Under the pieces are notes generated by a model. It had not been told where the DNA came from. It was given only the letters and a program-made list of their open reading frames with translations, and did not search any database. Both the position numbers and the translations under genes were made by a program. A stretch of 62,887 bases of DNA, counting the filler, from Octopus bimaculoides (taxonomy: Eukaryota), in assembly GCF_001194135.2 (NCBI RefSeq). It is 3 parts of 3 records of this genome, joined end to end, with 100 filler letters (N's around TTAATTAATTAA, not from the genome) between each part and the next. Parts side by side here need not be neighbours in the genome. Positions count along the whole stretch, not along the records: positions 1 to 19,923 come from NC_069002.1; 2 more parts are not named here. One strand, 5' to 3'. Below are positions 1-62,887 of the stretch, in pieces (position 1 is the first letter of the stretch; each line of letters begins with the position of its first letter).

Positions 1-34
<34 letters not shown>

Positions 35-644
35 ATTATATGTATTTCTTCTATCTTAATGAATAAAAATTCTTCGGATAGAATAAATGGGTTAATAGAA
101 ACCAATGTAGCAAAGAACACAAAATAACTGTGGTGTAGTTCCTGTTTTTAAGGCAGGAACTCCTTGAAATTTTGGGTATTTGAGTATATTTAAAAATTTA
201 TATATATATATGTATTCGGCCACATCATGACAAACTGAAAAAAACATAGTAGCCATTTTATGAAGCAGGTGATTATTTTCAACATATAAAATGCAGCACG
301 AGGACCTTGTACGACCGCGTTTTTCTCTTATATCGAAGACAACAGCTTGAAGTGTGTTTTGTTTTTTTATTATATTTCAAAATTACAGTTATGTACACAA
401 CAAGGGTATTTAACCTATTTAACTAGTAAACTGCCATATAACTACGCACATAAATATGTACAAGTATATTTATATCTACGTCTATGTACGTATACATACT
501 GACATACATATATACACGCCCACACACGGTCTAACACATGGTCACACACAGATGTATACGTATATATTTTTATACATACGTACGTCCATCGATTCCTCCA
601 TCCCTCCCTCCCTCCATCCATCCATCCATCCATCCACACACACA

Positions 645-676
<32 letters not shown>

Positions 677-760
677 TATGTATGTAAAATTCGATTAGCG
701 GTCATCTTTGTCTCATGAAGAGATGGTGTCATTCAAAGATATTTAGATACATTATTGCAG

Positions 761-878
761 ACACGATATAAGTAGCATCAGTTAGATTAAACTGAGTAAT
801 CATTATCAGATTTCTTGGTTCTTGTGCAAGGGAAGTCAACAGACCGCTCAAATTTCAATGGGAGAATATAAGGAGTAG
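761..878 (+). other. Candidate non-coding 5' exon of knottin gene A
   Basis: ttgcag|ACACG...AGTAG|gtaatg; the homologous segment 13169-13286 has the same splice-like ends and the same 118-nt length; the downstream ATG exon has its own acceptor, which implies an upstream exon. Confidence 0.4.
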
Positions 879-1469
879 GTAATGTTTAAGCTATTAACTC
901 TTGGTTGCGTGTGGATACGTAAAAAGCGATACAGAGTGTGAAGTGTTGATGATGTTAGTGCTGGTGATTGAATGGACTTTTATTTAATATTTGTATTTGA
1001 TTGGATGGTATTTTTAGGTCGAGAATACGAGAAGTTCGTTGTGGGATTACCTTGATGGTAATCTTATGGAAGACCTAAAATACAAGGTGGTGGCTGGTTG
1101 ACTGAATCAATACCTCACCGGACAAAGTGATTTGCTGTACTTCGTTCGACATTACGCTCTGAGTTGAATCACCAACGAGGTCGACTTTGGATTCCATTCG
1201 TATGGGGTCGAAGAAAAAAAAGGTACCAATCGAGTATTGTGATCGATGAAACAGTACCAGTAGTGTACAAGGTTTACTGTGAGCAAGTAATCCCCTTCTC
1301 CAAAATTTCAGGCCTTGAGCCTGAATCGAATCGATTATTCGTCGTTGTGTTATCTATACTGTAGCTTATGGAAATTCATGATGGAAATAATTTAAGATTT
1401 AAAAAGTGCATGACATGTCTTCAATTGCTTTCTTTCTTATATTTCATATCATTTTTTTTTAGTTGCGCG

Positions 1470-1530
1470 ATGAGAGTTGCACTCCTCTACATTGGCGTAC
1501 TCATTTCATGCACCTCGTCGCAGAAGCAAG
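1470..1530 (+). CDS. Knottin/agatoxin-like precursor copy A, signal-peptide exon (MRVALLYIGVLISCTSSQKQ, phase-1 end)
   Basis: Polypyrimidine tract and AG acceptor at 1461-1462, ATG at 1470, hydrophobic core, donor AAG|gtaaat at 1531. The paralog differs by an in-frame 6-nt indel and 3 substitutions. Confidence 0.85.
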
Positions 1531-1563
1531 GTAAATATTCACCACTACCATCACTTCATAGTA

Positions 1564-2090
1564 TTGGGTTGTCCGGAAAGTTCGTGCCGATTTTCCAAAA
1601 AATTTTCTCACTCAACTCATGTGGTACCCAAACATCGTCGCGATTTGTGTACCCAAGCTTTACGACGGATTTTGATAGGTTGAGGCTTTCTGCCAATTCT
1701 CGGGTTGTGTAATGTGAGTTATTCTCAATTAATGGCTGGATTTGGTCATCATCCGTAGTGGATGGTCTGCCTGATCGCTCTTTATCAATAAGGCTACAAT
1801 CTCCAGCTCGGAACCTTGCGAACCACTTCCGTACAGCTCTTTCGGATAAAGAGACATCAACGTAAACCGCGCATATTTCTTTGGTTGCTTGTGAGGCATT
1901 TTTCCCTTTCCGGAAAAAGAAAAGCATCAAGTGCCGAAAATGAACTTTATCTTCCATTTTAAAGGGTTACAGAATTAACACAGGTTATAGGAACATAAAC
2001 CTTCTTCCACGAAAAGATAGCTTAAACTGTGCTCTAAATGGAGGTGCAGTCAAATCCTATTTTATGGACTCAAAACCATGTTCTAAAATA
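1564..2090 (-). mobile_element. Internally deleted mariner element (N-terminal HTH of transposase) in intron of gene A
   Basis: TA at 1562-1563, then TIR ttgggttgtccggaaagttcgtgccgattt; minus-strand ORF MEDKVHFRHLMLFFFRKGKNASQA...RSGRP...WVPHEL typical of mariner; paralog B has the empty site (catagta|atctcag at about 13936). The other TIR is not visible and is probably in the 2091-2100 gap. Confidence 0.92.
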
Positions 2091-2100
2091 NNNNNNNNNN

Positions 2101-2161
<61 letters not shown>

Positions 2162-3760
2162 CGTGGAGAGTCAAATGATGAGAAATTACTCTCATCAAAT
2201 TTTCATGGACTTCGCAACTGTGGCCAGAAGCCACCAAAGACAAATTAATTTGCAAGAAATCGGAAAACATAAGGAGATATTAAGAAGGGACGGGCACAAT
2301 GTGAAGGTGTCCCCACCCCAATAAGCAATGCAAGGCGAGGAGAAAATAATTATTTACAGAACACTTTCTTGAGGTAATAACGCTTATCAACAATATGATT
2401 TAGGCACGTGATGTTGATAATCCACACAATTGGGGAAACATCGATGGCCATCTCCCCTGAATTGGATTTGCGGCGAGTTTTCTCTCCTGTCTATAATTTT
2501 TAGATGTTTTAATAACCGGCGCTTTGAACAAGTCATCTCCTCCGCACCAAATCACTGCCTACCGGCAAACAGTCGTTGCTTTTCTCTTTAATAGTATGTA
2601 TTATTGATAATGTTTACAACACTATCACTGCTTCTAATTCATATTTGAATTCATCGATTACACATACTTAATCTATGTGCGCTGCTTATTTGCCAGAAGG
2701 ATTCGATTTAGCGGAGTGAGGAAGACTCTCTCAAGGCACCGGGTATTAAAACATTTGAAACTCATAGACAGACGAGGCAATTCTCTCCAAAATCCATTCA
2801 GAAGCGATGGACATCGATACTTCGCCATTTTGTCGCTTATCAACATTACGTATCGGAATCGAATTGGAGGCGAACTGAATCGCTAGTCCATAAGAAACAA
2901 ATAATGTAATAAAAAAATTGCTGGTATGCCACGAAGATGCATACGTAGGAATAAATTTAAATATGAATTAGAAGCAGTGCTAGTCCTGTAGGTATTATCA
3001 GTCAAGCATGCACAATTTACATACCATGCTTGTTTATTGGTAGGCTGCGAAGTAGCGCAGTGGTGATGACACCCTGAAAACACCAAGTTTTAAAAGACAT
3101 GAAAGTCATCGACAGGGGAGAGGACTCGTTGGGGCATACCAGCAGATGATCGATACACTACTTGTATATAGTTATGGACTGGCGATTCAGTTCGGTTCCA
3201 ATTCAGTTCGGGTACGTGATGTTGATAAGCCACAACATGGCGAAACATCGATGTCCATCGCTCCTGAATCCTTCATAATCTCCAGACTTACCTTCAACAG
3301 ACTATTGTATATATCACCACCTTGGGATTTTCACTTCCCACAAAGAAAGTTTGCAAAACAAAAGGAGGAATAACCATATTTGAATGATTTATACCTTCAA
3401 AAGACAATGTTGTTTTCAAAAACGGAATAAATACTCTCTCAGGTTGATAGAAAAGTCGTTGAAGCTAATGGGGCCTAATTTGAATAATAAATAATGATTA
3501 CAAATCGTTGTTGCTTATTCGGTTCTGAGTGACCATTTCATATAGAACAACCAACTATATACATATATGTATACCTATTTTATACATACACTTACATATA
3601 CGCATGCACACACGTGCACACATTATACTCTTGTTATTTAAATACCCACCGAGAGCAGTTGATGTCGTTTGTATATTTCTATACACAAGAAAATATATTC
3701 GAAATCCTTGGAAGTTTTTATACCTTTCAATTCTTGGATATTTTATTATATAATTTCCAG

Positions 3761-3815
3761 ATCGCAATATGTCTGGTGGTAGGTCAGAAACAGATTACGT
3801 TCACATGGATGGAAG
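3761..3815 (+). CDS. Knottin precursor copy A, propeptide exon ((D)RNMSGGRSETDYVHMDG, phase 1 to 2)
   Basis: atttccag|...GGAAG|gtaaga, 55 nt, open in the frame required by the upstream exon; same length and frame as paralog exon 15143-15197. Confidence 0.82.
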
Positions 3816-5360
3816 GTAAGAATTATATTTTGACAATTATTTGAGAATGGCATCATCAATGAGATAAATACTATAATCCTTTTCTTAAACTCTTTTGTTT
3901 TTTTGCTTTCCCATAATTGTATTAGGCTTATCTTGTAAAGTGTGTCTTGTACTTTGTGAAACAGAAGCAAAATAAAATATATTAGACTCACTGTCTGAAA
4001 TATTGACTGAATGAGAGACACAGCAAAAATGCATTTAAAAAAAAATTTACAACACAGGAATTTTCTATAAAGAATATATTTAAAATCTATTTAATCAAAT
4101 AAATACGCGTATGAAATGTAGAAGTAATTTATCTGACATAGATGTTTGAAGGAGGCCATAAAGCTGTAAAAACGCAGGCACTGATAAACAAAGCCTTATT
4201 CGCCAACTGACAATTTATATAGAAATGCTAATAAAGCAAAGATATGTCTTTCACCCTATTATGCTTTCGTCTATGTCTTGGTCTAATAGGTGCGGCGAAG
4301 AACTGTAGTTAGTGTGGTTACTAGTGTTAGTGCTACCAAAATCAGTCATTTGCTCTCTTCGGATCACATCAACTTTTATACCAAATCCAAGAGTCATTTG
4401 CAGCGCTGTTATCACGTTTGAATTTGAATAATATTCCAGAGTAAATTCAAATAGTGATGGATTGTTAAGATTGGTAAACTTGGAAAATGAAATCAGACAT
4501 GGAAAGATTGAATGAAATAGAAACAGATTTTATTGAGGAAAGCAGACGAGAGAAAGTGAAAAGATTTAGAATATTAAAATGAAAATACTGACCCGAGAAG
4601 AATATATGTCGGATCAGGATAATCTTGGAAAATAAATTTACTTCAAAATTTAAAATGCAGGCTGGTAACTCACTAATAGTTTCGACAGCAACTTACACAA
4701 CTTCACACTTATCGATTCCCAATGGAGAATTTGTGTTCTTTCGTTATTCTGTTTAAATTTACAGGGACTAGAATTCTTTATCTCTTTCCTTAGTTGGCCT
4801 TGTTTGGTCTTTAACGTTAATTTATTGTTATTTGATTGTGATTTTGATTGTGATTTTCGTTCATCTTTTGCCAGTCCTACTCTTGTCCTGTTTTTCATTC
4901 ACCGGCTTCGGCGTTATGTAGTTGAATATAGTTTTCACATCCTGTATATTATAATTTTTTCCTGTAACAGTTTATAGATATAAGGTGTGTAAAATGGTAT
5001 ATAAGTGTTCCTGTTGTTTTTGATTATTGATTATATAATCGCAATTTGTTTTAATAAGCTATGACCCGTATAGCTGGTGTTGTTATTTCTTAATTGCATC
5101 TGCAGACATAAAATAAAACGCCACAGCTGTTGAGTGGTAATTCCCAGAAGTGGAAGTAATCTACATGGTAACATGTTATCTTGGAGGGAAAACCGATGAA
5201 TCATTATTGTACTGAAAATTGATCCATTCAAAATTAGTTATATACTTCAAATACACTCGTTTGGAAATATTAGCTCTATCTAATATCAATATCGAAGTAA
5301 ACTTGGAAGTGAAGAACAAACTACATATAGTGACGAAAGATGTCAGACAAATGACATATA

Positions 5361-5740
5361 GGCGCAGGAGTGGCTCTGTGGTAGCTTGCTTACAAACCAC
5401 ATGGTTCCGGGTTCAGTCCCACTGCGTGGCACCTTGGGCAAGTATCTTCTACAATAGCCTCGGGCCGACCAAAGCTTTGTAAGTGGATTTAGTAGACGGA
5501 AACTGAAAGAAGCCCGTCGTATATATGTATGTTTGTGTATATGTTTGTGTCTAGGTTTGTCCCTCCAACATCACTTGACAACCGATGTTGGTGTGTTTAC
5601 GTTCTTTGTAACATAGCGGTTCGGCAAAAGAGACCGAAAGAATAAGTACTAGGCTTACAAAGTCCTGGGGTAGATCTGTTCGACTAAAGGCGGTGATCCA
5701 GCATGGCCGCAGTCAAATGACTGAAACAAGTAAAAGAGTA
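5361..5740 (+). mobile_element. Full-length tRNA-headed SINE (major family, ggcgcaggagtggct... head, gaaacaagtaaaagag tail)
   Basis: A/B-box-like head (ggttcagtccc), central microsatellite and tail shared with copies at 8939, 23330, 41120, 48657 and 62595; absent from the paralogous site at about 18217. Confidence 0.9.
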
Positions 5741-5951
5741 TATTGCTAAAGCTAATTCATATTTTTCGGGATTATACTCGCTGTGCAACATAATTGTCTA
5801 CTTGCAAAATGCAACATGATTGCACAGTAGTGGAAACGATGTTACAAATAGCAAAATAATTTCTAATCTTAACTTCAAAGCAATCGAAATATCCGATGCC
5901 ACTACAGATGCTGTGGCAAGTTTGGAAGCAATAACATGTCAACGCCAAATT

Positions 5952-6597
5952 NNNNNNNNNNNNNNNNNNNNNNNNNNNNNNNNNNNNNNNNNNNNNNNNN
6001 NNNNNNNNNNNNNNNNNNNNNNNNNNNNNNNNNNNNNNNNNNNNNNNNNNNNNNNNNNNNNNNNNNNNNNNNNNNNNNNNNNNNNNNNNNNNNNNNNNNN
6101 NNNNNNNNNNNNNNNNNNNNNNNNNNNNNNNNNNNNNNNNNNNNNNNNNNNNNNNNNNNNNNNNNNNNNNNNNNNNNNNNNNNNNNNNNNNNNNNNNNNN
6201 NNNNNNNNNNNNNNNNNNNNNNNNNNNNNNNNNNNNNNNNNNNNNNNNNNNNNNNNNNNNNNNNNNNNNNNNNNNNNNNNNNNNNNNNNNNNNNNNNNNN
6301 NNNNNNNNNNNNNNNNNNNNNNNNNNNNNNNNNNNNNNNNNNNNNNNNNNNNNNNNNNNNNNNNNNNNNNNNNNNNNNNNNNNNNNNNNNNNNNNNNNNN
6401 NNNNNNNNNNNNNNNNNNNNNNNNNNNNNNNNNNNNNNNNNNNNNNNNNNNNNNNNNNNNNNNNNNNNNNNNNNNNNNNNNNNNNNNNNNNNNNNNNNNN
6501 NNNNNNNNNNNNNNNNNNNNNNNNNNNNNNNNNNNNNNNNNNNNNNNNNNNNNNNNNNNNNNNNNNNNNNNNNNNNNNNNNNNNNNNNNNNNNNNNN
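5952..6597. other. Assembly gap predicted to contain the mature Cys-rich exon of gene A
   Basis: Left flank aligns to 18219-18424 and right flank to 19570-19800; in B the knottin exon 18598-18817 lies between these. Confidence 0.7.
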
Positions 6598-6909
6598 TGA
6601 ATGCAGCGCTCGTTCAACGAACAATATGATTTTGTGAAAAAGAGAAAATAAATTTTCGGGACACAGGCATAGGCAAATCCATCCATCCATCCATCCATCC
6701 ATCCATCCATCCATCCATCCATCCATACATACATACATACAGACAGACAGACATACATATATATATACAGACATACATACATGCATACATACATATGGAT
6801 ATATGTGCATGCGTGTGTGAGTTTGAAGAGATATATCATCCGGGCGGATACCGTGGTGACTCTCAGTTATGTTCCAGGTTACGGTTAACCGCATCGATTA
6901 GTATTTAAC

Positions 6910-8400
6910 GTCAATTTCTACTTTTAGCTTTTGTTCACGCTGTAAATTCTTCCGATGGTTGATTCCATGTCCGCTTTACTGGACGGTTATGTGGTTTGGA
7001 GTGAATTTTAGCAGCATTTATAACGATATAGTACCTGAAGACTTGTTCATCCTCAAAATTAATTTCATCCTGTTTTGTAATTTCATACATTATATTTTTA
7101 TGGTAATTATGACCTACATATGTTTCCACTGCACAGATTTTGGATGCTGCTTCTTCAGGTGTTTGTTAGATAGGGTTCAGTAGGAGGTGATTATGGATTG
7201 ATTTGAAACTGAAATCTGATCTGTTCTTAGGTTTCCGCAGTTGACCTCACATTAACACCATTTGCTGTCCGAAGTCAGGGTTTCATGTAATTATGTCAAT
7301 GCAGGTCTCTCTGTGTATTGTAGTAGATGGGTAAGCTGTAGCCATGTTTTCAAGTGTAGAGCTTGTAGTATAATGTTTTTAGTTGTTAATACATTCATTT
7401 CTTTTGCTGTGTTGTTTATGTTTTGCTGTATACATTGGATAGAATATATTAAGAAGCGCAATGAATTATTTGAGTTCAGAATATGTTTTTCTACCCATCC
7501 TTTCACACTCAACTGTGGGTGGGGCATTGAGTTATCTAGAACTTACTTTAAATTTCTTTTTCTTGTCTTTATGTAAGCATTTTAAGGCCTGTTCAAGTTT
7601 AGTATTAAGTAATTTGTTTCTCGATGTAAATATTTGGTATTATCCTTTTATACATATGTCACCATTCCCCCTCACCCCTTGCCCTATATGGTTTAGCTGT
7701 ACTGATTAATTCCCACTCCGTTTTATAGCTATGATTCTTGTCTTTAATTGACTAGATTAGTTTGCTTAGGCTCGTGCCATTCATCTTTTTTCTATCTCAA
7801 AATGAATTAAAGTGATTAGCCAGCCTTCTCTTGAAGTTATGAGAGTTGACCCCTGTATAGAAATACGTCGTTTACCGGTATATACGCCAAATGTTCATCT
7901 AACGCTTTGTTATAGTATTTCTCGTTTAGCTTAAATATCTTCTCAATAGCCGACAGTCTCATTATGCGGGTGGAAATGTTTGTAACTTGGGTTGGGCACT
8001 TGGGGTGATTGCTTTGTAGTGAATGTATTTAAGGTCTTCATTAGGTTTGTGGTATACTTCGAATAGGCCGGTGTTTAGGTCTAGTGTAACATCTAAGAGG
8101 TTGACTGCGGTGTGTTCCACCTCTGTTGAGATGGAAAGTGCTATACCTTTGAAGAACTTACATAATTTTTTCCTATATCTTTCCATTTCTACATTGGAAG
8201 GGTTATTCAAGGTGAATAATGCATCACCCCTGTATACACTTTCCCCTACTTTTGGAAGTTCCTTGTTTGTGCGAAATAAATATATATTCCTATTAGATCA
8301 GTTACTTGTGTCAAGTTCCTTAATACCATTGTTATGTCGAACATAACCGGACTATCCTTTCTCATCCAGTATTTTCATTCAAATTCTATAATAGACATTC
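6910..8400 (-). mobile_element. Decayed Penelope-like element (RT C-terminus and GIY-YIG remnants)
   Basis: Minus-strand peptides WMRKDSPVMFDITM, NLLDVTLDLNTGLFEVYHKPNEDLKYIH and FLIYSIQCIQQ resemble Penelope RT and endonuclease; many stops and frameshifts. Confidence 0.82.
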
Positions 8401-8938
8401 TGGCAGTTAATACTACGTGTAATTCCTCCGTGGTTGACTCGAAGATTTTCAATGCAAATATGTGCTTTGATACAGTGTGAATGACAACTAATAAAAGGCA
8501 TAAATGTTAAACATCAACTGATGCGGTTAGCCGTGACATGGAACATAGCTGACAGCGACCACAGTAGCCGTCCGGATGATATATCCCTCCAAACTAACAT
8601 TAATGATAATACTCGATTTTCAACGAGCGACAAAGGCAGAATACCAAAATATGGAGATCAACACTGGCAGCACCAAAAGACATTCCATGACCAACCAATC
8701 TTCGACTCGCGGACACTGCTCTAACTCCATTCCGTGTATATGAAGGTTTTATTTTCTGATGAATGAAATAAAAACCAACATATTCCTGATATTCCAATGA
8801 TATAATTTCGCATCTACATTCAACAGCTTATTGGATTATAGTTTACTTTATATTCGAAGATAATAGCAGTACATCAGACAATAGAGATGTGTGGAGACGG
8901 TGATCTTCATCGCTATTCCAATAAATGATGAATATATA

Positions 8939-9122
8939 AGCGTAGGAGTGGCTGTGTGGCAAGAAGCTTGCTTCATAACCAAATGGTTCAAGGTTCAGTT
9001 CCACTGCGTGGCAGCTTTGACAAGTGTCTTACTATAGCTTCGGGCCGACCAAACCGTTGTGAGTGCATTTGGAACACGGAAACTGAGAGAAGCTCGTCGT
9101 ATATATATGTATGTATATATAT
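8939..9122 (+). mobile_element. SINE 5' half (same family as 5361), truncated by gap
   Basis: gcgtaggagtggctgtgtgg...ggttcagttccactgcgtggc...cgggccgacc matches 5361-5520. Confidence 0.88.
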
Positions 9123-9414
9123 NNNNNNNNNNNNNNNNNNNNNNNNNNNNNNNNNNNNNNNNNNNNNNNNNNNNNNNNNNNNNNNNNNNNNNNNNNNNNN
9201 NNNNNNNNNNNNNNNNNNNNNNNNNNNNNNNNNNNNNNNNNNNNNNNNNNNNNNNNNNNNNNNNNNNNNNNNNNNNNNNNNNNNNNNNNNNNNNNNNNNN
9301 NNNNNNNNNNNNNNNNNNNNNNNNNNNNNNNNNNNNNNNNNNNNNNNNNNNNNNNNNNNNNNNNNNNNNNNNNNNNNNNNNNNNNNNNNNNNNNNNNNNN
9401 NNNNNNNNNNNNNN

Positions 9415-9454
<40 letters not shown>

Positions 9455-9469
9455 ATATGCCCCCCCCAC

Positions 9470-9590
9470 CCAAATTCCAGGTTTTTCCACTCTACCTATA
9501 TTCAGCGAATACCACAGATGAAGTGCAGATCAACAACGAAAATACTTTCATACAAAAGTACAAACCAAGACTTAACAAACTTTAAACAGA
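9470..9590 (+). mobile_element. Penelope GIY-YIG C-terminal fragment
   Basis: FPLYLYSANTTDEVQINNENTFIQKYKPRLN resembles the end of PLE endonucleases (E..FI..YKP.LN). Confidence 0.6.
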
Positions 9591-10229
9591 ATACATACAC
9601 AAATCACTATTCACACACAAAACTCATTCTGCCACTTAACATGAGGAACCTACACAGCTAACAACCTAAATTTTAGCCACTACATACAAACGTCTTCTGT
9701 CCACTCTCCCACCAGACACATTAAATTTGTTTTGCCTTGATTGTAAATAAACATGTTCACTCAACCTTGTCGGCCTTCTTTTTTGGCGCAAATATATTGT
9801 CACGTGACACTAACGTACGGAAGTAGCGGGAGGCGTACAAAATGTTATAAACTTAATTACGTGTCCATTCTCTATAAACGTTTGACAGAAAACATTTAGG
9901 GTAGTGACTGTTAGGACATGTTCAGTCCACAGTATCAGCCTTAAATCACGACCCCACACATTATCAATTGATACTAACACACAGACGTGGCGGGAAACCT
10001 TCAAGAATGTCTAAGACCAGTCATGTGTCTATCGCGCACAAACACATAATATACACGCACAGATTTTCACATACAGACACGCCTGTTCACACACAACACT
10101 TACAAGCGGGCTCCCAAGCACACGCATACACATGCATACACTGGCATCATACATACGTTCGCACGTGCTTGCACGTGTACACGCGCACACGCACAGACAC
10201 ACGCACACACACACATACACACACATATA

Positions 10230-10690
10230 AAATCACTGTTGTCTCCCTTGCTACTTTTCCAACTTTTCCTTGCGTTCATAACTATATCTATATCAGTGTT
10301 TTTTATGGTAACAAATGGCTTACTAAATTCAAGTGCCTTTTGAAGCAAGCTTTTGGAGATCAAGATGTAAAACTCCAAATTGATAAATTTGAAATTCGAT
10401 TTATCTTCTGTTTTCTTAAGCCATTCCATAGTTGCTCTACTACATATCTATAGATTAAGATTTGTGTTTGCTCTGATGAGTCGTATGATATTATTTAACA
10501 TGGATTTACTAATAATTCCCATTTCATTTTATGTGGGATTTATTAACCTACAGCTAGGGTTTTGCATGAATTTATGTTTATGGTCTTTCTGGATTAATAA
10601 GGTATTTTGTGGGGCATCTTCTATTTTAAACCCCTATAGCACTTGAATTTACGAAGTTATTGTCCCTGCATTAGACTCAAGACATAGAGC
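10230..10690 (-). mobile_element. Penelope RT fragment
   Basis: FKFINLEFYILISKSLLQKALEFSKPFVTIKNTDIDIVMNARKS resembles the PLE RT segment FDI.DFYPSIS..LL.KAL.FA......I.HARKS. Confidence 0.78.
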
Positions 10691-10699
10691 GTTGATGGT

Positions 10700-12400
10700 G
10701 ATATCCTTGTAACTGTAATCCAGAAAATTCAGGATGGAAAAGCAGCTGGAAAAATCTTGATTGTTGGATATCGTACAGGAAGCTAAGCTTCTACCGACCA
10801 TATTTGATCAACCTGTAACAGCGAGCTATCAATAGGAACAGTAGCATACAACACTGGTTAGTTCTAGCAGAGACAAAACTGATCCCCAAATGCAGAATCA
10901 CCCACATGACAAAAAACTACCTGCCAGTTTCATGTCAGAACTTAACGTATAAAATTTATACAGCATGCTTAAACCTCTTCTTCCAAGGCCATTGTGAAAG
11001 TATTAGGTTGTCCGGAAAGTTCGTGCCGATTTATAGTAGCTTGCCTTTCGACTTATTTGCCCTGAAACCACCTCAATTCTGGGAAGAGGGTATTTTCAAG
11101 TTAAAGGTAAGATGGAGACGCACTGTGCAACAAAATGGTTCATATTTGGTTGTTTAAAAATGTAATGGCAAGTATTTATTGACCTTTTTCTTTCCTTTAA
11201 AAATCGGCACGAACTTTCAGACAGCCCAATAATAACATCATTACAGCAGAACAAACAACTGGGAATAAGTGAGTCTGGGGATGTGCCGAACAATTGTTAA
11301 TAAACAAAACTGTAATGGCAGAGGTGCGGGAGCATAGAAGCAACCTAGTCTCAATGTGGCTGGACTACAAGAAAGCCTTTGACTCTTTTCTCCACTCATG
11401 GATGCTAGAAGCCCTTCAACTTGCTAATGTTCCACTGAGCATAGTCAAAGCCATAGCTGACCTGACTTCATCGTGGGCCACCATCTTAAAATTAAACACA
11501 AGGAATGAATGTATTATCACTGATGAAATAAAGTATCCCAGAGGCATTTACCAAGGGGACTGCCTCTCTGTGATGTTGTTTATATTTTCTGTAAATCTCA
11601 TGGCATTCATGTTAAGGAAGTCTGAAGGATATCTCACTGATTCACAAGGAAACAGAAATACCAAAATTACACACCGCTTCTTTGTGGATGACTTGAAACT
11701 ATATGCAAAGGATATGCACGAAATGGAAAAGGAGCCATGACCCGGTTACATTCTCAAAGGATATAGAGTTGGAGTTTGATCAAGATAAATGTTGCTATAT
11801 GATTGTAAAAAGAGGGAAAACTGTAAATCAGACTAGCAACATCTGCATTAACGACTTAACTGTTTCCTCTATATCTGATGAGGAATTTTACAAGTATCTA
11901 GGGGTGGATGAAAACATATGTTACAATGACAGCTGTAACAAATCACGCGTCACTAAAGAATATTACAGCCGAATAAAGAAACTTTGGACTTCAGAACTCT
12001 CTGCATTCAATAGAACTGCGGCCCACAATGTGTTTGCAGTGCCAGTACTCATACCAACATTTGGGCTGCTTGATTGGACGCTTGATGCGATCCGAGCCAT
12101 TCATGTGAAAATCCAGAAGATACTAACAAACACACATAATTTCCACATAAACAGTGGCGTAGACCGCCGCTACTAAAACGAAAACAAGGCGGCGGAGACT
12201 TAACATCGATTCAAACTGCCTTTGAATGTCTTATCATATCCCTTCAGCAACATCTTTTAACTACCAAGTGTTAAAGTGCATCCCTAGACCAAGTTTGCAT
12301 ACATGAGGCTGAGAACATTATATGACTTGGAAGGCAGCTCCTTGAGCAGCATTCCTTGTCCAAAGAAGTCGCTCGGCTCTACCGCAACATATCAGATGAA
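10700..12400 (+). mobile_element. R4/Dong-type (RLE clade) non-LTR retrotransposon RT fragment, pseudogenised
   Basis: CQNLTYKIYTACLN, WLDYKKAFDS, GIYQGDCLS..LF, HRFFVDDLKLY and YKYLGVDE motifs with frameshifts. Confidence 0.92.
11003..11229. mobile_element. 227-bp mariner-derived MITE nested in the LINE RT
   Basis: TIRs ttaggttgtccggaaagttcgtgccgattt and aaatcggcacgaactttcagacagcccaa, TA TSDs at 11001-11002 and 11230-11231; removal restores the LINE frame (..HCES/NNIITAEQ). Confidence 0.93.
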
Positions 12401-12879
12401 TGGATGAGCCTATAATTTTTGCCACAAAGGCAGCTTGTGGGAGGGGATTAAGTCGACTACACCAACCCCCAGTGTGTAACTGGTACTTATTTAACCATGG
12501 CTACGAATAAATGAAAGGCAAAGTCGACCTCGGCGGAATAACTACATCAATAATAATAACAACAGTGACAATACACGTATCAGAGTGTCACTAACGCTGT
12601 ATGTTCTTATTCGTTTCCGGCCACATCATGGCTAACTGAAAAAGCACTGCAGGCAGTATGTGAAACCGGTGTTTGTCGGCATAAGAAATGCAACACATGG
12701 CCTTTGCATTGCCGTGTTTCTCTCTTATATCGAGGACCACAGCTTGAAGTATGTTTTTTTTTTATTACATTTCAACTTTACAGTTATACACACAATAAGG
12801 ACGTTTGATCTATGTAGCATATAAACTGTCATATACCTACACACATAAATACGTAGAAATATATTTATGTATATATCTA

Positions 12880-13150
<271 letters not shown>

Positions 13151-13168
13151 ATGTATGTTTGTGTGCAG

Positions 13169-13286
13169 ACACGGTATAAGTATCATCACCTTGGTTAATC
13201 TGTGTAATTATTATCAAATAGCTTGGTTCTTGTACAACAGAAATATAGAGACCACTCAAATAATAATTGGAGAATATAAGAAATAG
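13169..13286 (+). other. Candidate non-coding 5' exon of knottin gene B
   Basis: gtgcag|ACACG...AATAG|gtaatg, 118 nt, as in the A homolog. Confidence 0.4.
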
Positions 13287-13836
13287 GTAATGTTTAAACT
13301 ATGAACTTTTGGTTGTGAGTTGATATGTAAAAGCGGGTTGAATGGACATTTATTTATATGGTTGTTATTGGTTGGATGGTATTTTTAGGTTGAGAGTAGA
13401 AGTTTTCTGAGAGTTGCGTTTGCTTTTGAGGTAATTTTGTGGAAGACCTAACAAACACCCTAACAAACACTAATGTGGCTGGCTGGCCGAATCGTTAGCT
13501 CAGCGGGCGAAGTACTTTACAGTACTTTGTCCGTCATTACGCTCTGAATAATATCACCACCGAGATCGAATTTGGGCTTCACCCTTACGGGATCGAAGTA
13601 AAGAAGTACCAGCAATGTACAGGGGTGGATGTAAGCAAATAGTCCTCTTACCCAAAATTTCAGGCCTTGTGTATCAATCGAAACGATTATTCACCGATGA
13701 TGTCATCTATATTGTAGCTTAAGGATGTTCTTTTCGCTTTTATGATTGAAACAATTTAAGATTTAAAAAGTTAGGTAAAAGTGCATGACATTCTTCAGTT
13801 GCTTTCTTTCTTATATTCCATATCATTAGTTGCGCG

Positions 13837-13903
13837 ATGAGAAGAACTCTTGCACTCCTCTACATCGGCGTACTCATTTCATGCGCCTCGTCGCAGAAGC
13901 AAG
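13837..13903 (+). CDS. Knottin/agatoxin-like precursor copy B, signal-peptide exon (MRRTLALLYIGVLISCASSQKQ)
   Basis: Acceptor cattag| at 13828-13829, ATG at 13837, basic N-terminus, hydrophobic core, A-S-S/Q cleavage-like site, donor AAG|gtaaat. Confidence 0.88.
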
Positions 13904-14150
13904 GTAAATATTCACCACTACCATCACTTCATAGTAATCTCAGAGGCGATGAAAGAAGAGAAGAAAGAGAGAGTGAGAGAGAGAAGGGGAGATTAAGAGA
14001 AGCGGGGTGAGTCATTGTTTTTTATGTAGTCAAATGGCGCGAGATTACTCTCTTCAGCAGCATTTTCTATCTTCCATAATATTTTCATGAGGCCCATGCT
14101 ATTCTTGTGTTCATCTGTATCATACAATAATATGCATTATCGCTCATTTA

Positions 14151-14545
14151 TGAAGTGGTATGGAAAGGTCCCCGGACTAGTTAAAAGGGGCGACAACAGA
14201 TGGCAGCAAACAGTTGGGCCAGTTACTGACCTTCATTAGGCAGTGTACCGAGAGACATCGTTGTATTTACTCCGCAAGTTTAGAAATTTGTGTTTATGTG
14301 ATCACGTGTATGCTGTAATCTGCGATATTTGTCGTAGACATGAAGTTGGAACAAAGAGCCAACGTGAAATTTTGCGTTAAACTTGGAAAGTCTACTACAC
14401 AGACATTGAACATGCTTCGGCAAGCTTACGTTGAAGAGGCAATGGGTCGTACGCAATGATTCGTGAGGTACGGGTGCTTCAAAAGCGTAAGAACACCCTT
14501 CGAAGACGCAGACCGATCTGGAAGACTTGTCACAAGAATCGTAAA
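14151..14545 (+). mobile_element. Truncated mariner (second family) 5' end in intron of gene B
   Basis: TA then tgaagtggtatggaaaggtcccggac TIR-like start; ATG at 14340 gives MKLEQRANVKFCVKLGKSTTQTLNMLRQAY...RSGR with an internal stop. Confidence 0.85.
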
Positions 14546-15142
14546 GAACTACCTTAATTTCAACACTTCAGATGTAACCCAGGAATAGTTGTCAAACGCG
14601 TCTTCATTAGATTATATAATTTGGATATGAAACTAGAATGAATCCATTTATAAAAATATATGCAAGTAATGACCGAGTTAAGAAATCCCAGGCCTTTTGG
14701 CTTTGCATAATTATTTCAGACGATCTAAGACTTGCTTCGTTCTTTAAACTGTGAATGCGTATGAAAATGCAAATTACGCAGACAAGAAAGATATAGAGAG
14801 GCCACAATACCATTAAATAGTTTTCACATTATTCGTACATAGTTTATGGAATGACGATCCAGTTCGGCTCCTAATCCTGGTCAGTTACGTAATGTTGATA
14901 AACCATAAAGATGCCGAAACATCGATGTCCATCGTTCCTGAATCCTGCATAATCTTCAGAGCTATCCCCAATAAACTAGCGTATATATCACCACTTTGAG
15001 AACTCGGTAACAGCTCTGGTTATTCAAATATCCGCTGAGACTAGTTGGGTCATTTGTATATTTCTATACACAAGAAAACATACTCGAAATCTTTGGATGT
15101 TTATATACTTTAAAGTTCTAGGATGTCTTATATCATTTCCAG

Positions 15143-15197
15143 ATCGCAGAATGTCCGATGCTAGGCCAGAAACAGATTATGATCGTTTCGATGGAAG
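15143..15197 (+). CDS. Knottin precursor copy B, propeptide exon ((D)RRMSDARPETDYDRFDG)
   Basis: catttccag|...GGAAG|gtaaga, 55 nt, phase 1 to 2. Confidence 0.85.
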
Positions 15198-15339
15198 GTA
15201 AGAATTATATATTGACAATTGTTTGCGAATGGCATCAGTAATAGTGAAATAATTATGATAATTCTTTTATTTTTTTTCTATGTGTGTTTGTCTCAGAGAA
15301 TGTCATAGTAACTATCTAAAATATTTTCTGAATCAGTGA

Positions 15340-17745
15340 AAGTGGAAAATGTTTTGTAAAATTGTTGTGGAAGGATTCCAATCATCCCACTTGTGACTGA
15401 AAATGGACTGAGCCATTGTTATAAATTAAAGATCTGTGAGCGATTGGCAGTTCAGGTTGGTAAGCAGTTCACTGTGAGCCACGAAAGAGAGCGTTGCGTC
15501 TTATGTAATAGTAGTAATAGTGCATCGTGTAAATACTTCCTTTCTCCAATGCTTCGTTATATTATATATCCAATACAAGGATATAAAGGTTGTGATGAGT
15601 TGTTCGAAGATGTTTAAAATTATTTTAGTACGAAAACATCGTTTCAACAGAGAGAACTTATTGGTTTTCGTGGTGCAATTGCAACAGCAACAGCAGCAAA
15701 TGCAACAGCAACTACAGCAGCAGCAACAACAGTTACAACAGCAATTACAGCAGCAGCAGCAGCAACTACAACAGCAACAACAAGAACACCAACAGTTTCA
15801 GGAATTAATGTTGAAGAAGTCTGAAAATACTTCAGATTCGTACCCGCGAGACAGCGTAGCAAATTCGACTGAAGAATTCATTTATAAACCAGAAGAAGGA
15901 ATTACCTTCTCTGCATATTTACGAAGATACGAAGAATTCTTCAAAGAAGAGCGTGAAAGTTGGTCCGACAAGAAAAAAGTACAAGTAATTTTAAGAATGT
16001 TATGTCCTACTGAACGGGAAAATATAGTAAATATATTCTAGCGAAGAAACCAGGTGAAATTTGTTTCGGGGAAACAATTAATGTTGAAGTGCTTAATCTT
16101 TATTCAAGGGCTTACTGCAAACAAAGATGCAGATATACGTTCCCGGATATTAAAAGAATTAAAACAGGACCAAAAATTAAAACTGCAGGCAATAGCAGAA
16201 GAATGTCAAAGGATAATAAATCTATGACATGACGTAAATAAAACTGAAGGGAAGGATTGCTCTCAGATTCAACCATCTCAGACAAAATACGAACGAGCCT
16301 AAAAGAAAATTTGTCTATGTAAAAATGAATAACACAAACGTAAAGTTAGAACTGGATACAGTTTGCGACATCTCAATAGTTAACACAGATACTTGATAAA
16401 GATCGGGTGATCTAGATTAATCGAAACTTCGAAAATCGTCCGCGGCGTTTCAGGAAAAAAGTTATATTTTAAGGGCGAATTGATAGGTAGCATTACGTTA
16501 CGCGAAAAAAATCCTTAAAAGCTAAGGTTTTTGTGTTAAATAATATCACAAATATATTCGGAACTGACTGGATGGAATTATTTAAACCATAGGACCTCCC
16601 CATAAATCATTTCTGCAAAAATGTGAATGATTTTTCCTACAGTAGAAATAAGTCATGAGACGAATTAATAAAAAAATTTAAAATATTTTTCCTGAAGTTC
16701 TGACTGATAAATTAGGTCTCTGCACCAAAATGAAGGCGCAGTTTCAACGAAAAGAAAACGCCATGCCAGTTTTTAAACAAAACCGAATTGTAGCGATCGC
16801 AACGTTAGAACAGATAAAGTTAGAGTTACAGAGACTATAAAAAATTGGAGTTATCAAAACTGGGGAATATAGTCAATAACCATCACCAACTGCGTACGCT
16901 AAGAAAAAACAATAATAAAAGCAGAGTGTGTGCTGATTTTCCCACTGGTTTGAACGAATGTCTTAAAACGTGCTACTATCTGCTACCTGCCCCGGAGGAT
17001 ATTCTTGTGAAATTAAATGGTGGCAAGATATTGTCTAAATTCGATCTCTCTGACGCGTACCTATAAATCAGAGTAGAGGATGAATGCTCTAAATACTTAA
17101 CAATTAACACACATAAAGGGCTGTATAAATTCAACAGGTTACCATTTGGCTTATAAGTAGCACCAGCGATTTTTCAACAGATTATGTATGCAATGTTTGT
17201 GGACTGTGAATTCGCAATTCCATATCAGGTGATATTCTCATTAAAAGCAAATCCAGAGATCAACACGTAGAGCTCGTAAAATGTGTATTCGAAAAAATTA
17301 GGGATTACTACTTTATTTTAAGTGACGAAATGTGTGAATTTTGTTTACCGAAAGTGAGATATTTAGAACAAATCATTGACAGAAATGGACGTCGACCAGA
17401 CCCGTGGAGGGCAGACGCAATTAAAAATATGTCCTAACCGACAAATATATCAACGTTACAAGCAGTTTTAGGATTGGTAAATTATTACCAAAATTATATT
17501 CCAAATATGCATAAGGTGAGAGTTCCACTAAATAATCTGCTGAAAAAAGATATGAAATGGAATTGACAGGAAAATTGTCAAAAGTCATTTGACGAAAAAA
17601 AAAAAAAAAATACTCACATCTGATTTGTCGTATGCACACTTTGATCTTGCAGCGGAGAATATTGTAGCTTCAGACGCTTCTGAGTATGGCATAAGAGCAG
17701 TAGTGCTACACCAATACAAAGATAGTAACATGAAGGTGATGCACA
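15340..17745 (+). mobile_element. Decayed Gypsy LTR retrotransposon (poly-Q gag, protease remnant, RT/RNaseH) in intron of gene B
   Basis: gag-like FIYKPEEGITFSAYLRRYEEFF; RT motifs RVCADFPTGLNECL, LSKFDLSDAYL, TINTHKGLYKFNRLPFG; RNaseH VASDASEYGI; multiple stops. Confidence 0.92.
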
Positions 17746-17891
17746 TTATTCACATTATTTACATTTGACGGATACTTGTCCTCATCTTGTTTGTTGTTAA
17801 CGCAACATTTCGGCTGATATACCCTCCAGCCTTCATCAGGTGTCTTGGGGAAATTTCGAACCTGGGTTCTCATTCCTAAGGTATTTTTCGA

Positions 17892-17947
<56 letters not shown>

Positions 17948-18010
17948 GAACCCGGAATCTTGGGGCTAGTAGCCCGCGCTCTTAAGACCTACGCCATATG
18001 TCAATGGGCA
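17745..18010 (-). mobile_element. Composite SINE: tRNA-like head, (AAT)n and a body carrying a hammerhead-like motif
   Basis: Minus strand: tggcgtaggtcttaagagcgcgggctactagccccaagattccgggttcg head, AAT repeat, then body also present at 20905-21058. Confidence 0.8.
17798..17846 (-). ncRNA. Minimal type-I hammerhead-ribozyme-like motif
   Basis: Minus strand aagacac-CTGATGA-a-GGCTG-gagggtatat-CAGCC-GAAA-tgt-t-gcgtt: core, 5-bp stem II and stem I pairing; one extra A before stem II and a probably decayed ACGT stem III. Confidence 0.65.
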
Positions 18011-18597
18011 TAGCCGTTGAATGATAATTCCAGAAGTGGAAGTAATCTAAAAGGTAACATGTTTGCTTGGAGGGCGAACTGATGAATCATTATTGTACTG
18101 AAAATTGATCCATTCAAAATCAGTTACATACTTCACATACACTCGTTCGGAAATATTCGTTCTATCTAATATCAATATCGAAGTAAACTTGGAAGTCAAG
18201 AAAAAATTATATATATAGCTAAAGCTAATTCATATTTTTCGGGATTATACTCGCTGTGCAACATAATTGTCTAATTGCAAAATGCAACATGATTGTACAG
18301 TAGTGGAAATGATGTTGCAAATAGCAAAATAATTTCTAATCTTAACTTCAAAGCAATCGAAATATCCGATGCCACTACAGATGCTGTGGCAAGTTTGGAA
18401 GCAATAAAATATCAACGCCAACTTAAAAAAATAAATAAATAATCAGAAAGTAATCTCACAGAAAAGAAACCACATTTTAGAGAAAACGTATATAAAAGGA
18501 TATAGATATAATGTAGTTACAATATTCCTGGCGTATTAGGATCGTCCAAATTTCTAATTACGATGTTTATGTATTTTTCTGTTTTCTCTTTTTACAG

Positions 18598-18817
18598 AGG
18601 CAGATATAAGAGAAATAGTTTGTGTTTGAATTGGCAGATTCCATGTAAACCCAATAAGAACAGTCCAGATAATAATTGCTGTAAAACTCAAGCTTGTGTA
18701 TGTAACCTCCTATGGCGTGACTGTTTATGTACACACACAGTTTCAAGAACAAATATTGTAATACATAATTATATATGCTTATGTATTTGTTTGTTAGCTT
18801 CTTGTTTTTATGTGTAG
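18598..18817 (+). CDS. Knottin precursor copy B, terminal exon: RGRYKR site then 8-Cys ICK/agatoxin-like domain (NSLCLNWQIPCKPNKNSPDNNCCKTQACVCNLLWRDCLC...)
   Basis: Branch-like CTAAT at 18554-18558, long pyrimidine tract and acceptor tttacag|A in phase 2, matching the previous exon; Cys spacing C-X6-C-X10-CC-X4-C-X-C-X6-C-X-C; TAG at 18815-18817 followed by AATAAA. The 3' end of the CDS is less certain. Confidence 0.87.
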
Positions 18818-18870
18818 TGTGAACCTGTTCTTTCTACGTGGTTGGAGATTATTCTAATTCACATAAAAGT

Positions 18871-18876
18871 AATAAA
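18871..18876 (+). promoter_or_regulatory. Candidate polyadenylation signal of gene B
   Basis: AATAAA 54 nt after the stop codon; the AT-rich context makes chance occurrence possible. Confidence 0.45.
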
Positions 18877-19271
18877 ATAACAATTAAATTACAAAGTGAA
18901 GATGCAAGAATATCTTTGCGTTCATTCGTTGTACAATTGTTCGTATATAAACGTTCGTTGCGTAAATCGTAATAAATACGTTTGCATACAAAAATTCATT
19001 GTGTNNNNNNNNNNACTGCCATGAGGCGGGAAAGTATACTAGTCCTTATATATTTAATACTCTAAATTTAATACTCAACATTTCATATATTCAGTAAGAC
19101 ATTCAATACTTCATTTCATTTTACTATTTATATTATATATTCCATATTCTATATCCTACATTAATTTTATAAGAATACAAATAAAACATAAAAAACAGAC
19201 AGTGTTGGAACTCTTTTAAATAATATATTCCTCTATACACGATCATATAAAACCCTTTTTTATATTTTTTA

Positions 19272-19308
<37 letters not shown>

Positions 19309-20639
19309 CTAAGAAGGGTATTGGATTCAACCAAACCCAAAGATACAGGTAATACCGAGTAAGTGCTGTATACCGGTTAGTTTTGCCCCATTCGTTGTAT
19401 AAACAAGAGTGGGGAATACAACATAGGTCGTGTATTAGCGTGTGTATGTATAAAGATAGAAAAGGATAAAGAGAACAATGGCAAAATTAGAAATATATTT
19501 TATGGATAAAGTCTTACAGCTATATATATATATAAATGCGTTGTAGCATGCACGAAACAAAGATTGTTCTTTGAATGTCACGCTCGTTCAATGAGCAACA
19601 TCATTTTGTGAAAAAGAGAAAAAATTTAAGGGACACGTGCATAGTCAAATACATACATACATACATATATGGATATATATGTGTGTGTACGTGTGTTTGA
19701 GTTTGGAGAGTTATTTCATCCGGGCGGATACCGCAGTGACTCTCAGCTATGTTCCAGGTTACGGCTAATCACATCGTTTAGTAAGTAACGTCAATTCCTG
19801 TGTATTTGAACATTTTGAAAATCAGTATAAAATGTGAAACCGGTGAAAGCTTTAAATATATTAATAAAAAATATTTTAAAATATTCTCAGTGCATTTAAA
19901 ACTTTATTTTTCCTATATATATANNNNNNNNNNNNNNNNNNNNNNNNNNNNNNNNNNNNNNNNNNNNTTAATTAATTAANNNNNNNNNNNNNNNNNNNNN
20001 NNNNNNNNNNNNNNNNNNNNNNNCGTGTGTATATTGCCTATGTTTCTGCGTGTTGTGTGCGTATATATTGTGTGTTTTTATGAGTGAATATTGTGTGCGA
20101 GGCGGGATGGGGGTGAGAGAATTGAGGGCTGAAAGTTATTGGGTGCTAGTGTGTTTGGAATGGGAAGGTACGTGTGAGTATATGTGCATGTGAGTGTGTG
20201 AATGGTGTGTAGTGTGGATACTGAGTTGAACACTGTGTATGGGTGTTTATATAATGGTGTGTGTGGTGAGGGTACTGCGTTAGGCAGTGCACAGATGCGT
20301 GGGTGGAGGAGGAGAGGCAGTTAAATGTGGGAGGTGTTTGTAAGTGTGTGTAGGGATGGTTTTAGATGAAAAGAAGTGACGAATTAAGACCATAAGGAGC
20401 AAATGAATGAAGAAAGAAAGCTAATTTTTGTTCACGGTCGAGGCTAGAGTCTGGGTGACCTTTGTGCAAAGACAGTCCGAACACAGACAGTTGTAGCGAA
20501 TGACCAGTTGAGCGGAGTGGTGCGATACGGGGGTATCCTTGCCAAGCTTTATGTTTCGGAGATGTATATATGTTTATATGCATAAATATTATACACATTA
20601 TACATAGATAAATAGATACATACATACATACGTACTTAC

Positions 20640-20870
20640 ATACATGCATACATACATATTAGTTGTCAACTAGTTCTTGAGTATGACGTCTTGGAATTTC
20701 TTCTTGAGCCTCTTTCTTTGTATGACTTCATAAATGACTCTTCATGCAAGTTTTCAACTTCACTTTGTCACATATATTGCACTTTAAAATAATTTGCTGG
20801 AGATATTGCACCTGCTTCATATCATGTCCTCTCATGCGACTCATGAAACACAAAGATACATATCTACAAA
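20640..20870 (-). mobile_element. 3' end of a LINE-like element with degenerate C2H2 zinc fingers (copy 1)
   Basis: Minus-strand LKCNICDKVKLKTCMKSHL*SH...; homologous to 23000-23230; followed by a (TATG)n tail. Confidence 0.55.
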
Positions 20871-20904
20871 CTTATATACAAAAAGTTCTATATTTAAGAG
20901 ATGA

Positions 20905-21058
20905 GGAATTGCGTACATTATTTACATTATTTACATTTGACGGATATTTGTCTTCATCTTGTTTATTGTTAACACAAGGTTTCGGCTGGTATACCCTCCA
21001 GCCTTCATCAGGTGTCTTGGGGAAATTTCGAACCTGGGTTCTCATTCCTAACATTCGA
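20905..21058 (-). mobile_element. Second copy of the hammerhead-bearing repeat body (core 20970-21018)
   Basis: Minus strand CTGATGA-a-GGCTGG-agggtata-CCAGCC-GAAA-cct-t-gtgtt; near-identical to 17755-17895. Confidence 0.75.
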
Positions 21059-21302
21059 TACATACATACATACATACACACATACATACATACATGCATA
21101 CATTTTAATATATATACGCAATACCCCTCCAGACAGTTGCGTCTACTAAATTTATTCACACAGTATTGACCATCCACAGTTTATAATAGAAGTCACTTTC
21201 ACTTGCCTCAGATAACGAACATTAGGACTGGACTCAACACGTGTGGTTGCAACGTGAACATTTTAACCACAGCCATGCCTGAGTCTCTCACTTTTTCTCT
21301 CT

Positions 21303-21353
<51 letters not shown>

Positions 21354-21689
21354 CCTCTCTCTGTATATACACATATACACAAACACACATACATATTTAT
21401 ATATGTATTTATACGAGTTAGTGGACAAACGAAAGAAAAGGCACTCAACATATATAATTTAAAACAGCTTGATTCGATTCCGTGCTACTTCAAGTTTCGC
21501 AGACCCCGACATTCCAGAAGCCTGAAGGAGTAGGGCTCCCGTTAAGGGCTTGCGAATCAAACTGTTGTAAATAATAATAATAATAANNNNNNNNNNAAGA
21601 AGAAGAAGAAGAAGAAGAAGAAGAAGAAGAAGAAGAAGAAGAAGAAGAAGAAGAAGAAGAAGAAGAAGAAGAAGAAGAAGAAGAAGAAG

Positions 21690-22005
21690 AAATAAACAAC
21701 TATGGCGATTTGAAGAGAGAAATACGAAGGTTGTGGTCAATGAGGAGAGTAGACGAGATATCAATAGTAATTGGCGCACTTGGAAGTACCAGAACTTAAC
21801 AACCAGCATGGTTCAAAAAGATTGGTACAAGTTCGAAGGTAGAATACCTACGAAAATCAGCATTGCTTGGAACTGCAAGAATTCTTCGCAGGGTTCTTGT
21901 AGCATGACCAGAAAACAAGGGTCACCTTAGCCTGCTTGCTGTGGGCAGCCGACACTTCCCATAATACCCAGCAAAATAAGGTGTGTGTGTTCACCACATA
22001 ATAAT
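21690..22005 (+). mobile_element. Short 5'-truncated R4/Dong-type LINE 3' end
   Basis: YGDLKREIRRLWSMRRVDEISIVIGALGS and 3' UTR homologous to 22545-22855; ends in ataataataa. Confidence 0.85.
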
Positions 22006-22009
22006 AACG

Positions 22010-35970: not shown

Positions 35971-36206
35971 ATATTCTTAAAACCAAGTCAATTCAAATAC
36001 AATGTATTTTATTAACACAAAAGCCACGTGACCTATTTCAGCTTAATAGCTATTCAGTTAGTTTGCCGTGATAAAATAAAGATAAACCGTTTATCTTCAC
36101 AACGTTGACTTAGTAGCGGCAACAGCAAAACCAGCGGCAGCAGCAGCAGCAGTAGTAGTAGCAGCAGCGGTTATAGTAGTAGTAGTAGTAGTGGTAGTAG
36201 TATTGA

Positions 36207-36238
<32 letters not shown>

Positions 36239-36598
36239 AAAGCAGTAATCTCTATTCCTCTTTTTCTCCATTTTGCTGTCTCTATAATATATGTAATATG
36301 TGCTCTCTCTCCCTCTCTCTCACACACACACACACACACTCTCCGTCTCTTCTCTCTCTATATATATATTTATTTATTTGTATATATTTTTCTCCAATAT
36401 ACATGCAAATATACACACACACCACACATAAACACTCATATAAAATACGTATGTGTATGTATAAAGAGAGAGAGAGAGAAAAAGAGAGAGAGAAAGAGAG
36501 AGAGAGAGAGGAGAATGCCATATATAAGTGTAAACTCACACATATACATATTTGTTTATATGTATGTGTGATGCAGTGTGTATGCATATATATGTGTG

Positions 36599-36642
<44 letters not shown>

Positions 36643-38257
36643 AAAAAAATAGTAAAGTTAAATAAATGGATTTTTAGTATTTAGTTACTCCCTCTTCTGA
36701 GTTCAAATCATATCGTAGTCGACTTTATCTCTCAAGGTCGATAAAATAATTGCCCGTCAACGGCAAGTACAAATCTGTAGCCTTGTGCTAACGTAAAAAA
36801 AAATCAATATTAATTGATATACATGTGTAAACAATAGAAGTCAAATAGAAAGAATGATACATATATATTTTTAGAGAGAGATAAATTGATATACAAATAC
36901 TCTCATTTATCCACGTTCATATGTATGTGTGTGCGTATGAGTGTGTGTGTCTGTCTGTCTGTCTGTCTGTATTTATATACGCATACATACTCACACACAA
37001 ACACACACACACACAAATTTAAACAATCATTTATTAATCATTTTTGTGATGTTGAGAACAAAACACAAACATTAACAATGCTCTAATAATTATAGAACAG
37101 GAGAAGAGATAAATATGTATACTACAGCTGGTAATGTAGGGTAAAAATAAAGCAAACATTAACAAGCGGTATTCGCTTGTAATATTGGAACAGGTTGAAA
37201 TATAGATAAGCCATATTATGGTGAAACATGAAACGGTTGTTGGTAGCTCACACGCTTTTTCTCTATTTTTTTCCCCCAGCATAGCTGTCCAATACTGATG
37301 CTATTACTAATAATATTAATATGAATATTACCACTACAACTTATCAGTAAAGCTATTGCTGCTCTCTTTGCATTGCATTGCAGCTACAATCTTTGCCAGC
37401 ACTACTACCTGGTCTAGCAACACTCGTCCTCACAAGCAACAAATGATGCCAATGTTTGATGTTAGATATTATAACAATAAGGTACACATTTAATGAGAAA
37501 TATAAGACATGCGATGAAAAGCATTTATAAGAAAACAACTATCTTTTATTTACATTTACATATAATGTACACAATATTCATATGCCTCATGAATATGTGA
37601 ATGTGCACAAGTCTGAGTGAGTGTGTGTACATTCGCATACGTGAATATGAGCTATGTGCTTGTGTTTGTAAGAAAGAATAACTATGTACGTGTGTGCGTA
37701 TGCGTTTATGCCCGAGTAAGAGCACGCGCATATCCTCGCAGGAATGTGCTTGTGTCAGAGTGTGTGTGTATATGTGTATGTGTGTCTTATGTGCATCTGA
37801 GAGAAAAAGCGAGATTAAAAGCCGGAAAGGAGTAATATACACCTCTGACTTTTGAAAAACAAAATGTGAGTACTTATATGACCGAGGTTGAGAAAAATAA
37901 AGGCGCTTAAGAGTTAGAAAGAATCGTGTGTGTATTCATGATAAGAATGTGAACGTAAAGTAAAAGAGTGGTGGGGGGAAGTAAGGTTATGTTTGGCTGA
38001 AGAGAAAATTAGAGACAGACAGATTGATGACAAAGTGTAATGTAGAGTGAGTGAGTTGTGAGAAATAGGCGTATTTTAATTGACTAATATACTAAAAAAA
38101 AGCTGAATAAATCTGAGATCAGAATTAAGTTGATTGGGTAGATGTGTGAATAGGAATAATAGAAAGAAGAGAAAGAGAAAGGAAAATTCAGCAAGGCAAA
38201 TGTATAACATAGCGGCATAGACAGTCGAAGTAAATAGTAGAGTTGTGCTGGAGGCAT

Positions 38258-38347
<90 letters not shown>

Positions 38348-41069
38348 ATTTGCGCGAATGTGTCTGTGTGTCCGTGTGTGCTCCGTGTGTGTTTATGTAT
38401 GAAAACGGTATAGATTGTTGGGTTGAGCCAGTAGATGCCAGAAAACAGTCTCGTTTCATATGTATAGAAAAAATATAAACAGAGGGGTGTGGAGAGAGTA
38501 CGATGAAAATAAATACGTTAACAAAAAATGGCCGAGATGATAGAGTGGGTCGCAGCAAGAATAATAAATGACCGAGTTATGTATAATGTCTGACAAATAT
38601 GACAAATATTGACAATAAAATGTAAGAAGCGATGAAGGAGCAATTAAAATATATTTTTTTGCGTACTTACATTAATCCATAGGCTTTAGCCCTGGCGATC
38701 GTAGTGTGAGGTCCAGAATTTTGCGAATGTGTGGTGGAAAAAGCCGACACTTTACCGGCAGTGCCGGATTGTTTTTGGCGTTTCATAGATCAAAATTGTA
38801 ATATTTCCTTTAAATAAGAGATATAACAGCTCCTTCAGTTATGATGGTACTCCTGAATTTCCTTTGCTTTTTCGGCCAGTTAATTTAAACTTATCCTAAT
38901 TGCTATTTAACATACATATTTTTGTTTATAATCCAGTTAAATTCTTAACTGTTCTGGAGGTATCCAGTGTATATGTATACAATTAAGTGAAAACGTGTAT
39001 TGGTATACCATCAAGGGTATAATACACCTTCTACTTCTACATAACGTCTTCCGAATAAACGTGTATTTTTAAAAATATCCAAATGAAGCACATCTAACAG
39101 ACCAATCTAAACAAGACTAGAATCACACACACAGTCGGCAAGCTAGAAGAACATTTAACGGAGTGAGAAAGAACATCGAGATGACGAGTGATAGGGGGGC
39201 AAGAACGAAAATGAGAAGAGTCTAGTAGAGAAGAAGGAAAGTGAAAGAGAAGGGATAGGTGAAAAGTAACAACAAATGCAGGCAAGAGAGGACGTCGACG
39301 TTTGCAGTTGTAGTCGCAGAACTGTACTGTACTCCACTCAGCTTCTAACACTCACTTAACGAGGAGAGTATCAGTAAGAGACAGAGACATGAAAACCCTT
39401 CCATTGAAATCAGGAAATAACACATCCACTTTTCTCACCGAAACTATTTTGTGTTAGTAAGGTAAAAAGGCAGCAGTTCTAGCGTCGAAGATAGAGAGAG
39501 TGAATGGATGAAAACATCTCAGAAGAGTCCTGTGATTAAAACAGAACGTAAATGTATTTTTCCAAACATATTTCACTGCTGCCTTCTACTGTTAATCTGT
39601 TACTCTTTCTCTCACTCCGCATTTCACTCACTCTAATAATATTGGTTGCACTCCCACCATTTTTATTTCATTAATCTCTTTCTTTTTTTTTTTCTCTCCC
39701 CCTCCTTTTTCTCGTGTCTGCTTTTATTACACACTATTTCTTCTGTCTTTCACTAGCTTGACGGTAATATGGCTGTGGATGAAAGGAAGACAAGAAACGA
39801 AGGAGGGAAAAAGAAGAGTGTAGAGGAAGTAGGAGTAGGAAGAGTGCCAATGCTACGAGAAGAGAAGTATGTCGAGGGTGTTGGGAATAGGAGGATGTAT
39901 AAACGCAAACAAGCACGTACTCGAACACACATACACAACCTTTCAACAACTATGCTTTCATATAGTCTGCATACAGACATATGTTGTACATATCAAAAAG
40001 TACTCACAAACACAGATTCACGCACATACACATACACACAAGCATAACAGTCGCACAAATTGTCAGAACGAGTAAGACACAGATTCATTAAAAGCGTGGG
40101 ATTTATTTCTGGGTGATAATTGAAAGAACCCTACCACCACCACCAACCCATCTGAGGGTTGCAGTCAGGGAGTTATAAACATTAATGCATAAAATATTAA
40201 ATCGGCTCAGAAACTATAGATTTTTCTGAATATTAAATATACTTAAATATTCAACTGATTTCATGTTTATGTTGACGTGTCGCCACTTAGTTGCAAAATT
40301 ACCATAAAAATCCAGACAATCATCCATATATTTACATAGATACATACATATCCTTCGTGCACATATAAAGCGCACGTACATATACATATGTACTTAATTA
40401 CTTCCTTATAGGAATCCTTGCATATCATAATAATTAATAAACACATGTTTGAAATGTTTTAATTAATTAAATTCAAATGAATATTTTTTTAAGGATTCTT
40501 CCAAAATTTATGTTAAAAATCTTTGCATTTATTGTATTAGGGAAATGACAACGTCAATTAATTTAATTTTACAAATAAGAAAATATACATAAAAAAAAAC
40601 AATTGCTAATAAATTTTATATTTAGAAACGGCAGACGGCAGAATATGAATAAAAGTCTATATGTTCATCTATTCATGCGTGTATATGTGTGAGTGTGTGT
40701 GTGCGTGCGCGCTTATAAGCAAGTGAATGCGCGTGTGAGTGCAATATACTTGTTTTAATTTCTACTGTGCCGCGCGCTCGCGTAGGTATGTATTTCAAGG
40801 TGTGTGTATGTGTATGTGTGTGTGTGTGTGCGCGCGCCCGCATCAATGCGTATGCGAAGGTCTGTATAAGCTTGTAACTTATAAAACAGCAGAAGTGTTA
40901 TCTCCCCCTACGTAAAACTGTTTATACATATGAGTGTATAACTGTATGAATCCATGTGTGCGTGTATGTCTACATGTATACACACACAAACACATACACA
41001 CACACACATGCACACACACACATATACACACACACATACACACACATTTATGTGTGTGTGTGTGTCTGC

Positions 41070-41112
<43 letters not shown>

Positions 41113-41119
41113 TTTACAT

Positions 41120-41276
41120 GTAGGCATGGCTGAGTGGTATGAAGCTTGCTTTCCAAAGACAATTGTTCCGGGTTCAGTCCCAGTTCGAGGCATCTTGGAA
41201 AAGTGTCTTCTATTACAGCCTCGGGCCGATAACAACCTTGTGAGAGGATTTGATAGAAGAAATTGGAAGATGTCCG

Positions 41277-41374
<98 letters not shown>

Positions 41375-41545
41375 GTTCCTGTGTGTGTGTTGTTGTGGAT
41401 GTGTTTGTTCCGCACCACCAATAGACCACCGGTATTAGTGTGTTTTATGTCCATGTAACTTAACGTTTCGGTAGAAGAGTTCGATAGAAAAATAACAGGC
41501 TTTAAAGAAATAAACAAGAACTGTGGTCGATGTATTCGAGTAAAA
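41120..41545 (+). mobile_element. Older major-family SINE with expanded (GT)n centre
   Basis: Head gcatggctgagtggt...ccgggttcagtcccag, and tail elements match the family. Confidence 0.8.
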
Positions 41546-41598
41546 AATGTTTCTACTGAAATAAGTACATCAAAGATATATATGTGTGTGTGTGTGTG

Positions 41599-41617
<19 letters not shown>

Positions 41618-41686
<69 letters not shown>

Positions 41687-41736
41687 TAAATACACACACG
41701 TATGTATGCATGTATGCCTGTATGCATGTATGTATG

Positions 41737-41767
<31 letters not shown>

Positions 41768-41808
41768 GCATGTATGTATGTATGTATGTATGTATGTATG
41801 TATGTATG
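41618..41808. repeat. (GATA)n plus (GTAT)n microsatellites
   Basis: Directly visible. Confidence 0.95.
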
Positions 41809-41945
41809 CTTAAGACATATGCTTCAAAAATATGCGTTTACATATCTGGCCCCAAAGTGCGACGACCTGGCAAGTAGCTTCTATTCTAGCCTCAAGCTAA
41901 CTACTACATTGTTTCTGAATTTGGGAGATTGTGGAAATGTATCGT

Positions 41946-42003
<58 letters not shown>

Positions 42004-42124
42004 TTTGGTAACTGCTGTTAGTTTCTTTACCTTTACCCATTCCTTAACGTTTCGGCAAAAAGATGTTTTAGAATAATACTACTACATTCTAAATAATTAT
42101 GGGGTCCGATTTGTTCGCATAAAC

Positions 42125-42354
42125 CTGTAGTTCTCAAACGGGGTCCATATGACCCTTGCAGGTCCAGGTAAGATTTTGTTGTTAAAATTGAAGTGCAATA
42201 AATTGTACTTCTACAATTCACAAAATATTTTACCAGAATTCCTAATAACAGTGAATTGTAAAATATTTTTAAAACTTCAAATGCCTAACGGGGTCCACCT
42301 GAGCAAAATAGGAATCGAAGGTGTCGACAGAAGAAATATGGCTGAGAACCACTA
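42125..42354. mobile_element. hAT-type MITE
   Basis: Ends ctgtagttctcaa and tgagaaccacta resemble CAGTGGTTCTCAA TIRs; flanked by 8-bp TSD GCATAAAC/GCAGAAAC (7 of 8 match). Confidence 0.75.
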
Positions 42355-42449
42355 GCAGAAACCATTCAAACGCTATCCAAAGACTAATACAAATAAAGGA
42401 ATAAGAGAATATATACATATTCTTATACACATATACACAAGTCTATATT

Positions 42450-42655
42450 CTTTTAATTGTTTTAGTCATTTGACTGCAGCCATGCTGGAGCATCACATTG
42501 AGGTGTTGTAGTCGAACACATCGACCACAGAACTTATATTTCTTTTATGACTTGTACATATTCTCTTGGTCCCTTATGCTGAACCGCTACATAAGAGTAC
42601 GCAAACACACTAACACTGGTGGTCAAATGGTGAGGTGGACACACAGACAAACATA
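42450..42655 (-). mobile_element. Major-family SINE 3' half
   Basis: gtcatttgactgcagccatgctggagca...gtcgaacacatcgacc is the reverse complement of the family tail. Confidence 0.75.
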
Positions 42656-42675
42656 CGTGGATAGATACATACATA

Positions 42676-42724
<49 letters not shown>

Positions 42725-44321
42725 NNNNNNNNNNNNNNNNNNNNNNNNNNNNNNNNNNNNNNNNNNNNNNNNNNNNNNNNNNNNNNNNNNNNNNNNNNNN
42801 NNNNNNNNNNNNNNNNNNNNNNNNNNNNNNNNNNNNNNNNNNNNNNNNNNNNNNNNNNNNNNNNNNNNNNNNNNNNNNNNNNNNNNNNNNNNNNNNNNNN
42901 NNNNNNNNNNNNNNNNNNNNNNNNNNNNNNNNNNNNNNNNNNNNNNNNNNNNNNNNNNNNNNNNNNNNNNNNNNNNNNNNNNNNNNNNNNNNNNNNNNNN
43001 NNNNNNNNNNNNNNNNNNNNNNNNNNNNNNNNNNNNNNNNNNNNNNNNNNNNNNNNNNNNNNNNNNNNNNNNNNNNNNNNNNNNNNNNNNNNNNNNNNNN
43101 NNNNNNNNNNNNNNNNNNNNNNNNNNNNNNNNNNNNNNNNNNNNNNNNNNNNNNNNNNNNNNNNNNNNNNNNNNNNNNNNNNNNNNNNNNNNNNNNNNNN
43201 NNNNNNNNNNNNNNNNNNNNNNNNNNNNNNNNNNNNNNNNNNNNNNNNNNNNNNNNNNNNNNNNNNNNNNNNNNNNNNATATATATTCAATATTTGGGGG
43301 AAAATTGGTATATGTCGATTAGTGTGCTGAAGTCTTGAGTAGAGCAATGGCTACCTGGAGTCATCGGAGTATATTTCCGTTGGATCTACTTTGGGAATTC
43401 TGCATTGTTAGTTCAGATAACAATAATAATAATTTCATAAGCAACGGGAAGATAGAATTGGTATTAATCTTTATTTTGTACAACGGCCCATACTCCTACT
43501 GTCCCTTATGGGTGGGAGTCCTTTCAACCTTTTGTGTTGCATCAGTTTTGCAGTCTGGGTCTCATGGTATTCATTAGGATCTTTAGCGAGACACAAAACT
43601 GTATGTATAGATAGATACACCTGATGAGACCCAGACTGTAATTTGTATTTTATATTTATCATTTATTATATTTGTTAATTGATGCGAGAATATAAGGATA
43701 AAATCACGGTAATGATTTTTATCAGGTAGTCAGCATGCAATTAAAATTTATAAGTAATTTGTACATTAAATTAATAATTATATACATATGTATATAATTA
43801 TAATATCTGAATGCGCCGGTTTTTTTAAGCATGTTCCACTCTTGATGTAATTATATACATATATGTATTATTTTTAAGCATGTTGCTCTCTCAATATAAT
43901 TATATACATATCTGTATAATCACTAATTTGATGTATTATTTATTATATTATATCATATTTATTATAAGAGTATAATATAATATAATATGACGTTAATAAA
44001 TTTTTAATTTTTCAATTCACAATTGTATATCTCCATTTACATTTCATGTTCATAATTTTAATATATACGCATGTGAACTGAAAAGTTTTTCTTTACTGAA
44101 TTGGGTATTTTAAACGGTTCAGTCGGTGAAAGATCGCATGTTATAATCCCTAATTTCCTTGCATTGGGTTCAATTTAAAATATTACTTATAGATGTGTAT
44201 ATATACATATACATATATACANNNNNNNNNNNNNNNNNNNNNNNNNNNNNNNNNNNNNNNNNNNNTTAATTAATTAANNNNNNNNNNNNNNNNNNNNNNN
44301 NNNNNNNNNNNNNNNNNNNNN

Positions 44322-44636
44322 CGTCTTAAACAGGCGGGTCAGGTATTCCTCGTCGACGCCCAGGTTCGCCCCGAGATCGTCGTCGTACCTTCCCTCCACT
44401 AATCCACTATAGAATGCGTTAGTTGTGATGCAGTCGCTCAAGGTTGACCCGGGTTGTTGGAGTTGCCGAAGAGCAGCGCGACACTCGCCCTTCCTCGGCC
44501 TCTTCTTGATCCATGACTGCAGTTCGGTCATGGAGACGAGCTGCGGGAAAGCGCGCCGCACAAACGGTGACCACACCTGTTCACCGCTGTCTACGTAGAG
44601 CCGGAGATGTCGCAGTCTCAGCGCGTGTCTGCGCAG
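44322..44636 (-). mobile_element. Tx1/L1-type LINE ORF2 fragment with open frame, GC-rich
   Basis: LVSMTELQSWIKKRP..ECR.AL...LVEGRYDD..GVDE..L..LFKT aligns with the decayed + strand segment at 53090-53300, which runs into a LINE zinc-knuckle region. Confidence 0.75.
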
Positions 44637-44675
44637 ATAGATAGATAGATAGATAGATGTATATGTACGTATATA

Positions 44676-44789
44676 CAGGGTGTCCACATGGAGAAAATGA
44701 AATCATGACATAAACAATAAAATATAAGAAATAATAATTTCTTAAAGTATGTGTTAATCCCCATGTACCCAGACTTCGTGGACACCCTG
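44676..44789. mobile_element. 114-bp Tc1/mariner-type MITE
   Basis: Perfect 12-bp TIR CAGGGTGTCCAC/GTGGACACCCTG with TA on both sides. Confidence 0.85.
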
Positions 44790-45231
44790 TATATTGTATT
44801 TATGGGTGTGTGTGTTTGTATGTATGTATACACTTAATCGACGTCGTCTTTGTTGATTTCATAAGGGTATGTTCAGTTTTCTGACCATTGTTCTAAAATT
44901 CTATTACTTTAAAGAGAGAATATGCTTCACATAGCGATTATTTAACGTATAGATTGGTTCGTTGAGGATGGTCACGTAGTGAGATTAAGAGATTTTCGTT
45001 CAATTTTTCGCTATTTCCGTGTGTTTTAAATTATGTATCCACCGCGAGGGAATGTCACGTCCAAATGATATATGACAGTCAGAATATTAGGTGTCAAAGG
45101 TGATAATTGCTTTCGAATGTTAGGCTGCTTTAGCCCTTTAAATGTGCCCAGGAGGTGTGTGAGCGGCTATTATCTTGGTTACCGAAGATGTGGTGTTATT
45201 ATTTTTCTTTTTCTGCTATACCGTTTTAGTG

Positions 45232-45624
45232 GTGGAGGCGCAATAGCCCAGTGGTTAGGGCAGCGGACTCGCGGTCATAGGATCGCGGTTTCGATTCCCA
45301 GACCGGGCGTTGTGAGTGTTTATTGAGCGAAAACATCTAAAGCTCCACAAGGCTCCAGCAGGGGATGGTGGCGAACCCTACTGTACTCTTTCACCACAAC
45401 TTTCTCTCACTCTTACTTCCTGTTTCTGTTGTACCTGTAATTCAAAGGGCCAGCCTTGTCACATTCAGTGTCACGCTGAATATCCCCGAGAACTACGTTC
45501 AGGGTACACGTGTCTGTGGAGTGCTCAGCCATTTGCACGTTAATTTCACGAGCAGGCTGTTCCGTTGATCGGTTCAACTGGAACCCTCGACGTCGTAAGC
45601 GACGGAGTGCCAACAACAACAACA
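45232..45624 (+). mobile_element. Young full-length tRNA-headed SINE with (CAA)n tail
   Basis: gtggaggcgcaatagcccagtggttag...gtttcgattcc head; 12-bp TSD ACCGTTTTAGTG at 45220-45231 and 45625-45636; homologous to 55855-56245. Confidence 0.95.
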
Positions 45625-47650
45625 ACCGTTTTAGTGAATGATTTAGTCCCATCAAAATGTGGTCAAAATGGTTGAAAAATAAGTGTTCAATTTTAACTAT
45701 CTAGAGTGCTTCACAGTTATAAATAGCTACAGTTGAAAATTGCTGATATGTCTCAAGTGAATAAAAAAGAAATATTATTTAGTTCCTAAATTTTTACAAC
45801 ATCCATTTAAATATTTTGTATTTACAGAGCAAATATAAATAGAGAAAGCGAAAGTAGAAGACATTAAATTAAAAGCATTCATACATTATGATAAAGAATA
45901 TATAGTTTAATACATCTCAAATAACTGCATCATATCCGAGTACGAATAACCAAGCGAATCATCAGACGACATAAGCTCAGTACCAGACGACATAAGCTCA
46001 TCCAGTATGAAAATTTTTTTAGTGTATATCAAGTTGACGTACTTATGAAGAGCTTTCAGCAGTATACATATTCTGAGCTGATGTAAAGTTTCAGATGGAT
46101 TGTTTTCTTTCTGTTGCCAAGTGTTTGTGCGACAAAAGTTCGAGAAATGTAAGAAAAATATGAATGAATTGCAAAAGGTGTCGACGAAGAGCAAACAAAG
46201 GAATGGAATGAAATGTTAAACATAGTAAACATGTCAAAAGAAATCATTTTTGAAGGTTAGTATGAAAATACTTTGAGGAGCATTGTGGAAAAGAATACGA
46301 AAATTTAAAAGCGAATTTTAAGAAGTAATACTTTCGATCAAATTTTTTTTTATGTGTCATAGTTTAAAAGTACGATGTTGAAATTGTACCTTTCAAAATT
46401 GTTGTGGTATTTACTTTAAAGTTTTGAAATTTAATCAACGAAATGTTATTGTTAATCAATGAGTTTATTATCAGCTCTACATAAATTGCATGTATTTTTG
46501 TCTCATTGATGAATGGTCGTTATCATTCTGCGATTTTCGACTAGATATTCTTCTTTACGATATGTCTAAAGGATAATATTTGTCCGGGGTAATGCAGATT
46601 AAATGTACATTCTGTCTTATCAATGTGGTATTAACGTTGTATGGTTGTCGTTCGATTTAGTGGAGTTGATATCTTATTCATATATTACCACTTCTGCATT
46701 GCATGGCTCACAGCATCGAGTTCATGCGTAAATGGCCTCCGTTAAATTATTTCATTGATGAGTAAAAGTGTCATTTACATGTTAAAAGTAACTCCTTTTT
46801 AGACTATTTTTGTTGAAATATCCTCGTTGATGTTAGCACTGCTTAACTCCTGATCAAACGTAACTGTGCAGACCGACTATGAAAGATATAAGCTTTTCCG
46901 GGATATAGGACTAAATTATTAGATGAGACCTTTCCTTTACCAAGATAGTAGAAGAGTTACTATTATTTCTAGCCGATTGAGAGGCCATCTACTGATTCCA
47001 TCGTTCCCTGCCTGCTAAATACTTCTCTGTAACAATAGTTCAATAGGAAATGCATAAGTGGAAGAGTTTAGAATTTTTTGCGCTCTATGGTTTAACGTTT
47101 AAGGATAAGCTATGTAAAGCGGATTATATTACGAGTCATTTCCCAATAGTGCATAGAAAGATGACTTCCGGGAAAAGTAATCTTAAATATTACGCCATTA
47201 ATTTCTACAACATAATGATAATAAGGAGTCGCCATAACTAAGATTTTTTTTCTATGATGGGGAATGGAGATTTGCCAACTAATGTCACTGATTAAGTTTT
47301 TTTTAAAGTTATGTCTGGGTGGCAAAGGTCGACATTAATGTATAACAGTTTTAAATTTGGCATACCATAAGGTTTGTTTTCATGTGTGATTCGATCTATG
47401 GTGACATCTAAGAATGTATGTATGTATGTATGTATGTATGTATGTATGTGTACCGTATGTGCTTTTCTTTTGTTTGTCACTCCACTGCTTATTCGTTTGC
47501 TAACATCCTGTAACTTAGCGTTTCGATACAACTTAGCATTTTGTACAAGCCTTAAAACATTACTGGAGTTGATCTGTTCGACTAAACTCTTCAGGTGACA
47601 CGGCATGGTCGCATCGCCATGACTAAAAGAAGTAAAGGGTAAAAGAAAAG

Positions 47651-47712
<62 letters not shown>

Positions 47713-48656
47713 GGGGAGAGAGAGAACCAATCGGTCTCTACTGGCAACAAGTCAATAATACTAAGTGTAGTCAATGTATTAGAATGAAAGTTGTTTACAT
47801 TTGCCAAATGTATATCGTGTAATTATGCATTTATTCATTTTTATTTAAAGTATAAACCTTCCGTCCACCATACAGCCTGGAAGGATTCCCCCCTCCCAAA
47901 TTACAATATATCCTTCTGATCTTTTTTTTCAAAGATGGCTTCGATCAACCTTTTAGAATTATCGTATCGTACCCGCTAGTTTTCGATAACGATGCCTGTG
48001 TAAGTGCTAATTGTATACAACCAAAATGGTTCGCGATATCTTTCAAGGTGGAGTTTTAATGTTTATGTTCGTCATCTGCTTGACAGATTTTTAAGAAGTG
48101 TTGTATAAAGTTTAACCAAATGAAGCAAAAGTATTTTGGCAGCTTGTGTGAATATTTTGCTATTTTCTAATGAATAACTACATTAACATTTTATTCGAGA
48201 CCAGAATATCGCAGTAGCAAATGTTGCAACGTTCTGATCTCAAATAATACGCTAATGCAGTTATTCATTGGCTTTATTTAGCGGTACATTTCTTACGTGG
48301 TTAAGATTATAAAAGGGACCCCTCAGTGTTGAAGTATTTTTGCTAAATTTCATTCATTGATGAATAACCACCACGCAGTTTTGAGCTGAAAGTGCAGTCC
48401 TCCATTGTTGTCAAAAGTTCGTCTTATTTACAGCAGGGAAAAGGACAACTTGTTTCCTATTAAATTTTCTGGACGTTTACTTCGTGTTGATAATCAAGCG
48501 AAGCAAAATTCTGTTTATTGAGTAGCTTTTGGTATCAACTGTCAAAAGGGTGTTTACAGATATGAAAGTACACGTCTTTTGTTTTGTGTTTTTTCAATGA
48601 TGTATTTATTACAGATACAATGATTGTAGCTTGTGTGTATTTTCTCAAGTCATGTA

Positions 48657-49100
48657 GATGCAGGCATGGCTACATGGTAAAGAATTTCACTTTAAAATCA
48701 CGTGATCTTGGGTTCAGTCCCATCGCAAGTGGGCAAGTGTTTTCTCTTATAACCCCGGACTGATTAATGCCTCGTGACTGAGTTTGGTAAACAGAATCAA
48801 TTGAGAAACCCGTCGTATATATAAGTGTGTATATGGTATATATGTGTGCCTTTATTTGTGTGTATGAGTGCCTTTGTCTGTGCGTCAGTGTTTGCTCCTC
48901 CCCACCACTTGACAACCGGTGTTAGTTTGTTTACGCCCCTGTAACACATCGTTTCAGAAAACGAAACCTATATAATATAATTAAACAGACTTTAAAAACA
49001 TAAGTACTAGGGTAGATTTGATCGATAAAATCTTCTTTGAAGGTGGTGCTCCAGCATGGCCGTGGTCCAATGAATCAAGTAAGAGATAAAAGGTGAAAGA
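48657..49100 (+). mobile_element. Older major-family SINE
   Basis: Head gcaggcatggct...gggttcagtccc; tail gtggtgctccagcatggcc...gtaagagataaaag. Confidence 0.78.
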
Positions 49101-50376
49101 TAAAGATAGTTCATCCGGCAATATACGCGTATATATGACGAGCTTCCACACAATTTCGATCAACCAAATTCACTCAAGAGACATCGAACGGTCTTGGACT
49201 ACAGAAGGAAACAGCTGCCCCAGGAGCCACGTAGTAAGACTGAAGACAAAACGATGTAGTTGTCAAGCGAACTTCTCAACCGAACAAGCAATGTTTGCCT
49301 TTATTTGTTTCGAGAAACAAAATTAAATGAATGGAAAGGTCACAGTTGAAATGCATGTTATTATAGGTCTACTCTCAGGGTTGATCTGGGTCAAAACAAT
49401 ATAAAGAAACTGAATAAACAAATAAACAAACAAACAAGTGGTAATTGATTGTTACAGAAATTCAATTTTCATTATAGGACTCTCCCATTGGGTAACAACG
49501 TTATTGCAGATGTATCCTGACAATTGAAGAGCTAAAACGATTACAGCTGAATGGCTTTATGTATCCAGGAGAATTTCTTTAACGTCAAATTATTTCCATG
49601 TGGGTTTTCCAATTTGCATATTAATCCACAATAGTTCCTAAAGCCTGATCACATCCGATAGTTCAACTACATGTTATGCATCGAAGAACAAAATTACATA
49701 CTTCAAGAAATTTCCATTCATTAATTCCTAGTCTCTCTTGTTATTTTAGACGCCTCAAAACAATTTTGTTATGTATATAAAAGTATAAACCCACATGAAT
49801 ATAAACTGAATAGAAATGATAGAATTAGCTCGCTTACACTTTGTCTTTGTCTTTATATCTGTGTTTACGTGTGTGTATGCGTGCATGTATATGTATATAT
49901 TTATATAATTACATATACAAACTTAACACATACATATGTATACATACATATGCTTATACAAACATATACGTTTATATATATATGTATATATTCATACGTG
50001 TCTATAACTAAATACGTATGTGTTTGTATAGATATAGATATATATATATAAACACGCGCGCAAACAGACACACACACACATGTATGTATGTATGAATGTA
50101 TGTATGTATGTATGAATGTATGTATGTATGTATGTATGCATGTATGTATGTATGCTTGTATGTATGTATGTATGCATGTATGTATGTATTGTATACATGC
50201 TCGCATACATATTTAAGGGTCATTAAAAATCAACTTACGAAAGTAAGAAAGAAGTTCTAACGCGAGAGTTTGACAAACGGATTGACGAGATCTCACAATG
50301 CAGTCCATGTCTCATCCTTTCCTCCATATTCATTGCTTGCATAACGAAATCCGGAACAACGTATGTAGACATCTTA

Positions 50377-50462
<86 letters not shown>

Positions 50463-51225
50463 ACATACACACATTCACACATACACACATATGTATATAT
50501 TTATTTAAGCGTATCACCTCCGCAGGTTTTCCGACGATTGAGATGTTATGAACAAAGGCGTTCTGAGTTGAATTTGTTTTTGTATTCACTCAGCTAAGGG
50601 CCAAGTGGTGATAGATAACTCTAGAAATATAGCATTAGTCCAACATACCCAGAATAATGTGTAGAGAGACCCAATCTCTCTCGCGAGTCTATTACAGTAA
50701 ATGTTTTCGCTACACAGCGATTGAACTCCTCACTGCTTCTCTAAAATTTGTAAGTACATTTTGAAAGATATGTATCCACAGACATACCTATGTTCAGAGC
50801 ACGAATATGTTCAGTGTTTAATTGGTACCCTACTCAAGTTAAGGGAGAACAATTTGCACAGTATCTTTTTCCACAATGCAAATTATAGACTTTTGTTGGG
50901 TTCAAACAGTGAATTGTCGTTTATCAATTTGTATAAGTTGATTGCCTGTTTATGTAAAGCTTATGTATGACTGTTTGTATTGCTCTAGCATGTATATTGT
51001 CTGCGTACTGTAACAAAAGGGAACCAGTAGAACTTTGCTCTGTGGTACTCCAATTGTTACCACAGTCTCGATTAACCACCGGTGTTTGACGTAGGACTTT
51101 TAGGAAATCAGAGATCGAAGTATCCAAATTATTTGTGATGCCAGCATCGATGAATGAATTTGTAAGAGAAATTTCTCTGATCAACTTTATGAAATCATTT
51201 CACGAAATCAAGATATGTAGAATCC

Positions 51226-51412
<187 letters not shown>

Positions 51413-52104
51413 AATAGACCTATGTATCGTATGTTGCGTGCGGACGTGCCTCTTTTAAATGGTCAACTTAATGTTAGGTCCATCCTCTTGCAAATGCTCA
51501 CTATTTCCGAATACAATTGGTAACGAGTCAATTTCGATCACAAAATCCCTATTCCATATTGAATTTGAAATTCCTTCTTTGCAAAGCCATACTGGATTTT
51601 GTTTAATATTCACTTCTTCAACGACCGAAACACCAAAGTTTTTATTCTTTAGATTTTAAAATTTCTTTGTTCATAAATTCTTAAAAAATTGGAAAACAAG
51701 CCGATAGAGACAACTTTAATCTATTCACTATATTAATCATCAACATACGTACATGAGGTCACTGCTTGTATAGCTTATGTTTAGAAGCAAATTCAAAGAA
51801 CTTGTCTATAAACATAATCTGAACTAGTGATGACCTCATAGGTCGAAAGGTATATATGCAGATGACTAAGACATAAAATAGATTAATCTTGTCATTGATT
51901 GCTTGTTTTTTCAATTTATTTTTTCAAATTTTATAAAGAAAACTAGATTTAAGATCTTAAAACAGACATATTTACTGCTTTACTGCTTCGCCCGGCATAG
52001 AGTTGAATAATACAAAGAGAAACCGGATGTTTAGAGTTTACACACACACACATATACATATTTATATATTCATGTGTGTGTATGTGTCTACATTTGTACA
52101 CACG

Positions 52105-52139
<35 letters not shown>

Positions 52140-52271
52140 GTGTAAACCCATATATATAAGTATATATTAATTCATTATATATCCAAGTATACACATGTTT
52201 GTTATAAATATATACACAAACACACACACGCACATATGCATAATTATGCACACATATATACGTTTATTTAG

Positions 52272-52313
<42 letters not shown>

Positions 52314-52406
52314 ATGTATATATGTTCTATGTGTATATGTAATACATATATATATATGTACATATATATATATATGCATATATATATATATATATGTATA
52401 TATAAA

Positions 52407-52453
<47 letters not shown>

Positions 52454-53089
52454 ATATACATATATATATTTATATATATATATATATATATAAAACCTAC
52501 ATAAACTTATATGAGAAAGAGTGAGAGGAGAAGGATGAGAAGATTTGCATATTTGAGAAACGGCTTTTCTTATAAACATGTATTGAAAACATGTCTAGGT
52601 TCTATTCTCATCCTTGTGTTTTATTCATGTTTTTGTATTATTTCTCTACTTTTATTTGCAACCGTAAACCATCGTCAATGTTTGTAGATCTTCCTAATCT
52701 CTTCTTCATGATTAAGTGATATCGGCGTGTGTTGCTCTTCCTGTATAGTAAATACTAATGCGATTGGCATAGACGTTATTCACGGAACTTGAATTATTCA
52801 GAGATAGATTTATGTGTCATCGTTTGTGTGTTTGTGGTTGTCCGCTATATGGTTAAGTGTCTGTGTTAGTGGCATTTGTTTGGGGATCTCTACGTTCGGA
52901 GTTCAAATTACGCCGAGTGCCTCTCAAATACTGTTATTGATGAAACTGACTTTCCTTCTACTTTAAGATGCCTTATGCAAACTTTGAAATAATGACGATG
53001 ATGATGATAATGATGATGATGATGATGATGATGACGATGATGATGATGATGATCATCATCATCATCATCATCATCATCACCTTCACCAT

Positions 53090-53650
53090 TATTTCGTCTC
53101 TTTGACTGAGCTGCAGTCCTGCATCAAACGTAAACCGGGGCAGGGTTCCCAGAACCCAGAGTGTTGTCAGGCTCTCACACTCCTCTCATAATCGGACAAT
53201 GGTGTCGGTGGAAGTTCCACTTAAGTATAGATTAGTGGCGGGTAATTGCGATGACTCTGGGTGTTGACGAGACGCAGTTGGCCGGTTGCTCCGGAAAACT
53301 TTCGGACAGAGACCCATGGATAATTTCCAGAAATCCTTGGCCTGGCAGTGCTAGCGAGGGCATTTCCTGTTCGGGATAAATTCAACAGGCATGGAAATGC
53401 AGTCAGCCGGGCTTGCTTGAGATGCGCGCAGAGCGACGAAACTGTTTTGTACGTTTTCATCCAATGCTCGAGTATTTCTGATTAGTGGGTTTATGTCGAA
53501 CACCTGCTGTCGCGCATGGCACGGATCCGACAATCAGCTGAGTCCATTGTGAAGATAGTCCCGCCGCCTTCGTTTTGCCAGGAAGGGCAGACTCTTTTTC
53601 TTTGCCTGATAGCCTTCGCGAAACAGGTTGTGTGGTGGACCAGACTCATT
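53090..53650 (+). mobile_element. Decayed Tx1/L1-type LINE ORF2 C-terminal region
   Basis: FVSLTELQSCIKRKP, PMDNFQKSLAWQC and PVRDKFNRHG.AVSRACLRCAQSDETVLYVFIQC (zinc-knuckle-like), with stops. Confidence 0.78.
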
Positions 53651-53659
53651 CTGTCCTAC

Positions 53660-54594
53660 CTGGATATTATGCATAAACTCACTTGAAGCTTTTTGCTCTC
53701 CTTCATAACAGAAGGTAGCTTTTTAAGTCTTTCACGGCATCCAGTCGTTAGATGTTTCAAGATATTTTGCCAGACCAGTTGTGGTGGTTTTGTAAGAGAT
53801 TTCAAATTGAATCAAGCCTCGACCCCCTTGGTTTTCAGTTTCCCTTTCTGGAAAGTTGCCTTGGTACATTTATCAAGACCACATTCCATCCCAATGTCAC
53901 CACTGAATGCTTTCATAGTACGTAGCAGTCATTCAAATTCATTATCGTCTTTGCCATAGAGTTTTAAGTCATCTATATAAAATAGATGACTTATTTTCTT
54001 GTCGCCAGCTTTATATCCATACCCTGTTCTGTTGAGTTCCCTTGTAAGTTGTATTAGGGCTATGCAGAAAATTAAAGGTGCAAGTGAGTCACCTTGGATG
54101 CTGCAGTTGATATTAATATTTTTTGGTGGTCAATACTCCATTAGAGTGGTATAAGTGGAGATTCGTATACCACATTGACATGTGCTCCAGGAAGCTTGAA
54201 ATCACAGGAGAAATCTTGTAGATATCCCGCGATTTCAAGATCCATGAATGCGGTATGCTGTCGAACGCCTTTTTATAATTAATCCATGCAGAACTGAGAT
54301 TTCTGCGCTTGTTATGACAGTTCTCAAGGATCATGCGATTGATTAAGAGTTGGTCCTCGTCAGCAGCCTGTTTGTTCAGTGGGGAAAATATCCGTTCTGT
54401 TCCATAAATTTGTATGTTTTTTCCCACGAGGATGGATGTTAAAACCTTATACGTGGTAGACAGACATGTTATGGGTCGATAGTTTTGGGGAAATTTGGTT
54501 TCATTATTCTTCGTGAGTAGGTAAGTAATACCTCTTGCTAATCAATCAGGTGTTTTCGTAGGATCTCTCATAATTTCATTGATTAACTGAATGC

Positions 54595-54595
<1 letters not shown>
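53660..54595 (-). mobile_element. R4/Dong-type LINE RT fragment
   Basis: DQLLINRMILE, AWINYKKAFDSIPHSWI, QGDSLAPLIFCIAL and HLFYIDDLKLY-like motifs on the minus strand. Confidence 0.9.
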
Positions 54596-54644
<49 letters not shown>

Positions 54645-54879
54645 GTTGTTGTTGTTCGTAATGCGCTGAATAAACCGTTACAGCTTCAGTAAAAATGCCT
54701 TGCAACATTACTTCAAGTTTTATGCATTCTGGGTTCAAATGCTGCATCGAGGTGAACATCACATGCTTTCGGGTTGAATAAAATAAAGTCCCTGTCGTTT
54801 GTAGCAACTTCTCATTCCCTTCAACATTGCCGGCCTTGTACCCATATTAATGACTCCAATATCAATGTTTTCGTGGCAT

Positions 54880-55430
54880 ATCATTTGTGTTGCAACAGTT
54901 TTTTGCGTGACGTTTCATGCGTTCTATTTCATGAAATTTTTTATGTTTCCTACATTAAATTTGGTACGTACTTCGTTTTTGAGTGTGCTTTGTATATTTT
55001 TAATAAGTCTGTGTCTATGATTGACATCTTGAATTGCAATGCTTTGTATAGTTTGCTCTGTTAATATATGAGAATACCCGATGTTGGTTAGTGTTTGTGG
55101 CATTTTGGGTATTTTTATATCTAATGTGTCGATTATGGGGAAAGAATGTAATTGCTCTTTCTAAGTATGGATATCACTGACATTTAGTAGCTTGGCGGAT
55201 ACTCACTGTCTCCATCCGCGTAAGTGTGTGCATTTATTTGTGATATTGATGTAAACGGATTTGATATATCTATTATTTTCCGCTTAAATGTTTATATCTA
55301 GAAATAGAGTGATTTTATTGATAGGAATTTTATCGTTGCGGACGTTAAATTTTGCCGAACAGCTATTGTCTATGTCTTCCTTTAATTTCATGATGTCTTC
55401 CGCTGTGGCCATTACGACGAATGCGGCATG
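54880..55430 (-). mobile_element. Highly decayed Penelope-like fragment
   Basis: Minus-strand ITLFLDINI segment and downstream remnants resemble the PLE RT C-terminus; many stops. Confidence 0.45.
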
Positions 55431-55854
55431 CACGCATGCGCACTCTCTCAAACACATATACAAACACACACACACACACACATGCATACACATTCACACA
55501 CATCGTTCACTCATACATACGTAGCACACATACACGTATGTGTGTACTCTTGAAAGTTTGTATCTTGGTACCACTTTGATCTTTCTGTACACGCGGGTAC
55601 CGCCATCTTAGCTTTCATGGTAGCACTATACTCCGTCATTTTATACTCATATACATTACGCAATACCACACACCAATATTTTCCCTTGTAGTCTGAGCTT
55701 TGTTGACTGGAAAGATATTTGAAAAAGTTACTCAAACAGCCAATGTATAGCACAATAATTACCTAATGAAAGCAGCTAAATTTTCGTCAATCCCCACCTT
55801 ACTAGTTTAAGAATAATAGGACACATTTGATTATGAATTCCTACATTATTCCTA

Positions 55855-56245
55855 GTGGAGGCGCAATGGCCCAGTGGTTAGAGCATCGGACTCGCGGTCA
55901 TAGGATCGTGGTTTCGATTCTCAGATGAGGCGTTGTGAGTGTTTATTGAGCGAAAACACCTAAAGCTCCACAAGACTCCGGCAGGGGATGGTGGCGAACC
56001 CTGCTGTACTCTTTCACCACAACTTTCTCTCATTCTTACTTCCTGTTTCTGCTGTGCCTGTAATTCAAAGGGTCAGCCCTGTCACACTGTGTCACACTGA
56101 ATATCCCCGAGAACTACGTTAAGGGTACACGGGTCTGTGGAGTGCTCAGCCACTTGTACGTTAATTTCACGAGTAGGCTGTTCCGTTGATCGGATCAACT
56201 GGAACCCTCGACGTCGTAACCGACGGAGTGCCAACAACAACAACA
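55855..56245 (+). mobile_element. Young full-length (CAA)n-tailed SINE
   Basis: Homologous to 45232-45624; 12-bp TSD ACATTATTCCTA at 55843-55854 and 56246-56257. Confidence 0.95.
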
Positions 56246-57009
56246 ACATTATTCCTAAAATGACAAGGTAGGTCATAGCTGGAGTGTTTTCGATCGTAAG
56301 TCTACTCGTTTAGGACTGACTCAAGACAAAACAGCAATCACAATAACAACAGGTGTTATCAAATATAATATAACTGTTTTAAATACGATTTCTCCAAATC
56401 GTAATTTAATAAAAAAATAAAACGTAAATGTGAGATTAAATTTAATAAAAGATTCTTCAAATTTTCTCTTTGTTTAGCCAAAAGATGACAAGTTCCAGAG
56501 AAGTTTGTCTACTTCCAGCCAACCAGTGGTGTTGATCTGTTTAGGAATTTCTAAATCAATTTATCTCAGTCATAGTTAGCAGCAAGATGTGTGGTAGTTC
56601 CAAGCTTCATAAATACACTAACTTCAATTTTAATGCAGAACTATAACGAACAACATAACATTATTTTCTTTAATCTTGTATTTTCCATCATTTACTTGTT
56701 TCAGCTGTTTCACAGTGGCTTTTCTGGGGCAACGCCTTTGAGGGTTTAGTCGAACAAATTGACTTCTGTGCTCCGCTGCAGGCCTTATTTGCGCCTCGTA
56801 AAGTTGCTTGTTATTTCCTATACGCAACAATAGTTTCTCTGTATAATTCGAATAAATCAGTCCTTGTGATTATTTTAGTGATCCCTACGTATCGCACCAC
56901 TAAATTATGTGTTTCGTATAAAGGGACGCAATTTCACGCAAGAGTTTACACTGATAAGCATAAACATAGGCATGGAAACAGATTCAAGTGCACATACACA
57001 CATATTTAT

Positions 57010-57205
57010 ATATAACTAGACAGATAGATAGACAGATAGATAGACAGATAAACAGACAGACAGATAGGCAGACAGACAGGCAGGCAGGCAGACAGACAGA
57101 AAGACAGACAGAAAGACAGACAGACAGACAGACAGACAGAAAGACAGACAGAAAGACAGACTGACAGACAGAAAGACAGACAGAAAGACAGACAGACAGA
57201 CAGAC

Positions 57206-57240
<35 letters not shown>

Positions 57241-57425
57241 TAGACAGACAGACACACAGACAAAGAGACAGACAGATAGACAGACAGATAGNNNNNNNNN
57301 NAGATAGACAGACAGACACACAGACAAAGAGACAGACAGATAGACAGACAGATAAAAAGACAGACAGATAGGCAAACAGACAGGCAGGCAGGCAGACAGA
57401 CAGAAAGACAGACAGACAGACAGAA

Positions 57426-57476
<51 letters not shown>

Positions 57477-57581
57477 TAGACAGACAGACACACAGACAAA
57501 GAGACAGACAGATAGACAGACAGATAGACAGACAGACACACAGACAAAGAGACAGACAGACACACAGACAAAGAGACAGAC

Positions 57582-57621
<40 letters not shown>

Positions 57622-57655
57622 TGACAGGCAGGTAGATAGATAGATAGATAGATAG

Positions 57656-57686
<31 letters not shown>

Positions 57687-57700
57687 CATACATACATAAG
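57010..57700. repeat. Long complex (AGAC/AGAT/AGGC)n satellite with recurring higher-order variants
   Basis: Directly visible; the variant block gacacacagacaaagagacagacagata recurs several times. Confidence 0.95.
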
Positions 57701-60700
57701 CGGAGATGTAGATAGAAATGTAAACAAGGAAACGGACAGATACATGACCTTCCATGCTGTTTCTGTCTACCAAAATTTATTCCCATCGCATTAGTCTACT
57801 TGAGACATCAGTAGGAGACACTTGTCGAAGGTACCGCTCTGTAGAATGGTAGCACAAGCCTTCAAGTAGAATTTATTAATCACATACCTTTTTCTGCATT
57901 TCTGGAGTAGATATCTTTTCCATCTCCCCTTAGGAAGATAGATAAATTTCACTTACTTTCTATAATTACTATAATTTATACAGCATCCATTATATGTTTC
58001 AGTTTGCATGTAGGGAAGATTAAATGGTGTATTCTAAAATGTTGAGCGTTCACATTGAACTCCATCACCGTTGGTGATAGCCAATATAACTATTAAGGAG
58101 CAAAGATATTTATTACCAATAACATTCTAAAACCAAAATTAAATTTTAAATTCTCCTCTGTAATAACTCCCGAAAAAAGAAAGTGCCATCCAATGAAACA
58201 TAACAAATAATTGCAGAGCAATAAAAGAAATGGAGGGAGGAAGTTTAATTATAATAATTGCAAGGCAACGGCTAGAAAAAGAAATTTAATACATTATACG
58301 GGTTTGTGATTTCAATGAGATAAAATGAGATAAAATATTAAAACGTATAATTCTTTAATTACATTAATCTGATTTTAGATTCTGTTTTCAGCCTTTATTC
58401 AAATGATGTGTATCACATGCTTAGAATCGAATAGAATGAAACGGTCTCTGTGCTGTGCGCTATGCTGTGCTCTCCCTTTCATCACGCATATAGCTCCAGA
58501 CATACTAACATGATGTAGAAATTGTGTCTATTTACAACAACCTATACACAATCATCAGATATGATAACAAGATATTAAGAATAGTGTATTGACTGCAACA
58601 TATGCACACCATCAAACATAGCAATGGAGTGTGGTGTATATTCATTTAATTTGTCATATACACAGCATCACACATATTCACGTGTCGTCTCTGCTATTTT
58701 CAATTCATTGCGTCAGATATGAGAACTTGCTAGCTAAGTAGCCTGTCTATACTCTACATCCGACTATTATATCATTGTTTGGATCTTCCTGACAGCTCAT
58801 ACCATTCTAACCTATGTTTGTCTTCGAACAGTATTCTCTCAACTTCGGGATATCCCAAGTTTTGTTTAATTTTGACCAGTCATTTCATCATGCCACACTG
58901 CTCTTCGACTAGTCGAGTCGCTATTTCGCATTCAGAGATCAAAGCTCAAGACTTGGAGATGTGATTAGAATACCGCAGGGAATGGTTACAATAAGAGATT
59001 CTTCTAGACGTGCAAACTGGCGGCTGAACTAAGGATAGACCTAGAATGAGATGGTTGGATAATATTTATAGTCTCAGTTGGTCATATTTGGGAGTCCAAC
59101 GGCACAGTATAATGATGATTGCATATGATAGAACCCAACAGAAGAGGTGACTGACGAATCTATCCCCTCGATCTTCCTAGGAAAAGTGGGTGGCAATATG
59201 GACATATGGATTGGAACCTTAGGCGTTAACGATCTTCTTACCGTCACTCCCAGCAACACACTCTTATGGGGGCTATAACTCTTTCCCTCATAATTCCTTA
59301 AACTTTTGCATACAGTAATTATTCAAATGCAACCTAAATGCCTAAAAGAACATTTGCAAAGCCTCCATGAACCTTAACAGTACCTTAGCTAGAAGCAAGA
59401 GAAGCTAGACTCTTTTAACAATACAGAAGCTCATACATTACATACGTTTAGGAACATCTTCACTCGTAAATAACACGAATAAAGTTATGTAGTCACTACA
59501 GATATTATTCACATCATCACTGATGATCTTTTATACTGACCTCATATATATAAAATTAACAAACGTGCATCACAAAGACTTACATTTCTTTTCAAAAGAA
59601 GAAAATATTTCATATCTGATTAGTTGTTGAACTTCTATCAAGTTCGAACCACATTAGAGTGCTATTAACATATACGGAGTGTTTTACAACAACACTCGCA
59701 GACATCACAGAATACGTTCAAAAGAAGACCATTTTACTGATTGCCTCATCAAACCACGCATTACTAGGACATGGACGTGTTACATCTCTGTGTTTCATAC
59801 TGCCATTACAGCGACATCTGTTCTTTTGAACCGAGTGGCTGCATTCTCACTCGCTCCGCCTCGAGTCGATTCAGCCACCTTTCCTACTCTCGCCACTCTA
59901 ATACAGTAGTACTATTACTTTTCCTTCAATCATTATATATAAGGTGGGAGAGATACATATGGAAGAGATACAAAATGACATATAGTATTGTATTTAGGTC
60001 TGGTTCATTGTGAGCTCAAAATACTATTTTACTTCCTCCATGTGCACTCCATTAAATAAATACTAGTGATATAGTAGGGGTTCATACAACCTTGATATTT
60101 GTGGACATCTGCTACCAAACGCAATTAAGGTTATTACAAAAACGAGAGGAAATCAAATGACTGCAAGAAAACTAGAAAGGATGTGCTGAATAAATCAAAA
60201 ATGTTTTTAGTAAATTACTGGTATTTCCTTGTTTGTCTCTGAATGGTCAATGACGAAATCGTCTCCAACATGATTACAACTGCTCTCATAAAAGAACATG
60301 TCTAAAGACTGTATTTCCTTCTATATGTCTCATACCGATTTTATCACAGTAATATATTCATATGAAACATAGTATTGATTTCTAGCATAGATGCGAGGCC
60401 TCATATATTTTTGGATACGTATCGATCATACCAGTACCTGTTAGCGAGTAGTATTTATATATACTAATGCATCGACCTCAGATGGATAAAAGACAAAGTC
60501 AATCATAGCGGGATTTGAACACAATTCATAAAGGAACTTAGCGAAAAATTGTATGGCATTCTATTACCTTCTCTAACGTTTTTGCCGTGCTAAAATATCT
60601 GCCTGAGATTTAGTAAACAGAAAGCTTCAAGCTCGTGGTATGTGTGTGCTTGTGTGTGTGCATGTGTGTGTGGGTAAATGTGCGCAAGTATGTGTGTGTG

Positions 60701-61454
60701 TCTGTGTGTGTGTGTGCGTGTGTGTGTGTGTGTGTATGTCTTTGTGTCTGTATTTGTCACCCACCACCACTTGAGAGCCGGTTCTAGTGTGTTTATGCCC
60801 CGTAACATAGCGGTTTAGCAAATGCGTCGATAGAATGAGTACCAGGCACACAAAAATACTACGATCGATTCATTGCGCTAAAACTTCTTCAAGGCAGTGC
60901 CCCAACATGGCCTCATTCTAATAACTGAAGCAATTTAAAGATAAAAGAGGACAAATTCAAACTTGTTGTGGTGTCTATTTTCTCCACCGCGAAAAGATAA
61001 CAGGTAAATACAAATTCAGAATGATCTGACCTCAAATTGTACAGAAATTAGTTAAATTAGTTAAATAATGTTCTGCTCACATTACCACTACATGTATCTT
61101 TGGTTATTATTGCAATATGAAACATTGTATTAAATATATTGTGGAAAAGATAGTGAAGCATCGGATGCTTGGAATGTAGAATATAATATATTTTGTAAAT
61201 TATCGGTTAGTATATCTTACACTATGTGAAATTAATCGAAGAATCTAGTACCATGTATTTGAAAAGCCAAGATGAATAAAAGTATATTAAATGCTTCACA
61301 AAACATACTTGATACATTCCTCTCCTTTAGAATGTATACAAATCATTTAGTTTCATTTCGGACCAGCTCCAAGTAAGAAAGTGATGAACGCAAGAATTCT
61401 TCTAAAGGTTACTTTCGAAATCATTGTCATTCCTCTACTTATAAAAGTAATATA

Positions 61455-61989
61455 GAGGGTGTCCCCAAAAGATGTGCTCACTCTTTGACAGACGATTACT
61501 AATGTATTGTTTTTTGTGATGTACGGGCTTACCTCGATGCAACAAATCCAAACAAATGGATCGGGGTGAGAGGTAGCGTTGAATTTCCTGCACGTTCCCC
61601 AAACCTCACACCAATGGATTTTTTTATGGGGACATCTCAAAAATAAGGTTTACGCTGCAAAACCAGCGACAATTGATGATTTGAAACATGAAATTCGAAT
61701 ACAATGTCTTGCAATTCCAAATGAAATGTTTGGCAATGTTGTCAAATCCATTGTTGGACGTTATCAGCTTTGTTTGGAAAATGATGGAAGGCAGTTTGAA
61801 CATTTAGGAATGAGAGAGAACATTAAATAATTCTAAATGACAATAAATAATCGTTTCTACGACAATTTATTTTCCTGAATAAAATTTAACTTTTTAGGAT
61901 TGTATGTATATCAATAAACATCTACTTGAACGCAAAATGCAAGAGTACTGGGAAGTCAAAGAGTGAGTACATTTTTTTGGGACACTCTG
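61455..61989 (+). mobile_element. Internally deleted DD37D/maT-type Tc1/mariner element
   Basis: TIRs gagggtgtccccaaaagatgtgctcactctttgac and gtcaaagagtgagtacatttttttgggacactctg; KWIGVRGSVEFPARSPNLTPMDFF then LWGHLKNKVY...DGRQFEHL after a frameshift. Confidence 0.92.
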
Positions 61990-61999
61990 TGAAGGTGCA

Positions 62000-62250
62000 T
62001 GATTTAGTGGTTAGAGTATCAGAATCTCGATCGTTAGGACGTGAGTTCGATACCTGGCGGTGCGTTGTATCCTTGAACAAAGTCAATCTGTTTCACGTTG
62101 CTCCAGTCCACTCAGATGGCAAAAATGAGCGGAATCTGTATTTCAACGGGTCAGCCTTGTCCTATTCTGAGGGAGGCTGGAATTTCACGAGTAGGCTGTT
62201 CCGTTGATCAGATCAGCTGGAACACTCATCGCCGCAACCAACGGAGTACC
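62000..62250 (+). mobile_element. Degenerate SINE related to the (CAA)n-tailed family
   Basis: Tail aatttcacgagtaggctgttccgttgatcagatcagctggaac matches 56163-56207. Confidence 0.65.
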
Positions 62251-62594
62251 CATTATACATGTACTCGCAAAGAAAAATTGAAGTGTTGATTAATTTTTAT
62301 TTCTCAGTTTACTCTTAAATTGATTTTGTAATAACTCGAGCGCGTGTGTGGGTGAGTGTGCAAATATAATGTTTTGTTTTATTATTCAATGTAGCTGTTG
62401 ATAGCAACTGATACTTAATTGAAAGTAGTTCTCAATAATGTATACAGAGCGATATCTATTTGAGTTAGATGCTATTAATAGATATGGCTCTATGTATTGA
62501 TAAATGATAGGGAATTCCAATCTCATACTAGCAGATTTTTAAGCTGTGAATTAGGAGTAGTGAAGAAATATCGTGTAGTGAGTGAGATTCAGGG

Positions 62595-62843
62595 TTTGGC
62601 GAGTTTTCTACTATTACTCTTTTACTCTTTTACTCTTTTACTTGTTTCAGTCTTTTGACTGTGGCCATGCTGGAGCACCGCCTTTAGTCGAGCAAATCGA
62701 CCCCATGACTTATTCTTTAGAAACCTAGTACTTATTCTATCGGTCTCTTTTGCCGAACCGCTAAGTTACGGGGACATAAACACACCAGCATCGGTTGTCA
62801 AGCGATGTTGGGGGGGGGGACAAACACAGACACACAAACACAT

Positions 62844-62887
<44 letters not shown>
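62595..62887 (-). mobile_element. Major-family SINE 3' half, cut by window end
   Basis: ttactcttttacttgtttcagtc...ccagcatcggttgtcaagcgatgttggg is the reverse complement of the family tail. Confidence 0.9.

Follow-up and report, generated by a model that had tools for sequence, protein, structure and literature searches.

The window (62,887 nucleotides, filler included) is part of Octopus bimaculoides chromosome CM046622.1 and carries gene B, encoding a cysteine-rich peptide, together with a second copy of it, A, whose sequenced exons end before an assembly gap. This raises the questions of whether A is a complete gene with its last exon in the gap, and to which peptide family the copies belong.

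Copies A and B and their paralogs

Copy A is found from position 1470 onwards and gene B spans 13837–18817, with ~5.7 kb of unrelated sequence between the A unit and the B unit. A 35-nt pattern from the signal exon has two occurrences in the window vs. 0 expected (200 shuffles). Gene B corresponds to XP_052831636.1, annotated as "uncharacterized," and its spliced product matches this entry over all 113 aa. The following features were delineated:

217–1469, + strand: 5′ flank of copy A, collinear with the B 5′ flank 12618–13836 (BLASTN 217–1563 vs. 12618–13936, 68.6%); repeat families D9, D11, D16, and D17
1470–1530, + strand: copy A signal-peptide exon (exon 1), 61 nt, ATG, MRVALLYIGVLISCTSSQKQ plus 1 nt; phase-1 donor CAAG/GTAAAT
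1531–3760, + strand: copy A intron 1, with a Mos1/mariner-type fragment, a 10-N gap, (GA)n at 2101–2159, and an inverted repeat 2796–2893/3172–3269 (I2)
3761–3815, + strand: copy A propeptide exon (exon 2), 55 nt, DRNMSGGRSETDYVHMDG plus AG of a split Arg/Ser codon
3816–5951, + strand: copy A intron 2, sequenced 5′ part; 4043–4877 collinear with paralog C, 5122–5329 and 5739–5951 with B (D6, D8, D15)
5952–6597, no strand: assembly gap, 646 N (length estimated), predicted site of the intron 2 end, knottin exon 3, and 3′ UTR of copy A
6598–6919, + strand: 3′ flank of copy A, collinear with B 19572–19799, 81–83% (D10)
13837–13903, + strand: gene B signal exon, 67 nt, phase 1
15143–15197, + strand: gene B propeptide exon, 55 nt, phase 2, AG/A Arg
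18425–19571, + strand: B interval matching the gap of A, 1147 bp, containing B exon 3; 10-N gap at 19005–19014
18598–18817, + strand: gene B exon 3, with the RGRYKR cleavage region, 8-Cys core at 18623–18730 (CLNWQIPCKPNKNSPDNNCCKTQACVCNLLWRDCLC), 28-aa C-terminal extension, and stop codon

Exon 1 of copy A runs from its ATG to CAGAAGCAAG and then into the donor GTAAAT. It is identical to B at 59 of 61 aligned positions and carries one in-frame 6-nt deletion, the sole coding indel between the two copies; over the first 33 nt of intron 1, A, B, and C do not differ. Exon 2 is bounded by the acceptor TTTCCAG/ATCGC... and the phase-2 donor GGAAG/GTAAGA, and the sequence at the expected splice to a downstream exon ends with ...CACATGGATGGAAG. 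In both copies the intron is in phase 1 after exon 1 and in phase 2 after exon 2 (AG of the Arg codon). The coordinates, splice sites, and frame given for these exons in the first-pass annotation, and the 6 nt as the only coding indel, were thus all reproduced. A conserved AG acceptor (1461–1462), directly upstream of the copy A ATG, suggests that an untranslated 5′ exon may lie further upstream; at paralog C, the NCBI model joins an upstream exon to the equivalent acceptor.

Instead of the at least two tandem knottin genes claimed initially, at least four were found, as the search for more copies nearby revealed paralogs C (XP_052831633.1) and D (XP_052831628.1, opposite strand) within 25 kb downstream of the window's copies. 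B, C, and D are all present as NCBI gene models. Copies A and B are accordingly two of at least four clustered paralogs, genes for a small secreted peptide of the cystine-knot type that is related to the CCWamide/agatoxin-like neuropeptide.

We examined whether A and B could instead be an assembly artefact, with two haplotypes, or mis-scaffolded contigs of one gene, placed together. The assembly is fragmented at the A/B region (five N runs in 20 kb), and the A/B segment beside the large gap is 96% identical. Yet A–B identity varies between 68% and 96% within the unit, with 68–80% over most of it, 12 of the 55 exon-2 positions differ, there is the coding indel, and A has intron-2 sequence in common with C that is missing from B. 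The transposon insertions are also distinct: B has a retroelement in intron 2, while a Mos1-type fragment (1556–2090) with a transposase HTH on the minus strand (Pfam HTH_48 E = 5e-21, ORF 1556–1957(−)) is found in A only, as is a SINE-like insertion (~5330–5738) in intron 2 that is missing from B. The two units are set apart by the unrelated spacer, and the A/B arrangement is kept in the Hi-C assembly GCA_001194135.2, whose sequence, compared from window position 3837 onwards, equals the window at 16087/16087 positions. We therefore consider such an artefact highly improbable. Because of the varying identity and the unlike insertions, A and B are, as judged from their sequences, true tandem paralogs, and the first-pass caveat that they might be alleles collapsed side by side did not stand.

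The assembly gap and the predicted third exon of copy A

The left flank of the gap (5739–5951) is 96% identical to B 18212–18424. On the right side, 6598–6694 matches B 19572–19666 at 81% and 6771–6919 matches B 19651–19799 at 83%. Strand and order are kept in all of these matches, which bracket the knottin exon of B, in line with what had been noted before. Continuity over the gap is supported by this collinearity only; both flanks are non-coding (intron 2 and 3′ flank). Approximately 530 bp of the B interval (18990–19529) is not present in paralog C; without this segment ~618 bp would be expected, near the 646-N estimate, so that the gap size fits a C-like version. The 646 N leave room for an intron end of ~174 nt and an exon of 208–280 nt. 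Gap 2091–2100 (10 N) lies within intron 1 of copy A, between the Mos1-type fragment and the (GA)n tract; it is crossed by no coding frame, and both its sides (1563; 2122–2208) are collinear with B and C. The proposal that a newer assembly might fill the larger gap brought no result, as both gaps are unchanged in GCA_001194135.2, with 646 N still at 5952–6597.

A second 8-Cys reading frame was sought in the sequenced window and none was found besides that of B; therefore, exon 3 of A is not displaced elsewhere in the window. Look-ups for A-type proteins, or for a transcript or contig carrying A exon 3, returned nothing. Protein searches with B and with the peptide of A gave no protein carrying the exons of A, which agrees with the earlier expectation that annotation would truncate or miss this copy; this is weak evidence, since the A-peptide search missed even B, with which the peptide has seven 5-residue words in common.

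A truncated or decaying pseudogene would account for the same picture if the duplication or a later deletion had taken away or broken the knottin exon, with nothing but repeats inside the gap. Exon 3 of A is unobserved, and A alone has the 6-nt signal deletion, the mariner fragment in intron 1, and the SINE-like insertion in intron 2. Its exon 2 is identical to B at 43 and to C at 38 of 55 positions, no better than the adjacent intron; the differences from both are mostly amino-acid-changing (including most of the 12 from B), with no sign of purifying selection, and the 116 nt of intact coding sequence are too little to exclude a young pseudogene. This exon 2 pattern would fit relaxed constraint as well as diversifying selection. 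Against decay, copy A has kept its ATG, its reading frame, the exon 2 acceptor, and the donors of exons 1 and 2 intact, the indel is in frame, and both gap flanks are collinear with B around a gap that is large enough. Moreover, exon 2 is as poorly conserved between B and C, both annotated genes, and fast propeptide change is therefore a family trait rather than a sign of decay. We consider a pseudogene unlikely, and a third exon of copy A probably exists within the gap, as indicated indirectly by the collinear flanks, the gap size, and the lack of a further 8-Cys frame in the sequenced window. The assembly probably broke there because the paralogs scarcely differ in this part of the unit. The missing exon of A would thus be an assembly problem and not a new biological mechanism.

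Relationship to the CCWamide/agatoxin-like peptide family

The B precursor is laid out as MRRTLALLYIGVLISCASS / QKQDRRMSDARPETDYDRFDGRGRYKR / NSLC..., and its cysteines are spaced C-6-C-10-CC-4-C-1-C-6-C-1-C. A layout of signal peptide, non-conserved propeptide, basic site, and one C-terminal Cys-rich peptide is seen in B, C, and D, and A has the signal and propeptide parts. The 8-Cys pattern is C-C-CC-CxC-CxC in B, C, and D: the D spacing equals that of B and of Crassostrea CCWamide, and C has C-4-C-6-CC-4-C-1-C-6-C-1-C. In an alignment with the canonical octopus CCWamide, which is a separate gene from A–D, all eight Cys columns are invariant. An aromatic residue is present between Cys6 and Cys7 (B CNLLWRDC, C CKSLWTGC, D CNVYWTAC), and B and Crassostrea CCWamide both have W following Cys1, P following Cys2, and, between Cys6 and Cys7, CNL..W.

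Gene structure points in the same direction. Coding exons measure 70/52/157 nt in the canonical O. sinensis CCWamide, 70/55/280 in D, 67/55/220 in B, 67/52/208 in C, and 61/55/? in A; exons 1 and 2 together make 122 nt in both B and the canonical gene. The phases are 1 and 2 in all genes, and the last, phase-2 intron lies within a basic codon (A AG/?, B and C AG/A, D and canonical CG/A), the complete codons all being Arg. For the CCWamide/ALP family, PMC8557429 describes intron phases 1 and 2, with the basic codon at the cleavage site split.

For profile comparison we used a family HMM built from 30 published CCWamide/ALP peptides, with 1000 Cys-preserving shuffles as the null. B scored 32.9 bits (reached by 1/1000 shuffles) and D 38.2 bits (0/1000), vs. 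a shuffle mean of 11.5–13.1 bits (sd ~5.5). As B and D are far above shuffles that preserve the cysteines, the similarity extends past these residues. C scored 16.1 bits, a weak value that 28/1000 shuffles reach. By hhalign, B, C, and D matched the family with a probability of 97.2% (E = 3.6e-11). On the Pfam spider-toxin model PF02819 Toxin_9 (gathering threshold 21.3 bits), canonical octopus CCWamide reached 23.5 bits and D reached 22.2, both above the threshold, and B (15.1, E = 0.03) and C (10.9) stayed below.

The amidation signal (aromatic-Gly-K/R/stop) was absent at the canonical position in B, C, and D. After Cys8, B continues with THTVSRTNIVIHNYICLCICLLASCFYV*, C with KDADSSCAIIAMHNYICILICLLAFLLHVVWTFYM*, and D with VESFFYKFRSGATT...NPK*, vs. 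an end of ...CVNKLWGG* in canonical octopus CCWamide. Thus C-terminal extensions of 28–47 residues replace the amide signal in B, C, and D; they end strongly hydrophobic in B, where the 28-aa extension closes on a hydrophobic stretch, and in C.

An independent cephalopod knottin family, of toxin or defence type, could have converged on the cystine-knot framework and so resemble CCWamide/ALP. Short Cys-rich domains readily converge, the amidation motif is missing from B, C, and D, and C has shorter loops and its weak HMM score. In addition, phmmer with the B knottin domain against 1.84 billion proteins (E ≤ 0.001) recovered B and D, plus a spurious repeat protein as the sole further match, and no canonical CCWamide. 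However, B and D exceed the shuffles by a wide margin, all of B, C, D, and the canonical peptide match Toxin_9 (B and C below threshold), and the exon number, intron phases, split Arg codon, and near-identical exon lengths agree with the canonical octopus CCWamide gene. We regard convergence as quite improbable. Judged by how the cysteines are spaced, by the profile scores, and by the exon structure, genes B, C, and D are best described as a divergent, lineage-specific offshoot of the protostome CCWamide/ALP family. The knottin/toxin-defence label of the first-pass annotation is too generic, and the genes appear instead to be divergent CCWamide/ALP relatives.

Spiralian CCWamide precursors (Octopus vulgaris/sinensis LOC118768477; Crassostrea gigas XP_011427282.1; Thiel et al., 2021, PMC8557429) are alike in the short precursor, 8-Cys peptide, three coding exons, and phases. 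Unlike these precursors, the octopus genes described here occur as several copies in a cluster, and their propeptide and mature regions diverge fast. Arthropod ALP resembles the octopus genes in the 8-Cys framework CxC...CxC, the aromatic between Cys6 and Cys7, and the gene structure, but has a shorter second loop (C-6-C-6-CC) and ends with ...GLFQKW-amide, neither of which is found in the octopus genes. The cysteine pattern C..C..CC..CxC..CxC is that of omega-agatoxin IVA and AgRP. An AlphaFold2 model of the B knottin domain, of low confidence (pLDDT 67.7), has two short strands (26–29, 38–41). Its best Foldseek PDB matches are knottins (ASIP 2KZA, delta-atracotoxin, psalmotoxin), with E values of at least 2.7 that are not significant; the best of these, to the agouti/AgRP knottin domain (ASIP 2KZA), has E = 2.7. 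A PDB sequence search gave no match. Agouti has ten cysteines vs. eight in the octopus copies, and Pfam Agouti PF05039 was matched neither by B (E ≤ 10) nor by C, D, or canonical CCWamide (E ≤ 1). The sole link to Agouti is in UniRef, which calls a canonical O. bimaculoides CCWamide fragment "Agouti domain-containing protein."

Conotoxin superfamilies are alike in their mode of evolution, with tandem paralogs in which the signal exon is near-invariant (67/67 nt for B vs. C), the propeptide has diverged moderately, and the mature Cys-rich peptide has diverged strongly, also in its loop lengths. They differ in having another cysteine framework, and the resemblance is one of evolutionary mode, not homology. 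D has a sub-threshold match to the Pfam Conotoxin model (23.5 bits vs. a cut-off of 25.1).

Proposed organization and implications

The reading we favor, with a probability of about 0.65, combines a copy A that is complete, with exon 3 in the gap, and a cluster of CCWamide/ALP offshoots. Each gene would encode a short secreted prepropeptide, its coding sequence split over three exons, one for the signal peptide, one of 52–55 nt for the propeptide, and a last one with a single 8-cysteine knottin-type domain, the last, phase-2 intron splitting an Arg codon at the putative processing site. The genes would have lost the C-terminal aromatic-Gly-basic amidation signal, with reading continuing into the 28–47-residue extension. 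Copy A is most likely complete, with its last exon, 3′ UTR, and intron 2 end within the scaffold gap. Signal-peptide cleavage and convertase cleavage at KR in B and RR in C are predicted, and the mature peptide may form a four-disulfide knot of the omega-agatoxin/agouti type and act as a putative secreted ligand or channel modulator.

The A–D cluster is an unreported, divergent CCWamide-like one. More tentatively, and with considerable doubt, it may represent an octopus tandem expansion of fast-diversifying, secreted or membrane-tethered knottins from a CCWamide scaffold, with an invariant signal exon, a variable mature peptide, a lost amide, and a hydrophobic tail in B and C. In spiders, the ALP neuropeptide scaffold has likewise been taken up into venom, in the form of U8-agatoxin (Sturm et al., 2016; Skinner et al., 1989; cited from PMC8557429 and PMC13311285). 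If such an expansion took place, it would be an independent parallel to this recruitment. The hydrophobic C-terminal tail of B and C could then be a membrane anchor or GPI-type signal, and the octopus family may function in venom or defence or as tethered channel modulators.

The tandem units and further copies of the gene

Copies A and B are tandem knottin-type peptide genes with the following exons (slashes mark splice junctions).

1470–1530, +, A signal exon, 61 nt, canonical donor CAAG/GTAAAT
3761–3815, +, A propeptide exon, 55 nt, canonical acceptor TTTCCAG/AT and donor GAAG/GTAAGA
13837–13903, 15143–15197, 18598–18817, +, B exons

The first-pass annotation had described the exons, splice sites and frame of A accurately: the sites are canonical and the intron phases are the same as in B (1 after exon 1, 2 after exon 2). 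Exon 1 of the two copies differs by the 6-nt coding indel reported there, which is in frame, and by two substitutions, while exon 2 differs at 12 of 55 positions. The A-specific junction towards exon 3 is ...TACGTTCACATGGATGGAAG. A 35-nt signal-exon pattern was found within the window at A and B only (chance expectation 0), with one further occurrence downstream at paralog C. The spliced product of B corresponds to XP_052831636.1 (“uncharacterized protein LOC128250515”, Octopus bimaculoides; 100% over 113 residues), and the gene was placed on CM046622.1 of GCA_001194135.2.

The units carrying A and B are collinear, and BLASTN and a repeat finder concur on this.

Collinear blocks of the A and B units
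A 217–1563, B 12618–13936, 69% identity
A 3155–3327, B 14826–15001, 80% identity
A 3628–3886, B 15014–15271, 80% identity
A 5122–5329, B 18009–18215, 89% identity
A 5739–5951, B 18212–18424, 96% identity
A 6598–6694, B 19572–19666, 81% identity
A 6771–6919, B 19651–19799, 83% identity

The unit of C is collinear with both, and some intron-2 sequence is common to A and C but missing from B. Together with the 68–96% identity and the different transposon insertions of A and B, this rules out collapsed alleles or haplotigs, and the proposed tandem paralogy holds. The cluster is also larger than the two or more genes predicted: two paralogs, located about 7–19 kb beyond the window's end on the downstream locus (L002), bring it to at least four.

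L002 13503–18381, +, C, XP_052831633.1, 119-aa model, same strand as B and just downstream
L002 23737–26063, −, D, XP_052831628.1, 134 aa, ~5.4 kb past C on the opposite strand

The first 11 residues of the C model come from an upstream exon and are probably 5′ UTR; a search of the window for a counterpart of this annotated exon gave microsatellite matches only. D is the most CCWamide-like member of the cluster (LCAGWHRPC...).

Repeats and transposon remnants are distributed over the units and the spacers as follows.

1556–2090, −, Mos1/mariner-type fragment (HTH_48, E=5e-21) in A intron 1, ending at a 10-N gap
2091–2100, 10-N gap in A intron 1, at the edge of this fragment
~5330–5738 and 8940–9122, two copies of a SINE-like repeat (5450–5542 vs. 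9030–9122, 82%)
11294–12176, RVT_1 fragments in the A–B spacer, with similar spacer sequence after C at L002 18687–20100
15520–17750, decayed retroelement in B intron 2, first ORF matching DUF7083 and containing a poly-Gln tract

The Mos1-type fragment was found in A only, and the intron around its 10-N gap is collinear with B and C. The retroelement in B has further pol-like frames broken by stops and is missing from A and C at that place. The first SINE-like copy sits in intron 2 as an insertion specific to A, the second adjoins the gap at 9123–9414, and an ARAGORN scan detected no tRNA-like structure in either. As window 10653–10771 matches L002 18687–18814, so that similar spacer sequence follows C, the tandem unit may once have included an RVT_1 retroelement remnant. 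Two other features were observed. A second short element at ~11003–11232 seemingly bears the same terminal sequence on either side, inverted (by eye only). A 129-nt inverted repeat (6816–6944 and 8471–8599, 76% complementary; cf. 19700–19799) shows that the 3′ end of the unit recurs 1.5 kb downstream of A, and it may represent a foldback, or else the ends of a transposon that mark the boundary of the unit.

The gap at 5952–6597 and the predicted mature exon of A

The mature-peptide exon of A had been predicted to lie inside the gap at 5952–6597. Its flanks (5739–5951, 96%; 6598–6694, 81%) match B at 18424 and 19572, and thus bracket the knottin exon of B (18598–18817), as had been claimed. The corresponding interval in B is 1147 bp long vs. 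the 646 N estimated for the gap. An AT-rich segment of ~530 bp, which contains a 10-N gap of its own (18990–19529, 3′ of B exon 3) and is without counterpart in C, explains most of this difference: its subtraction leaves ~618 bp, near the length estimated for the gap in A. As both flanks are non-coding, it is the order, orientation and size of the matching segments that argue for continuity.

A six-frame scan of the window revealed a single 8-Cys framework, that of B itself (18623–18730), and tblastn gave no other match in it when queried with the peptides that exon 3 encodes in B, C, D and canonical CCWamide. Unless A lacks a mature exon altogether, that exon accordingly lies in the gap. We consider its location inside the gap the most likely reading, at odds of roughly two to one in favor. 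The main rival, that A is a truncated pseudogene, is in our judgment unlikely.

Examination of the newer, Hi-C assembly (GCA_001194135.2) did not recover exon 3 of A: all 16087 overlapping positions of locus L001 are identical to the window, N runs included, and the same 646 N stand in the fetched loci (L001, L002). A word-index protein search with B returned B and C only and no A-type protein. The same search with the 41-residue peptide of A gave no candidate and missed even B, although seven consecutive 5-residue words of this query also occur in B and C; for short queries a negative from this method does not equal absence, and this one carries little weight. A look-up of contigs, from Logan or elsewhere, that encode the exon-3 ORF of B and could offer a second flank context returned none. 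We attribute the missing exon to a limitation of the assembly. With the exon inside the gap, the O. bimaculoides reference, the Hi-C version too, would hide a peptide-coding exon of at least one cluster member, so gene counts and peptidomic or transcriptomic search databases built from it would miss or truncate A.

Relation to the CCWamide/ALP family

Thiel et al. (2021, PMC8557429) define the CCWamide/agatoxin-like peptide (ALP) family by five features: the precursor is short, the cysteines number eight, Cys6 and Cys7 enclose an aromatic residue, the C-terminus is aromatic and amidated, and the gene has three exons, its last intron interrupting a basic codon in phase 2. The Cys spacing of B, whose mature region reads NSLCLNWQIPCKPNKNSPDNNCCKTQACVCNLLWRDCLC..., and of D is exactly that of oyster CCWamide. 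Against an HMM built from 30 CCWamide/ALP sequences (supplement of PMC8557429), B reached 32.9 bits and D 38.2, compared with means of 11.5–13.1 bits for Cys-preserving shuffles; the score of C was weak (16.1 bits). By hhalign, B, C and D together matched the family with 97% probability. Canonical CCWamide and D exceeded the Pfam Toxin_9 threshold, while B and C matched the same model below it. The exon structures are compared here, with the canonical one taken from the O. sinensis ortholog in place of the O. bimaculoides protein P0005.

Exon lengths, intron phases and the codon split by the last intron
Canonical CCWamide (O. sinensis): 70, 52, 157 nt; phases 1, 2; CG/A (Arg)
D: 70, 55, 280 nt; phases 1, 2; CG/A (Arg)
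B: 67, 55, 220 nt; phases 1, 2; AG/A (Arg)
C: 67, 52, 208 nt; phases 1, 2; AG/A (Arg)
A: 61, 55, ? nt; phases 1, 2; AG/?

The canonical octopus CCWamide (P0003/P0005) is a gene separate from A–D, and no B-like paralogs were found beside the O. sinensis CCWamide gene (L003). Since the C-terminal aromatic-Gly-basic motif is missing from B, C and D alike, the cluster is best treated as a putative divergent, non-amidated CCWamide/ALP offshoot and not as CCWamide proper. Past Cys8 the frame of all three extends 28–47 residues. In B and C, unlike D, the final 20 of these make up a strongly hydrophobic stretch (mean Kyte-Doolittle 2.1 and 2.5, respectively).

Window 18731–18817, C-terminal extension of B, hydrophobic end IVIHNYICLCICLLASCFYV
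L002 18277–18381, C-terminal extension of C, hydrophobic end ICILICLLAFLLHVVWTFYM

This tail could be a membrane anchor or a GPI-type signal; alternatively, it could be a translated AT-rich former 3′ UTR, acquired by loss of the ancestral stop.

Broader searches returned little. By phmmer against 1.84 billion proteins only B, D and one spurious match were obtained, and a PDB sequence search with the B mature region gave no match. Foldseek with a low-confidence AlphaFold model from a shallow alignment gave non-significant knottin matches, ASIP (2KZA) being first. A MAFFT alignment of the B and C knottin domains alone mis-registered Cys1 and was left out as a search profile.

Divergence of the copies and a possible role

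B (window 13837–13936) and C (L002 13503–13602) show no difference in the signal exon (67/67 nt) or in the 33 nt of intron 1 that follow it (33/33). In A (window 1470–1563) the 33 intron bases are the same and only the exon differs, by the 6-nt deletion and two substitutions already described. As the remainder of the three units shows 68–85% identity, this short segment may have been subject to gene conversion or be under strong constraint. Exon 2, on the other hand, is less conserved between copies (69–78%) than its flanking intron (78–91%), and the mature peptides are ~35–40% identical with changed loop lengths. Such a pattern, with signal conserved and mature peptide variable as in conotoxins, resembles that of toxin and defence peptide families. 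By analogy with the CCWamide/ALP family, processing would begin with removal of the signal peptide, and the propeptide would next be cut at the basic site that the phase-2 intron interrupts in the gene (RGRYKR for B, RR for C); the 8-Cys domain would then form a four-disulfide knot acting extracellularly.

The CCWamide/ALP family is protostome-wide, and its receptor and function are not known, canonical CCWamide included (PMC13311285). No description of a cephalopod-specific cluster of divergent non-amidated CCWamide/ALP paralogs was found in the searchable literature. The presence of at least four clustered CCWamide-like knottin genes in octopus thus appears to be unreported and is, in our view, more interesting than the missing exon. 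The CCWamide/ALP scaffold was recruited in spider venom, and the octopus cluster offers a concrete setting for the question of whether the scaffold may have taken on a new role here as well.

Follow-up and report, generated by a model that had tools for sequence, protein, structure and literature searches.

An expressed, divergent paralogue of the CCWamide/agatoxin-like peptide family with a hydrophobic C-terminal tail in Octopus bimaculoides

Positions 13837 to 18817 of the window (the whole stretch of 62,887 nucleotides that was analysed) contain a protein-coding gene that is expressed in Octopus bimaculoides, LOC128250515 in RefSeq. Its product, P0001, belongs to the CCWamide/agatoxin-like peptide (ALP) family as a divergent paralogue. 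The best overall explanation is that this paralogue is probably a processed knottin with a GPI- or membrane-type tail, acting as an effector or modulator. An earlier note on this DNA had proposed a cephalopod agatoxin-like knottin with eight Cys residues, an assignment that the gene structure, the profile score and an exhaustive reciprocal search now support. The CCWamide name, the hydrophobic tail of 28 residues and the tandem array, of which another copy is expressed in the same window, were absent from that account.

Gene structure and transcription

The sequence and its splice sites gave a spliced coding region of 342 nt in three coding exons, with GT-AG introns of phases 1 and 2, encoding a peptide of 113 amino acids identical to that in the earlier note. 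With 100% identity and 100% coverage, P0001 matched the RefSeq entry 'uncharacterized protein LOC128250515 [Octopus bimaculoides]', placed on chromosome record CM046622.1 at ~29.13 Mb; a gene described as hidden and easily missed was, therefore, already present in RefSeq as exactly this model. The features are as follows.

13837..13903, + strand: coding exon 1, 67 nt, ending in phase 1; donor CAAG/gtaaat
13904..15142, + strand: intron 1, 1239 nt, GT-AG, phase 1
15143..15197, + strand: coding exon 2, 55 nt; acceptor tttccag/, donor GGAAG/gtaaga
15198..18597, + strand: intron 2, 3400 nt, GT-AG, phase 2
18598..18817, + strand: coding exon 3, 220 nt including the TAG stop at 18815-18817; acceptor ttttacag/
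18623..18730, + strand: knottin domain, Cys50-Cys85, C-x6-C-x10-CC-x4-C-x-C-x6-C-x-C (CLNWQIPCKPNKNSPDNNCCKTQACVCNLLWRDCLC)
18731..18814, + strand: C-terminal extension THTVSRTN-IVIHNYICLCICLLASCFYV, 28 residues
18818..18900, + strand: 3' UTR, end approximate; AATAAA at 18871-18876, RNA depth ~10^4 until ~18867 and then dropping

Exon 1 encodes MRRTLALLYIGVLISCASS/QKQ, a signal peptide followed by the initial propeptide residues; by inspection, the signal peptide has an n-region of MRR, a hydrophobic core and A-S-S at −3 to −1. An acidic propeptide, DRRMSDARPETDYDRFDG, is encoded by exon 2 together with the bases AG of Arg41, such that this exon ends in phase 2 within a basic codon. Exon 3 supplies the third base of Arg41 and then G, R-Y-K-R (18602-18613), the mature peptide and the tail. 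The proposed precursor layout of signal peptide, propeptide, dibasic site and knottin was thus found, but the RXKR site is not made by the junction of exons 2 and 3: R-Y-K-R lies entirely within exon 3, and the junction creates only the upstream Arg41 codon (AG/A). Transposon remains were observed inside intron 2, comprising a DUF7083/poly-Q ORF at 15520-16041 and a hyper-abundant repeat at ~17640-18020.

RNA contigs of run X1 had a word depth of ~8,000 to 40,000 (~10^4) over the exons versus ~23 within introns and 0 between genes (9771-12460). Both predicted splices, 13903/15143 and 15197/18598, were present in these contigs, which join the exon 1 tail to ATCGCAG and ...TTCGATGGAAG to AGGCAGAT. 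The 13903/15143 joint, with GT..AG borders, had a depth of 8570, and the contig across the exon 2-3 junction reads TATGATCGTTTCGATGGA/AG/AGGCAG. Depth over exon 2 was 21,000 to 47,000, with loose ends showing the exon 1 tail before it and AGGCAGAT after it, while an exon 3 contig (18639-18867, depth 5036) ran colinear with the genome across both tail and stop codon.

Membership of the CCWamide/ALP family

The CCWamides of spiralians and the ALPs of arthropods were united as one neuropeptide family by Thiel et al. 2021 (PMC8557429), on the criteria of eight Cys residues, an aromatic residue between Cys6 and Cys7, and three exons with introns of phases 1 and 2; a basic codon split by the phase-2 intron is a further hallmark (PMC8557429). 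All of these were found in the P0001 gene, where the aromatic residue is Trp and the phase-2 intron divides an Arg codon immediately ahead of the mature peptide. The layout of signal peptide, non-conserved propeptide, basic cleavage site and 8-Cys peptide is likewise that of the family. The Cys spacing of 6-10-0-4-1-6-1, modal among spiralians, is shared with the oyster, scallop, Ennucula, Laevipilina and Barentsia CCWamides. Hence, the second loop of 10 residues, earlier considered unusually long, is of the commonest length among spiralian CCWamides, whereas loop 2 of arthropod ALPs has 6 residues.

An HMM built here from 30 published CCWamide/ALP peptides scored 32.2 bits with P0001 and 41.9 bits with the paralogue P0003, compared with leave-one-out scores of 26.8 to 66 for accepted members, placing P0001 at the low end of the family. 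Cys-preserving shuffles matched the real score in 1 of 2000 cases for P0001 and 0 of 2000 for P0003. A HMMER search of 1.84 billion representatives, with three octopus paralogues as queries, returned octopus paralogues and CCWamide-type proteins (octopus, Argonauta, gastropod, a scallop-like sequence and one marine-metatranscriptome sequence); the sole remaining match was one spurious repeat protein.

P0001 differs from other members in having no C-terminal aromatic-Gly-(K/R) amidation signal, its place being taken by the tail, and in belonging to a multi-copy set whose arrays are both tandem and dispersed and whose loops have diverged strongly. The missing amidated aromatic residue, in which canonical CCWamides terminate (PMC8557429), is family defining and counts against the assignment. 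The Octopus vulgaris CCWamide ends in ...CRCVNKLWGG (PMC8557429); the canonical octopus peptide is a separate gene of different sequence, which rules out P0001 as the canonical neuropeptide CCWamide. A second CCWamide-type gene, LOC106867751, is common to O. vulgaris and O. bimaculoides.

Predicted structure and comparison with toxin families

AF2 models were of moderate confidence (pLDDT 62 and 73, the latter for the knottin domain). Foldseek gave almost exclusively ICK-type knottins as top matches to these models, but none was significant (best E 0.29). From the anatomy of the precursor, the 8-Cys domain is predicted to fold as an inhibitor-cystine-knot (ICK) type peptide. Spider ICK toxins were the best, though not significant, structural neighbours, and U8-agatoxin and related spider toxins (Toxin_9) have the same cysteine framework and a similar C-x-C-N-L-x-W-x-x-C-x-C segment, differing from P0001 in its hydrophobic tail. 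Of the family profiles, that of CCWamide/ALP matched, but Pfam PF02819 Toxin_9 gave only 15.1 bits with the whole of P0001 and 19.1 with its mature part, under the gathering threshold of 21.3, which the paralogues P0003 (22.2 bits) and P0005 (25.1 bits) exceeded. Sequence matches to the solved omega-agatoxin IVA were not significant (E ~2).

The evolutionary pattern is similar to that of conotoxin-type gene families, with three exons, a conserved signal and a hypervariable mature peptide. The P0001 family is not, however, a member: the Pfam Conotoxin score of P0003 (23.5 bits) was slightly below the cut-off of 25.1, ancestry lies with CCWamide, and crude dN/dS in the knot was not above 1.

A tandem array with diverged knots

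At least 9 (to 10) copies of the P0001-type gene were detected on one chromosome, in the order of an upstream copy (in this window), LOC128250515, LOC128250512, LOC128250510 (on the opposite strand) and LOC128250511, with further copies at 36.2-36.4 Mb. The upstream copy is represented by the following features.

1470..1530, + strand: coding exon 1, MRVALLYIGVLISCTSSQKQ; donor gtaaat
3761..3815, + strand: coding exon 2, DRNMSGGRSETDYVHMDG plus AG; phases as in LOC128250515
5952..6597, no strand: assembly gap of 646 N, the expected site of exon 3

RNA depth was ~30,000 over exon 1 of this copy, with k-mers partly shared and a loose end, ATCGCAATA, matching the start of its own exon 2, and 7,000 to 11,000 over exon 2. 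Colinearity of intron 2 (5739-5951 matches 18212-18424) predicts exon 3 at ~6125. X1 also contained a second transcript of exon 3 type (depth 4590, ...PYNVCCKGYSCVCNLLWRDCLCAHSGSRAKIVIHYYICLYIISLAYCFYV*), whose probable place is this gap.

Among paralogues, DNA identity was 62 to 71% in the knot and 85 to 100% in exon 1 (100% for P0001 versus P0002). Intron flank identity was 72 to 92% in most comparisons and lower in 2 of 12 (59% and 65%). The most diverged part of the locus was a 78-nt block encoding the N-terminal knot loops, the flanks and tail being at ~90%; crude pairwise dN/dS for the knot was 0.37 to 0.64, not above 1. In a related species (organism B), exon 3 carried none of the frameshifts or stops that might have spoken against the gene: it was intact and free of indels, differing by 3 synonymous and 5 nonsynonymous changes, the latter comprising 4 in knot loops and 1 in the second residue of the tail.

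The C-terminal tail

The tail consists of a short polar linker with small residues and a 20-residue hydrophobic end (18755-18814), for which AF2 predicts a helix at residues 92-112. The Kyte-Doolittle 19-residue mean was 2.01 for P0001 and 1.85 to 2.48 across P0001, P0002 and P0012. As this tail replaces the amidation signal, a simple soluble secreted peptide is not the obvious product, and by its sequence the tail is a candidate GPI-attachment signal or membrane anchor. The tails of P0012 and P0003 are longer, with charged residues, and by look are not clean GPI signals.

Another reading, which we consider unlikely though a serious one, is a secreted, soluble peptide for defence, antimicrobial action or reproduction, made in a specialised gland or at a specialised life stage, the tail being a C-terminal propeptide or functionless read-through of a former 3' UTR. 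Tail DNA is AT-rich, of low complexity and UTR-like, the chance of an open frame of 28 codons in such DNA is an estimated ~0.13, tail ends vary among copies, and 10 of the 28 tail positions, Cys residues among them, are not the same in P0001 and the other expressed paralogue. However, the motif (H/C/Y)NYI(C/F)..I(S/C)L(L/F)(S)A is in frame in 6 to 7 paralogues despite linkers varying by indels from 10 to 16 residues and knots only ~30 to 40% identical. Hydrophobicity is kept even at changed residues, and the amino acids of the hydrophobic part are unchanged in organism B.

Proposed role of the product

On the favoured reading of a tailed effector or modulator, the prepropeptide would enter the secretory pathway via a 19-residue signal peptide, as its anatomy suggests, a proprotein convertase would cut after R-Y-K-R, and the 8-Cys domain would form its cystine knot. 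The tail would most likely act as a GPI-attachment or membrane-anchor signal, or be removed as a C-terminal propeptide; in that case a specialised secretory cell might display or release the knottin, which would bind a membrane target, by analogy with ICK peptides. Such a role is indicated by the multi-copy state, by the diverged N-terminal knot loops beside conserved flanks, and by very high expression that is almost confined to one sample. A functional analogy, for tethering only, exists with the Ly6/uPAR 'prototoxins' (Lynx1, sleepless/quiver), GPI-anchored toxin-fold modulators of channels and receptors in which, too, a small disulfide-rich domain of toxin type lies between a signal peptide at the N-terminus and a hydrophobic signal at the C-terminus; they have a three-finger rather than an ICK fold, and GPI attachment of P0001 is suggested by hydropathy and inspection only.

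Among indexed public runs, words of exon 1 or exon 3 occurred in one RNA run only; the 2026 RNA runs X6-X8, like every other indexed RNA run besides X1, gave no transcript, and its share was 0.00 in the four 2015 O. bimaculoides RNA runs among those listed (at most four per study). This restriction weakly disfavours a soluble ICK neurotoxin of the posterior salivary gland, recruited from CCWamide as spiders recruited ALP as U8-agatoxin. Recruitment of the family into venom has a precedent (PMC8557429; PMC13311285), and the tandem array, the fully conserved exon 1 of P0001 and P0002 beside a far more diverged mature region, and the very high expression in a single sample would all suit a toxin. 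Nevertheless, a hydrophobic tail with extra unpaired Cys residues is atypical for a soluble venom peptide, and full-text literature searches yielded no paper describing ICK or agatoxin-like peptides from the venom of octopuses. The 2015 octopus genome project reportedly sequenced posterior salivary gland RNA, which, if among the indexed runs, would also count against a toxin. A venom role is not supported and appears improbable.

We regard as quite improbable a conventional neuropeptide or neurohormone, namely, the octopus CCWamide orthologue or an equivalent copy acting via the CCWamide/ALP receptor. Family, precursor layout and gene structure are in common with CCWamide/ALP, but a canonical peptide ending in WGG exists in O. 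vulgaris, LOC106867751 is already common to both octopuses, LOC128250515 has no amidation signal, at least 9 copies have diverged loops, and the transcript is confined to X1 among indexed RNA runs; compared with an effector or modulator, a conserved neuropeptide is the less probable role. The short exons, the AT-rich, transposon-filled DNA and the assembly gaps close by might raise the suspicion of a pseudogene, or of a false model assembled from fortuitous ORFs among repeats, but this reading is effectively refuted by spliced RNA of ~10^4 depth at both junctions, with identity to the RefSeq model, the intact orthologous exon 3 and a significant match to a defined family profile also against it, and its probability is very small.

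The 5' end of the transcript may extend beyond coding exon 1. RNA depth climbs from 94 to ~40,000-60,000 at 13827, near the exon 1 start, and an AG acceptor at 13828-29 may connect to a 5' leader exon upstream; the equivalent acceptor is used in the RefSeq model of P0002.

Gene model of LOC128250515

The earlier note had described three exons joined by introns of phases 1 and 2 and encoding a 113-aa product, and each of these features was confirmed. Splicing gives a CDS of 342 nt, whose product (P0001) was identical (100%, full length) to the NCBI entry 'uncharacterized protein LOC128250515 [Octopus bimaculoides]'. This identity indicates that the model is right and refutes the claim that the gene is hidden from annotation, as RefSeq holds the same model. 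The gene was annotated but lacked a name, while the family, fold and gene structure to which it is assigned were already known. Colinearity with locus L001, which bears paralogues, placed the stretch around the gene at ~29.12 to 29.14 Mb of CM046622.1 (GCA_001194135.2).

Exons of LOC128250515
13837-13903, plus strand: exon 1, 67 nt, donor CAAG/gtaaat
15143-15197, plus strand: exon 2, 55 nt, acceptor tttccag/, donor GGAAG/gtaaga
18598-18817, plus strand: exon 3, 220 nt including TAG, acceptor ttttacag/

The second intron (phase 2) cuts the codon for Arg41 as AG/A at 15197/18598. The cleavage site that this junction was said to create, R43-Y-K-R46, is encoded wholly within exon 3. The description of the introns as filled with transposable elements was correct, transposon remains being present in intron 2 and in intron 1 of an upstream copy of the gene.

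Transposon remains and related features
1556-1957, minus strand: Mos1-type transposase HTH_48 domain (E = 5e-21), within intron 1 of the upstream copy
11294-11740, plus strand: RVT_1 reverse-transcriptase fragment (E = 1e-8), intergenic
15520-16041, plus strand: poly-Q/DUF7083 ORF, within intron 2 of LOC128250515

Transcription and splicing

Transcription was assessed by searching an index of public sequencing runs with words from exons 1 and 3. As RNA, these words were detected across the index in X1 only, a run from 2022 that bears the genome's species label and whose study also covers two other species; all others that contained them were DNA runs from this or related species. No reads for the exons were present in three deep RNA runs from 2026 (X6 to X8). 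In X1, word depth was ~8,000 to 60,000 on the exons, ~23 on both introns and 0 across the intergenic interval 9771-12460, indicating that X1 is RNA and that the intron signal is derived from pre-mRNA.

Spliced reads had been proposed as a check on the model, and both junctions, 13903/15143 and 15197/18598, were present in X1 contigs. The first joint, with GT..AG borders, had a depth of 8570. Contigs carried the tail of exon 1 immediately 5′ of exon 2 and AGGCAGAT immediately 3′ of 15197, and in one contig ...TATGATCGTTTCGATGGA abutted the start of exon 3. A further contig (18639-18867) matched the genome colinearly across the knot (the Cys50-Cys85 domain), the C-terminal tail and the stop codon as far as the 3′ UTR, indicating that the tail lies within the reading frame of the mRNA. 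An AATAAA is located on the 3′ side of the gene at 18871-18876.

Two types of aberrant joint were rejected. A joint from 15197 to 18599 (depth, 15) was seemingly one base off; finer alignment gave the canonical GGAAG/AGGCAG, and the joint was ascribed to an alignment or minor-contig artefact. Joints such as 13671 to 17892 linked copies of an abundant repeat and did not represent splicing of LOC128250515. Their source, and that of many other false joints, is a short interspersed repeat at 17640-18020 in intron 2, with contig depths of 10^5 to 10^6 in DNA runs of two species and high abundance in RNA also.

At the 5′ end, X1 depth stepped up at 13827, 10 nt 5′ of the ATG and beside an AG at 13828-29; the corresponding AG is the 5′-exon acceptor in the RefSeq model of the paralogue LOC128250512. 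LOC128250515 may, therefore, have a 5′ leader exon. None was found at 9420-12900 or by similarity to the leader of P0002 (the LOC128250512 product); 12976-13083 contains a repeat. A 600-nt RNA contig of low depth (~94), covering 13257-13826, enters exon 1 from upstream, with the main depth step remaining at 13827. This contig may be due to a minor upstream start or to read-through from the upstream paralogue.

Membership of the CCWamide/agatoxin-like peptide family

Spiralian CCWamides are orthologous to the agatoxin-like peptides (ALPs) of arthropods (Thiel et al. 2021, PMC8557429). Members have eight cysteines, the sixth and seventh of which enclose an aromatic residue, and their C terminus is an amidated aromatic residue. 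Their genes consist of three exons, the first encoding the signal peptide and the last the mature peptide, and the hallmark is a phase-2 intron that interrupts a basic codon of the cleavage region after its second base (PMC8557429). The same paper documents splice patterns, with phase 1 followed by phase 2, and ~30 sequences (supplements 20 and 26). This ancient protostome family of cystine-knot peptides still has no known receptor or function (PMC8557429; PMC13311285).

P0001 contains eight cysteines in the arrangement C..C..CC..C.C..C.C, with loops of 6, 10, 0, 4, 1, 6 and 1 residues. The same loop pattern occurs in 5 of 30 tabulated CCWamide/ALPs (Cgigas [oyster], Mizuhopecten [scallop], Ennucula, Laevipilina and Barentsia1). 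Loop 2, which had been called unusually long, is 10 residues in 15 of the 30, as compared to 6 in arthropod ALPs, and is, therefore, the spiralian norm. The segment NLLWRD places a Trp at the family position between Cys6 and Cys7, and the three-exon structure and intron phases are those of the family in P0001, in P0002, in a further paralogue (P0012) and in the upstream copy. The amidated aromatic C terminus is absent: after Cys8, P0001 continues with THTVSRTNIVIHNYICLCICLLASCFYV to the stop codon and has no Gly-basic signal.

The 30 published mature peptides served to build an HMM, which was controlled with Cys-preserving shuffles (n = 2000). P0001 scored 32.2 bits, a score reached by 1 of the 2000 shuffles, and the paralogue P0003 scored 41.9 bits, reached by none. 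P0002 had a score of 14.9 bits, weak alone, which 64 of the 2000 shuffles attained. Leave-one-out scores for accepted members ranged from 26.8 to 66 bits. In the reverse direction, a profile of three octopus proteins was searched exhaustively against 1.84 billion representatives. Apart from paralogues of O. bimaculoides and one spurious repeat protein, all matches were of the CCWamide type, from Octopus, Argonauta and the gastropod Gigantopelta, together with a scallop-like sequence and one unnamed marine-metatranscriptome sequence. A word-indexed protein search gave matches from O. bimaculoides only. The assignment to the agatoxin-like family in the earlier note was, hence, borne out by loop pattern, gene structure, HMM score and reverse search, and on these grounds LOC128250515 very probably belongs to the CCWamide/ALP family.

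Matches to spider toxins were weaker. A Pfam scan of P0001 detected only Toxin_9 (PF02819), at 15.1 bits for the whole protein and 19.1 bits for the mature part, below the gathering threshold of 21.3; two paralogues, P0003 (22.2 bits) and P0005 (25.1 bits), passed this threshold. A sequence search of the PDB with P0001 yielded omega-agatoxin IVA only (E ~2). AF2 models had a pLDDT of 62 for full-length P0001 and 73 for the knot alone, and both contained the beta-hairpin expected of a knottin (residues 26-29 and 38-41 in the knot model). With both models, the top PDB neighbours in Foldseek were almost all knottins (TM, 0.5 to 0.7), none of them significant (best E, 0.29); they included the spider toxins Hc3a, delta-atracotoxin, psalmotoxin, agelenin and omega-agatoxin IVA, as well as AgRP/ASIP. 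The predicted models are consistent with an inhibitor cystine-knot (ICK) fold, which they do not prove.

An octopus-specific array with a hydrophobic tail

LOC128250515 is an expressed and spliced gene of the CCWamide/ALP type located in a tandem array, and at least nine to ten copies of the family are present on one chromosome.

Array members and related copies
1470-1530 and 3761-3815: exons 1 and 2 of the upstream copy; exon 3 expected at ~6125, inside the N gap 5952-6597
2.3 kb downstream of LOC128250515: LOC128250512
Strand opposite to LOC128250515: LOC128250510
Same cluster: LOC128250511
36.41 Mb of CM046622.1: LOC128250537 and three unannotated copies
L002 (the 36.41-Mb locus) 17824-17546, 20462-20394, 19100-19044; 2666-2436; 3731-3609, minus strand: coordinates of the three unannotated copies at 36.41 Mb

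The gene is distinct from that for the canonical CCWamide neuropeptide. The Octopus vulgaris CCWamide of the published set ends in ...CRCVNKLWGG (PMC8557429) and differs in sequence from P0001. A second CCWamide-type gene, LOC106867751 (...CRCDDTLG), is common to O. vulgaris and O. bimaculoides and lies on the same chromosome at 36.23 Mb. What is new in the octopus cluster is the loss of amidation, the gain of a conserved hydrophobic tail and an octopus-specific expansion. Even the exhaustive search of 1.84 billion representatives gave no annotated orthologue of the tail-bearing subfamily from any other cephalopod. Full-text literature searches returned no account of the cluster or of LOC128250515, none of agatoxin-like or ICK peptides in octopus, and none of an ICK peptide from octopus venom or salivary gland.

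CCWamides end 5 to 9 residues past Cys8 with an aromatic-Gly(-basic) signal, whereas P0001 goes on with THTVSRTN-IVIHNYICLCICLLASCFYV. The Kyte-Doolittle mean over the last 19 to 20 residues was 2.01 for P0001, 2.48 for P0002 and 1.85 for P0012, and the tail of P0001 was a helix in the AF2 model. Six to seven paralogues, with knots only ~30 to 40% identical, carry in frame the motif (H/C/Y)NYI(C/F)..I(S/C)L(L/F)(S)A, which is maintained despite linkers of 10 to 16 residues; most copies end 3 to 10 residues past it. The tail is missing from LOC128250511, LOC106867751 and the canonical CCWamide.

For recognition of a GPI signal, we looked for an N-terminal signal peptide, a terminal hydrophobic stretch and a small-residue omega region ~8 to 12 residues upstream. 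In P0001 the small or polar stretch is S-R-T-N, matched by S-G-S and D-S-S in paralogues, and a spacer of 7 to 9 residues follows it; the longer, charged ends of P0012 and P0003 fit this pattern less well. Taken together, the signal peptide, the small disulfide domain, the short S/T/A/G/D/N-rich linker and the hydrophobic end match the layout of a GPI signal or C-terminal membrane anchor, making the tail a candidate for either on the basis of its sequence.

These features suggest a scheme in which the signal peptide of P0001 would be cut after A-S-S (residue 19), a convertase would cut after R43-Y-K-R46, the mature domain would adopt an ICK-type fold and the product would act extracellularly on a membrane target. 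The tail would serve as a GPI or membrane-anchor signal or, alternatively, as a propeptide that is removed. Tethering of the knottin through its tail is a tentative proposal, somewhat less probable than its absence. A broader and rather unlikely reading is that the octopus lineage turned an orphan CCWamide/ALP neuropeptide into a multigene family of GPI-anchored cystine-knot 'tethered toxins', which would modulate channels or receptors on or beside the producing cell. Lynx1-type prototoxins offer an analogy for a tethered toxin, although the octopus version would rest on an ICK fold. A venom role for LOC128250515 is weakly disfavoured because the transcript was found in no indexed RNA run other than X1, the listed 2015 tissue runs included.

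The CCWamide/ALP family has been known so far as a conserved neuropeptide or as a recruit to spider venom. The octopus locus represents a third outcome, with at least nine to ten copies, strongly diverged N-terminal knot loops and very high expression of two copies in one sample. The copies are named candidates for octopus-specific modulators of channels or receptors, and the cluster provides a natural test of membrane tethering of an ICK peptide.

Divergence of the knot-coding exon

Exon 1 DNA was 100% identical between P0001 and P0002. Intron flanks were mostly 72 to 92% identical between paralogues (2 of 12 comparisons were lower, at 59% and 65%), and knot-coding DNA was 62 to 71% identical. 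When P0001 was compared with the second expressed paralogue, the flanks and tail were ~91% identical, while the 78-nt block at 18615-18692, which encodes the first 26 residues of the mature peptide, gave no alignment at 90% likeness. The same length-preserving replacement of this block was present in a DNA contig of organism E (X33), with flanks of ~90% on both sides. As judged from these alignments, the block and its conserved flanks form a cassette-like mosaic. Conserved signals combined with diverged loops resemble the pattern of toxin and effector gene families; the mosaic could alternatively stem from gene conversion of the flanks.

Frameshifts or stops in related species had been named as evidence against the gene, and the orthologous exon 3 of the closest species (X3) was intact, with no indels or stops, five nonsynonymous changes and three synonymous changes. 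Four of the nonsynonymous changes were in knot loops and one was at the second residue of the tail, which was otherwise identical in amino acids. Crude pairwise Nei-Gojobori dN/dS values in the knot were 0.37 to 0.64, which do not demonstrate positive selection, and none is claimed.

Copies outside the annotation

Five RefSeq 'uncharacterized' genes can now be given a family name, and further copies were flagged outside the called models, one of them lost in an assembly gap. X1 contains spliced transcripts of this upstream copy (MRVALLYIGVLISCTSSQKQ / DRNMSGGRSETDYVHMDG...) at a high level, with ATCGCAATA, the start of exon 2, following exon 1 and a depth of 7,000 to 11,000 on exon 2. A second type of exon 3 transcript in X1 (depth, 4590), ending in ...PYNVCCKGYSCVCNLLWRDCLCAHSGSRAKIVIHYYICLYIISLAYCFYV before the stop codon, has an intact ORF and a tail and fits the upstream copy. 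As exon 3 of this copy falls in the 646-N gap, the annotation probably lacks the copy or has it in truncated form.

At 36.41 Mb of CM046622.1, LOC128250537 was the only called gene. The family members outside called genes were the 36.41-Mb copies and not the gene flagged in the earlier note. One of them is closely akin to LOC128250510, and a stop cuts its tail short at ...SISLLSAFSL. The RefSeq model of LOC128250512 begins with MPKCNGCLSCA, the product of a small 5′ exon located 3.5 kb upstream (L001 10001-10026, then 13491-13569) and preceding MRRTLALL..., the same signal peptide as in P0001. This N-terminal extension looks like 5′ UTR read as CDS, and translation probably begins at the Met of L001 13503.
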